This document shows positions 1 through 64,000 of a stretch of DNA of 64,000 nucleotides, one piece after another. Source of the DNA: Octopus sinensis (Eukaryota); NCBI RefSeq assembly GCF_006345805.1, contig NC_042997.1:64914001-64978000 (forward strand), read 5' to 3'. The position numbers and the translations under genes were made by a program. How positions within the stretch are numbered: position 1 is the first letter of the stretch; each line of letters starts with the position of its first letter. Under the pieces are notes generated by a model that was given only the letters and a program-made list of their open reading frames with translations, made no database searches and had not been told where the DNA came from.

Positions 1-25
1 ATATATATATATATATATATATATA

Positions 26-863
26 CTAGCAGAGATACAGCACTCCGGGCGGTTTTCTGCTTTCCACTCAATAATATTTCCACATGTGATTCCGACATCT
101 AATAATTTTCATATTTTAAGTCTAATTATTTTTTAGTATTATAGTCCTCTCTTGCTTAGTAAATACTGCTTTCATTATTTTATCACAGTCATAATCTCCC
201 TTTTTTTAAACAAACATCAACGTAGTCCAACTACGTTTAATGTGTCAAACATATCAGCAATCACATATAGATATTTTAATAACTAAAGCGTATCAAATAG
301 CCAAATCAGCAAATTCAATTGCTAATTCTTCGGTAACGACAGAAAGAAAATATGTCATATGAGTCCGAAGCTTCAGTAAATTTTTTAAAATTCGTCCAAT
401 GTAATTTATTTTCAGTATGCATAAACAATAAACTGAGGGCATTTACACAGCAAATTTAAGTAAGCAAAGTACCCGTTTTCCTCATTCGAAATAACGAAAT
501 AAAACTTGAAAGGAAAAAAACTGTAATGAATATGTCTTAAGTAGATTATTATTAATGAAAACAATTAGAGGCGGGAGGGAGAGAAAGTGAGATTGTGTTG
601 CAAATGAAAAGAAAAACATTTGTGAGAACATATTAATACTGCTTATCAAATGTTAAAACTCACTCTGCAGTGAACGTAAAGCTTGGCAACAAATATCTAA
701 ATTTGTGATAGTAAATAATAACAGACGCTTCGCAAATGCTATTTTTATCGATATATATTAACAGAAGAATTTATAAAAAGTTTCCAGGGTCAAACCTACA
801 ATATGGCTATTATGGAAGGTGTGACTAACTAACTAACGGCCATCACAGGATTTTATAAGTAGA
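26..863 (-). mobile_element. Non-autonomous Helitron-like element
   Basis: Minus strand starts A|TCTACTTATAAAATCC (863) and ends with a GC-rich subterminal stretch followed by ...TCTCTGCTAG|T (26). 5'-TC, 3'-CTAG and insertion between A and T are Helitron hallmarks. Confidence 0.65.
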
Positions 864-884
864 TATATAGCTGAGTCAATCTGT

Positions 885-964
<80 letters not shown>

Positions 965-1034
965 TGTGTGTATGTGTGTCTATATATGTATATTTATCAT
1001 TCATAATTGGTAGAACTTACAGAGCTGTGCATAT

Positions 1035-1073
1035 ACAGACAGATAAACAGATAGATAGATAGATAGATAGATT

Positions 1074-1152
<79 letters not shown>

Positions 1153-1181
1153 GAATGGATGGATGGATGGATGGATGGATA
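1035..1181. repeat. (GATA)n/(GGAT)n microsatellite, next to (TA)n/(TG)n at 885-990
   Basis: Read directly from the sequence. It explains the low-complexity SIYL ORFs. Confidence 0.95.
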
Positions 1182-1399
1182 TACACACACAGACGCACGC
1201 ACGTACAAAACACTTGTACTGTGGTAACACATGGAAATGGCGTTTCCTTATTTTTTCGTATATACCCAAATTTAAAATGATCTCATATAACGATATCATT
1301 CATCCAACATGTGTTGAAATATGCCAAAACCATTTCATTCCTCACAAATGTATGCTAGTGTACATATAGTGTATGTGTTAATTCTATTTGCTGAAACTT

Positions 1400-3296
1400 G
1401 CTAAAAAGCATATTTTGCTTTAAAGTAGTATCTCCTTGTGGACATAATTGTCTGTAATCGGACCGTTTTCCATTTCTCTCAGCCAGTATTTTTACATTAG
1501 CCTTTTTAGAACTTTACATAATGCAACATACAGCTGACCATACGAGAAGAATTGTGTCGGAAGATCTATTCCAATTTGTTCAAATGTCTGACCCCGTGCC
1601 TTGTTGCATGTCAAGTCAAAAGTTGCTTTGACAGGAAATTGCGTGTAAATGTAAATGAAAATTCCATTTGTTGAGATACATGTGGCATTCTTGGGATTAG
1701 CAATGTCAAATCTGCATAAGGACCAGAAGCAATCTCAGCCTCAATATCATGTAAACTGACAATGATGTAGTGTGTGCCATTGCAATGTCCAATAGTAGCA
1801 TCTAAAGTCCTCAGATTAAGCAGCATTTTTTCTTCAGTTTGAGAATATGTGGTGGAAACCTTGATGGTGTAAGTTTGCTGATGACTTCGATTGGGTATAG
1901 AGTTTCATTATCAGCTGTATTTGAGTTTCTGTATATTTTCAACTCATCAGGGATCCTGATCGACAGGAAAGCATTTGTTGCAATAACAGTAGTTCTATTT
2001 GCAAGCCGCATATGGTATATGAAGTTATTTTCAGGGTCACCATGTACAAAATCACATGGATCTGAAACAATACCACTTTGAAGGCAAAGGTCATTAGGTA
2101 GTTTGGTTTTTTAATCCACCTCGGCTTTGTTCAACAGAAATGTTACCATTTCCTACATCAAGAAGGTAATTAGCAAACTCTCTTTCATCAGAATGAACTT
2201 CTGTAATAAGTCTTAGATTGGTTATCAATTCCACTACTTCCACATGATTTCAAAGAAAAGATATCTTTAGTGTTGCATCAACAAACTCTGATCTGGCACG
2301 ATTATTTTGAAGCAGAATATTCTCCTCTCGAGATTATTTAACCAGTCGGTCAAACGTAGCGGAAACAGAATCATGTTTACGTCTCGGAGCATATTCAGAC
2401 ATCTGTTTCAGTTGTTTTGCCCTGGTTTTATCTGATTCAGTTGCCTATCTTTCTCTCTGCTGTTGTGCCTTTACTGCTAAATTTTCAGTTTCAGTCGCCT
2501 TTCTTTTTCGACGCACTATGTTGAATTGCAAAATTCAAAAATAATATTTGTGTGATAACGAAATTAAACCGGGAGTGTGTGCTTTTATATTAGAGAGACA
2601 GTGTGAGTGTGTTTGTGTGTGAGAGGGAGGCAGAAGAGAGAGAATATTGCAAACATTGAATGAAAATAAACATGAAATCAAAAATATCGTATAAGTGAAA
2701 ACTCGTTAAAATCAGCCGCGATCACATAGTTATTATTGTAAAGATTATAGCGTTCCAAGCAACCAAACCAACGAAATCACTTCTTCATTTAGAAAAGAAG
2801 AGAATTATTCCGGTATATTAATGAAGTTTCATATTATTATAAATATTCATTTAACAAACTCCGGAAGTTGATAATATTTTTGAAATTGTGCCTCGAGTCA
2901 AAATTATATGGCTATTATTAAATTATCATTATTGAAAATAGAAGCGAGCGAGAAAGAGTAAGTGTTGCAAATGGGAACGTAAAATTTCACCTGCAGCGAA
3001 TTAATATTGTTTATTATTAAGCATTACAATCTACTCCGCAGTGAATGCAATGAATATTTAAATTTATGAATAAGTAGACACAGTGAATGCAATGAATATT
3101 TAAAATTGCGTAACATTGGAATTAAAAGAATTCAATAACCTTAAGAAATCGAAATTATAGGACATTTCTTAGAACATGAGTTTAAAGAAACATTTCCAGA
3201 CGGTCAAACTTTTGATATTGCTTTGTTTTCGTACTTTTATTAATTGTTACATACCTAATTAATAAACAGATTTCTCCATTATAGTATAGAAGAAGA
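1400..3296 (-). mobile_element. Internally deleted Helitron (5' terminus, N-terminal coding relic, helicase C-terminus)
   Basis: 5' end A|TCTTCTTCTATACTATAAT at 3296. Charged N-terminal relic RRKRKATETE at about 2400-2520. Helicase motifs lie downstream. The 3' end was not located. Confidence 0.7.
1490..2290 (-). pseudogene. Helitron RepHel PIF1-family helicase fragment, frameshifted
   Basis: Translations LTPSRFPPHILKLK, NLRTLDATIGHCNGT, LLIPRMP, FDLTCNKARGQTFEQIGIDLPTQFFSYGQLYVALCKV match the PIF1/Helitron motifs PPH.L.LK, CNGT, FAMTINKSQGQT and FSHGQLYVALSRV. Confidence 0.9.
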
Positions 3297-3424
3297 TGTA
3301 CGCTGGGCGAAATACTTGACAAATTTTCGTTTCTCATTACGTTCTGAGTTCAGTTCCTTTGACTTTCCTTCTTCCCATTCGTTAACATAAGCGTGGATGT
3401 AATTGATTTAAACCTTCCACAAAA

Positions 3425-3465
<41 letters not shown>

Positions 3466-3547
3466 TATATATATATATAATATATATATATATACATATG
3501 TGCGTATGCGTGCATCTATGTGTGTGTCTTTGTGGATGTATGCATAT

Positions 3548-3792
3548 ATATATAAGAATGTTTTGCTTAATATGATAAAAATCCAAGGCTGTGTAGATAT
3601 TAGACCATTTATAGATAGAAGGTCTTACAGCTGTTTCTAGGCTATTCATTAATAATATCCCTTCATCGGAGATGGTGAAGGGATATTATTAATAAATATC
3701 CGAGAAACAGCTGTAAGACCTTCTATCTATAAATGCTCCAATATCTACACAGCCTTGGGGTTTTATCTTATTACGCAAAAAATTCTTATATA
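3548..3792. repeat. ~245-bp near-perfect palindrome (inverted pair of a hammerhead-bearing, Penelope pLTR-like repeat)
   Basis: Arms such as ATAGATAGAAGGTCTTACAGCTGTTTCT and AGAAACAGCTGTAAGACCTTCTATCTAT are reverse complements, with the centre near 3670. Flanked by (TA)n. Confidence 0.85.
3621..3672 (-). ncRNA. Minimal type I hammerhead ribozyme-like motif
   Basis: Minus strand reads TCT-CCGATGA-AGGGATATT...AATAGCCTA-GAAAC-AGCT-GTA-AGA. Stem III loop AGCT is palindromic. Confidence 0.55.
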
Positions 3793-3945
3793 CACACGTT
3801 GACATAGCAGCAACGTTGAACCCTTTATTCGCAATATTACCGAATCTGGAACTTAACTATGGTATGTCTATAGCACTTATTCAGCATTACCTGATACTTT
3901 TGGGTCTCAATGACACCATTATCTCTTATAACCTCAATTTCTCGC

Positions 3946-4001
<56 letters not shown>

Positions 4002-4340
4002 ATATATATATAATATATATATATATACAAAAATAAAAGCCAGGAACGTTTCTATATTTCCTCCTAAATGTGTATGTGTGTGTGTTTGTGTCTTTTCACC
4101 TATGTGATTGTTCGTTAATGCGTTGGTACAATAATGAATTACACGTTTTTCATACAATACTGTACTCGAATTATGCAAATAGGCGAAGATAAGTCTAATA
4201 GATAATTATTTTATCAGGGATTCGAACGAAATTGTAATAGTATTCAGCTTAATTTGAAATAAGAGGAGGATAAGGGGAGAATATAGGGAAAGAAACAGCG
4301 GATGATTAAACCTTTAAAATTATGTATCTTTCTATATATA

Positions 4341-4995
4341 TAGGATCATTCCATAAATAATGCGTTTTTTTTAATTGCATGAACGGGATAAACTACCTGC
4401 ATGAACTTGCTACAAAAGCAGGTAGTAATTCTACCTTCTCCTTATACTTTGTACAAGTTTGATTTTAACAGTTACTTTTTCAAAGCTTTATTAGAAGTGA
4501 TAAAGGAGCATGTTCGGCATATTTTTTCTTTATGAGTTAAATAAAGGTAACAACTCAACAGAAAGGGCGAAGAATTTTCACGCAGCATATGGCAATCAGA
4601 CGTTAAGCGTAAGCCAGTGTCAACAGTGGTTCCAGAAATTACCAGCCGGAAACTACAACCTAGAAAACGAGCCTCGTCCTGGAAAATCTGTAGAGCTCGA
4701 TGAGGGCATCATTCAACCATATATTGGTACCTGCGTACCATTGGAAAACTTTCCAAATTGGGTCAATGTGTTCCTCACAAACTTTCCGAGTCTAATCGCG
4801 CGCAGAAAGTGAGTGTGTGCTCCTTTTTGGTTCCACGAATGAACTTTTTGGGGACCAAATAGTGACTTGTGAAGAGATGTGGGTTCTCTGTAAATATGTT
4901 GAATGTCGAAGACAGTGGGTAAGAAAAGGAGAAACAACGGTACCCCAGGCTAAATGTTTTCATAGACGTGTTATCTATTTGGTGGGATATGAAGG
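4341..4995 (+). mobile_element. Mariner transposon relic (N-terminal transposase pseudogene)
   Basis: FLYELNKGNNSTERAKN...CQQWFQK...LENEPRPG is the mariner HTH. It is followed by VPHKLS (WVPHEL motif) and IVTCEEMW (IVTGDEKW motif) in shifted frames. Confidence 0.85.
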
Positions 4996-5434
4996 GTTTA
5001 GTCATAGGTTTATGTATGTATGCATGTATGCATGTATGTATGTATGTATGTATGTATGTATGTATGTATGTATGTATGTATGTATGTACATAAATGTGCG
5101 TATATACCTTCAGATAAATATGTGTAAATTTATATATATCATCATATACATATATACATTTGTATTTGTGTGTATACATGTGTGTGTGCCTGTGTCTGTG
5201 TGTGTGTGTGTTTTCACACACACATTCATATGTACACCCAGATACTGGTTGAATGTAGAAGATAAAGAGATGTATGGTGCGATACACGAAACAGTAAATT
5301 GTGTTAAATACCCACAATGTTTGATCATTTATGGCAGCATGCTGGGCGAGAAGAATGATATTTTTATTTAATATACTGTGGAGGGATGAATAGCTGACAT
5401 TGGAAACGTTTATGAAATCTTCAAAGTCAAATAA

Positions 5435-5488
<54 letters not shown>

Positions 5489-7639
5489 TTTATTGTACCA
5501 TACATTACTTATGCAACAAAAGAGTAGTCTGTTCCATTTTACAGGAATGTGTGTACAAGGCCGAAGTTATTAAACCAATCCCTATGAATCTTTAAGAATA
5601 ACAGGTACATGCTACGTTGATAGAAGTATATACTTATTAGAAATTCTTGTTGGTTGTATTCGTTTCTTTCCTATTTCCTCTGTTGTACAAATTGTATTTC
5701 TTTACAATGTAGTAGAAATATGCATGCCATGTCAAAATAACCTAGTTCCTTCCCGTTGTTTAGGTTGTAGATCATATAAGACTATAAAAATATGAAAGGA
5801 TGTTTTTCAAATATTTTCGCACATTTTGTGCGTATACAAATCCGGCGTGCATTACTTTCTCACCTATGGTTCATTAGTTGACATGAAAGAATTATTTCAA
5901 CAGCATACATTTCATTTGTGTTACTGATCATGAGAAGGCTTTGGTATACTTTCTTGTGAAGAAAATCACATGGTGTTTCAACAAGGAAGTAATGTCTTTT
6001 GAAGTAACGTTTTCTCTAATAACTAAGATAACAGAAAACAATCTTCATTTCGTCATTCGCAAACGTGTATGTCGTTGTAATATGCAGATAGACAAACATT
6101 TTACAGAAGGGTGCACAACATACAGAACAGAAATAATAACAACTATTTTTATCACAGAGGAAAGCGAAAATATCTGTTGGTAGCACATAGTCACATTAAC
6201 GATCAGATCACAGAGATTATCGGCTTCGTAGGTAAGAAAAGCGAACAACCTCGTGGTTTTTTAAATCAATAAAGAAAGTAACATTACTAAATATGGGTCT
6301 CAAATTCTGGTAGAAGGCCAGTAGTTTTAGGGGATGAGATCAAATTATTTATCAATAATAAACGCGTCTGAAACGGCTGTAGTAAACCTCTAATGCATTT
6401 CTATTCGTATTTATGCAAACACCATACCCGAAACCTTCACTATGTTCGATCTGGAATTTACATTGGATCTTGAAATTGCATTCGAGTGTGCATGGGTATA
6501 TACGAATGTGTTTGTTTGAGGCATATACGTTCATGTGCAGATTAGTTTGTTGTCCTGAATATTAAAATATCTTGATTCAAATGAATCCTAGAAATAATTA
6601 ATATGGATATATATATATATATATGTATGTATGTGTATGTGTGTGAGTGAGCGGGAGAGAGTGAAGGAGAGAGAGATACACTGAGACAGTTAGATGAATG
6701 TATGTGTGTATGCGTGTGTAATTCATTATATACGTAAGCAAATAAATTTTGGAAAAAATATAGAAAAGACAGTTGTCGTATGGAAAATGTCAAGAATTTA
6801 TGGTTATATATTAAAAAAAATATGTGAGCAAATGTTTTGATGCGAGCATTTTAAAGATATCTTTCCTCGTTAGTCTCGATATTACCAATAAAACTCTCTT
6901 TTAAATATACAATATTATATATATTTTCTTAAATTTGTTGACAAGCAGTAAATAATTACCCATGAAATTTTGTTATTTGGAATATAGCTGTTTATAGCCG
7001 TGTTAGTCAACAAATAAATACAAACGGTATATATTACATTCACCGCAAATATTGAACTCAAGTTGATTTTCTTTTTTTTTATCAGAAAACGTTTTTTTTA
7101 ATAATCGACTGCCCTCATTGACAGCATTAATGTTACTGAGCAAGCAAGAAAGCGATGCAGAATTTGAACTCGGAAATAATATGATGAAATTGCGTTCTAA
7201 AAATAATTGTATGCGGCTGCTTTCTAATTTGACGTCATCTAGTAGAAAATGAAATTGGATATAATTATTGAAAGATCAAAGATCATATTCATATTTGATT
7301 GCTTTTAATATATATATTATTAAATGTCGCAACCACTTTCAATCGACCTATCGAAATTTTCGGGTTTTTTCCCCATTTATAACTCGCCATTTTAATGAGA
7401 GACATTTAAATTCAGAGAAATATTTGTATTAACAAACAGAATTGGGTAAGACACCAGATTTTGTCTGAGAATGAACAAAAGAATACTCTCTCATTTATGT
7501 TTATCATTATAAAATAGATTATGAAACCATACAGGATGATGTAATATTCGAAGTTATCGCAGTTTTATTAATTAGATAGCAAAGAATATTGCTGTGAAAA
7601 ATAACTTCTTTTAAATGAATTTGCATGCCCGCATTTAAT

Positions 7640-8030
7640 ATTGGTTTCAAATTTTGGTTCAAGACCAGCAATTTCGGGGACAGGGTTAATTCGATCAATC
7701 GACCCTATAGATCCGAATAAGTACCACTTGATTCCTGGGGTTCATGTAATCTATCACTCTGTTCCGCAATATTGCCGGCATTGTGCCCAGGTATGAACCC
7801 AATGTTACAGTCATTATCCAAGGTGGCTAGCCGACAGAATCGTTAGTAAGCATGGTAAATTGCTTAGCGGCATTTTGTCAGTCATTTTGTTCTGGGTTCA
7901 AATTATGTCGACTTGGACTTTCTTTCATTTGGGGCTGGTAAAATAAGTACCAGGTAAACTCTGGAGTCAATTAAAACGACCTAAGACCTTCCCCGAAATT
8001 TCTGGTCTTGTGCCAAAGTTTGTACCCAAT
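7640..8030. mobile_element. Cluster of SINE fragments of one abundant family, both orientations
   Basis: The recurrent motif GACTTTGCCTTTCAT...ATAAGTACCAG...CTGGGGTCGAT...TGTGCCAAAATTTGAAACC is also seen at 8370-8495, 14520-14715 (minus), 37500-38450 and 46310-46500. It resembles Octopus SINEs. Confidence 0.7.
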
Positions 8031-8369
8031 ATTATAATCATTAAGGCTAATTTACATGCGCATGCACATACTTGAAAAGCATAAATTGCATACACAAATC
8101 TACATACGTACATACACACATGTATTTGTGCATTATTTGTGTGTGTATGAGAGTGTGCGTGTGTGTGTGTGTAGTGAGAGAGAAACAATCGTAAAATCAC
8201 GAAATATATGAAGCGAAGTATATCTCATGTAAAAAAGGAATATATAAGAGCATAAAATTCCCCGATATTACTCTCACTGACACCACCATCGTATATGTTA
8301 CCGATGTAGCTAACATTCAGGACGATATTTCTCTTTTTCTATTTTACACAGTTAATATAACATTGGAAT

Positions 8370-8495
8370 TCCAGGATCGACTTTGCCTTTATCCTTCTGT
8401 AGTTGACAAAATAGGTAACAGCTGTGTACTGGGGTGATGTAATTCACTTACCCTCAACCACAATTCCTGACTTTGTGCCAAAATTTGAAACCTAT
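8370..8495 (+). mobile_element. SINE 3' fragment
   Basis: CGACTTTGCCTTTATCCTTCTG...GTACTGGGGTGATGTAATTCACTT...TGTGCCAAAATTTGAAACC, the same family as at 7640-8030. Confidence 0.7.
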
Positions 8496-8689
8496 ATAAG
8501 TTTGGGACCCTGATTTGATTTTCAATAAAAATCATTTAATTCTTTTAATTTCTATATGAATAGGATTTTATTGTATAATACTGAACTTATGTACACGCTG
8601 CAGTTTATATGACGACTTCTAAAATAGTAACTTCAGTGAGCTGCAATAATGGTCATATTGATATCGGAACGCTGGAAGAAAAATTTTAA

Positions 8690-8875
8690 TGCAGATATAA
8701 TAACAATCTTTCGAAGTTTGGGTACCGTGATAGAATACAATCAACAACACTTTCTGATTTAGTCAGGAAACTTAAAGACAATGGAACCAATTTCTACAAA
8801 TCCTAATCCAGACCATATATTAACGGGTATAAAGATGTTTTGTATGTTCTCTTGAGAAACTGTATTACTTAAATA
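8690..8875 (+). pseudogene. Possible Penelope-type GIY-YIG endonuclease C-terminal relic
   Basis: Degenerate translation RYNN...QSTTLSDLVRKLKDNG...PYING resembles the C-terminus of PLE endonucleases. Short and frameshifted. Confidence 0.4.
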
Positions 8876-8880
8876 ACTTC

Positions 8881-9232
8881 ATGTAACAATAGCAACAGAT
8901 GACAATGTTTCGCTAAAAGAAACGGAGAAATCATCAAAATACAAAGATCTGGAAATAGAGGTAACTCGGATGTGGAGTCTAAAAACAGGAATTATTCCTA
9001 TCATTGTAGGCGCATTAGGTATGATAAAAAAAACATTCATACAAATACATAACAAAGACAACAGGACTAACAAGTATATATAACATATAGGAAATAGCAA
9101 TAATGGGCACCGCACACATCCTACGTAAAACACTTTCAATATAATAACAATAACAGCATCACTACAAACCACAGTACATACCCAAGGCACACAGAGCTGC
9201 ACTCGGTAGTGCAGTGAAAGCGTCCAATAAAT
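8881..9232 (+). mobile_element. 3' end of an R4/Dong-type non-LTR retrotransposon (restriction-like endonuclease tail and 3' UTR)
   Basis: DDNVSLKETEKSSKYKDLEIEVTRMWSLKTGIIPIIVGALGMIKK...MGTAHILRKTLSI carries the RLE motifs K..KY.DL and P.IVGALG. It runs directly into an (AAT)n array. Confidence 0.85.
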
Positions 9233-9239
9233 ATATGAC

Positions 9240-9406
9240 TACTGAATAATAATAACATTAACAACAACAATAACAACAGCAATAATAATAGCAATAATGA
9301 TAATAATAATGATAATAATAATAACAACAGCAATAATAATAGCAATAATGACAATAATTATGATAATAATAATAACAATAGTAATAATAATGATAGTAAT
9401 AATAAT

Positions 9407-9462
<56 letters not shown>

Positions 9463-9611
9463 TAACAATAATAATAATAATAATAATAATAATAATCATA
9501 ATCATAATCATAATCATAACCATAATAATAATAATAATAATAATGATGATGATGATGATAATGATGACCACGACGACGACGACGATGACGATGACGATGA
9601 CGATGATGATA

Positions 9612-9655
<44 letters not shown>

Positions 9656-9680
9656 AATAATAATAATAACAACAATACCA
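9240..9680. repeat. (AAT)n/(GAT)n trinucleotide array
   Basis: Read directly from the sequence. Source of the spurious poly-Ile/Met ORFs. Confidence 0.95.
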
Positions 9681-9861
9681 AATAGCAGGCAGCGAATATC
9701 AAGCAGCAGAGACGAGTGCCAGTGAGATGCCGGGAAGATAGATCAAATCTGAAACCATCACGAAGCAGAAATTAAGAATCTCCATAAACAATGAAACAAT
9801 GGAAGAAAGCTATGTCTTAATGTATGCTACCTCAGGAAATAAAATTTCTTCTTGTATGGAG

Positions 9862-9917
<56 letters not shown>

Positions 9918-9969
9918 AATATTAGGGAATAAATCCAAACTTACAGGGAAATATAAATACGTATATATA

Positions 9970-10033
<64 letters not shown>

Positions 10034-10185
10034 GCATATACATATACATATACATACATATATATATTATAAACAGATGTGCGTAAAAATGTAAACACTG
10101 CAATATTCTATCCGAAAACTGCAGTAAAACTGTAAAATTTAATATTTAAATGTTAATTACTTATACATCCATATTTTTACAAGAC

Positions 10186-10236
<51 letters not shown>

Positions 10237-10277
10237 ATATGTATATATATGTACATATATATATATATATATATATT

Positions 10278-10320
<43 letters not shown>

Positions 10321-10889
10321 ATATATATATATATGTATATATGTATATATATATATATATATATGTTTATATATATATATATATAAGCACATTGCTGTTT
10401 CTTTTCGGTCTCTCGCTGATACATCAAATTCAATAATAATTATAAGTACGAAAGATACATCAACACACGTCCATAGGGGGTGTTCAGTTAAAAAAGTAAG
10501 CGCTGTAAAAACGATCCCGTAACATGAAAAACAACCAAATTGAGAAAGAGCGCTGTGCAGATAAATATAAATACAAGGAAATAGTTGATTTATGATTTAT
10601 ACACACTACTATGCAACACCTCTCGAAATCAACATACAGGAATAAGCCGCCCAAAACCTAAACGCTTACCCATAATAGCCAACAAAATGAACAAACCCCA
10701 CAACAGGTGCCATAGAAGGCCGATACCCGACAGTAGAACATAACATGCACTACACAAACAATACCAATAGAAAAACTAATACAACAGAAGACTTAAACCC
10801 ATAACAAAATATAATGATCCAATAAAAGGCACCCCCCCCCAAAAAAAAGGTAGCACACACACCACCTACCAGCACAAAGGTGCAATAAA

Positions 10890-13800
10890 TGATGCAATAG
10901 AAAGTTGCTTGATACTATCAGATGTCGGAAAATGATAGTGGTGATATCTTTGGTGATGAACGTTACCTTACTTCAGTATATGAGAGACATGAGCTTCTGA
11001 AGTAATTCTGGTTGTTATAGCGAAAATGGAGCTGGACCTTTAGGGAAGGCATCTCGCTCGGCAGTCGTTCAGTAAAGATGCAGACTGACCACAGCTGTTA
11101 TCTAAATAAGGCATCACTAGATAATACAGCAAGGAGGAGGAAGTGGACTAGCGAAGAAAACAGGGTAGTGATGCAGTGCTACTTAGAAAGTGAACCTAAA
11201 AGAAGTGGCTATAAAAAACGGATGTTAACATTTTGGGTAGAGACGGGTATGTTTAAAGTGACGGAGGAAAGACTAGTACATCAAGTTAATGCTGAAGAGA
11301 CGAAAGTGGATGACAGAATTGGAGGTAGGAGAAATCACAACAGAACTGAAAAAAAGACCAGGCAGTAGGAAAGACAAGCAACAACATAAGAGATACAACT
11401 CAAACCAAAGAACATGAAGGAAAAATAATAATAGCGCTACTAATAAGGAGGAAACGAAGATTTTAGCTGAGTTTCAGGAAATAATGAGTAAAGAAGTAAG
11501 AAAAAGATTGCCAGTATTAAAAGGCACTAACAGAAGGAAGCTTCTAGAAATGATTAGGAAAGTAGATTATGTTATCAGTACTAAAAACATAGGAGACACT
11601 AACTTATTGATCTATACAAGAGGGGAAGTAGTCGCTACAAGATCAGATATCTCACAGGGAAAGATTAAAAAAGAGCAAATGTGGAAAAAGAGATTACAAA
11701 ATAAAGTGAAGACAAGATCTGAGTAGAATAGACGCCTGGAAATTGAACAAGTTAGGAAACACATTATCAAATTCTTCCCTTGAGAAAAGATACTTAGTGA
11801 AAGAGAAAAGATTTAGGACAGTAGTAGAATAGTTGACATTCTTCTATCATGGTAGTGACGTAGTAGTATCATAGTATCATAGTAGTGACAGGCAACTTCT
11901 CCAGCTAGCTGCAAAGAATAGATCAGTATCAACAGAATAAATTATTTGAAATAGACCAGAGGGGATTTTATAACCAAATATATAGTAGAGAAAGAAGTAC
12001 TGAAGATGAGAAACCTAATGCAGAAGAAGCAACAAAGTTCTGAAGTAAGATGTGGGATAAGACAGTCAGTCATAATGGAGTTGCAATATGACTAAAGAAA
12101 GTGAGGAAAGAAGTAGTGAGTGTGAAGCTGCCAGGTGTAAGACTAACTAGTGCATTAATGGGTAAAGTATTAGGAAAATTGCCGAATTGGAAGGCCCAGC
12201 ACCAGATCTATTTCAAGGGTACTGGTTAAAGGAATTTAGTTTACGTGAAAGGTCGGGGAAACAACTTCAGCTTTGCCTTAATAAAGGAATAATAACATAT
12301 TGGATCACTAGAGGAAGGGGAGAGCACATTATGAATGATAAGAACAAGGGAAACACAGCTAGCATCTATAGACCATTCACTTGAATACCATGAGTGTGGA
12401 AACTGTTATCTGGAATGCTTTCAGAAAGCATTTACGAGTACCTTGACAACCAGAATTTACTGCCTTAAGAAGAGAAAGGTTGCAGGAAGAAGGCTAAAGG
12501 AACGCATAAGTTAATATACATAAACAAAGCAATTCTAAATGAAGTAAAGGCTAGAATAAAAAGTCAAACATTAGCATGGGAACATTATTGGATAGCCTAT
12601 GACATGATCCTACACTCACGGATAGCGATTGTGTGAGTATATTCAGTATAGCAGACAACATAAGAGAATTAATTAGTTTTAGCTTGGAAAAAAGGAAAGT
12701 AGATCACTACTCAGGTGACACAGTCTTAGGGAATGTTAATATCAAAAAAGGAATTTTTCAGGGGGGACACGTTGTCTCCTTTGATATTTTGTTTTATGTT
12801 TGATCCCCCGTCAGTTGAATATTAAGGAAAGCAAAGGCAGAAATAGTAAGATTAATCTTCTGCTCTACATGGCTTTGTAGTAAAAATGAAAACGAGAGAT
12901 TCCGTAATGCAGACTGTAAGAACCTTCAGCAAAGATATAGGCATGTAACTTGGCATAAATAAGTGGCAATATTAGTCATGAGAAGAGGACAGGTAGACAA
13001 TAGCGAAGGCATCCAATTAACCGATGGGCAGACATTAAAACCATTGAAAGGAGGAGGGAGTTATAAGTATCTAGGGGTATTAAAATCTGACACAGTACTA
13101 ACTATAGAAATGAAGACGAAAATTGCAGAAGTAGTACAACTGAATGGTGAGGAGGCTAATGCCGCTAAAAGCCCCGAATGTAGCAAAGGCTGTAAAAAAT
13201 ACTTGTGTAGTATTATTACTTAGATACTCAGCAGCTTTTGTAGATTGGACAAAAACTGAATAAGCAATGCTAGACAGAACTAGTAATTCAATATGAATGG
13301 AAGACTTCACCGAAGATCAGGAGTAGCAAGATTATGCTTACTTTGAAAAGAAGGTGGAAGAGACTTTATAACAATAGAAGACTGTATGGAATTAGCTAAA
13401 GTGAACATAAACTTCTATATAGTTATTAAAGCTTCTAGAGTCACAGCAAGACATAGGGAAACCAAAATATCAAACTAACACAAAAACCGGAAAACTGAAC
13501 AGAAATTACCTGACTGGGAGGAGAAAGTTTTGCATGGTAGATTCCCAAAGATGTTTGCAGCAAATAATAGTAGTGAGACATGGTTGTGGTTGCAGAAAGG
13601 AAAGCTGAAAAGGGAGGTAGAGAGATTGTTAGTAGCAGCAGAGGATCAAGCATTTAGGACCAATTCGTTAAAAGCCAACATAGACAAAGACCAGGTAAAT
13701 CCCTAATGTAGGCTATACAAATCAAAATAGGAAAGTGTTACTCTCAGAGTGAATGAATGTAGCATTCGGACACAGAAAGAATACAAGAAAAGACATGATA

Positions 13801-13945
13801 ATCTACGGAGAGTAATCCACTGAGAATTATTTAGAAAGCTAGGATTTGACCTTACTGATAAATGGTATGAACATGAACCTAGTAAACTACTAAAAAGTAA
13901 GAAATACAAGATGGTGTTGGACTTTAACGTTCAGACCGACAGACT
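10890..13945 (+). mobile_element. Degenerate, near full-length R4/Dong-clade non-LTR retrotransposon (RT pseudogene)
   Basis: N-terminal RRRKWTSEENRVVMQCY...SGYKKRM, then PNWKA...QGYWLK, GIFQGDTLSPL, YKYLGVL, a degenerate CCHC knuckle with RHD (13700-13810), and the RLE start LDFNVQTD. Many stops and frameshifts. Confidence 0.88.
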
Positions 13946-14019
13946 GACAACTTGTCATAGGATGCCCTGTGCTGACACCAAACGAATACAGACATCGTCT
14001 CGTTAGGGTAGGACAGTAT

Positions 14020-14465
14020 TTACATTGGAAAATAAGTATACACTACAAAACAGCATTCCGGCTTACTGGTATCAACATCATCCTGAGCCAGTCGTTGAAT
14101 GTGAAAATTCCGCTGTCCTCTGGGATTTTCCAGAACGATCCAGGCTAATCGACCAGACATAATTATTAAAGACAGGGAAGAAAACACTTGCATGCTAATA
14201 GATGTATGTATTCCTACTGATAAATATTTGTGAAATGGAATTTGACAAATTATGTAAATATAAAGACCTGGAAATTGAAATACAAAACGATGTGGCATCT
14301 TAAAGCGAGAACTGTCGCTGTTATTGTAGATGCCCTAGGTATGATAAAAAAGGGGATGCCGGAAATATCTAGATAAGATCCCAGGAGAACAATGTCTCAG
14401 AGAAATCCAAAAGATTGTGCTGACAATTACTGCCCACATCCTTATAGAAACTTTTCCCTTTAAAT
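14020..14465 (+). mobile_element. Second, 5'-truncated RLE retrotransposon 3' end
   Basis: LWDF...IQANRPDIIIKDREENTCMLIDVCIP...YKDLEIE...VIVDALG...EIQKIVLTITAHIL is a PD-(D/E)xK RLE domain. It repeats the region already present at 13800-13945. Confidence 0.8.
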
Positions 14466-14519
14466 GTCCGTGTTGTATTACATGAAGATATTTCGTTACA
14501 GCCCCCTCCACTTCTACTC

Positions 14520-14715
14520 TGAGTACAAGGCGTGGAATTTTGGTGGAGGGTGATTTTCGATTACATCCAAGTCCGTAACTGATACTGATTTCATCGAAAC
14601 CGAAATGACGAAAGGCAAAGTTGACCTCGGCGGAACTTGAAATTAGAACGAAAGAACGGACGAGTTGTCCTGAGCATTTTGCGCGGCGTCGAACGTTTCT
14701 GTCAGCTCGCCGCCT
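14520..14715 (-). mobile_element. SINE (minus strand)
   Basis: GAAAGGCAAAGTTGACCTCGGCGGAACTTGAAATTAGAACG...TCAGCTCGCC is the reverse complement of the common SINE head and body. Confidence 0.7.
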
Positions 14716-15200
<485 letters not shown>

Positions 15201-17188
15201 ATGGTTTCCATAATTTCTGTTTGCCAATGATTTCTTAATTGATCGAAACTTTGTACTTCATAATTTATTTCAGTATCGTAGTTTTCATGGCTTAAGTTGT
15301 AGTGTGTTTCCACGTCTTTTCTCATAGAGTTTCGCCATCAACGAGTAAATACACTGCCTGCGTTTGATTGGAAAAATATTGTATGTTTTCCTACTGAAAA
15401 AAATGTCCGTGTGTGTGAAATGATAAAGACGAGCACATTTACTTGACTGAAGTATTCATATAGTATTTATCATATTGACTCTGATAAAATGAAATCCTAT
15501 ATAGGGTCTGGCAGTGTTTGTCGAGCAATAACATTTAAACACAAACACTCAATTGTTCTTATCTATTCCCTATCATGAAAGAGGTATATCATGAAAAGGA
15601 AACGTTTTATATTTTGACAGTCCAATAATTCATAAGACCCATGTATCAAATTGTTCGAGATAATAATGTTTCTTGTGCATTATTCTTTGGAGACAATTGA
15701 CGACTGCATTGTAAAAGTTATTTAGATTTAGCATAAAATACCGACTCAACCATCCGTATATAACAGCCATTAGCCTTCATATATTTACAAGAAAGAAAGG
15801 TCACATTCTACAAATACATATAGGAGTCTTTTTCACTGGTATGTTTTGTCCATATTCATTTTATAAGAGTCAACCGAGCTAAACAAGAACTTAAGCAGCT
15901 CCCACCTCTCTCTCACTCTCTCTCCCCCTCTCTCTCTGTCTCTCTCTCTCTCAAACGCCAATAAATATTGCATGCAGCAAGCACAAGAATTCACATTCCT
16001 ATGTGGCATATACGGAGACAAATATATATTTTCCTTATGGTGACTTGCAGTTTCACTTCTAATGATTTTCCAAATGATATTTCAATTAATATATTTATAA
16101 TTCACGAAATATTATACTAAGTATTAGAATACCATCTTAAAATACTACAAGAACTAAAATGCCGTTGGGGATTCATATATATATAAATATATGGGGGGGG
16201 GGTATGTGTATGTATGTATCTCTGTGTGTGTGTCTGTGTGTGTATAGATAGATAAATATTATAGATGTATATCTGCGCTCACACACACATATATTGTTAG
16301 TTACTTTATTTGTTAGTGAACATTAATAGGTACACTGACTTAGCTATCCAAAATAAGCAAGTATATTCAATATATTCACGTACACGTAATTTACATTCGT
16401 ATGACAAGAATACATAAATATAATCATTTTATGCACCTTCACTGAATATAGGTTCATATAGTAAATATTTGCATGTTAGAGTTACCATAAGTTAAATGCA
16501 AAACTAATATATAAAGAGTATCAGAGTTATTAGACTACAAATACTTCATTAGCTTGCAAAATTTCTCTATTTGATTGATACGTGTTCTTTTCACTCAAGA
16601 AACATTTCAGTTAAGATTAAAAATCCGATAAGGCATGTAATTTTAAACATATATCAAATTGTTTGCAGTGATTGCAACAGTTTGCGTTCAGCTTTGTTTT
16701 ACTTTAACTATACAAAACAATCTGTGGTGTAACAGATTTTCTTCGTCAAACAAAACTCACTTAAAAGCAAATGGACCACCATTCAGCAAAAGGTTTGCTT
16801 CCTGCGATTTTTTCTACTCTAAACACAAGTGCAAAATAATTCACTCATAAAAAAAATGTTAGAAGCATAATGTTTAAAGAGTTGCAGTAGAGACACGGTC
16901 ACGAACTAAAATCAATAATCTGTTTTAGGTAATTTATTTAAATGGAAATATTAACTCATAAGTATTCAGATTACAAGTAAGAGTGCATAGTATGAATATT
17001 CACACATTACAAAACTGAAATACTACTTTAGAATTAAGTTGGCTAAAGCTGACAAAGATTTAATCATTCAATTAGAAGCATTTTATAGTTGACTCATCAC
17101 TGACGCTCAAAGCATGTCAACAAAATATAGTTTTAAGCAAGTATTCATTGCTAATATTCAAAAGCATATATATATATATATATATATA

Positions 17189-17660
17189 GTGACGTATATT
17201 TGCCATTTGAATATGGCTAACCCCTAAGGGTGGATGCTACTGTAGTTTGTAGCCCCAGGAATATATCTCCTCCAGCTGGCTATAGACACACTATCTGTGC
17301 CCTATCAGTATTTGTGAAGGGAAGTCATCCTTCCCGTCTTCAACTTATGATACACACGGACTCGAGTTTCAAGGTGTTTACCTATCATCAGCGTGTGACA
17401 ATCATAGTTGTCGACGAGAATTCAGTTTCCCTCACAAATACATATACTTTTTCCAGTGTCGATTGACACTGATATTGAAAAAGGGAAATCAAACAATGAT
17501 AAATCTCAGAGCGAGTTATAAACAGTAGCGGTAACACATCGTGACGCATATTTGTCATTTGATTATGGCTAACCCCTAAGGGTGGATGCTACTGTAGTTT
17601 GTAGCCCCAGGAAGATATCTCCTCCAGCTGGCTATCAGTATTTGTGAAGGGAAGTCACCC
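17189..17660 (+). repeat. Direct repeat (17189-17330 vs 17541-17660), probable 5' region of a retroelement
   Basis: GTGACG..TATTTG.CATTTGA.TATGGCTAACCCCTAAGGGTGGATGCTACTGTAGTTTGTAGCCCCAGG occurs twice. The second copy has a small deletion and joins directly to the RTE 3' end. Confidence 0.75.
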
Positions 17661-18150
17661 TTTAGGTTGATGGAATAGATAGCTTCCTTGTGCAATCACA
17701 ATTGCGCTGGGCTGCCCATGTCGTGAGAATGTGTTACGAAAGAATACCAAAATCCCCATGTAAAGCCAGCTTGACAGTGGGCATGGGAATGTTGGTCGGC
17801 CATGACTCAGATAAAAGGACAAGCTGAAGTGTAACCTCTTAGATAGTTCACAACACCTTTGAGGGATCAGCCTTGGAGAGAACAACATGGAGGTCGTTGT
17901 GTCAAAATGGTATTAGAAACTTTGTTGCAGACAGCACTAATAGGCTTCGGGGTGCAATGAAAAGGAAAGAAACGGCTGCGAATATACCACATGCACTGAC
18001 CTGTAATCATCAAACTTGAAACATCGGTGAGCTCCTTTGCAAATCGTTGGTGATACTTAAATGTCACATTCGACAGAAGCATTATGCCTGACAGAGAAAG
18101 AATACGTGTCGGAACATTATGGGTCTAAACCGACAGATGAGTCCATTAAA
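17660..18150 (+). mobile_element. RTE-clade LINE 3' fragment
   Basis: QLRWAAHVVRMCYERIPK matches the RTE motif QLRWAGHV.RM...RIPK. Followed by KDKLKCNL and a degenerate terminal C/H finger. Confidence 0.75.
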
Positions 18151-18294
18151 ACATACAGTATTTTAAAGTGTATAAACCATGTGTATCAAAAATTAAGATA
18201 AAAAATATAGGAGTTTATATATATATATATATAAAGTTCTATGAAGGCTAATCAAGTTGTTAATAAACAATAAAGTCGAACTCGGCGGAATTTG

Positions 18295-18296
18295 AA

Positions 18297-18340
<44 letters not shown>

Positions 18341-18371
18341 CAATAATAATAATAATAATATAATAATAATA

Positions 18372-18417
<46 letters not shown>

Positions 18418-18644
18418 TAATAATAATAATAATAATAATAATATAATAATAATAATAATAATATAATAATAATAATAATAATAATATATAATAATAATAT
18501 ATGTAAATATCTATACTTCCAATTACCAATACAAAACTGATAACCTGGTTTAGAACTCAATATATACATGTGTTTTAGATCAAAATGCTGATGAGATCGG
18601 AAATAACAAAAGGTAAAGTTTTTCTTTCGTCATCTTTGTTTTGC

Positions 18645-18698
<54 letters not shown>

Positions 18699-18723
18699 AT
18701 ATAATATATATATATATATATAG

Positions 18724-18766
<43 letters not shown>

Positions 18767-18798
18767 GTGTATATATATGTATATATATATATATATAT

Positions 18799-18845
<47 letters not shown>

Positions 18846-19020
18846 ACCTATATATATATATATATATGTATATATATGTGTGTATGTATATATGTGTATG
18901 TATATATGTATAATTATATATATATCTATATACCTATATATATATATATATATATATATAGTTGTGTGTGTATATGTATATGTATATGTGTGTGTATGTG
19001 TGTGTGTATGTGTGTGTGTA
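18295..19020. repeat. (TTA)n/(AAT)n and (TA)n microsatellite block
   Basis: Read directly from the sequence. Confidence 0.9.
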
Positions 19021-19737
19021 TAAGTGATCAATGAATCTATCTAAAACAATCCTTTTTATTTGTTTATGTTTTAGAACAGCTATTTCTCCTGAAATATTCT
19101 TTTATCAGTTTGTACGTAATGTATAGGATTACAATATCATAAATACATCTGTATAGTCTTCAATAGTAATCTATATATGTATCTAGCATGTATATTTGTG
19201 TGTGTCTGTGTGTGTATTTTGGGTTGTCAGTGGGAATGTGGGTGTGTAGGTGTGTGTCCCTGTGTGTGTGAGTGTATGTGTGGTAATATAAATATATGAG
19301 TATGCGTATGTATGTATGTATGTATTTATGTATGTATGTATGTATGTATGCATATATATCTTTAACAATAAATCTCTCCCGGGGAATAGTCCTTTCGATT
19401 TTCAATCCCGATGTGCTGAAGCTCTCGCAGTATTTTCTTTATTTTGTTGGTAATTACATTACATCTTCATTTTGCATACTGATCAATAGTCTATAGCATA
19501 ATTTTGAAACAATTGAAGATATTTGGATGTTTCTATAATACAAGTAACATTATGTGTAATCAATAAGCTTCAAACATGCTATTGATGAACAAGGAGCATT
19601 ATATTATGTACAATTCTACAAATGTGTTTCCACTAGATAGGATATGAATAACTTTCCAGTTAGTGTATTATGATATAAACAAAGCTTTATATGTAATAGT
19701 TTACAGTATTTTGACTTATATAGTATATTAATGTAAA

Positions 19738-19980
19738 CTAGTTGCACCCGTGAAAACTTTACGGAAAATATAAAAATGTAAGTATCTGTAAATAGTTTAC
19801 TGGTCCCATGAGAAATGTCTCTATATTGTAATACTAACGGAATATAGAAAGAATTGTAAAACCGATAACTCTATAATCCAAGCAAAATATCTCAGTTACG
19901 CAAGCGTAAACAGAATTAGTATTTAGCCTTAAAATACATCGTTTATATTCTAAGAGACTTCTTAGTTTTGTGATACGGAA
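19738..19980 (-). mobile_element. Helitron 3' end fragment
   Basis: Minus strand ends CCGTAAAGTTTTCACGG (hairpin)-GTGCAA-CTAG|T. The 5' extent is uncertain. Confidence 0.55.
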
Positions 19981-19994
19981 CATTCTTTCTGTAT

Positions 19995-20210
19995 TCTTTT
20001 AGTCTTTTACTTCCTTTAGTCATTTGACGGTGACCATGCTGGATCACTGACCTTTAGTCGAAGAAATCATCTACTAAAGTTTTTTCCTTGTAAGCCTGTT
20101 GCTTATTCTATCAGTCTCTTCTGTCGAACCGCTATGTTATGGCGACGTAAACTCACCAACATCGGTTGTCAAGCGGTGGAGGTGAGGGGACAAACGCAGA
20201 CACACACATA
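19995..20210. mobile_element. SINE-like repeat
   Basis: AGTCATTTGACGGTGACCATGCTGGATCACTG...TATTCTATCAGTCTC...GAACCGCTATGTTATGGCGACGTAAAC resembles an abundant octopus SINE (from recall, not searched). Confidence 0.55.
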
Positions 20211-20227
20211 TGCCTATGCACATAATC

Positions 20228-20612
20228 CAGCCTGCAGTGGGAAAAAGGGAAAAACTGGACTCTTCAGTGAATATTCCTTGCTTCCATTCGTCTGTCGACG
20301 AACCGTCATGGTCTCTTACATCAGTTCAGCCTTTTCTGAATGTTTTGATAAGAAAGCAGAGGTTACCTGATAGCGGCTCTTCCACGATATCCGGCTTTAT
20401 TGAGCTAACGGTGCACAGTTTTCGTCGAAACTGGAGTAGTCAGGTGTTGATTCAACTCCGCAGACACTATAGAGGCAATTAAATTAGATAATCAAAACTA
20501 TCTGCAATAAAAATAAACACTCACAATGAAATTTGGATGGATATACGTAATACAATGGCCCATTGAAATATTGAAATTAAATTTCTACTATTCCAATTAT
20601 TTTGTGCAACCC

Positions 20613-20615
<3 letters not shown>
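20228..20615 (-). mobile_element. Tc1-like transposon relic with one TIR
   Basis: TIR TA|CAGGGGTTGCACAAAATAATTGGAA at 20615. Minus-strand translation SAELNQHLTTPVSTKTVHR.LNKAGYRGRAAIR.PLL...EWKQGIFTEESSF matches the Tc1 HTH and WSDESKF region. Confidence 0.8.
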
Positions 20616-20669
<54 letters not shown>

Positions 20670-20688
20670 ATATATATATATCTGTGTA

Positions 20689-20726
20689 TCTTTCTGTTGA
20701 AGAGCGTAGGCTCGAAACGTTAAAGA
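20689..20726 (+). ncRNA. Degenerate minimal hammerhead-like motif in a short (TA)n-flanked repeat
   Basis: TCTTT-CTGTTGA-A-GAGC-GTAG-GCTC-GAAAC-GTT-AAAGA. Stems I and II pair, but the core has A6->U. Confidence 0.45.
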
Positions 20727-20823
20727 CTTGTTTTATTTATATTTCCTGAGCGCCATACTAATACAATTGTTCGTTTGTTTTCCACCTGCCTTCGTCTGTT
20801 GTCTATTTTCATAAAGCTTCCCG

Positions 20824-20863
<40 letters not shown>

Positions 20864-21774
20864 TTATTTATTTATATACATATATATTATATATATATAT
20901 ATAGCATATGAGGGGTTTAGTTCACTGGTGATCTAAACGAATAGGTACGCTGGCTAAGTTCAAGCTGACGCTGGAGCTAGAGGGCCGTATTAGGCTTCCG
21001 TGTTAGCAGATATATTTTAGAGCAAAGGGACAACAAGATCTAAGGCAGGATGAATATTTGAAAGTGATTTATAATAATTTAATTAGGGTAAGGTGAATTA
21101 GACTTCAGATTCATCTTACCATAATTAAATTATTATAAATAACTTGAGATACCCGTTGTCATAGACATAACAATGGTTGTCTGGGTGATTTACACAGCCT
21201 CTCCTATTCAATAATCTAACACAATGAACAGTAATCACGCAGCGTGAGAGATACACACACTACACGTGACGGCGGCGCAAACGACACTGAGTGTTATCAA
21301 GAACAATCTGACGTATTTGGCATTACGCACAGTACATCAGCTCCATCTATTACTAAACTAAATAATGAACTTTCTCATCGTTTGTTTTATTGCTGTTATT
21401 TCTTTAATTTTGAATTAAGACCGCTTTCATTTTAGCAAATTTTATAATACGTTCTATATCTAGCTGAAAGTATAGTTATTATCTTGTGCATGCGCATAAC
21501 TAAAAATCGTGACGTGCTAGAACAATTGAGTGCGGATTCGGAATCAGCATCCTCGATTTAGTCTAATGCATATGTTTTTATCCCAGTAGAAAAATTGTTG
21601 TTGTCCAGTGTTAATTTTCTCAATTCGGATAACCTGTTGAGATAAGAGTTCCTTTATTTCTGTTTTCTCCTGTGAAGATTACTTATGTATGCTAGGATGT
21701 TAGATACACAGATGTTATTATTTGTCACACATACACACACACACATACATATGTGTGTGTGTGTATGTATGTAG

Positions 21775-23400
21775 AAGCAAGAAAAGTTACACACGACTTG
21801 ATATCTTGAAGGAAAAAAGACAAGATAGAAAATGGTAAAATAATTTTATCATGAAGTACATTTTAGTATAGGTTTCCGTTGTTTAGACGTTTTCAACTAA
21901 GAGTAAAATTAAAAAAAAAAACAATTAAATTGGAGAAAATATATTAAGAGAAATGTTTTGTAAATATTTTCATAGTCTTCAAATAGGTAAATATTTCCGT
22001 AGCCTTCAGATAGTCTGTGTGTGTGTCTCTCTTCCTTTCTGAATGCTTAGTATGTAGGTAGTAGTAAATTTGAAGGAAGAGTTTATGAGTACAGGGCATT
22101 GATGGTTTAAGCAGGAGCAGCCGAGGGAAGAGACGAAGAAGAAGAAGAAGAAGAAGAAGAAGAAGAAGAAGAAGAAGAGAAGAAGAAGAAGAAGAAGAAG
22201 AAGAAGAAGAAGAAGAAGAAGAAGAAGAAGAAGAAGAAGAAGAAGAAGAAGAAGAAGAAGAAGAAGAAGAAGAAGAAGAAGAAGAAGAAGAAGAAGAAGA
22301 AGAAGAAGAAGAAGAAGATGGAAGCGGAGAAGGATATGAAGGAGGAAAAGAAGTAGACGTAGGGAAAGAAGAGAAAGGAGAAACAAAAGAAAAGAAAAAT
22401 CCAGGAGTTCTGTGACTCAGTAGATTGTTCTGTAATGGTCAAATTGTATAAAAGTGACCTGTTGTGGTCGTAGCATTAGTGATTGGAATTGTTCTAAATT
22501 CTTGTAGTCGTTTCATATGTCGTGGTGGCATTCAAAATAAGTTTATATTCTGCGATAAAATATGCTTCTTTGCTAATGCGCTGATTATAGGTTGCCTTAT
22601 CATCGAATTTATAGAGTGGGAAAATTCTGAAGTTGGGCTGTTCGTTAGAGATGCAAATGTCTTTGCTTAATTTTATGTTTCTGTATTATCCTATTGTAAT
22701 CTGGGACCTATATAACGTCATCCTCTGGCGTTGACTGTTTTCAGTTTGACCAATATATTGTTCTCGACACCCTGCGCAAGTTAATACATATATTAGGTTT
22801 TCGGAAGCACATGTGAAGTTGCTTTTCACTGTAAAACGTGGACAATATTTGAAGGAAAAATCCGATTCCTCAATTAGGTTGACACATACACTACAGTTAG
22901 GTATTCTGTATTTTTTACTGTCGGCTTCGATGTTGTTGACGAGTGCACTTGGGCCTCTGTTAAAAAGCTTTTCATCGAATTGGGCTGTCGTTTGCTTTTT
23001 ATGATGGTGTGCATTTGGAGGATTTGATATATTCTATGGTCCCTTTTTACTAAAGGAATGGAGGACGGTGTCGCAGGGTGTTGTGCGTGGATATGTATAG
23101 TAAGGCTTTGGGCTGTAAATCCTTCTTTAGTTTGACGTGTCTGAGTTCGTGGGTTGATTTGTAGGACACATTGAAAGCCTATATCAATTAGTGATTGTGG
23201 GTAGATCCTGTGGATGAGTGTATCATTTAGCTTACATAGTCGTGTGTCCCTGGTTCTTGTACCTCATACTAAAGTACAAATCCCTTTTTTCCAGGTTCTA
23301 ACTCTTAGTTGATAAAGACTAAGCGACGGAAGCCGGTACTAAAATGTACTTCATGATAAAATTATTTTAGTATTTTCTCCCTAGTCTTTTTCCTTATATA
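21775..23400 (-). mobile_element. 5'-truncated Penelope-like retroelement with inverted terminal arms
   Basis: 21815-21900 and 23300-23395 are inverted copies (TACTAAAATGTACTTCATGATAAAATTATTTT). Internal GIY-YIG relic on the minus strand. Interrupted by (GAA)n at 22135-22320. Confidence 0.8.
22520..22870 (-). pseudogene. GIY-YIG endonuclease relic of a Penelope-like element
   Basis: FTVKSNFTCASENLIYVLTCAGCREQYIGQT...RMT...RISKEAYFI...LN carries the GIY-YIG motif with a CxxC insert. Confidence 0.85.
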
Positions 23401-23460
23401 TATAGGTGTGTGTGTGTGTATAAATGTATATATATATATCTTATATAACAAAACAGAGTT

Positions 23461-23491
<31 letters not shown>

Positions 23492-24364
23492 CCGTCTGTG
23501 TGTCTGTGTGTGTGTGTCTGTGTGTGTGTGTCTGTGTTATATAACGAAACAGAGGGTGTGTTTGTGATTCTTCCCGCGAGAATGTTTCTTATGGAATCGA
23601 AAACTGAGTTACAGATTTTGACGTATGAGGTATCAAAAGACTCGTAATCTTTCGGCTACCAAATAAAGTATGTTTTATGGACAACAACTTTATTTTTACT
23701 ACAATATTAAGCTCAAAATTTAGGTCGGGTCGCACAATTTTGAAGTCTTTAGCTATTGTAGGGAACTCTGCCTGAGCAATCTTCAAATATATGGAGTTTT
23801 ACCAGGGAATAAAACTTCGAAGATATACCGTCAGGTTTATTAGTATCATTTAGTAAATAATATTTTAATCGGGAGTGTTTGTCTGTGTTTCGTTTAGCCT
23901 AGAGTTGCCATTGATCTAACAGACCATATATCTAGCATAGATTTTTTTCTTCCTGAAAACTGTAAATCTGTATCTTTCTTTTGATGTAAGGATGTGTTTT
24001 AAGAGAGATCAGGCTGTTATTTGTAGTAGGCCAAATTACCACAGAGAATCTATGTTTGTGCGCGTGTGTGTATGTGTATGTGTGTGTGTGTGTGATTTGT
24101 TGTAGCAAAAACAATACTGGACAACTTTCTTCCAGTTAACCATTCAATACCAAATTACAATTGTTATTTGTTGGAACTCAATTACACTGAGATGTACATA
24201 CTGTCTTATCGTATAGAGTGGAAGTTCAACACGAAGTTTTGAACTAATTATCTTGTAGCTAATAATCCATTACCTTAAATTTGAAGCTATTGAGCAAGCC
24301 GGCAAATCGGCCACTCCGCCACTGTATATATATGTATATATATATATATATATATATGACTCTT

Positions 24365-24690
24365 ATATATGACTCTAATGTAAACGCATATCCTTCTCAG
24401 TGAGAGATATAATGAGGTTGTTGGTCCATGATAGACTGCTTTGATTATCAATGATACTATCATCCCGGAGATTTCTCCAAAGATGTTCATGTATGGTCTT
24501 CCACTGGTATACACTTATTCTTTCATTGGATGATACGTTACGGTAAAGTCGTACGACTTCTTAGATGTATTCACGCCACGTTGCTCAGAGTGCTGTTATC
24601 TACTTCGCGTATGCAAGCTTCGACGCTTGCTGGTTAAAAGATGTTGCCGAAGAAATATATTACCTTTAAAGGCTATCTGTATCGATGATT
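24365..24690 (-). mobile_element. Fragment of an RLE retrotransposon, paralogous to 25890-26230
   Basis: Shares GGTTGTTGGTCCA.GATAGACTG..TTGATTATCAATG and GTATGCAAGCTTCGACGCTTGCTGGTTA with 25930-26190. Confidence 0.7.
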
Positions 24691-25129
24691 CTAGCAATGC
24701 TGGTACCACAAAGTACCCACTGTCACTTTAGTGACTTCTATAAATTTGCAATTAGATTGTTAATTGCTACTAAACCACCCATATTATTTGTAGTTTTCAC
24801 TTTTACCGTTTTGAAATCAGCGGTTGAGTACAACGGATTTCTTATAAGCTGACAAGGTGAGTTGAGTGGAACCCAAGGCTCGGTAAGGGCCACTAAAGAG
24901 AATCAAAATGCTCTGCATGAAAATTCGAAATCATCCTTGTCTGTCATTAAGAAACTGCTTCTGTGGCTATTGAGTTGCTTTCACGCTTATTTCTAGCAAT
25001 GAGTACCGTCTAGTGACGTATATAAATTTGCCTTTAGGTTGTTAAATTGCTAATAAGCCACCTATATTATGTGTTTGTGTGTATCATTATTCAGTTTCAT
25101 TTCAAGATTTCTTACCACAACATCAACTG

Positions 25130-26830
25130 GGTATTTTTCATGTTTGCGTGAACAAGGGCAGTGTGTACGGATTTTAAAGATTTTTTTCTATATTTGCATT
25201 CTCATACATATATTTGCATATCTAGACATGCTTGTTTATACGTTAATGGTAATCATACAGAAAAGGTTTACAAATTTTTAAGATTTCCAGTTATGGTTTG
25301 TACTGTAGACTTTTCAACTTGTCTTTCCTTTCTTGTTTTGACAAAACCGAATTTCTCAGGATTGGTACTTAAACAGTGAATAACATATTCTACAACCCCA
25401 ATAATTACAGGTATAAAACCTGAACTTTTGCTCCGGGTAGAGTCGCTGTACATTTCTCAATAGGTCCGAGTAGGTGTTTTCTTTGTTGCTGATACTTAGC
25501 TTTACGTTAACATCTGCCGCGCAAGTGGGTTCCACTAGTATACACAGTTTTTCTACAGTATCTCAAATCTGTATGTCTGGTCTTTCATGTTTACGTTTTA
25601 TTAAGGTTTTAACATTCCACTAGTACTCCTTCTTATTATGAGTGGTTTTAGCCTCTACCATAATGTGAGATGTTAATATTTTGGCCATAGGATTACTCTT
25701 CCGACGGATTTCATTATAAAATGTCTTAGCTGCAGCATCATGTCTCATCTGTAGATATTACCGCGATGATACTTTTAGACAACTGTTTATGATGTGAAGT
25801 AAATCTTAGGTGCTAACTCCACAAAGTTTGCATTGGTGTTTTTCTGACTCATTTTGCATCAGATATTAGGTTGATATTTCCTCACCCTGAATTGCAAACG
25901 CATACCCGTCAAAGTGAGATTTATAAACAGGTTGTTGGTCCAGGATAGACTGATTTGATTATCAATGTTACTATCATTCCGGAGCTTTCTCCAATGATAT
26001 TTATGTATTGTCTTCCACTGATATATACCCGTTCTTTCATTTGAAGGTATGTTATGAGAAAGTCGTGCGGTTTCTTAGGAGATGTATTCATGGTTATAAG
26101 ACAAGGAATATTGCTCGAGGGACTACCTTCCAAGATTCATGTTAAATACTTCGTGTATGCAAGCTTCGACGCTTGCTGGTTACAGGATGTTGCCGAAGTG
26201 ATAGATCACCTTCAAAGGCTGCTTGTATCGAGGTTAAGGCTCTGCCTCATTCTTTTCTCATAAGTATACATCGCTATTGATGGGGAAATTATTAGTGTTG
26301 TCCAGTACCTTACAGGTCTTCACATTAATGGCTTGTATCTTATCAATTGTCCAATCAAGTAGACCAAATTTTGATATGTGTATTGGTACTGCAAAAACAT
26401 TGTGGGCCACTGTTTTATTGAATTTAAAGAGTTCCGAGATGTGTGTTTTCCTTATCTGACTGTAATATTCTTTAGTGACGCGTGCCTTGATACAAGCACC
26501 ATTGTAATATATGTTTTCATCGACACCTATGTACATGTATCAATCCTCATTAGATATAAGGGAACAGTCAAGTCATTGATGGAGATGCTGCTAGTCTGGT
26601 TTATGGTTCTAAATATTTTCACAAACATATATCAACTTATATCCTAACCAAACTCCGAACTTATATCCTTTGAGAATGTTATAACCAGATCAAGGCTCTT
26701 TTCCCTTCCATGCGTACCCTTGGCATACATTTCAAGTGAAACATAAAGAAGCTGTGTGTAATTTTGGTATTTCTGTTACCTTGTGAACCAGTGAGATACC
26801 CTTCATCTTTCCTCAACACTATTGAAAAGG
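25130..26830 (-). mobile_element. 5'-truncated R4-like RLE non-LTR retrotransposon
   Basis: RT relic ITHSFF and YIGVDENI...EYYSQIRK...SELFKFNKTVAHNVFAVP...FGLLDWT, knuckle CKLCG...HIINSC...MRHDAAAK, and RLE VEPTCAADVN...FIPVIIG. Confidence 0.82.
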
Positions 26831-27886
26831 AATTTACAGAATGTATGTATATATGTATGTATCCATGACTGTATGTAACCATGCACCTACGTAAATGCAC
26901 ATATGCATGTATATAGATGATAATCTGTATGTAGTAATTTGCACGCATATGTATATATGAATTTAAAACGTTTCTATAAAGATATTTGTCTAAAAGAAAA
27001 AAATCTCAACAAACTATATTCGAACCCTTAGGTCGTCTTTTCAGTATTTGCTATACTCCAAGATATGTGTATTAAAGCACGTTATATGTGTACTAATTTC
27101 CTTATTTAGAAATATTTTACAATGGACTAATGTTGATTTCAATAAGAAACGATGTGAATTTCGAGGTCTGTTTATATTTTTCTCTATTAATGTGTTAACT
27201 TAAGTCTCTACTAAATGTATTTGAATCTTTTTGGTATTCGTTTAGCGTAACTAATTGATATGAATTGAAATGGTCTTCTGTTAATTGCACACAAACTTAA
27301 TTAATCCTCTGAGAACACACACCGATATGTACTTCAAAGGAAGGTGTTTTAACTAAGCTGCTCATATTTCATTTAATACACGAAAGATGACATTCAAATA
27401 TTCCTGTCATTCATGTGATGCACATGAGAAATGCGTGAATCTCTTCCACGTAAACTGTTATGTTCATAAGGGACTTTATTCATTGATTGTATAACCAAAT
27501 CGTTGAAATCTAGGTTATTTGTAAATGTTTAATGACTTCTGCATTTTAAATGATAGAGAAAAATTACCGAATTGATAAAAATCAGTAATCAAGTTAGTGT
27601 GGAATCACAGTTACTGCAGATAATCGTCAAGACAAGTGTTATAAATGAAGGAAATTATAGATAAATTATAATCAAGAGTAAGGTTTCATTCATACCTTGC
27701 GGATTCACTGGAATGCATTTTCTATAATCATATTACTGATTATTTCACAGAAATATAGCATAATTTTCCTACATTTTTATTTCGTTGAAAATACACTTCA
27801 GCTATATTTATATATCTCTACGTACAATTCTCAGTCAGTATACACGTGAAGTAACACCCACACGCAAATGAAACATGTCTACGCAA

Positions 27887-28289
27887 TCTATATATATATA
27901 AAACTAAGAATGTGTGGGGGTTGTGTGTGTGTGTGTGTCTATGTGTGTGTGTGTGTATAAACCTTCAGAACTTCTAAAGTTCGCAACTTACGAGTATTTC
28001 CTCCAAACTGAGAACATACATTACTTATGTTACAGATATGGTCTTACACTCTACCAATTTTTGATATAATGAATAATGAAGCCCCTGGGAGTATAAAACC
28101 CCCTTCCCTATGGTGGGTACGTACGACTGCCCGCATGGTCCACGCATTGCTTCTGTTCAAACTTGAAAAAGCAACTACTGAAATTATATAAGTATTAAAT
28201 GGATGAACCAATGTAGACTTCAAATCGCGTTGTCTAAGGGGTAGCAATAATAGCCTGCTCCCGCAATAGCATAGGTAGCAATTAGCTGG
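27887..28289 (+). mobile_element. Non-autonomous Helitron-like element
   Basis: Starts A|TCTATATATATATAAAACTAAG with internal (GT)n. Ends with a degenerate hairpin CTGCTCCCGCAATAGCATAGGTAGCA followed by CTGG. Confidence 0.55.
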
Positions 28290-28470
28290 AATAAAAGCCG
28301 TTTGGAACGCTCTATGCTTATTATGAAAATATGCTAACGTAAGTTAAATCCTATTTTCTCTTCACTTCATTATCAATGTCTTCCTTATAAGCATAGACAA
28401 AGCCAATAGAAATATTCTTCACCTACTGATTACAAACCGAAATATTGCATGTATATTAATCTTTTAATTT

Positions 28471-28659
28471 GGAAGCACTCCGTCGGTTACGACGACGAGG
28501 GTTCCGGTTGATCCGATCAACAGAACAGCCTGCTCGTGAAATTAACGTGTAAGTGGCTGAGCTGTCCACAGACACGTGTACCCTTAACACAGTTCTCGGG
28601 GATATTCAGCGTGACACAGAGAGTGACAAGGCCGGCCCTTTGAAACACAGGTACAACAG
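28471..28659 (+). mobile_element. SINE/retroposon insertion with a 13-bp target-site duplication
   Basis: AATCTTTTAATTT occurs at 28458-28470 and 28660-28672, flanking GGAAGCACTCCGTCGGTTACGACGACGAGGG...CAGGTACAACAG. Confidence 0.85.
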
Positions 28660-28682
28660 AATCTTTTAATTTATGGTGTCTA

Positions 28683-29040
28683 AGACCCAACAACGTTAGT
28701 TAGAGACGGTGTCCTTTTTGTGACCTTGCGAGCTTGGATGCAGAATTGTTTCCATTTGGGATTTGAGTTGTTTTCACAATGATCGCATGCTGTTTATGTG
28801 AAGGTGTTCACGGTTGAGCCACGACTATTGATTCCCAACAACGCCAGCAGCCCAATTTCACGGGATCCCACCACGTTTGTTAGGGTCCATGTCCTTAATA
28901 TGACCTTGCGTACCCCGACGCTGCATGCAGAATTACTTTCGTTTGGGAGCTGACTTGTCCTCACAATAATCATCGCACGCTGTGTACGCGAAGGGGTACA
29001 CAGTTGAACCACGACTATTGGTTCCCAACAGAAATATCGC
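28683..29040. repeat. Two diverged ~180-bp tandem units
   Basis: TGACCTTGCG...ATGCAGAATT...TTTGGGA...TCACAAT...ATCGCA.GCTG...CCACGACTATTG.TTCCCAACA occurs twice. Confidence 0.65.
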
Positions 29041-31341
29041 ATGACTGTGTTGTTTTCAAGCGCTTCTTTGCCAATCCTACCCACCTTTAAACGTCATTAC
29101 TTTCATTAAGGTTTCTCTCATGTGGTACTGTTCAGCGCGTCCGCAGGCTTCATCTATAACGTATATGTACTTCCTATGAGTGTTGACTGTTGAGCGCGGT
29201 AGCAGCAGCGCCGACATCCGCAAAGGAGAGTATATCCACTGACAGCTTTTTGGTGCATTCAAACATCACATTCCTATCACTCACTTTTCCTTGACAAGAT
29301 TAGGGCTTGAAATCTTCCAGACAGATGCATGACACTTAGTCTAATTAGCCGTTCATTTACTCCAGAAATACTCTGTTGTAAATGCTGCGCTTCCCTGTAT
29401 CTTATGCTTCAACTTAATACCATATATGCAAACTATGCCATTTAAATCCCGAGCAACGCTGAGTATGATAGTTTTATATAAATCTGCGCGTGTGTGTGTG
29501 TTTGTGTGTCTCGCTGTGTGTGCCTGCGCGCTTGTGCGCGTGCGTGTGTCTGTGTGTGCGTGTGGTGTGAACATGTGCGTGCGTGGATACGTATGTATTA
29601 ATGTATGCATATAAAGTGCGAGAGAGAGAGGAGGAGGAGATTATTGGCAGAGAGATAAACACACATACATATCTATATGGATTTCTCTCTCCCTATGCCT
29701 ATATGTACATATACATATATTCATATGTAAATACAGACACAGATATGAATACATGTCTGTATGTATGTGTGCGTGTGCATATGTATATATTACAGTCTTG
29801 CATACTTATATGCATAAAAACATATATGTATATAATTTAGTAAATTTACATTAACAGCACATCACTGGACAATTTTTAGAGTTATTTACCTTATCAGATG
29901 TGTCTTTCCCTTGATAAGAAACTGGGAGGTCTCCAATAACTTTCTGGTCTTGCTGGATTATTATAACTGTATATTCAAGATAAGATGCATCCTAAGTAAT
30001 TTCAGCGTCCCATAAAAGACGATCTAAACGCCTTGTTTACATCAGCTTTTAACTGCGGATTTTTAGTAAAATGTTTGTTGCCTAAATTATATTTCAAGTT
30101 CAACTATAACACAGTGTTAAATACAATTGTTGAATTAGTACATTCAACTTGTTTGATCATGTTCTGTTAAGTGAATTAGATTAAGTTGCGTTTCTAATTT
30201 CATCATGCATTTAATAGCTTGTAATTTATAGGTTCGTCCATAGAAAGAGGTTGTGTACTTCATCATACCTGCAAATATAACGAATACAAACATTAATCAG
30301 AAAACTCGAACTTCAATTTTTCACTGCTAGAATAAAATAAGTTTGCTTATGAAGCTATTCCTAACGTTATATTTCATTTTACTCAAAACACTTTGTATTG
30401 TTCAGTAAGTTTATTAAATGATAGTTATTTTCACCGCCGGCACTTCTATGCAATGCACCCAATGAATTTACTTGCATGTTATTTTCTATACAATTGTATT
30501 TATATTCTATACAACATTATTAAGTATGAGCTTCTTCTTTCTACATGGACAGAAGCTAAGTATGTTTCTCCAATAACATTCTAAAAAAATGTGCTAAAAT
30601 TTGATGAGGTAGATCTTGTTTCAGTTGTCCTATATGGGACAAAAAAATTGCTTGTGACTTTCATTTCATGAAGCAGCCGAAAGTGCGTCTGATAAGTATA
30701 TATACATAACCTCATCTAATAGCCAATGTCAAAAGAATTTAATTTTCGATTTATTTCCGTGTTGGAAGGTACAATTGCTTTCTAGAAACACGAATGCAAA
30801 CCGTACTGAAGACGATATTTCTCTGCACTTATTGAACGATGGCTAAGTTAACCACAGACATTTCATCTTACTTCGCTAAACAACGATAATATATATTTCA
30901 GAATTATTTTATATTGATTCTTACTGATATTGATAGTTAGCATTCAGTAAATACTATTGATCCTGCAAGCAACGTTAAAATATTTCATAACAGTCGTTAC
31001 ATTTGTCTAGAATTACTGCTCAAATAAGCAGAACTGTCTTCTACACAGCCTACCCAATGATGAAGACCTGATATACTATTTTTTTTAGTATTATAATGCA
31101 GCGTCTTCTATATTCATATGTGGAAACAAACGCATTATGTGGAAATGAATACGTTAGTTGCATACTATGTACAAATAAGTTATTTCATCCTGTATTCGCA
31201 TATATGCACACTTGTTAGTTCTATATATTCCATATGATACCAATAAATCGATGAAATACTTCAGGAGAGAATTGTAGATATTTAAAATATACACCAGCTC
31301 ATACGTATGTACATGTACACATACACACGTACATGCATACA

Positions 31342-31396
<55 letters not shown>

Positions 31397-31434
31397 GCGT
31401 GCGTGTGTGCGTATGAAATATGCATACATATATA

Positions 31435-31654
31435 CGACAGTTTGCTGAGAAGTTCCTGGCTTTCAGCAAAAGAAAATACGGAAAGATAAGTTAATTATAA
31501 CTTTATTCAACATGGTCTCCTCTCAGTTTCACACGCTTATTACAGCAGCCCGTCAGCTTTTCTAAGCCTTGTATAAGAACTCGGAAGTTTGGTCCTCCAA
31601 CCAGGCCTTTCTCAACACCCTAAATGTGAGAATCTTTTCAGCTCTTCCCACTCA
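31435..31654. mobile_element. Mariner-type MITE
   Basis: Imperfect TIRs TA|CGACAGTTTGCTGAGAAGTTCC and GAATCTTTTCAGC...CTCA|TA. Confidence 0.55.
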
Positions 31655-31687
31655 TACATATACATACACTCACCCAGCCCTCATAGG

Positions 31688-31743
<56 letters not shown>

Positions 31744-33095
31744 GCGAGATAAATGAATGTTATAATACATATATCGTTTCAAGATGGATCGTGTAATATG
31801 AATGTAGTTGTGCATATGCCTAATAATACATCTTAGCAAAATCTATAGCCTAGAATATCAGTTCAACGGATGCTTGCCCTTCTCGTTGTGCGAATTTTCT
31901 TCGGCTAATTCTTTCGCGTTCTCTCCATCATCGTGAAAATCTTCATTATATTCCTAGTAAATACAGCTGCATGAGATACTAATTTTTTACCTGAAAATGT
32001 TATTCATGTAATCTACCACGTAAGATACATAAATCTATGGGAGGTTTTAAATTAGTACTTATCGAAAACACTTATGAGCAAATACATTCCATCCGTGACA
32101 ATCGAGACTTTTCTAACTAGGTTATCAGATGCCTGATTCTCTATGGTATTAGTTCGCTATTTGCCGGAAATTTGGTTATTACTGTGTAGCAGGGTAAGCC
32201 ACCGCATATAGATTCTTTCGTTGTTTCGTTAAACCTATATTAGAGTGCATTGTAAAAGAATATGGAGAATTGTACAACTATTCATATTTTACAGTTACAT
32301 ACAGCATATATACAGATAAGAACAAAGCTGTATAATTTAAATAAATTATACGCATGGAGATCGTTATAAAGTTAGTATATTTACATATACATAGCTGTAG
32401 AAATATTTATGATGTCCGAGAGATAATTTATTTTGCAGAGCAACTAAATGAGATTCATTGTGTCTACATATATGACGTTTATATTTATAAGACCAATTAT
32501 TTAGCAATGGAGAATCACATCTGTCTATTCAGTGATAGTTTCGGAGGAAATATGTTCTACTATAAAGGATGTCAATATATATGCTGCACATGAATATAAA
32601 ATAAAAATAGTGTATGTACAAGTCTCCATACTCTTTATTATTATTATTAATATTATTATACACTCTAATAACCTTTACAGTGCTGAGTAGGACATACGAA
32701 ATTACCCAGAGGAGAATTTACCGATGACTAACAGCCCATTGTAAGCACCGGCATTAGATACTAACCATTTTCTTCAGTCGGCATCTGGAACCAACAAACA
32801 GCTAACACGCTAATCCGCTTGAATATTATATACATAAGAAGAGAAAATGGAGATTAGGAAGTTAATAATTGCGTATTTTTAACGGCAAATTTGTTAGTAA
32901 TAAACAATTATTAACTTCTTAATCTCCATTTTCTTTTCTTCTTTTAAATGAATATAAACTATGTTTTTATATATACCTACTATTTTAAGGAAATTCATTC
33001 CTTAAAAATACTAGGTATTGAATCAATGTTTCATTGGAAGAAACTATCCCTTCATGCGGTTTCCAGATCCTCTAATTAAATTATATATATATATA

Positions 33096-33218
33096 CGAGG
33101 GATGTCTGAAAAGTCTTGACCCTCAAAACAACAAAACATGATACAAGACTTCTGTTGAAGGTAGAATACTTCAAGGCATAGAGTCCTTGAAGGCTCAACA
33201 CTTTTCATACAACACTCG
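33096..33218. mobile_element. Short mariner-type MITE
   Basis: TA|CGAGGGATGTCTGAAAAGT ... ACTTTTCATACAACACTCG|TA gives TIRs with a TA duplication. Confidence 0.7.
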
Positions 33219-33335
<117 letters not shown>

Positions 33336-33377
33336 GTGTGTGTAGATGGATAGATAGATAGATAGACAGATAGATAC

Positions 33378-33444
<67 letters not shown>

Positions 33445-34643
33445 CATAGACAGATAGATAGTGAGAAAGAGAGAGAGAGGAGCATTTTAATAATACAAGG
33501 CAATATATATTACTAACATCTTTTATAGTACAGTATATTATCTCCGATAACTATCACTGGATACACAGTTGCAGTTCCCCATTGCTAAATAATTGGTTTA
33601 TAAATGTAAACGTCATATATTTAAACACAATGAAACTCCTTTAGTTGCTCCGCAAAATAAATTATATATCGGACGTTATGAATATTTCTACGGTTAAGTA
33701 TATGTAAATGTACTAACTTTATAACGAGCTCTATGTGTATAATTTACATGAATTATAGTGCTTTGTTCGCATTTATATAAATATTCTACTATGGTTCATA
33801 CTTTAATGTAACCAAATAACTATTGGTAATATAGAAAATATCTGAACACAACTAATGTTCATGTTTGCATATCACTAAACTAAAGCTGTCAGACTAGATG
33901 TTATAGATACCATGCTGATGTTCCTTCTAACTAGTAATCTGAGTCAAACGAATCTCATTTTTCTCTTCGTAGAAAGTTGCATAACTTTTAAATGGACGTT
34001 GGCAATATGTACCGACGACAGTGTTTCTCTGACTTTAATGAACTTTGGCTAACTTAACCACAGCCATTTCATCGTCTTTGACTAAACAATAGATAATTTA
34101 TACTTCAGGAAGAATTTAACTTGATTCATTGTGGTGTAACTTGTGCGTAGTCACTGAATATTATTGATCAAGCGAGCAATGTTAAAATATTTCATAATAG
34201 ATGTTATATTTGATTCGATTTGCAGCTCAAACAAACAAACTATCTTCTATTGACACAGGCCTGTGATAGTTTTTAAGAGAAAATATTTCATACATTAGTT
34301 ACAAGAACGAAAATAATTTTCTGGAGATGAATATTATTTTTAAAAGCTATGTACAAAGAATATATTGCACCGAGAATTCACTTAGACATTTTAGTTGTCA
34401 TTCCTTCATATGATGTAAATAGAGTAGAATTCTCAGGAGAAAATTAGCTGAACAACATGTTTAATCAATTTATATTCCGCAATTAACGATTACATAAATA
34501 ATTGTACTTTTAATTATATATCATAGAATTTAGCAATTAGTAGATGAAATTCTGGAAAACACTTTTGCAGTAATGCCAACGAGGGCAACTCAGATTAAAA
34601 AATTGCAGCCTTTAGTCTCGAACGGATATAAACATATACATGG

Positions 34644-34699
<56 letters not shown>

Positions 34700-34724
34700 A
34701 TGAGCTTTCATACGAGTAAAAATT

Positions 34725-34764
<40 letters not shown>

Positions 34765-34769
<5 letters not shown>

Positions 34770-34955
34770 GTTTTGGATTTGGTTTGCAAGATACTTTATG
34801 TGAGTTCGTGTGCTGAAGTATATTTTGTTGTGTCTGGAGAGAGTCATTTTCTTTTAGTACCTTACTATTTAACACACTCACCGGTAAAGCTTCCACTCAT
34901 TTACTTATGTATTTTTCGTAAAATTTTCGTTGAGTCTAGCAACCTTTTCAGTGTG
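34765..34955 (-). mobile_element. Short Penelope pLTR-like repeat with a degenerate hammerhead-like motif
   Basis: CAAGATACTTTATGTGAGTTCGTGTGCTGAAG resembles 57341-57375 next to the PLE end. Minus strand has CTGAAAAG-GTTG..CAAC-GAAA at about 34915-34952. Confidence 0.45.
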
Positions 34956-35571
34956 TTTGCGGGGGGCAGTGTGTGTGTGTGTGCATGCACATGTATGTAT
35001 GTATACATTCATACATACACGGTTCTTTTGGTCAAATTATCGTATCTCCAGCTGCTTCAGGTGCCAAGGTATCAAAGATTGTCAAAGCGGAGTACAACGG
35101 TTTTACTATAGAATGGCGAAACTAATTTTTCGTTTTCTGATAAAACAACGTTTTGGACTTACGATACTTTTGCATATTAACAACGATATATGCTGAGTGA
35201 ATTAAACTATCTATTTGGAGATGAACTCGCTAATCGATACTGTATTATAAAGTATAATAATGAATGAACTTGAGCTGAATAAACCGAATACTAATCATAT
35301 AACAGAATCAAGTTAATCTTACACTCCCTTCCAAACAGAGTTATGATACTGTTAGAGCCCGAAACTGAAGTATCCTCTCTCTTAGTATAAATCTCGTTTG
35401 TGGCGATTTTGCATTTAAGCGTAGTGGAATCTATAAAATTACTATATTTGGATTTAGTGAAATTCATCCATCGATTTATGAAAAATTCATAAAACTTTCT
35501 TGTAAAACAAAAATATGAATGTTCAATATGTTGCCCTTGCATTTAGTACTTAAGACTGCTTCAGTTCTTTC

Positions 35572-35585
35572 AAGTAGTAGTAGTT

Positions 35586-35628
<43 letters not shown>

Positions 35629-35689
35629 CAGCAGCAGTAGCAGTAGTAGTAGTAGTAGTAGTAGTATCAGCAGCAGCACTAGCAACAGT

Positions 35690-35721
<32 letters not shown>

Positions 35722-35765
35722 TAGTAGTGGTAGTGGTGGTAGTAGTAGTAGTAGTAGTTGTAGTT
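35572..35765. repeat. (AGT)n/(AGC)n microsatellite
   Basis: Read directly from the sequence. Confidence 0.95.
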
Positions 35766-37446
35766 TAGCTTTGAAAGGACGTGATTGAGTATAGCAATCA
35801 GCATCGATATTCCGGCCATTTACCCTACTCAACTCGTTAGGGTTATCCAAAGCTTCGTCATATAATGCATCATTACATTTTTGGAAGGCGGTTGAAAGTA
35901 ATTTAAAACAGATTTTATCTCATTGATCATGCAGCTATAATTTGTTAAATAGTATCATCATTCGTCAATTTTAAAACTGCTCGCCAAAGTACTGTCAGCC
36001 GTTACGTAATGCAGGCAGAAGTTTCTCACGCGGCAATTATACAAAGCAGGTACTACTATGCAACGAAAAAGTCGTAGGAATAATTTCTTCTTTTTACAGT
36101 CTTTCTGCTATGTAAGTTTTATCGTTTCACTTAGTCTTGCATCATTTACTAGTTTGAAATTCTGAATTAAATTGACAAAAGGAGATTAAGATACATTTGC
36201 TTTATTTGTACTACATACCTATTATGGTTATGTATATGTGGTTTATATTCATTTGTTTTTGCCGTTTCTAAATTCACTTTCTTTTTTCATATATTTTTTC
36301 AAATATTAAACTGAAATTTAAAATATTTTTTGCTTTAAAATTTTTCACTTTTACATGGAAACTAATTCATACTTTTGGTGATTAGCTGTACTCTATTAAA
36401 TGTCTGGTATTTGGTTTATTGACCTGCAAATTCATATAATATAAAGCTGTTCCCTAAAAAATTTCAACCTGCAGAAACTCAATTAAACGAACTCACGTTT
36501 CAACTAACGCAATTGTATAAAATATTGCAATGTAAGAAATACATAGCCTGAAATTTCACACTGAAATTTATGACTGATTTATGCTCTCCCGACTTAACAA
36601 ATAAAATTTATTAAGTTTTCTTACATTAACATCTTTTATACATATTATTTCACTCAATGTTCATAGAATTCGTACAGATTCAAGTATTCTGTACGTGCTT
36701 TCTTTGAGAATGACCTACCGTTTAGAATGGAAATTAGTTATATACCTGCACATAACATGTTCGAGTAACAGTATTTATTTTATGTGAAGTTATATTTATT
36801 AATGCACAACATGCATTGTCATATATTTACAGTTATAGCTGAGTTCAGCAGAAAAATTAGAAGTTTGTGTGAGTTTACAGATTCTCTATACTTCCACTAC
36901 AGCAACTGTATCACACACACGCACGCACACACACACAATCACTCACACACACACACGCACACACAAATAAATAGTGTAGATATATACATATATATATATA
37001 TTATATATATATATATAAATATATATATAGTGTAGATGTCAAATTTAGGCAAACCAAATTATCATATATTTTTATATATTAAATTTTATAAATTCTGAAA
37101 TCAAAATGTACATTTTAAATGATGATATCGAACTCACTTAAATTCTTTCACTAAGATAATAGGCAAATTCTCGACATCATTAGCCACACATGTACATGAT
37201 CTTAAATCACAATACTTACAGTATACACTGACTTGGTTATAATAAAAGTATCTCCCCCTTACAATACAAAGATAAGCAAATGCTAGCTATATTTAAATTA
37301 GCTATTAATTATTCTCTGTCTACACAACTTCTCGATATTGAATAAGCTCTCCGACGCTGTCTACTCTTGCAAATATAGATTTTAATCAACATTTGCACAT
37401 TACGATTCTGGACAGAATCGAGAAGCAGCCACCACACCAATGAAGC

Positions 37447-38455
37447 CGCCTCCAACCACTCAAAAACACTTCCACTGTCTGGTCTTTTGTATTCTATAAT
37501 TACTCAGTATATCATTTCGGGGTCGATAAACAAAGTACTAGTTACGCACTGGGGTCGATGTAATCGACTTAATCCCTTTTTTCTGTCCTTGTTTGTCCCC
37601 TCTTTTTTTAGCCCCTTGTGGGCAATAAGGAAACTTTTTCTGAAAAATAAATCATTCCTCTCTCCTAACCATCTACCTATAGAGCCACCAGAAGCTTTAA
37701 CTTATTATATATTGTATCTCCGCCTCCAACCACTCAAAAATACTTCCACTCCCTGGTCTTTTACATTCTATAATTACTCAGTATATCATTTCGAGGTCGA
37801 TAAACAAAGTACTAGTTACGCACTGGGGTCGATGTAATCGACTTAATCCCTTTTTTCTGTCCTTGTTTGTCCCCTCATTTTTTAGCCCCTTGTGGGCAAT
37901 AAGGAAACTTTTTCTGAAAAATCAATCATTCCTCTCTCCTAACCATCTACCTATAGAGCCACCAGAAGCTTTAACTTATTATATATTGTATCTCCGCCTC
38001 CAACCACTCAAAAATACTTCCACTCCCTGGTCTTTTACATTCTATAATTACTCAGTATATCATTTCGAGGTCGATAAACAAAGTACTAGTTACGCACTGG
38101 GGTCGATGTAATCGACTTAATCCCTTTTTTCTGTCCTTGTTTGTCCCCTCTTTTTTTAGCCCCTTGTGGGCAATAAGGAAACTTTTTCTGAAAAATAAAT
38201 CATTCCTCTCTCCTAACCATCTACCTATAGAGCTACCAGAAGCTTTAACTTATTATATATTGTATCTCCGCCTCCAACCACTCAAAGATACTTCCACTCC
38301 CTGGTCTTTTGCATTCTATAATTACTCAGTATATCATTTCGGGGTCGATAAATAAAGTACTAGTTACGCACTGGGGTCGATCTAATCGACTTAATCCCTT
38401 TTTTCTGTCCTTGTTTGTCCCCTCTATGTTTAGCCCCTTGTGGGCATTAAGGAAA
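37447..38455 (+). repeat. Tandem array of a 274-bp unit (about 3.7 copies) containing a SINE 3' part
   Basis: CGCCTCCAACCACTCAAA starts at 37447, 37721, 37995 and 38269 (spacing 274). The copies are nearly identical. Confidence 0.95.
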
Positions 38456-38530
38456 AAAACATATAATTACTCAGTGGGTAATTCCCATTAGAAAAATGCA
38501 GTACATGTGAGTGTTTATAGAAATTTATTT

Positions 38531-38616
38531 TCCCTGATGAAGTAGGTGGTGACCAAAATGGCTGTAAATATCTTTTTTATGACTGAAAAACCGAACCCCC
38601 GGAAACGGCCGTAGGA
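38531..38616 (+). ncRNA. Hammerhead-like motif with a long, degenerate stem II
   Basis: TCC-CTGATGA-[about 60 nt]-GAAAC-GGCC-GTA-GGA, with palindromic loop GGCC. Lies in a pLTR-like AT-rich repeat (38460-38950). Confidence 0.55.
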
Positions 38617-38988
38617 TTATTAACAGGGTTAGTAACACCCAACGTTTTTATCTTATAGAGTATTAACTCTTTTTATCACATCGTTTTATAATCTGTAAGT
38701 CGACTTATGTATGTATATATTTTCTTCAATATATTTTTAATTTATACATCTTTGTATTTATATATTTTAATGTATTGATTACTCTATATATTTTTAATAT
38801 GTTTGCTGTATTGAATATATATTTGGAGAAATTCGTGCATTTTGTCTCGAGGGCTGAATGAATGTAAATATATATGTGAAATTGATTTGCTTAAATTTAA
38901 TTCTTATTTCTACATTATTCTAACGCTTCACGTTTGAATATGTGAAGCACTTCAAAGTAAAGACTATGCACTGGAGAAAATCTTTTTC

Positions 38989-39040
<52 letters not shown>

Positions 39041-39078
39041 GATATAGATATTCATGCACATAAGCATATACATATATA

Positions 39079-39152
<74 letters not shown>

Positions 39153-42100
39153 TATATATATATATATTAATTATTCTCTTTTTGATTTATCTCTAAAGTC
39201 TAAAGCTATGTACATATAGTTATAATTTATATAAGTTAATTATATTATTAATGACAGAGCCGACAACATTCAACGGGATCATAGGCTGATTTTGTTCTTC
39301 ATTCAGGCTTAACACAGTGATGACCTATGGATTAGTTGGGCTACAATATAAAGCTACACTCTTGTTTCCTTGGTGTTTAGTTGAGGAAGTGCCAATCAAT
39401 TGAATTACTGTCTTTTTATGTAATACAATGATATGTTTTTAAAGTTGGATGTGATGGTTAATAGTTTTTTACATTCCGTGATGTTTCTCCTATACAGAAA
39501 TATGATTTGGTAAATGCTGCCCTATCTCCATTCGTTTGAGTCAGATTTTTATACAACTGGAGTACGTAGGGAATACTTATACGATTAGAACTGGATAATG
39601 ACGCGATGTTATATGTATGATACCATCTGCTTTTAAAGCTGCAGTTCCTTGTAGGTTATTTCAAAGCGTATATATAACGTTATAATGTATTGTTATGGGT
39701 TTAAAAGAATGGATAATCATAAATACACTGACTGATATACTGCAAATTTTGACGCCTTTGCTTTTATATACTATATTGCCTTGACAATCTAAAGAATAAA
39801 TTCTGAAAGCCAGAATTGTCTGTTCTTTGCAACAGGAGTGTCGAATACTTTGTATATAGAACGTTAGCGAAAAATGGCGTCAAAAACCAGAGCTCATGTA
39901 GAGATCAGAGAGGATCGTATATATACTTTTATTTTATTGAAACCAACATGTACATTTGATAGGGGATAAATGAGTATTTCAATGTTTGAACCTAATGCTA
40001 CCATTTACTGTCGTAGATAAAATACACAGGTACAGTCATGCATTGCTTGATGGATTTATTCATATTCTTAATTATTGTTGTCATTTTGGAGACGGGTAAA
40101 TAATGAGAGTTTGAAAACACATTTTAATCGTCATAATTATAGGGATGGTACATTAATGAATATATGTCCTGGATTCTAGACAAGAAGGTTCTTTGCATGC
40201 GTACAAATATACTAGTCTATAATATATTAAAAATGAGCTTCAATCTAGCAGGAAAAACAGGAGACGTCATGAATCGGATGCTAGTGTGAATACAAATGTA
40301 ATTAAACAAGTTTTGCGCAAATCGGTCAGAGATACGCGCTTTTTCGAGTACCTTTATAAAGAGCTATACCGGCGTATAATGGGGAAAATGCTTTGAATGC
40401 TAGGTAAATGTAAATACACACAGAATAATAATTTTTCCTAGACCGGACCAGGGATTCTCGACATACGCGTTTTTTCGGGTAACCTGAAATTTTGATGAAA
40501 GAACGGGTCACGAGTAGTCTGGTATTATAATAAAAATGAACTTCAACCTTGCTTGCTTGCAATGTTACACAGCCAAACTGTTGCATAATGTGAAAATACT
40601 ATATATTAGGTATCCCCTTAAATATATAAACGGAATAAAAAAAAGTTCGCGTAAATCGGACAGCTGAATCTTGAGATATTGCAGTGTTTGGGGGTATAAA
40701 TACCCAAAACGGTGCATCATGACAAAATACTGTGAAAATAACTTAACCACGAGGGTGAAAAAACTCTAATCATTCGATTAGAAACATTATGATTTTAATT
40801 TGCCAACGAGACATTACGAGTTCTTTTTACAGTAAATGGCTCTATTTTCGCTTTTCTTAAAGAATATGTTAATCATTTAGAAATATTTTTAATTGAATGT
40901 GATTTCAAAAGTGTAAGTAGATAGTACAGTAGGTATGTATATTTTAGCTTCCTTTAAAGTGTGAATATTAACATTTAAAAAAAAAACATTTTCAAGTCAC
41001 TACCATTAAAAATTTTCTTTTGAAAACTTTAAAAATATTTTAAAGTGAAAATGACTCTAAAAATACGGTAAATAGTTCGTAAATGGTCCCGTTCGTAACC
41101 TTAGTGTGAAATATCTTTTTCCATAGGTTTTTTCTGAGTGCATTCAAGGGATCTCACCGCCAAAGATTTGGTTGCTATTTCTAGTACGCCCTGCTACCAA
41201 GAAACAACTATTTTTGATAAAGGACCCAAAAGTGTTGATACGTGGTAGAAGGATGTGCAAGAATTAGCAGCTAAATCTTTCCTTTTCTAGAGAAAGGAGC
41301 CGTTTACGCGTGATTTCTATGTCATATTGAATGCTTGCGAAATAACATGGTAATATTTTTATAATCCCACGGAACGAAACTCCGTTATTGGGAATCTCAA
41401 AGTTACCCAGGAAACACCGAATTCCTCCACAAACCTTCCCCCTTTCTTTTCCGGAAGAAAATGGCTTGCACTGGATCTGGAGGTGAAATACGTTAAATGC
41501 ACTCGAAAACATCTGTGGTAAAAATTATTTCACAACGAAATATAAACGGGTTCTTTATGAAATATTTACCCAAGATCGGGACATTGGATCAGAATAAAAG
41601 GATCGACGGGACTGATAAAGCAAGTACTGAGCATCTGGCGGAACAGAGTGAAAGAGACAAAACCAGGTGGCGCCATGAATCGGATACAAACGGAATAAAA
41701 CCTGTTTCGCGTAAATCGGACCACGGGTTACCGAGATTCGCGGTTTTCCAGATACCTTGAAATATTGGTTACCTAATGTCTCACAGATCGTTTCGTATCT
41801 TATAATGTTGAGAAAGTTGGTACGCTTTCTGTCATATATTTGAGGTACTAGAAACAAAAAAATGATATAGTTTTAGTTAGTGTTCTCTTCTAGTAATAAC
41901 AATTTTATGATTTAGGTAATCCAGTTCTCCTACATTTAAAATTTAATATACATTTGTTCTGTCAATTTACGAAGAGTGCTAATTTGCATTAGATTCTATA
42001 TCGTATTCGTGAAAATGTTTTAAAATATCGCTTCAGTTCTGTAAGTCCTTCGCTCCTGACCAGCTAAAGTTAAACCAATGATATATACTCTAAAGGAAAT

Positions 42101-42187
42101 AGTATAATCAGCATTTCAACTTGTAAAAACCAAGCTACACACAGAGAGTCAACATATTGTTGCCTAAAAAAGACAATAATCCAATTA

Positions 42188-43259
42188 TATTTATGCAATT
42201 TTAGATTTGTGAGTGGTTAGAACAGCGTGGCCTATGATTAGAAGATAATTCCGAAAAAGAGAGTCTCTGATGCAGAGGTCACACCTGTCAGTTGCCATTC
42301 TATTATTTACTTTACGCTGCTCATTTGTGCGATCAGCATGTCTTCTGCCGTGAACATTAGCTTCTTTCTCCCGTTTTGAAGTATCATTTTAATTTAATCC
42401 TGTCCTAGGAACCCATGATTCTGTATTGATATTGGCGGTGATTAGGACTTCCATATACCATTTTTAGACGCATTTGTGGCGCGATTAGGTATAGCTATTA
42501 AATCATTTCACAGATGGATATATTACGTAAAAGATATAATTTTATATGCGGCTACTGCCCATACCATGGATGTGATCCACCCAGCGTTGTCTTCACTACA
42601 TGAACAAAATGGACTACACACTATGTAGCCCAGCTATAGCAGAATCGCTGCAAGGGATATTGTCATACTTGCATTTGCTCAAAATACAGTAGGTGCATGT
42701 CACCCTAATGCACGATGACATAAGCCTCACAGAACACCTTCCTGAGGTCAATAAAAGTGGAGAAAGAGAAGATATTTGTTCTGTTCTCAGCACTTGCTCT
42801 GAAACTGGTGAAGGAACACAGTCACAAAAGCCTCGCTATCACTGAGTAAAACCCACTGCCAGAGTCTGCAATGGTTTTTCCTGATTGCTGAAACAAAGGC
42901 TTTTTAAATGATGTACACGAGGGAGATACCTCTGTAGCTGGAGTTTTCTTGAAGCTAAATTATCAATAACCATACCGAACATTTGTAAAAGTGACAGCGT
43001 GCCCAGTACCTTCGTGGATATCAGACACTTATGTTTCCGTAGATAAGGTTGGCATGAATATCACTTTGGATATATATCTGAGTAGTACTCTGTCTAACCC
43101 TGCAGCTTATGCATTTATCTGTCTTTACTTTGAGACAGGAAGTGAATGTGGCAGGTTCTCTCGTTCTGATCTAGTTCAAGTAACCTCTTGATGCCCTCGT
43201 AAGTTCCTTCAATGTTATTATAGCGATGATCGCAATCTCCTATATACTAATCCCATTAC
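42188..43259 (-). mobile_element. Degenerate, internally deleted RTE-clade LINE flanked by a 122-bp direct repeat
   Basis: Minus-strand relics SYRGISL, FIDLRKVF, RWVDHIHGM and CDLCIRD. Flanks 42066-42187 and 43260-43381 are identical except for one base seen. Confidence 0.75.
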
Positions 43260-43725
43260 AAAGTTAAAGCAATGATATATACTCTAAAGGAAATAGTATA
43301 ATCAGCATTTCAACTTGTAAAAACCAAGCTACACACAGAGAGTCAACATATTGTTGCCTAAAAAAGACAATAATCCAATTAGTAATGAATGTTTTTTGGC
43401 TCATTCAGCACGAAGCATATGTACGGTGTTCTCGGCGATGTGGATTCTAGAAGACAAAACTTCGATACTGAAAACTGTTTGGTTGGAATACGTCATGTTT
43501 GCTCTACCAACACACCAGTCTTGTCTAGGTGGATATTAATAATGTCTTGATTGAATGGTAAATAAAATTTACGAAATGGAAATAGAAAAAGTGCCTCATT
43601 TACTAGTTTGGAAAACAATAACACGTAATTATGGCTTATTGTGTGTAATTACACCTAATGTATATTTGCATGAAGTGGATATACATGTGTGTGTGTGTGT
43701 GTGTGTGTTATGTATGTACGTATTA

Positions 43726-43780
<55 letters not shown>

Positions 43781-46309
43781 GAGTGTGTGTGTGTGTGTGT
43801 GTACCTAAATACATGCATATACAGAAATTGCTTTCACACAGAAGTCCTGTGTAAGTATGATTTTACAGAAAGGAACACAGTCGATGTGGCAACATAGCTT
43901 AGGAAAATAAATTAAAATCTATATTGTATTACAAAGGAAATTTAAGTTAAATATGTCTATTGTATATTATAATATATGCGTGTATACATACATGCGCATA
44001 AATTTATGTTGATGTATATACATATCAACACATGTATGTGTGTGTGTGTGTGTATGTGTTTTCCTGTGATTCAATGTGTATGTATGAGTGTATCGCTCTG
44101 TATGTACGCTAAAATGCCCGTGCAAGAGCATATGTATATTTCTAAGTTTAGTGGTGAAACTTTCCTTCATGCATAATTCATACAAGGCATAAAAGCATAA
44201 CTGTTTCTTTGTTTTAACATATTTTTTCCTTCTTTTACAGTTCCTCATATTATCTTATTACTTTATTTGATGCCATATTACACTTAGAAGTATTTTTCTT
44301 TCCGAACTCTGATTCAATATATCTAGATTAAATGTCCAAACAGACATGGCTGGTCGAATATTAGATTTGGTATGTTTATATTCTATTACTTAACTTATTG
44401 ACTATTGACATTTGAAAAGTATGTTGGGAATGCGTGAGTATCATCAATGTGAAACTTTTCTGGCATACCTTTATGTTTTATTGAATATAAAGTTTGATTG
44501 AATATATCGTTATACTAAAAGGGTCGTCTTAGAAATATCAATACATGTTTACAGTTTTTTTATATATTTGTTACTTATGAGTTACTAATAAATACATTAC
44601 AATACCACTTTGTAGAATTATATATATAGAGAGAGTGAGGAAAATTTCGGGCTTAGGTCATTGTCTTCCGCGATCTTTACAAGCGTGTATATTTGCGTTT
44701 CAAGTAAAATATCACAAAACTGAGTTAATTTTTTTTTGTACGCTGGTTATGATTCTATTTTTCTTGATTTTGTCTTCAATCTTGTTGATAAATAATTCTT
44801 CTACGTTTTACCAGAACCACGAACATGAATCCGTATTTTTTTCTGACACTCCTTGTCCTGTTTTTCAATGCACACCAACTTTATTCGAAAACCTGGGATG
44901 CGTGCGTAATAGCAACTATCATCATCATATAGTAATACAATGTAATCACACAGGAGCATTATCAATAAAACATTGATAGAGAACAGTGAAAACTGTTGAG
45001 TGAATACAGGACTGAGGCTGACTTTCATGTCTCTGGGTTTGATGGAAGAAGAACCACTTAAGTATCGAAAATGACTCGATCAAAGTAGCTCAGCAAATAA
45101 TGATACGAGGACTTGTGTCTATGCAAAATCTTCTTATTGGTAAAATTTAAGCATAAAGTTTCAGGTATTGAATAACGAAGAATGCATACGAGATCCATAA
45201 TCATCTGAGCAACATTAGAAGTATAAAAGACAACAAAACCATATTTGTATGCGAAACAAAATCTATTTAGATTTAGATTAATTGCAAACCATAAAAGAGC
45301 GTTATAAAGTGAAAGATCTGAATAAATTTTGCTATGATTTTTTCCCGTTTTCGTTACCCCGAAGAAACATATGGCTTATTCGTTGAGATACATGAATGGG
45401 TGATAATTCCAACCTTCATTTCATTCATATTGATGACGAAGTTGTATTCAATAGATGGAAAATATAATACAGCATTAATAATAGAATGTCTCAATAAAGC
45501 AATTCCTGAGTGATCACAAAAAGGAATTCACGCTTAAAATGATTTGTAAATTTATTCTGAATCCATCGAAATTACACATTACACATACAATAACTATGAG
45601 CGAATGTTTCTGCCAGGATATGAATAGAAAACGGGTAAGATATCAGGAAATAATATCTTCCAATTCCTTCTAGTAAATGATGCTTCGGAATGAGATTTTA
45701 AATGCCAAAAAATTTCAAAGACAAGACAGATATATAAATGAGTACTTGTATACATATACGTATAAGTATGTGTGTTCAGATATCTCTATTTGTGTGTGTG
45801 TGCATTTTGCCACCAATTACTACACACAAACATTTTACAATGTTCTTTCCCTCACACTTTCTCCCTCCCTCCAGCTTTCAGTGACCCTCCTCTCTAACAT
45901 TTATGCGAGGTCAAATCACGATATATTTCCTGGCTTTCTATTCTCTGTATATATTTTTTTCTCTTTAAGTCTCTGTATTTCTGTCCTTTTTAATCGGTGT
46001 ACCTCTTACGCTACATCTCCCTGTGTGTGTTATAGTACAATTTTCTTTCGAAGACTTATATTACTTACTCTGAATACCCCCTACATTTCTCTTTATAGCT
46101 ACATTTACTTCTCCCTAATTGTGCTTCTTTACTTCAATCTTCTTATCATCGCTACTTTCTTACCTCTTTCTCTGCCTTTTCTACCACTGATATGGTCTTG
46201 AAAATCGTTATGTGTATAGCACTTTGGGCATACACATTTACTATGACATGCATCTCGTTATATTTCCCAGATTTTTGGGCCTTCATAATCAGAAAGCTCT
46301 TTCACATTG

Positions 46310-46500
46310 TTTACGTCGTTAGCACGCCGGAAAACGTGCTCAGAGGTATTTCATCCATTTTTGTGTTCTGTGTTCAAATTCCACCGAAGTTGACTTTGCC
46401 CTACATCCTTTCGGAGTCAAGAAAATAAGTAACAGTCGAGCGCTGGCGTTGATGTACACGACAGATCTTTGCTTCACAAACTTTGCCTATATTAGAAAGA
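46310..46500 (+). mobile_element. SINE
   Basis: CGTCGTTAGCACGCCGG...GTTCAAATTCCACCGAAGTTGACTTTGCCC...CCTTTCGGAGTC contains a B-box-like GTTCAAAT. Confidence 0.7.
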
Positions 46501-47994
46501 ATTATCATCATCATCATCATTATTATTTTTAGCCTAGTTATTTTTGTTGATGTTGTTGTTGTTAATATTTAATCTATTAAATGCTAAATTAAGTAGCAGG
46601 GATATTGTCTTGTCTCGATGTCTGGTAACATCGAAACTCTCTCCTAAGGTTCTTGCTGAATATAGGATTGCAGATTTTTTTTTTTATGTTGACAATACAA
46701 ATCTTAATTCAAATTTCCTCAGTTGATGCACTAGAAAAAATGCTGTAATTCTGTCGTTTTCAACAACATTTACTCTCTCCTGCAAAATTAGTTAAAACAC
46801 ATCGAATCATATCCTATATAACAAATAGTATATGAGCCAGTGACACAATTCTAAAGAAACAAAGAGAAAAATATATAATTATTATTATGCTGATATCCGG
46901 CTGTAACATACTTCATTGATACAACGTCTGTTAAATGAACATAACTAATTGAACTGGTGACCTGAATAAAGTTTCAAGATAATTTCAACGATAGCGAACT
47001 AAGGCCATAAAAATAACTCATTTTCGTTAGTGCTGAATATAATTAATACAATTCTGTTAATTTTATTTTAATATTGTTAATTAAAATACAGTGTAACTTT
47101 ATTTCATTGATCATTGTTTCGAAAATTTTCATTTTTTCCAGATAAATAGAAGCATGTTGTTTTACGCCTGATGGTCTTTGAGATATTTTATATTGATATG
47201 AACGTTTGTGCCTTTGGAAATTGTCGACATTTTCAATGCAATTCTGTGCCAGTTTGGCTGTTATCTTAAGTTGTTCAACATAATCATGAGAAAAACGGTT
47301 ACTAGCTGTAGTTATATTGCAATAAAAATTGTTCCGTAATTAACATAATAATACATTTTAAGACATTTAAGGGAAGCGAAAATGCTCTATTGTACTTTTA
47401 GATTGATTATTGTTCTTTACATTCTAATATTTTACCGTTAGTCTCTTTACATGGAATTTATAGAAAGAGGCTTAGATCTTTCTAGATCTTTCAAGATATT
47501 GTAATCCAATAAATACATTAACTAGTGCATCTGAAGCTCCTGTGAACATCTAAAATTCCATACATTTATGCATATAAAGTCCAATATTGACAGCTTGAAC
47601 CAATAAATATACAAATATTCTAATAATCACGTTTTGATGATGTGATGTTAAATAAATATCGAATTGACAGTCGGTTTTATTTTATTGTTTCCCAGTGAAA
47701 GTGACAATTACAAGATTAATTGACAGATTTTCGCTTTTGGGAAGAATTATATATGCTACAGACTTTTCTTTCACCAGTAATCTTATACAAAAAATACATT
47801 AAATAGAATCTTTAAAAAGCTAAAGAAAGAGCCACAGAATATATTTTGGAAATTAATTTTGACAGTTAAGCTTTGGTGTTATGCAGTGCAGTATGACATT
47901 TGATGTGAGAAAATGGTAATCCTTGGAACAAAATTATTAAATGCGCTTTGATCAACATTCCCGGAAAGAATAACATCATCCAGAATATCATAAA

Positions 47995-48909
47995 TCTATA
48001 TAATAATATGCTTGTTCGTTCACCCGTCATACTTCAGTTAGTAAGGGAGGTAGAGTGAGTGAGAGGCGTAGTAAGTGAGAGGTGGAGTAATTGGGAGAGA
48101 TGAGGAGGAGTGTGACTAGAGAAGTAGAGAAAGGTGTATAATAAGGCCAGTTGCATCACGCGGTTAGTTGAAGGGGGGGGGGCAAAGTTCGAGAGAAAAA
48201 GACGGTGAGAGAAACGAGGGAGTGAGAAATGTTAATGACGTGCCGTAGGGTGTAGAGGGAAAAATAAAGAGAAAGCGATATGCTTAGGATACAGTATTTA
48301 GCAGATGGTGAGGTTCTGGAGGTGATGTTAAAGAAAGGCAGATAGAGAGAGAGACGGAGAGGGGAGGGGAGGCTGTTACATTAAGAGATAGAGAAAAAGA
48401 TGGGCAGAGAAGGTAGTTACATAAAGAGAGATAGAGAGAGATAGTGTTTGTATTGTCAGTAAGGAAATGAAATGAGCTTTGTTAATGAAAATTCTATTAA
48501 TGATGATGTGGTGAGGGGTTGTTGCTCGTGAAAAAAATCTTTTATTTAACCAGATCTTTAATATTATTCTTCTACCTGTTCGTTCACACTTTACGCTTTA
48601 GTTTGTTAGAGAGGAGATGGAGTGAAGGAGAGGAAGAGGGAATGTGAGAGTGAATGAGAGAGCAGATAACCAGCCAATGCATTATGCTGTCGGTCATGTG
48701 GTTAGTGAAAGTGAGAGGGGAAGAAAAAGAGAGAAACGTTAAAGCCATGAAGAGAGGATAAAATGTTAGCAGAGGGAAATTTGAAAATCATATAATGTAT
48801 TATTATGACTTTGCAAGACAAAAATTTAAAAAATGCAAACCATCCTCTCTTTCTTAAATAGCTTCTCTTAATATTTTTCATTCTGCGGGATTTCCACGGA
48901 TCCCACTAG
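47995..48909 (+). mobile_element. Non-autonomous Helitron
   Basis: A|TCTATATAATAATATG start, and a 3' hairpin GGGAT-TTCCACGG-ATCCC followed by ACTAG|T. Purine-rich interior with an internal duplication (TGTTCGTTCAC at about 48013 and 48577). Confidence 0.75.
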
Positions 48910-49198
48910 TACGATTTTAATTGCCCAATATATATTTTACTTTTAATTTGTTTTTGTCTTACGAGAGAGAATTTGGAAATATTAAATTTCTAAATCCCTC
49001 ATAGAGATATGTACGGTGGTGGGGCGATAGAATGGTTGTATACTGTCAATCTAACGTGAACGTGACAGTAGGGGGTTACACCACCGCTGTTTAGCCCTAG
49101 GAAGCATCGACGCTTCCTGCTGGCTTCGACACATTTTTCCTGTGTCCTTATATACATTTACGAAGGGGAGACAAACACCCTCAGCAGCCAGGCCTGCA

Positions 49199-49245
49199 TC
49201 TAGAGACACGCATGTTTCAGGATCATTGTCCATCATCGGTCAAGA
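49199..49245 (-). ncRNA. Minimal type I hammerhead ribozyme (left retrozyme arm)
   Basis: Minus strand reads TCTTGA-CCGATGA-TGGACAATGATCCT-GAAAC-ATGCGT-GTC-TCTAGA. Confidence 0.65.
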
Positions 49246-49272
49246 GTAGCAGACGCCCGCCAGCTGTTGATA

Positions 49273-50905
49273 AATCTTTATTATAGGCACAATGGCCCGA
49301 ATACAGAGCGGACATATCAATACAGGTACATATAATAAAAAAAATACAAAAAGGATGGTATGACAATGAATTATTTATAATGAATTAATGAAATGTCTTA
49401 CGGGTTCCCCAAGCTCGCAGTTTCATTTAAATTACCATTGTGTTATTCAGAGCGTTCATCTGTTATGTATTCGAGTACTTCCTCCTGCTCTATAATCCCT
49501 GGCAAACTCTCGTACCGAACGTATTGCATTATGCTTATACCTTTGCTCAGTTTCATCACTGTCTCTCTTTCCACAATCGCCGCCTTCACCTGATCATCAA
49601 ACATTTTCGGATTTAATTTCACTCTGGTTAAATTTTTTATGTTTGCCAACTTCTTCTCAATTTCCTTGTCCTTCCTTGTCCTACCGCTTTCAGATTTCTT
49701 CCTTTTGGTCTATTTCCTTCCTTACATATTCTCAGCCAATCTTCCACTTTACTTTCCCATTCTTTCTCCTCCTGCCGCCTTGAAACTTCACTGGCTTTCG
49801 TTTCAGTATCTTCCTCTTCGTGCGTTCGAACCTCTATCTCGTCGGTAGTCTTCTTTTTTGTTTTTTTCTTTTTTTTGTTGTACTTTAGGTAGTGATTCCA
49901 CCCGCGTTCTCTTTCTATCTTCTTTTCCTTCTGTTCTTTCCTTTTCTTCCTCCTTCACCAACTCGTCACCACTTTCCACATTATCTGTATTCACACTTTC
50001 TTCTTCTACATCCGCCATTTGCAATTCCTCTGTCAGAGCCTCCAATGTTATCATCTCCTCTTGTACTTTTTTTTGCGGACACACATCCTTCATGTGGCCT
50101 CTAATCTTACATCTGTAGCACACTGGGGGTCTCCCCTCTACCACGACTCTGAGCCGTGTCTCGTCGGGGAACACCAACTCTTCTGGGATGTTATACATGT
50201 CTGGCATGGTTATGTGTACCAAAGCCTGTACTGCATAACCCCACCACTTTACTTCCTTTGACCTTTCTATCTTCAATATCTCGACATTCTCCTTGCAGTT
50301 AAATATTGTTGCTGCTATAATTCTCTCCATTTTCAATTCTGGTGAAATTTTGCTGCTTCTTATTCTCACCGCTCGTTTTCCACAATAGCTAGGTAGTAGT
50401 ACCCATTTTTCATTTTTCAGTATTTTCGTAGCGTTCTTCTTTGCTTCAGCTTCGTTCTCAAAATGAACTACCACCGTCGCGTACTTTCTACCTCTATTAT
50501 AGAAGGTAGCGTTTTCTTCAATCTCCTGCAAACACCTCTCGATTTCCTCCACATCTGCCACTTCTATTTTCTTCGAAGCCACGCTCCACGTTCTATATGC
50601 CACAATACGCCTCTCTGCCTCCTTCACTTCGTCTTCTGGTAGTGTGACTCTCAGGCAGTCACCCTCCTTCTTGAAACTGTTGAAGTATTCCTTCAGGCTC
50701 TCCTTCTCGACGACCACTTCCTCCAACTGCAGCTCGCTCGCAGCCAGACCCTTGCCTGCCGCTCCTGCATAAGTTTGGGTTTGCATATTCGAAAAAAAAT
50801 TTCCACAATTCACCACGCCGTAACAGCTTCCACCAACGAACTCGAACTCAGAACCGCGACACACAATAAACGTAATCCAAAATATCCGACATAAACAGAA
50901 AAAAA
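49273..50905 (-). mobile_element. ORF1-only (HAL1-like) Tx1/L1-type non-LTR element with a 15-bp TSD
   Basis: CGCCAGCTGTTGATA occurs at 49258-49272 and 50906-50920. The uninterrupted target is visible in the right arm (51271-51285, reverse complement). Contains a CCHC ORF1, no RT, and a 3' AATAAA. Confidence 0.8.
49803..50786 (-). CDS. Gag-like/ORF1 nucleic-acid-binding protein with a CCHC zinc knuckle (frameshifted continuation to 49443)
   Basis: Open frame from MQTQTYAGAA, containing VVVEGRPPVCYRCKIRGHMKDVC (CX2CX4HX4C preceded by G.P, typical of Tx1/L1 ORF1). A charged C-terminus continues in shifted frames to ...ITDERSE*. Confidence 0.8.
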   Translation of the reverse strand: MQTQTYAGAAGKGLAASELQLEEVVVEKESLKEYFNSFKKEGDCLRVTLPEDEVKEAERRIVAYRTWSVASKKIEVADVEEIERCLQEIEENATFYNRGRKYATVVVHFENEAEAKKNATKILKNEKWVLLPSYCGKRAVRIRSSKISPELKMERIIAATIFNCKENVEILKIERSKEVKWWGYAVQALVHITMPDMYNIPEELVFPDETRLRVVVEGRPPVCYRCKIRGHMKDVCPQKKVQEEMITLEALTEELQMADVEEESVNTDNVESGDELVKEEEKERTEGKEDRKRTRVESLPKVQQKKEKNKKEDYRRDRGSNARRGRY

Positions 50906-51297
50906 CGCCAGCTGTTGATATCTGTCCCGATTCGCAAATGTAAATATCTAATTTTCAGTGAAGTTTATTCACTGATTACCAAAATCAGAAATATTAAATT
51001 TCTAAATCTCTCATAGAGATATGTACGGTGTGGGGCGATAGAATGGTTGTATACTGTCAATCTAACGTGAACGTGACAGTAGGGCTAAACAGCGGTGGTG
51101 TAACCCCCTACTGTCACGTTCACGTTAGATTGACAGTATACAACCATTCTATCGCCCCACCGCCATACATATCTCTATGAGAGATTTAGAAATTTAATAT
51201 TTCTGATTTTGGTAATCAGTGAATAAACTTCACTGAAAATTAGGTATTTACATTTGCGAATCGGGACAGATATCAACAGCTGGCGTGCGTCTGCTAC

Positions 51298-51344
51298 TCT
51301 AGACCGATGATGGACACTGATCCTGAAACATGCGCGTCTCTAGA
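51298..51344 (+). ncRNA. Minimal type I hammerhead ribozyme (right retrozyme arm)
   Basis: TCTAGA-CCGATGA-T-GGA-CACTGA-TCC-T-GAAAC-ATGCGC-GTC-TCTAGA: 6-bp stem I, GUC cleavage triplet, quasi-palindromic stem III. Confidence 0.72.
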
Positions 51345-52329
51345 TGCAGGCCTGGCTGCTGGGGGTGTTTGTCTCCCCCTTCGTAAATGTATATAAGGAC
51401 ACAGGAAAAATGTGTCGAAGCCAGCAGGAAGCGTCGATGCTTCCTAGGGCTAAACAGTGGGAGTGTAACCCCCTACTGTCATGTTCACGTTAGAGAGAGA
51501 ATTTACTTTCGGTAAACTATTATTGGCGACATTTGCAGCTTCAAATCGCTATATCTCATATGAAATACATACTGAATAAATATTCGTCCATTGTCATGTC
51601 TAGTAATAATCATTTTTTAAAATACAGTTACCTTCTTGATCAACACACACATGCCTATTCCCGCAATTTTTGTTTATACCGTTGCATATATAAATATAGA
51701 TATGTGTGTGTGTGTGTGCCTGTGTGTTTATGCGTGTGCCTGTGTGAGTGATAGTATTTGTGTGGTAAGAGTAACTTGGAACTTGTAGCAACGACGTACT
51801 CACAACTACAGATTACCTATGCGATGTACTTCACTTCTCAGTTGTCTTCATTGAATATAATATATAGTTTATGACGGGCAAGAATTGTGAAGAGTCTGGG
51901 CCTTCAGCTACGAATTGCAGGTGTAAATCTCAGTAAGGTAACTCTTCAGATAAACAGATATGGCTTTCAATAACTGTGGTAGAGTGTCTTTTTATATAAA
52001 TGAGTCTTTATTCAGACATGCTCTGCCAGCAATCCGAACTATACGCCTGCTGATGTGTTGAGAGTATGCTTCAACTTATCTTATATTTGGATACGAGACG
52101 AACAATCTCAGCTTTCCATCCAAAATGAGGGATGGACTCACTAGACGTGCCTTAACATCCCAGGTTGAAAACATTTTAATTTAGATGAAGAATTTATCAA
52201 CTAGCAGTTGAAATTTACTCACAAAAATGTAACTATATTTTACACAAATGTTACTGGTTTGCAAAGGTAACAGCGTAGTACAATGGTATAAATTTTACAT
52301 TATGGTTGGTAGTAATATTCCTGCTAAAA

Positions 52330-52643
52330 TTTTCAATAGAATTTTCTATCCTCTTCAGCATAATAGTATTCCTCGCCCACTAAACACAAATACAGAAAGA
52401 AAGAGTGGTATGATGCTGCAACATTTAGATGCACCAAACCATATTTATGCCACTAGATATGTTGCGAAAGTCATCATGGAAAATATGATGGAAGCAATCA
52501 ATATAACAGCTTGTGCCAAAGAATACCTTATGATTCCACAGTTTTCCTTCGCAAGAGATATTGTATTTCAGTTCAAACGCCGTATATTTCTAGTGGCGAT
52601 GTCTCTTTCGATAACAATCAACAAATCTTATGCTAAAGCATGA
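52330..52643 (+). pseudogene. Helitron PIF1 helicase fragment
   Basis: MLQHLDAPNHIYATRYVAKVIMENMMEAINITACAKEYLMIPQ...FQFKRRIFLVAMSLSITINKS aligns to MLLRNLDAPKLCNGTRL...FKRLQFPV.LAFAMTINKS. Confidence 0.8.
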
Positions 52644-53858
52644 AATACAATAATATTCCAATTCTTTTTATTTATTTTTTTAGGTGTTCATGATATTCCT
52701 TCTGGAATTTGATTACCTATTTACTGATATTTTTCATCTGATAAATAGTTACATAATGAATATTGTTATAGAAACCTTTTCAACAGCAACTCTTTATCTT
52801 CTCTGTGAACCTTGGTGCAACTTTGTTTTACTTCATATACAGGTCTAGGTCAGTGCATATCCATGTAGGCTTGTCTGTGCTTATATTTGTGAATGTGTGT
52901 AACAGATATGGATTGGTGGAATCTTTAGAGAAAAGACAAGGGCCATTTTAGGAGTAAGGCATGTCAATGTAAGAGAATTGTACACTAATTTTCACAATAG
53001 GCAAAAGCCCTTTCAAATTCTATTAAAATACTTTTCCCAATGTATAAGAAGTCATAATTTTAAAATTATTTCTTGGATCATATCTAACCAAATGTTAAAC
53101 AAATATTATGATATAATTATCTATATTGATAAAAGCAAAATTCTGTCTATCTGACTAGGACACCTCAATCTCAGTCTACATTTGCTCTTCATAGATATAT
53201 TCTACTTTTTTGGCATCAAGATTATCTCGGAATTGAAAATCTGCCCTTAATTTGGTTCTTGGACATACATCATTGGGATCCGATTTCGAAGCATTTGGGT
53301 TGCTATTTCTAGCAGGTAAAGCTTGGCTGATTCACGCCATCTTGGTTGACGTTTGTCAGATGACATCAGAGATCAAGGAGGGAGAGAAATTACATCCGCG
53401 TCATTAATTTTACGTCGAGATAATAACTCTAGGACAAATTGACCAACAGTTGGAATCAGTAGACTGATAGCATTACAGAATTAATTCCGTCCTTAACCTC
53501 TGATCAAACACCAATATAGTCATTTTAGATGAATTATAGTCGTGCTATTCAATTCGGTTTAGTTTTGAGTGGTAGGTCGAATTAGCCCTCCGCAGGTGCT
53601 ACCTTACAAGTTCGCACGGAATGCGGCTTTTAGAGAATAATATTGATAAACAGAAGAGCATACAAAGTTATGAACAAATGTAATATGTAGCATCGTATAA
53701 CTACTGTTTGGATATATAATCTCTTGCGATTTCAACAACTGCCTTTGGTATTCATTATGAAACTATATCGAATATTCAACAACAGGCTGAGGCATTCCTC
53801 TCAATGATGAAATACGATCCATCATGACATTTGAAATTTAATAATACATTCATAGTTG

Positions 53859-53897
<39 letters not shown>

Positions 53898-54100
53898 CGT
53901 GTATACATATTTATTTCTACATCTCTCTCTCTTTCTCTCTCTATATATATATATTTATATTTATATATATTTATACATATATAAATATATATCTATTTAT
54001 ATATTAAGTTAGACATGGCCTGGACCAATCTTTGGTCGAAACATATCTAAGTTTTATATATATATGTAAATATAATATGTGACAATTATTCGGTAGCCTT

Positions 54101-54161
54101 GATAAAACTCCGAGTTTCGGATATCGGGGCGGAAACCCACGGCGCCATCTCTTCAGTTATC
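54101..54161 (-). ncRNA. Type I hammerhead-like motif in a (TA)n-flanked short repeat
   Basis: Minus strand reads GATAA-CTGAAGA-GAT...ATCC-GAAAC-TCGGA-GTT-TTATC. A second, more decayed motif (GACCAA-TCT-TTGGTC-GAAAC) lies at 54008-54050 on plus. Confidence 0.6.
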
Positions 54162-54399
54162 CGGCTGTAAATAAATGCTATGAAAATGACCGTTAAACAA
54201 ATGGAAATTACCTTGTGATTGATCCTTGTTAAGACAAAAGAGCTATTAGAAAGATCCCTAAGTGAGGGGAGGGAGTAAAGGTAAGGGAATAAAAATATTC
54301 ACAGTATTCGCGTAAGCGCGCATGCCCATACCTACACATGCACGCCCGCCTGTGTGTCGGAATTGGAATAAGTTTAATAACACTTGTGCTAATTTCATG

Positions 54400-54435
<36 letters not shown>

Positions 54436-54442
54436 ATATATA

Positions 54443-54494
<52 letters not shown>

Positions 54495-54591
54495 GTGTGT
54501 CGGAATTGAAATAAGTTTAATAACACCTGTGTTTAATTTCATTTACATAAATATATATATATAATATATATAATATATTATAATATATATA

Positions 54592-54650
<59 letters not shown>

Positions 54651-54695
54651 ATATATAATATAATATATATATATAATATATAATATATATATATA

Positions 54696-54739
<44 letters not shown>

Positions 54740-54799
54740 TACAAAAAGATTTTAAAAAGTGTTCATTGACTCCATCTCATAGATGCCTTTCTAATCAGT

Positions 54800-55720
54800 T
54801 TTCAAGCTAATTCTGAATTTGTTTTTGAAAATGTCAATATTAATCTATACATTTATTCATATTGTCTGGCACGCATGCATTTTTGATCAATTTTTCCGCC
54901 TTATCTGTAAAATGAACCTCTTATACATCTACTTGTAATAGTTACTTATTTTGTTCGTTGGTTTTGAGTAAATCTTTCATCTCTTCAAAAGAAAGTGTAT
55001 ATTTACTTTTACGGAACCAGTATACTTACATATGTAGTCTAAGATCAGATGATTTATCTTCAGTAAGGATTTGTGTAACTAGTGTTGCAGACGAGATGCT
55101 CTAACAGTGATGATTACTTTTATAACAAAACTCACGACATGCCTAAATATATGCATTTTACCATTGCCAAGCTCCTTGAGAGTTAGGCCAATAAAATGCT
55201 ATAATGTTTGGAATGGATTCGTGTACTGTACGAAAATAAATGTTTCGACACTATCAAAGATTGCTAGTGTCTCTTTAGTGGAAATTGCAGAATGCATGTA
55301 CAGAAGCATATAGTTTGAATGTTCTATGGCTATATTCAACTGGTGTTTACTGCATCATATGCAATATTTTCAATGTCTCTTCTTGTGTAGAGGAGCTACT
55401 AAATATGCTTACAACGTCTATCAGCTGTGCTGTTTGATATATATATATATGCTGAACCATCAAATTATAGTGAGAAGTAGTCACATTTTATCAAGTCGTT
55501 CTTCAGCTGAATGTGCATGTCAGTTGAAATTACAAGTACTATTCGTATAAAAGTGTTGTCTGATAACTGTAAGTCTTGCTGACATAATCTCACAGGTGGT
55601 AGAATATCCATTAAATAACCTATCATCGCCATTCAAGAAGGCTTCTTTTAACAACACGCATCTTCTCATATCTTGTTTTCTTTCTTGCGTGTAAATGAGA
55701 AATGTGAAAGAATCAATCTT
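54800..55720 (-). pseudogene. hAT (Buster/SPIN, GTF2IRD2-like) transposase relic
   Basis: Minus-strand translation LLKEAFLNG...MHIQLKNDLIKCDYFSL*FDGS...TAQL matches the QL...FSLQ.DESTD...AQL motif. Heavily decayed. Confidence 0.7.
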
Positions 55721-57494
55721 GGCATTTTTAGATTTTCTTATGTTAACAACTACAACACGAGTGTTAAGTACACAGAACTAATTTTCATTTCTTTAATTCT
55801 GTCTTATTTTATTTTAGACTGGGTGGATGTTATTAAAAAAAGATAGACGTGCGATTAGACTAAAAATGGTGTTCAATATTATTTATATATACTGCTCCTA
55901 CGCCACCACAAAATCAACAACTATATTTGTCTTTTAACGTTAAAGTTATGCGGTTTTATTTTTGTCTTCATTTGAGCCGCTCTTTAAAATGAAATATATT
56001 ACAACACAGGAGACATGAAATATAGGCACTGATTAACTATTTGTCACACTAAAGTGCAATTTCTATTCTTTTGTATTTCCGCTGCATAACGTTGCGAACG
56101 GAACGTACGAAATTTATATCTAATAAATGCTGTTTAATTATCCATTTCATAGGATAACAAAATTAAAGTTGTTTGTTCGATGCCATTCGTCAATGCTGGT
56201 GTTACTGACAATTTAAAGATAATATGAATACCGATTTCAATAAAATATTTCCTTTTACTTGCGTACATCTTAGTACTGTACTTGTACTTTTAAATTTTGT
56301 TTGCTAACATTTTTCGGACCACAAAGGAAACAATCTATGAAGTCTAATGCATTTAAAAAGTTCAAAATATATATAATACCTTAAAACAGTTATGAAAATA
56401 TCAATGACAGACAGTCAATGGGTTGCATATTCAAAAGGGTTGAGGAGTATAATGCGTCCATGAGCACAAAGAGGAAACATCTGCTCTAAAATCTTCGCTT
56501 GCTTTCATGTACTTTATTTAGTCGCTTCGTTTTCTTAGTGTAAATGTCACTATTACTTTTTTCCTCTGATATCTATCAATCATTATTGCTTCTCTCCAAC
56601 CCGGAGCTATGTATGGTTTTGAACATATAGTGTTGGATTTGAAGGAGATTTTACAAATAGATTGAACAAGCTGAACCACTGTGTAAAATTTGCATTCTTG
56701 AATCACATTTACAGAGGATATTATCAATTATATCCAACATCAATACTAGAGGATTTTCAATTCACATAAATCAATCTTAATTTTATTCATAAGGTTTTCT
56801 GTTCTCTACACAACTTGTAAATTGACTTTCGATGTTTTGGATAAGTCTGTTCTTATGTTCATTTCGACAAGCCAAATATTATGATATACTTTTGAAGTGA
56901 AGCGCATAGAAACACACAAGGGCTGTTCGATTTGGAAACCCCAATATGTAAGACTATATTGTTTCCCTGTGATAGCAGATATACATCAAATTGATTGTGT
57001 GTATGTGTGTGCGCGTGCGCGCATGTGTGTGTATACACATATATATTCTTCAGTCTTTTGAGAAAAGCAATTTTTTTCCATATGAAGTGTCACACAAATG
57101 AAATTATATTATATATATATATATATACATTGCTTATGTCAAAAGTATACGTCTCCTCTTCTGTGATCAACGGAGATCATGAACTAACCCGAAGTTAACA
57201 CGAATATAGAAATACATGCATGCATAAATACTATATTCAACTCACATACACACGCTCACACCTACAAGCCCACACACATGCCTGCACGCACATACACGTT
57301 CATATATATATATATATATATACGTTTAAATATTTGTTGTGCAAGATTTTTTATGTGAAGTCGTGTGTTGAAACAGATATTGTTATATTTCGGAATGGTC
57401 ATATTGCCAGTGTAGCCAACACACGCACTATATATTTGGTGTTATTTTGCTTCAGTGATATTTATTTTTTACATTAATCTTAATCTTATTTCGG

Positions 57495-57534
57495 CCAAAG
57501 TTCTTTCGTCACACTCTTGTGACCGCATCAGTGG
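57495..57534 (-). ncRNA. Hammerhead-like motif in the Penelope pLTR
   Basis: Minus strand reads CCA-CTGATGC-G-GTCAC-AAGAGT-GTGAC-GAAAG-AA-CTT-TGG, on the same strand as the PLE ORF. The core deviates (A9->C). Confidence 0.5.
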
Positions 57535-58008
57535 TCCTTTGTTTTCTTCTCACTTATTTGTGTCTCTCCTTACTAACCGTCAGCCATTTTGTATTTCTAT
57601 TGTATGTCTTCATTTGCGCATGTTTATATCTCTATGTGCGTCTATGTTTATTTAGTGTGTGGGGGGGGGATGCCTGTAATATTTGTATCTTCTGTTTATA
57701 TACATTCTTGTAATTTGTATTTTGTTTTTGTTGTTGTTGCTTTTGTTCTAATTTTGTTCATGTGTTTACATCCACCCATTATTATCATTACATATGCTTG
57801 TATGTATAACAACAATATTAGTAATAATAATAATAAATCTAATCGAAAAAAAAATATATATTTATATATATACACACATATATACACATATACATATATA
57901 TATATATATACACATATACATACATAGATATATATACATATATATAGTTATTCATTTCTATTTGTTTATTTATCTGTGTATTTATTATGCTTTCAGGATC
58001 CTCTATCG

Positions 58009-59180
58009 TCATATGTTGTGGTGTGTGCTATTGCTCCATTCTAGTTTTCTATTCAGGCTAGGTTTATTTTCTATTATATGTGTAGCTTCTGTAATTTGTC
58101 TAATTGTTGCATCTGTTCTATGTGTGGACAATATCTTAATCTCTATGTTATTGATTGATCCCCCGTGTTCCTGTTCGGCGTGTTGGTACAGAATCGATGA
58201 GCTTTTACCTTCCTTGAGTTGTCTCCAATGTTCATTCACCCGCTCTCCAATGCTTCTTGCTGTTTCCCCTACGTATGTTACTGTCTTGTTACTGCATCGT
58301 TCCTCTATACATCTTATACTATAGACTACATTTCTGGCTTTACAGTTTGTTTGTGGGCTAAATCTACATACAGTGCAATAGTTATCCGTACAGAGGGTTC
58401 TACTAAAAGGATAGGTTCTACCAATTATAGATCTGATAGGGTTGCCTGGCTTTTCAACAACCTTAATTCTTAGTTTAAGTTTATCTAGGGTCCTTCTAAA
58501 GCGGTACGCCAGTTCACCTCCAGGGGTGGTGTCAACGAACATGACACTCTGGTATTTATGGCTATCATACCAAGAGTTGGCCTTCCCTATTTTCTTTTTT
58601 GTCCTTTCTATAGTGTTCCATGACTTGTTCCTATAGATTGGGCAAATCCCATTCCTATCATTACATAATATATTATCAAATTTCTTCATGGCTCCTTTGT
58701 ATACTCTGATCCTTTCTTTATGGCTGTACCTGAGAACTGCATGCGGTGAATGAAATACTGTATGTGTCTCTTTAATTCTGTAGGCTCGCACATGCGTGAC
58801 ACATTTCTCATTATTCTGACGAGGTCTGCCATCAAAATATTGAATTTGGCATTGCCCGCAATGGCTGAGTTCCGGTGGATCAGGTATTTTGAGGCCATAG
58901 GTTTTGCATAGTATGAATGAAGGATTTGGGTTTTATTTTTCACAATTTCTAGCCAGAGTTCAGTGTCTAGTACTGGTAGTCTATGGTTGGAGTGTTTAGT
59001 GGGGTAGTCTATTGTGACCTTAATACTCTGGTGGATGGAGTTAGCTATTTGCTGGATGCTCTCCATAGTATTAGTTTCTATTACTATATCAACATTACTC
59101 TCTGGTGGGGGTGCCTTTACTACTATGTTGATATCATCAACATAGCGAGAGTACATGTTTACAAGTATGGATTTCTGTAA
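58009..59180 (-). pseudogene. Penelope RT (C-terminal half) plus GIY-YIG endonuclease, one frameshift near 58730
   Basis: RT motifs YSRYVDDI, LPVLDTEL and YYAKPMASKYLIHRNSA. Linker CTDNYCTVC...C. Endonuclease NVVYSIRC...TYVGETARSIGERVNEH...RQITEA..I...KPSLN. Confidence 0.92.
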
Positions 59181-59289
59181 TGTAAGATTAATGCAAAAAA
59201 TAAATATCACTGAAGCAAAATAACACCAAATATATAGTGCGTGTGTTTTTATTGGCTAAACTGGCAATATGATCATTCCGAGATATAAC

Positions 59290-59363
<74 letters not shown>

Positions 59364-62116
59364 ATATATATATATGTATGTATGCATGCATGTGTATATG
59401 TATGTATGCCTGTACGTATGTATGTATGTATGTATGTATGTATGTATAGGTACAGTCTGCTGATAGCAATGATCAATTTCGACACCTAGGTTGAGCTCTT
59501 CACCTTAACACCATTATTTCTATAACTAAAGCATAATGTTTCTAAATTCATGTCCAATTTCTCTTCAATGAAAATATTTGTATCTGTGTGTGTGTGAAAG
59601 TATGTGTGTGTTTGTTGGTGTGTATGTGCGAACGCGTATGCGTTTGTGTGTATGTGGCGCGCGCGCGTGTGCTTGTGTATGTTTGTGAATTTGCATTCTA
59701 ATTTCGACTGCGAATATTCCACGCAAATCCAGACTTAATTTCATCACTGCAAAATCTATAGGGAAGATATAAGAAAATGTTATCAATATTCACATGACAA
59801 AGATAAAACTACCATTTCGATCTGACTCGTTTCTTTGGGATAAATGCGAATGTCGGAATGTATTTACACTGCATTCTAGATCCTCCAAGGAGGATTCACA
59901 GAATTTTCATAATCTAAATCGTTTTCTAAACCTTACGCAGCGTCGTATTAATGCGGAATAATTTCAAAAATGAACTGAAAGTTGATGTTCCTTTGGAGGA
60001 ATGTTATTCATAAACCAATGATATTTTGCACGACGTTTCATTACAGACTCCAGTTATCTATGAGAGGTAAGTATTTAGAGGAAGATACTGCCATCAAAAT
60101 AGTCTCCACGTAGTCACTAATCTCATCGGAAGATGCGGGTATGTCTCTAGGAAATCGCACTACTCAGCCTAGAGAAAAAATGTAGTTTAGATACTCCTAA
60201 AAGACTTCCTAGCTGAAATGCTTTCGATTAAAAAGTTTTCTCAATTTGAGGCTCAATAACATAGAGCTGGCAGAGATTTTTCCATTTGATAGTAATACCC
60301 CTCCAATTGTAGTTATATGAGGGTGGGAGTCTGGAACCTTTTAATAACTGCTTATTTTTTCTTAAAAGTTGATAATATATTTTCAAATTATATTTTTCGC
60401 GACAGTCCTATTGTGCTTTTAAGTCAAATCAAACTTCACCAATTATAGAGATTCCTTTTTTCCTTATATTTACTTTGCTTTAATTAATCCTCAGTATATT
60501 TTTGTTATCACGCCCGTTACACTGTAATTCAAAATGAAGGCTTTTCACCAAAATGTCACAAATTATTATAAAATTTAGAAAGTTTGTGTGACATTCTCCC
60601 TCTTTCGGCAATCGAAGTACATATTATTCATTTATAATACTTAAGTATTTTTGACTTAAATTAATTTTTCATTTGACAAGTTTTCATTAGAAAACTGTGT
60701 GAAATAGCATTTCGTTATAAAGCACCTTGTAAAAATATTATACTACACTGTAGTTCGATTTGATTTCGTAAGTATACTTGACATTTAATTAGCAAGTGTG
60801 TTGATGTGTAAATATGTATAAATGTCACTATAGAAATGTATAACAATGTATGACTATGCAGTATTTCACAAAGACATTTTAAGGCAATGATATGTCTGGC
60901 GCTAAATTTTTTGTTAATGCTTACCTAGTGGATGAACTTTTGTCATAGCGCTTCCGCCATTCGCCAGTAAAAATGTTAAGTACTGATGGAAACGTGATGA
61001 ATAATTTGTTACTATTCGGAATATTTACCAACTTATTTATTCTACATTTACAATGTGATATAATGTCTGCTTATTCGAACTTTCTGGATTTATTTTACAT
61101 ACTTGACTCTTATTTATTTAGAAATATTTCATCTCATACATCTATCCTCATTATCATAATGCGTTTAGAAAGAATTTATAAAACATACTTAAAATAAAGA
61201 AACGTGTCAGAAGAAATATTTCTAAATACAACAGTGTTAAATATCCTTAAAAGTCTGTACAAGTGCAGCCTTTTTAAGAAGACAGGGTAAAGGCCAATTT
61301 TTTGAGGAGGGTGTGAAGATAAAAGTCTCCTGTTAGTGAATGAATGACTTTTTAACGAGATTTAAAAAATATGTACCAATATGATGTTAACCTAAAACTA
61401 TATTAATTCATGCTATGCAGTACCTGATTAGTGTTATTAAAATAAGAAATATAACGTAAAATGTTATTCAAATTAAAGAGTGAAGTCATCATTATATATT
61501 AAAGAATGAAATCATCATTACGTTTTCAAATAACTCTGCTATTCAAAACTTCTAAAGATATCTCATTCCTATCACGGCTTTCGTGACGTTCAGTTGTTTG
61601 CTATATTTATCATTATAATTGGTGATACATACGAATCTCTTGATTAAATCAGGTAACATATCTACATATCCCTATTTTTCTCAATATATTTGAAAGAATC
61701 TATTACATTCTTATTTGATCAGAATTGGTTGTGTACATCGGAGTATTTATTGCATTTTCTATATGAAGTAAGCAATAACTTTTAATTCCCCCAGGAACAT
61801 TACGGCGTTATGTTCTACTAGAGCTACATATAAGCTGTGGCAAATATCATAACATTTGTAAATGTTATAGCATTTACCATTTTTATTTTTGAAACATGTG
61901 CTCAAATACACAGGTAAATAAAATGCATCCTTGCATGCATTTGGAGATGATATCAGATCTTTGATGAAATAATATGTGGTGAGAGCCTTTACAGAACAGG
62001 ATATGAGTTACTGTTGACTAAATTTAAAGTAACACTCTTGGTGATAGCGTAATCGTTTAACTTTTAGTAGTTAATTTAAATGTAAGAATTATATCGCCTT
62101 GAAATTATATAAAATA

Positions 62117-62521
<405 letters not shown>

Positions 62522-64000
62522 GTGTGTGTGTGAGCGCGCGTGTGTGCTTGTATGTGTAAGCGTGTTTGTGTGAATTGAATATAGTATTTATGCATGTATC
62601 ATGAATATAAATTTAGGTAAATTGAATAGTGACACTTTCAGTTGATTTGCTGAATCACTAATTATATAGATGAAGTTTATTCAACTAATTATTTCAATTC
62701 AGTAATGGACTCTACATGCATGTAAACCAATACTAGAACATATTAATATCTAAGTAACACACATTAAATTCAGTACGTTTACACTTGAATGGTGTTCACT
62801 ACTGCTGAAATATTTCTGTAAATTGTACCCCATACAGACTGGGTGTAATCTAAGTTCATTACAAGTTTACAGACGTATGTTTTCCTAGTTATCTTCTTAT
62901 ATATCTTTCCCTATTTTCATGATCTGCGTCTTACATTCCCAATATACCTTTGTATGTTCCCTCTGCACTTGTCACTTTCTCTCTATCATTGCGTGGCGGT
63001 ACTAATGTTTAAAATAGTTAACTTAAGGTAATGCTAATAAAACGTTAGAGAAATGAGGATTAAATAAAGATTCCACTATGAGATACTGTTTCAACTATTA
63101 ATCGGCTTGGCAATGCAAAATCAATCAAAACTCAAATCTCCGGATCAGCAGAAATATGTTTGTTATAACCTTTTTAATTATTGATTTCTTTGACAAGTTC
63201 ACCTGTCAATGAATCGTATCAATCTATCACATATACCATTAATATCATAAGAAGGAAAGAGAGTCAGTAGGTTTATCATGATTAAAAATCACATCCATAC
63301 TAAATGAATGAAATGCAAAATCTGAAATTACAGAATTCAAATTAGGGTAAAACCAACCGTTGTAATGCAGCTACACTCTTCCTTTTATTTTCTTTAAAAC
63401 TATTTATTTAATATTTTTAGCCTTGTATAAACCATCCATTTTTTTGTCGGACGAAAAGAGTCACGTGTATAATATAACCAATACCTCTGGGAATCATAGG
63501 AGCATTAGTGATGTTATAACGTGATTTTCGTTTAAAACGAACATTTATCCTGTTGTGATTTATTATGCGCCAGGATATGCACATTTCCTCTATGGATTAC
63601 ACCTCACTTTCATGAATTACTGCCTGGAAAAAGGAAAAAAACTGAATTTGAGAGAAATAGGTTTGAAAATACCTGTCATCCCGAATTCATCATTTGTTCT
63701 ATCTATAGTACTTGTCAATTTTCCTGTTTCCTTATTGAATACTGATCTATTTCCGTAAATTTTAAAGCAATGACGCAAACATGTGCGTTATATAGTTATA
63801 TAGTCCAGTGAACCAATTTCGTTATATTAGCAATATTGTATCACAGAAATATAAGATTGATTCAACGGAATCGGCGCTTTTAACGCAAAGGTTCAGATAA
63901 ATTAGTACCATAGTGTATTTTAGACGTACATTATATACTTTCTGCCATGAACTGCCCCTAAATATTTATATTCAGTGATGCTTCAAGTATTAATAGGATG

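Follow-up and report, generated by a model that had tools for sequence, protein, structure and literature searches.

A head-to-head retrozyme pair in Octopus sinensis and a nested L1/Tx1-like element whose family probably inserts at transcription start sites

We propose that a locus of Octopus sinensis (NC_042997.1) is a head-to-head pair of hammerhead retrozyme copies, likely made by a Penelope-like element (PLE) acting in trans, with a nested ORF1-only L1/Tx1-like element. Insertions of the family to which this nested element belongs lie about 28 nt downstream of TATA-like boxes, and the family is likely tethered to the RNA polymerase II (Pol II) start complex. We regard this combined reading as probable, although well short of certain. 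Coordinates given here are positions in the window, i.e., the whole 64-kb stretch of DNA that was analyzed.

A sequence-only reading had described the locus as two inverted, terminally redundant and permuted arms of one 365-nt non-coding unit, enclosed by a 12-bp target-site duplication, and we obtained the same layout when the arms were mapped to unit coordinates. The duplication, GAGAGAGAATTT, lies at 48963..48974 and 51493..51504 (both plus strand) and has exactly two copies in the window; the first 2 nt of its right-hand copy overlap the unit (microhomology). The left arm, on the minus strand, consists of an inner part (unit 22-202, 51084-50905) with PSE-like and TATA-like motifs in front of an insert, the 1.63-kb insert itself, and an outer part (unit 187-365-119, 49272-48976) whose outer end is at the long (116-126) of two predicted priming sites. 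Without the insert, this arm comprises ~463 nt. The right arm, on the plus strand (51080-51494), has 415 nt, covering unit 361-365, 1-365 and 1-45, i.e., one full unit plus 50 nt, and its outer end (unit 45) represents the short (56-69) priming site in an early form. The arms meet at 51080..51084 in a 5-nt microhomology common to both, TAGGG, and they are 95.5% identical with different ends. Three hairpins that had been quoted for the unit are all present, no frame in it exceeds ~60 codons from stop to stop, in agreement with the earlier view that it has no meaningful ORF, and when folded as a circle it gives z = -7.0 against 60 dinucleotide shuffles. We considered whether the inversion could be an assembly fold-back. 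Contigs of four public runs include neither a piece across the junction nor an empty allele or usable ends, but contigs cannot show absence. The two arms are unlike each other in sequence, length and insert content and lie within a single outer duplication, and their layout is repeated with fixed ends at 39 loci. A fold-back is almost certainly not the explanation.

Judged from its sequence, the unit is a high-copy non-LTR retrozyme with predicted self-cleavage, as had been suggested: it is non-coding, falls with its 365 nt into the 150-450-bp class, has a type I hammerhead and is abundant. At least 137 genomic matches came from 40 scored among 2414 candidates, including permuted and tandem copies, and one locus (L003) has two hammerheads in tandem. 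Arms reach up to 772 nt; in a short-query sample, only 2 of 43 exceed one unit. Animal non-LTR retrozymes have been described as 150-450-bp non-coding units with a type I hammerhead, many dispersed or partial-tandem copies and long duplications, for which a PLE origin was proposed (PMC7229834; bioRxiv 10.64898/2026.07.22.740005). The octopus unit resembles them in size class, hammerhead type, dispersed and partial-tandem copies and long duplications. It differs from them in occurring mostly as inverted pairs or partial units rather than tandem arrays, in its U4C and U3-A8 cores, in a snRNA-like upstream motif, and in being host to a site-specific LINE.

The hammerhead had been called minimal and type I. 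The type stands; the minimal, helix-III-less form does not, as a short palindromic helix III is present. In the right arm the motif occupies 51297..51345 (plus strand), with the core CCGATGA (the U4C variant) at 51304-51310, a near-palindromic helix III loop, and a GUC ending at 51338, after which cleavage is predicted. The left-arm hammerhead (49198..49246, minus strand; core 49239-49233) has one mismatch in helix I. Rfam gave no hammerhead match in 40000-60000 (E up to 1) or in 48950-51520 (E up to 10). Even so, 122 of 128 motif matches have a Watson-Crick pair between positions 3 and 8, both of which the search pattern had left free, and the pairing covaries across sister families. The hammerhead is thus probably under selection.

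The head-to-head layout, found again at 39 loci, is known PLE anatomy, and the arm ends match the published two-start "tail" mechanism. Among two-arm loci, 35 of 36 that were classifiable have one short (56-69) and one long (116-126) end (p = 1e-9, for bins chosen after data inspection). These two fixed internal 3' ends, combined with inversion and duplication, fit the proposal that the unit spreads by Penelope-like machinery, and duplications are visible at many unit loci. That both arms arose in one event is consistent with the single outer duplication and with divergence, as arms within a locus differ at 3.1% of non-CpG sites versus 4.9% to other loci. The idea that both polarities were integrated was not borne out: the two arms have their ends at one and the same pair of sense-strand sites and are therefore copies of hammerhead-sense RNA, placed on opposite DNA strands. 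In PLEs, an inverted layout with duplication and a one-sided tail has been described (PMC3846280, PMC8557442), and the PAc PLE was shown to use two internal RT start sites in vitro, with both strands extended (PMC11167929). The octopus loci resemble the endonuclease-positive PLEs Pen2a_Av (PMC3846280), PAc (PMC11167929) and Naiad (PMC8557442), as these sources describe them, in inverted repeats with duplication, a tail at one end, two internal RT starts, AT-rich targets and TATA/Inr in the repeat. Unlike them, the octopus unit has no ORF and has a tail of ~55 nt versus 30-40; the one-short-one-long pairing is what we add by counting. This strict pairing would be a genomic constraint on PLE integration, in which the start sites known in vitro serve the two target strands.

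The window locus is therefore likely a retrozyme pair made by a Penelope-like enzyme in trans. A PLE RT/GIY-YIG dimer would make a staggered cut in AT-rich DNA, after which one DNA end would prime at unit ~62-69 and the other at ~116-126 on hammerhead-sense RNA. Microhomology of 0-5 nt would then join the two cDNAs, which would leave the arms inverted within a single duplication. It could also be imagined that a coding Penelope element exists for which the unit is no more than the terminal repeat (pLTR plus tail), the loci being truncated products of that element. The end pattern, the inverted layout and a promoter within the repeat are all pLTR features. However, at ~58 distinct unit loci no RT/GIY-YIG ORF adjoins any arm, and unit 126 continues into 127 and round the unit; the one PLE family checked as a partner (16 loci) is unrelated, with no DNA in common with the unit. 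We consider this explanation very unlikely.

Another question is which RNA would be copied. The arms might have been made by run-around copying of a circular RNA, either a ligated one of 365 nt or one of 2,012 nt with the insert, derived from hammerhead-cleaved tandem transcripts. In keeping with this, the hammerhead appears selected, the circular fold is stable (z -7.0), arms reach 772 nt, and the cut site is crossed without a scar, with no indel at unit 249-261 in 43 crossings. Circles are also known from mussel retrozymes of 350-390 bp (PMC7229834). Yet two laps of one arm differ by 4.0% versus 3.3% for two arms, and shared rare variants number 2/2199 for laps versus 11/3951 for arms (p = 0.15). 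Most arms are shorter than one unit, and one arm (L048/L049) contains both an empty and a filled insertion site. Internal priming on tandem transcripts that were never cleaved also gives arms that are permuted and redundant, and unprocessed RNA was the main substrate for PAc, the one PLE tested in the source (PMC11167929). We therefore judge circular templates to be unlikely, if far from negligible, and favor templates that would be mostly uncleaved read-through tandem RNA. The indel-free crossings fit this reading as well, as does the finding that none of 42 arm 5' ends lies at unit 250-258. As a caveat, many templates could have been cleaved after all, given that 22 of the 42 5' ends lie within 1-55 nt on the downstream side of the cut site.

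The sequence-only reading had set the nested insert aside; it is the most unusual part of the locus. The insert (49273..50905, minus strand, the same sense as the hammerhead) has a T-rich 5' end and the 3' end ATAATAAAGA. It belongs to its own repeat family, which occupies the same site in other units, and is flanked by a 15-bp duplication with its 5' copy at 50906..50920, beginning at the predicted unit transcription start, and its 3' copy at 49258..49272 (both minus strand). Its ORF1 (49803..50786, minus strand) encodes 327 aa with a CCHC knuckle (zf-CCHC E 0.02, below the cut-off; ZCCHC3-like RNA-binding clusters at 0.90) and is shorter than the 444-466-codon frames of relatives, being apparently frameshifted in the charged tail. 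We rejected the idea of a 2-kb element with the insert as a constant inner segment, given that the insert has its own duplication, variable junctions, stacking and other targets. Full-length partners of 5.3-5.5 kb encode APE-RT-zf-RVT, have the same 3' end as the ORF1-only elements, and occur with them in mixed stacks. The ORF1-only insert has no blastn match to four autonomous copies, and ORF1 identity is only 25-35%. The partners show an ORF1 with a CCHC knuckle, an ORF2 with APE, RT and a C-terminal zinc domain, and 7-20-bp duplications; the best named match is an unannotated octopod protein (64%). By these features the insert and its partners are an L1/Tx1-like LINE group, for which the Tx1 clade itself is claimed only as a likeness. 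HAL1 (half-L1) elements are also ORF1-only, non-autonomous relatives of L1. The octopus insert shares this organization; unlike HAL1, it is site-specific, heavily stacked and nested in retrozymes.

The insert family keeps one offset in targets that are unrelated in sequence: several retrozyme families, CCAAT/TATA promoters and a U2 gene. Its duplications are mostly 14-18 bp long and likewise unrelated. Of 22 target clusters, 14.8 have a TATA-like box at 24-34 nt upstream, versus a background of 2.7, and the corresponding values are 10/13 versus 1.7 for non-hammerhead clusters (-34..-24) and 9.2/12 versus 1.1 for held-out clusters, where 20 of 40 loci gave no duplication call. Thus, in place of the one conserved target of sequence-specific Tx1 elements, 22 + 12 clusters of unrelated sequence show a fixed offset from promoter elements, as in TRE5-A and Ty3. 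Exceptions are targets L059, L272 and L032, which have no fitting TATA, and L044, which was removed by the stack filter and has a nearer TATA-like motif at ~-21 to -25. We counted clusters because copies with identical junctions, of which families B and C have many, may descend from few hitchhiked insertions; even the clusters are partly dependent, as the retrozyme families are related and L045 is similar to the L136 family. In an Rfam-confirmed U2 gene, the duplication made by one full-length copy covers -3..+11. The octopus family thus hits U2 at its start, whereas the insertion site of Keno lies within U2. In three copies, the duplication is followed by a leader of 10-15 nt that comes from another target, which implies that their donor transcripts began at that other target.

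These insertion points locate a predicted retrozyme start. In the right arm, the empty insertion site (51271..51285) follows a TATA-like motif (51245..51252; 6/8 here, TATATATT in older copies) by 27 nt, and a PSE-like motif (51215..51235, all plus strand) by 56-57 nt, as in U1 and U2 of the same genome. The PSE-like motif begins with ATCAGT and corresponds to the third of the quoted hairpins. Its left-arm counterparts precede the insert at 50956-50976 (PSE-like) and 50939-50946 (TATA-like, both minus strand). RYCAGT occurs at -57..-61 in 19/19 empty U2 and 12/12 U1 genes. At the insert junctions it precedes the site by 54-58 nt in at least 18 of 23 cases for family A and at least 18 of 20 for family B; the exact hexamer is present in only 2 of 15 in family C. 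Families A and B thus have the snRNA-type proximal element at about -57 that is common to U1 and U2. We infer that the retrozyme carries an internal snRNA-type (SNAPc) promoter, which would transcribe the unit from a predicted start near unit 188-191. With a predicted start and a candidate promoter, the transcription of animal retrozymes becomes directly testable. The only T4 run in the unit is at 123-126. We keep a Pol III reading as no more than an aside, because the inserts have T runs at their beginning and AATAAA at their end.

Our best reading is that the LINE is aimed at Pol II start sites, borrowing a promoter and hitchhiking on PLE machinery. A first nick would fall immediately before +1 and a second one 14-18 nt farther on, with insertion in the sense of transcription; the position is observed, while the tether is a likely cause. 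The element would then be transcribed from the borrowed promoter, accumulate in stacks at that site, and could be carried along in a composite RNA that the PLE enzyme copies. At L359, for example, a two-arm insertion (ends 68 and 122) has its inversion junction inside insert sequence.

The offset might instead arise without a protein tether, if the endonuclease either acts on DNA that is bent or melted at open promoters or recognizes a loose motif, and a few insertions in retrozymes are then multiplied by PLE hitchhiking. For the Tx1-clade elements Tx1L, Keno and Tx1-Mar, target choice is attributed to the endonuclease (PMC4494074), and insert subfamilies favor particular retrozyme families, with hitchhiking shown once. 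On the other hand, the offset is kept at 25-31 nt although the clusters have nothing in common in the sequences that are duplicated, and single targets such as U2, L185, L239 and L254 obey it. We find a tether-free origin doubtful. A structure-reading nuclease would still amount to start-site targeting.

As described in PMC4494074, Tx1L, Keno and Tx1-Mar are like the octopus family in being two-ORF APE LINEs that hit other repeats and a snRNA gene, stack in tandem and may rely on flanking promoters; they are presented there as aimed at one sequence family, whereas the octopus family keeps a promoter offset across unrelated sequences. Tethering has precedents in Dictyostelium TRE5-A, whose ORF1p binds TBP, Brf1 and Bdp1, and in yeast Ty3, which inserts at the start site through TBP/Brf1 (PMC5911963). 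Both target Pol III genes, TRE5 inserting 40-54 bp upstream in opposite orientation (PMC5911963). The octopus LINE is similar in that its position is set relative to the transcription machinery, but its targets look like Pol II promoters and it inserts at +1, in the sense of transcription. In a literature search, with Repbase, Dfam, subscription journals and supplements outside its scope, we found no start-site-targeting LINE and no Tx1 in Penelope or hammerhead repeats. A metagenome scan gave relatives at 28-47% only (80 loci). The octopus repeat library behind PMC13282606, reported to hold 13 active L1-Tx1 families and 30 Penelope families, may already include those described here.

Extending our preferred reading, we tentatively suggest, at slightly below even confidence, that an animal L1/Tx1-like lineage integrates with base-pair precision at Pol II starts of any sequence by docking on the TBP start complex. 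Retrozymes with snRNA promoters would be its main safe harbor, providing their promoter for transcription and Penelope machinery for a second copying route. The result would be a three-layer parasite and a natural promoter-trap nuclease. If this is true, it would constitute a new targeting rule, with a LINE inserting at Pol II starts within a 14-18-bp window, as the known cases of start-site tethering concern Pol III genes. The family would also chart the core promoters of a large mollusc genome in a natural way, and it would be a candidate part for directing insertions to promoters.

The inverted pair of retrozyme arms with a flanking 12-bp duplication that had been described from the sequence alone is present in the window at 48963..51504, and the outer 12-mer has two copies within the 64 kb, at 48963 and 51493. 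With the unit numbered against window 51085-51449, the left arm (minus strand) aligns to unit 22-202, then a 1.63-kb insert, then 187-365-119; the right arm (plus strand) aligns to 361-365-365-45. Both arms diverge from a shared TAGGG, and the insert (49273..50905, minus strand) is flanked by a separate 15-bp duplication of its own. A sister retrozyme family is represented at window 17190-17670 (minus strand) by an empty copy that exceeds one unit in length and ends at a TA repeat; its hammerhead, of the canonical CTGATGA form, is at 17391 and is preceded by ATCAGT and a TATA-like motif. Elsewhere in the genome (L048/L049, G000:C6:84705665-84713718), the entire two-arm insert-bearing structure is tandemly duplicated with 3.4-kb spacing.

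The proposed search of the unit against its own genome gave 2414 candidates, with 137 matches from the 40 scored. Outer ends of arms concentrate at unit 56-69 (short) and 116-126 (long). Among 39 two-arm loci, tabulated by hand with end bins chosen after inspection of the data, 35 combine a short with a long end, one has two long ends and three have an end outside both bins, i.e., short and long ends are paired in 35 of the 36 classifiable loci (p = 1e-9). For the Penelope-like element (PLE) PAc, the cited part of PMC11167929 describes in vitro work in which the RT starts at two internal sites, those that define the PLE tail, and both target strands are extended; these two sites match the two end clusters of the unit. 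Inverted repeats, duplication and a one-sided tail are described as typical of PLEs in the relevant passages of two further papers (PMC3846280, PMC8557442), and animal retrozymes are argued to be non-autonomous PLE derivatives in the cited part of a 2026 preprint (bioRxiv 10.64898/2026.07.22.740005). Given the match to PAc, these descriptions and this argument, the inverted layout is known anatomy: the retrozyme joins a known kind of element as a new member, and such a layout is ordinary for PLEs. The idea that both polarities had been integrated is not supported, as both arms copy hammerhead-sense RNA. A coding PLE partner was not found in a search that covered one abundant RT/GIY-YIG family (16 loci), which has no DNA in common with the unit. 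A 161-bp terminal-repeat fragment at window 20681-20841 has 98.8% identity to an abundant coding PLE family. The only T4 run in the unit's sense strand, at window 51207-51210 (unit 123-126), coincides with the long priming site; in two sequence-distinct retrozyme families, B and C, the equivalent place is also occupied by a T run, ahead of a motif resembling the upstream element of U1/U2 genes (PSE-like).

The sequence-only reading had also claimed a type I hammerhead. The motif, with covarying helices, was recovered, but an Rfam search of the window region returned no hit. The core in the unit is CCGATGA (U4C). In fetched loci of sister families, the sequences of helices I and II differ with compensating changes, and 10 of 12 base pairs are altered on both sides among 21 hand-picked types. 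A helix pairing figure of 96% is inflated, because the sequences were pre-filtered for the presence of these helices. The tertiary 3-8 pair is an independent sign, because the search pattern left positions 3 and 8 free: 128 motif hits (duplicates included) comprise 86 C-G, 36 U-A, 5 U-G and 1 C-A. Metazoan dimer-acting hammerheads, as described in the cited part of PMC4209133, likewise have an additional base following A9, a helix II that opens with a G-C pair and a helix III that is palindromic. We regard the motif as a predicted type I hammerhead.

Arm starts were sampled at 28 distinct loci via a 62-nt query, one without a bias towards long arms. Among 42 arm 5' ends, 22 lie at 256-310, 11 at 311-365, none at 250-258, five at 190-254, three at 71-189 and one at 26; this count leaves aside L082 (insert-bearing, passing the start), short fragments at L096 and L102, and the second of the elements in L083. 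The surplus of ends just downstream of the predicted cut could mean either that templates had been cleaved or that copying stalled in a GC-rich hairpin. Only L088 and L082 in this sample are longer than one unit. The 43 crossings of the predicted cut site contain no indels at unit 249-261, which is consistent with a circle or with tandem RNA left uncleaved, and speaks against imprecise template jumps. Divergence at matched non-CpG sites is 3.3% between two arms of one locus, 4.0% between two laps of one arm and 6.3% between different loci. Rare variants in common amount to 11 of 3951 for arms, 2 of 2199 for laps (arms vs laps, p = 0.15) and 0.025% for different loci. A circular template may have been used, but these data do not favour it over linear read-through.

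The insert codes for a 327-aa protein with a CCHC knuckle (match below the Pfam cut-off), whose nearest named Atlas clusters are ZCCHC3-like RNA-binding proteins (0.90). Its family is large (375 DNA and 14140 protein candidates), and copies are often stacked at ~1.7-kb spacing. The stacks also contain 5.3-5.5-kb elements with an ORF1 that is 25-35% identical and a 1129-aa ORF2 (APE, RT, zf-RVT); for one associated element, the best named protein relative is from an octopod (64%). In elements of both kinds the 3' end is always ATAATAAAGA or closely similar to it, and no poly(A) tail follows. Since blastn of the window insert against four autonomous copies found no match beyond this end, the partnership rests on common ends, common sites, mixed stacks and one chimera. 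At L073 (6204-9756), another ORF1-only family (~1.35 kb), a distant relative of the first, is stacked behind it at the same retrozyme site; at L082 (1700-2390), an insert copy that also occupies this site, flanked by its own duplication, is internally deleted to 0.7 kb.

Insert sequence can itself be carried along by retrozyme copying. In L359, a two-arm insertion ending at 68 and 122, the arms invert at a junction within insert sequence, which implies that PLE-type copying began at the priming sites, ran through the hammerhead and continued into the LINE. L360 and L361, with ends at 124 and 69 and truncated within the insert without unit upstream, are weaker cases because no outer duplication is visible there.

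The insert family uses one position, 15-38 nt ahead of the hammerhead core, in no fewer than three retrozyme families of distinct sequence; further copies sit in sequences without a hammerhead. Duplications measure 14-18 bp in 52 of 67 clean calls (duplicates included) and have no sequence in common. Of 125 junction calls, the 87 outside stacks fall into 22 target clusters, a set in which L125 was mis-called, L182 is ambiguous and L044 was omitted. As a TATA-like box we counted at least 7 of 8 matches to the TATA-box consensus TATAWAWR, starting 24-34 nt before the duplication. Such a box is found in 14.8 of the 22 clusters, where 23 other windows gave 2.7 on average (maximum 5.7), and in 10 of 13 non-hammerhead clusters against 1.7. 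In a later set (40 further autonomous loci, 20 duplication calls, 12 clusters), in which several insertions re-hit targets of the first, the box is found in 9.2 of 12 clusters against 1.1 (maximum 3.2), and the best offsets are 25-31 nt; 3 of 4 new non-hammerhead targets have it, the exception being L272. One insertion lies at a U2 gene and duplicates its positions -3 to +11 (1 of 20 U2 loci, 0 of 12 U1 loci examined), which provides a fixed reference for the insertion position. In three copies (L151, L041, L142), the element's own duplication is followed by a 10-15-nt leader that derives from another target and begins at, or close to, the duplication start of that target; this is what a transcript begun at the donor insertion site would leave. 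A second main target is a repeat that has CCAAT and TATA boxes as well as its own promoter in an inverted copy (L136, L141, L143, L146, L147, L150, L045), where ORF1-only elements are stacked up to four in a row.

RYCAGT occurs at -57 to -61 in 19 of 19 empty U2 and 12 of 12 U1 genes examined. It also lies 54-58 nt before the insertion site at no fewer than 18 of 23 family-A and 18 of 20 family-B retrozyme junctions, and at 2 of 15 family-C junctions; in the CCAAT/TATA targets it is absent from this offset. In the window the hexamer starts at 51215, within the third hairpin noted by the sequence-only reading. From these sequence features we infer a putative snRNA-type promoter in the retrozyme, with a start near unit 188-191, ~65 nt before the predicted cut site. 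The U2 genes are dispersed over many contigs (48 matches; L191-L210 and the search table) and have at least three upstream types, with only ATCAGT (~-58) and a TATA-like stretch near -30 in common.

The targeting of Tx1 elements is described, in the cited part of PMC4494074, as aimed at sequence families, whereas the nested LINE follows a different rule; the open-access literature searched contained no report of such a rule for a LINE. TRE5-A and Ty3 are placed at Pol III genes by TBP-containing complexes, according to the section of PMC5911963 used here. The putative tethering of the nested LINE would work alike, but at what look like Pol II start sites, with insertion at +1 in the sense orientation.

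Follow-up and report, generated by a model that had tools for sequence, protein, structure and literature searches.

Introduction

ORF1-only LINEs (PMC5753468) and repeat-targeting Tx1 elements are already known. HAL1 is a non-autonomous LINE derivative which encodes ORF1 only (PMC5753468). For Tx1L, Keno, Tx1-Mar and SINEU, insertion into repeats and snRNA genes, tandem insertion and U1/U2-derived heads are described, together with a proposed transcription from the flanks (PMC4494074). The same source describes R2 as having no promoter of its own and being co-transcribed with its target (PMC4494074). As for the transcription machinery itself, TRE5-A ORF1 binds TBP, Brf1 and Bdp1, and the insertion site of Ty3 is the Pol III start (PMC5911963). 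Precise start-site targeting has so far been described for Pol III genes (Ty3, TRE5 and NLTR-A), and Tx1 specificity is usually ascribed to the endonuclease.

Here we analysed a window, i.e. the whole stretch of 64,000 nucleotides of Octopus sinensis DNA, in which an ORF1-only element interrupts a hammerhead repeat. Like HAL1, the insert family encodes ORF1 only and has a 3' tail common to autonomous relatives. Unlike HAL1, it is Tx1-type (RRM-RRM-CCHC, with a ZCCHC3-like ORF1) and not derived from mammalian L1, it has no poly(A), it shows a strong target preference, and its ORF1 is only about 30% identical to that of its partner. As in the Tx1-clade LINEs, the partners have an APE-RT-zf-RVT ORF2, target repeats and snRNA genes, insert in tandem and carry U1/U2-derived heads. 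Each Tx1 case in the published account is confined to a single target family, at one or two positions within it, whereas here one clade uses unrelated targets at +1 or at a fixed distance below a TATA box. Position-specific insertion tied to the transcription machinery, as the insert positions suggest here, is shared with Dictyostelium TRE5-A and NLTR-A and with yeast Ty3. As described, however, these elements have Pol III genes as their targets, with TRE5 lying in antisense at about 50 bp upstream, in contrast to the Pol II-type promoters, the +1 position and the sense orientation seen here in an animal. R2 differs by its restriction-like endonuclease, its single 28S rDNA site and its own 5' ribozyme; in the present case the ribozyme belongs to the host and lies 3'.

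Our literature search gave no report of Tx1 elements at hammerhead or Penelope repeats, and Repbase entries might describe such families. Within its scope, which left aside Repbase and most subscription papers, precise targeting of Pol II start sites was likewise not reported for Tx1-type LINEs. An octopus repeat annotation lists L1-Tx1 families, and its main text does not contain the words target, ORF1 or hammerhead (PMC13282606).

Results

The insert in the window

The insert is a dead copy of an ORF1-only (half-LINE) Tx1-type element of 1633 bp at positions 49273-50905 on the minus strand, and its nearest relative is 96.3% identical. The preliminary description had placed it between perfect 15-bp target-site duplications, and the 5' copy (50906-50920, minus strand) and the 3' copy (49258-49272, minus strand) were indeed identical. 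This exact 15-bp direct repeat was the longest at the insert junctions. The first base of the 5' copy would be the transcription start of the host repeat. The insert ends in the conserved terminal AATAAAGA (49275-49282, minus strand), which is common to the autonomous partners, plus two bases. The earlier reading of a 5' UTR of about 120 nt was confirmed, with the ATG at 50786 lying 119 nt from the insert 5' end, and so was the lack of poly(A) and of an RT frame. LTRs were also absent from the insert. Because ORF1 similarity reaches about 49474, the supposedly short 3' UTR measures about 200 nt once the frameshifted ORF1 remnant is counted.

ORF1 (49474-50786, minus strand) comprises two RRM-like domains, a CCHC knuckle and a charged C-terminal half. 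In the window it is open for 327 aa, only to 49803; a frameshift in an A-rich tract leads to the early stop, and later lesions follow. In the relative L008, ORF1 is open for 445 aa, and the similarity of the window copy continues to about 49474. The zf-CCHC Pfam match to the insert ORF (E 0.02) was below the cut-off. When the N-terminal 246 aa were modelled with AlphaFold, the pLDDT was 86, and the fold search matched tandem RRM proteins with modest Z-scores of 8-9. Matches in the Atlas were ZCCHC3-like and CCHC clusters, most frequent in Mollusca. A word-indexed protein search with the 445-aa ORF1 gave no match, and an exhaustive one gave 403 relatives, none of them named. The knuckle of the "gag-like" CCHC ORF1 in the preliminary description was thus retained, and "gag-like" itself is loose, as there are two RRM-like domains and no capsid fold among the matches of the N-terminal 246 aa. 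Judged by the predicted fold, the insert protein is a LINE-type ORF1, a truncated version of a two-RRM and CCHC protein of about 445 aa.

The host hammerhead repeat

The insert splits a partially tandem hammerhead repeat with a unit of about 361 nt (48976-51084, minus strand). An uninterrupted inverted copy with the empty site lies next to it (51080-51494, plus strand; hammerhead core at 51304-51338), and a 12-bp duplication encloses the whole host unit (left copy 48963-48974, right copy 51493-51504, plus strand). The split repeat contains a minimal type I hammerhead core with a palindromic stem III at 49205-49239 on the minus strand, with the predicted cut after 49205. As described before, the hammerhead follows about 12 nt past the duplication, with stem I at 12 nt and the core at 18 nt. 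A degenerate TATA-like box (50939-50950, minus strand), which is perfect in many sister copies, is located 20-30 nt upstream of the duplication.

Rfam at the gathering score had no match anywhere in the window, so the hammerhead call rests on motif, covariation and family evidence. Stem I of the window hammerhead has one change compared with the intact copy. The pair between positions 3 and 8 is a hallmark of the type I minimal hammerhead. This pairing was kept in 69 of 71 cores (C-G in 52, U-A in 11, U-G in 6; mismatch in 2), and stem III was palindromic across the variants. MFE folding of single copies did not yield the hammerhead fold.

The host family has 2434 candidates in the genome. At the 29 loci that we read, the repeats showed partial tandems, 5' truncation, inverted 5' copies, fixed 3' ends and often TA-rich surroundings. 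The same architecture is described for Penelope-like elements (PMC8557442), from which animal retrozymes of the same architecture derive according to the sources at hand (bioRxiv 10.64898/2026.07.22.740005; PMC7229834). Non-LTR retrozymes and Penelope pseudo-LTRs share with this host short tandem units, type I hammerheads, 5' truncation, inverted 5' copies and TA-rich targets, as far as these are described (PMC7229834, PMC8557442, bioRxiv 10.64898/2026.07.22.740005). Unlike described non-LTR retrozymes, the host subfamily has a minimal hammerhead with a palindromic stem III, C at core position 4 and mostly one or two units. By its sequence features, the host is a Penelope-type, non-LTR retrozyme-like hammerhead repeat with a predicted ribozyme. 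Upstream of a truncated copy (L057:145-414), a short frame resembles what we take to be a GIY-YIG Penelope C-terminus.

An ORF1-only family

Full-length relatives of the insert at 74-95% identity were found by DNA search among the best 40 of 1031 candidates scored; for ORF1 relatives, the best 150 of 14,409 protein-search candidates were scored. The exact 23-nt tail pattern occurred 102 times in the genome and 0 times in the control. Of these places, 100 gave a set of 98 distinct junctions. ORF1 lay upstream of 78/98 tails, and no tail (0/98) had a same-strand ORF2 within 1.5-2.3 kb upstream, the single match being on the opposite strand. Full-length ORF1-only units numbered 84, and ORF1 was open for at least 420 aa in 17 of them. 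Based on 35 frame-intact N-terminal halves from the 84 units, dN/dS was 0.31 in the closest of six dS bins and 0.09-0.17 in the other five. At the sequence level, ORF1 is under purifying selection, with a dN/dS of about 0.1. In the tree, 18 ORF1-only rows formed one side of a branch (support 100/99) against 9 rows labelled autonomous, two of which (L181a and L185b) may be other ORF1-only units.

The lack of an upstream ORF2 and the selection on ORF1 indicate an old ORF1-only lineage. A one-off deletion of ORF2 after insertion is ruled out by these two results and by the many relatives. The HAL1-type, ORF1-only nature proposed earlier was hence borne out for a multi-copy family. This family carries the marks of target-primed reverse transcription (TPRT), namely variable duplications, 5' truncation and a 3' end common to an autonomous LINE.

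More distant ORF1-only families with the same 23-nt tail and an ORF1 about 30-37% identical were also seen (L048/L138, L053/L139, L054-L055, L060 and L093). In these families, insertion about 22 nt before the hammerhead core represents a second register. The first bases of the ORF1-only copies L006 and L007 are those found at the 5' end of the autonomous host-A element, which suggests an exchange of 5' ends. L282:4477-7226 (G000:C1 near 194.608-194.611 Mb) contains three 1.37-kb units in tandem, in which the 5' end and part of ORF1 of the autonomous family are fused to the ORF1-only tail. These units are possibly a new chimeric non-autonomous form.

Recurrent insertion at hammerhead repeats

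By pattern, a hammerhead core followed 19-42 nt past the tail in 56/98 junctions (4.9% by chance), another element followed in 6/98 and neither in 36/98. Inspection by eye reassigned 10 of these 36, namely four with a mutated hammerhead, two in hosts that had lost it by deletion, three in arrays and one with the host upstream. After this by-eye review, about 72/98 ends were tied to several diverged hammerhead repeats and about 26 lay elsewhere. Most of the latter are short 5'-truncated copies, 23 of the approximately 26 being <1.45 kb by a rough BLAST measure.

The duplications of 14-17 bp agreed with the local host variant, and the cut positions formed two registers with about 8 nt between them. 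In a comparison of 39 hammerhead-linked units, the insert closest to that of the window (L003) sits in a host only 67% alike, which argues for independent insertions. Over all 741 pairs of these units, insert and host identity gave a rho of 0.15. Arrays contained up to four units with a duplication between each, so that one site was used repeatedly. Adjacent host units held different inserts in L024 and L069, and L004/L005 and L013/L015 were local duplicates. The age order within arrays was balanced between newest by the promoter and newest by the host remainder (7 vs 7).

Autonomous partners with APE and RT

The search for partners by zf-RVT scored the best 150 of 24,040 candidates. It recovered APE-RT-zf-RVT elements that end in the same terminal motif without poly(A). 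Pfam domains PF03372, PF00078 and PF13966 were above the cut-off in ORF2 of L175 and L177, as was zf-CCHC in ORF1 of L174. At 30 loci with the window-type host site, the upstream frame was ORF2 in 5, ORF1 in 23 and neither in 2. L271, L275 and L276 are full-length 5.4-kb autonomous elements with duplications at this site, and L273 is a 5'-truncated one; L177, L208 and L209 are autonomous copies at a second hammerhead repeat.

An autonomous partner with the same ORF1 plus APE-RT had been envisaged. A same-site APE-RT partner does exist, but its ORF1 is not the same, being about 26-36% identical to the ORF1-only protein. The window tail and the L271 tail have only the last motifs in common, and the tail of the LTR-targeting subfamily is near-identical to that of L174. 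L171-L173 were considered as a clean autonomous element with the same ORF1 and rejected, as they are mixed arrays or a rearranged locus.

From their predicted domains, the partners are L1/Tx1-group LINEs, with APE, RT and a C-terminal zinc finger in ORF2 and RRMs plus CCHC in ORF1. The label "Tx1-type" reflects the order of the domains, the missing poly(A) and the preference for particular targets. These traits match what we take to be the features of the Tx1 clade.

U1, U2, solo LTR and other targets

Partners 85-92% alike in DNA were found at hammerhead repeats A and C, U1 and U2. The 60-nt surroundings of these four targets match at only 20-22 places. L307 is a full-length copy located exactly at U2 +1, and both the promoter-side flank and a duplication are present. 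L191 lies between the U1 promoter flank and a complete U1, with a short deletion and no duplication. L088 is an ORF1-only copy directly before a complete U2 at +1, and its duplication is degenerate. The U1/U2 cases are few (3 loci). A further target (E) is a solo LTR with 4-bp duplications at 3/3 loci read, which is used by ORF1-only and autonomous subfamilies 26-31 nt below its TATA box. These results bear on the proposed role of the insert as a target-specific parasite of the retrozyme. Recurrent, independent insertion at the site was upheld, and a restriction to this retrozyme or its 15-mer was not, given the diverged repeats, the +1 of U1/U2 and the solo LTR.

TATA-like boxes were scored as TATAWAW with at most one mismatch, starting at -38 to -24, on 62 hand-curated outermost junctions. 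A box was present in 16/16 host A sites, 5/7 hammerhead subtypes and 7/10 non-hammerhead full-length targets. All seven of the last group lay at -25 to -31. The background was 0.23-0.26, and six other flanking windows gave 0-2/10. The binomial p was 0.004, or 0.012 with two related LTRs merged, on a junction list curated by eye and with a TATA idea that arose from the same data. The box was missing at 3/10 non-hammerhead full-length targets and at two hammerhead subtypes, and truncated off-target copies showed no TATA excess (3/12). At unrelated targets, insertion hence occurred at a constant distance from promoter elements, in a curated set of small numbers. For the hammerhead repeats as well as the unnamed targets, the transcription starts are predicted ones.

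Foreign 5' leaders were picked by eye and are given here as cases, not as counts: U1 nt 1-20 in L099, the LTR start in L171 and L074, and the start of hammerhead repeat B in the U2 insertion L307. Such leaders would be expected if transcription of the donors began at the first base of their duplication. Template switching, which has been proposed as the source of U1/U2 heads (PMC4494074), is an alternative and would likewise mark RNA 5' ends.

Several other repeated targets were observed. One is common to ORF1-only and autonomous copies (L129, L144, L146, L153, L172, L185 and L205). Three more multi-copy targets have fixed insertion points (L176, L178 and L184; L182 and L189-L190; L192-L194), two with a TATA box at -27 to -29 and one without. 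Rfam gave no match on two sampled targets (L176 and L165). A decayed Gypsy-type RNase H/integrase at L064:7600-8501, antisense to the solo LTR target, is the apparent insertion site of that LTR. A U1 gene cluster at G000:C15 28.98-29.18 Mb (L287-L305) has a conserved element at about -55 which resembles the L307 U2 flank and is likely a PSE.

Discussion

We consider it probable that Tx1-type LINEs and their ORF1-only derivative target multi-copy Pol II transcription starts and capture the host promoters, the insert in the window being a broken copy. Under this model, full-length Tx1-type partners likely copy the ORF1-only element in trans, and insertion likely occurs in sense orientation at a Pol II start, which in this window would be that of a Penelope-type hammerhead repeat. 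The element would have no promoter of its own and the host start would drive its transcription, so that its RNA would begin with the 14-20 nt duplication. Partner ORF2 would nick the template strand at +1 and prime reverse transcription at the conserved tail. A second nick 14-20 nt further would create the duplication and rebuild the site, hence the tandem arrays. ORF1 would coat its own RNA and would be retained because it is required in cis. By analogy with TRE5-A, whose ORF1 binds TBP, and with the insertion of Ty3 at Pol III starts, our first guess is that the start site may be found by tethering to the initiation complex or to an open promoter. The hammerhead would be a bystander.

A bolder version is that this LINE clade recognises Pol II starts as such, both TATA-type and snRNA-type, nicks the template strand at +1 and lives wholly on captured promoters, while the ORF1-only satellite would retain ORF1 for its role as a tether to the initiation complex. 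We advance it tentatively, as a proposal somewhat more apt to fail than to hold. If it is true, the elements would mark repeat start sites genome-wide, and U1/U2-headed SINEs and Tx1 elements would have a simple origin.

The clustering of each autonomous subfamily at its own target, with endonuclease domains that differ by 13-16%, favours another explanation: endonuclease variants read their own short targets and promoter-less lineages survive only at start sites, by selection and not by recognition. Tx1 target choice is described as set mainly by the endonuclease (PMC4494074), several of the present targets begin with AT(C/A), and off-target copies are mostly truncated, as this explanation would expect. 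Nevertheless, one close clade uses four unrelated sequences, L307 sits in U2 despite its hammerhead-repeat leader, and ORF1-only inserts 92-96% alike occupy hosts only 55-67% alike. Sequence specificity with selection is unlikely to be the explanation, though it is the chief competitor of start-site targeting.

Given the lack of poly(A) and a tail that stops a few bases past AATAAA, transcripts likely extend into the target. This would suit a homing by RNA homology, in which read-through RNA flanked on either side by the duplication pairs with nicked DNA of that repeat, with no promoter recognition. Co-transcription with the target is said to strengthen specificity (PMC4494074), and the 5' and 3' duplications differ at times. 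Such homing leaves unexplained the jumps between unrelated targets at +1 (L307 and L171) and the presence, at new sites, of 5'-truncated copies that lie below a TATA box (L159 and L201). As the main mechanism it is very improbable, and it may supplement start-site targeting.

The preliminary description further imagined read-through transcripts with ribozyme-cut 3' ends, and insert and hammerhead moved as one protein-coding retrozyme by Penelope machinery via such ends. The insert indeed has the same orientation as the ribozyme and lies about 66 nt from its cut, the hosts show Penelope-type tandems and inversions, and L071 and L073 on different chromosomes have inserts 98.9% alike and hosts 97.5% alike. 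The arrays of this pair have different numbers of units and a different upstream unit, leaving one ambiguous pair in 741. All 71 hammerheads after tails (69 by motif, 2 by eye) run into host sequence past the cut; therefore no integrated copy ends at it (0/71), and cut ends in integrated copies were not seen, though read-through RNA may be cut by the ribozyme. Given also the scant correlation between insert and host identities, the different inserts in adjacent host units and a family that thrives at ribozyme-free targets, joint mobilisation is the least credible reading and was not borne out.

On the start-site targeting that we prefer, a LINE landing at +1 of unrelated Pol II promoters would represent a different targeting rule. 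It suggests how SINEU without a promoter and Tx1 elements with U1/U2 heads could be transcribed, a question that the published account leaves open (PMC4494074), and it predicts the transcription starts of Penelope-type retrozymes. The ORF1-only family provides a natural test of why half-LINEs keep ORF1, within a three-tier parasitism of half-LINE on LINE on retrozyme on Penelope.

Other repeats in the window

Elsewhere in the window, a 274-bp tandem repeat with 3.7 copies and 97% matches occupies 37446-38455. The inverted repeats of 185 nt at 32306-32490 and 33598-33782 (85%) possibly belong to a non-autonomous DNA transposon, and those of 130 nt at 3536-3805 (88%, 10 nt apart) possibly to a hairpin element. 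A 131-aa frame at 52248-52643 reads like what is presumably a decayed Helitron helicase end.
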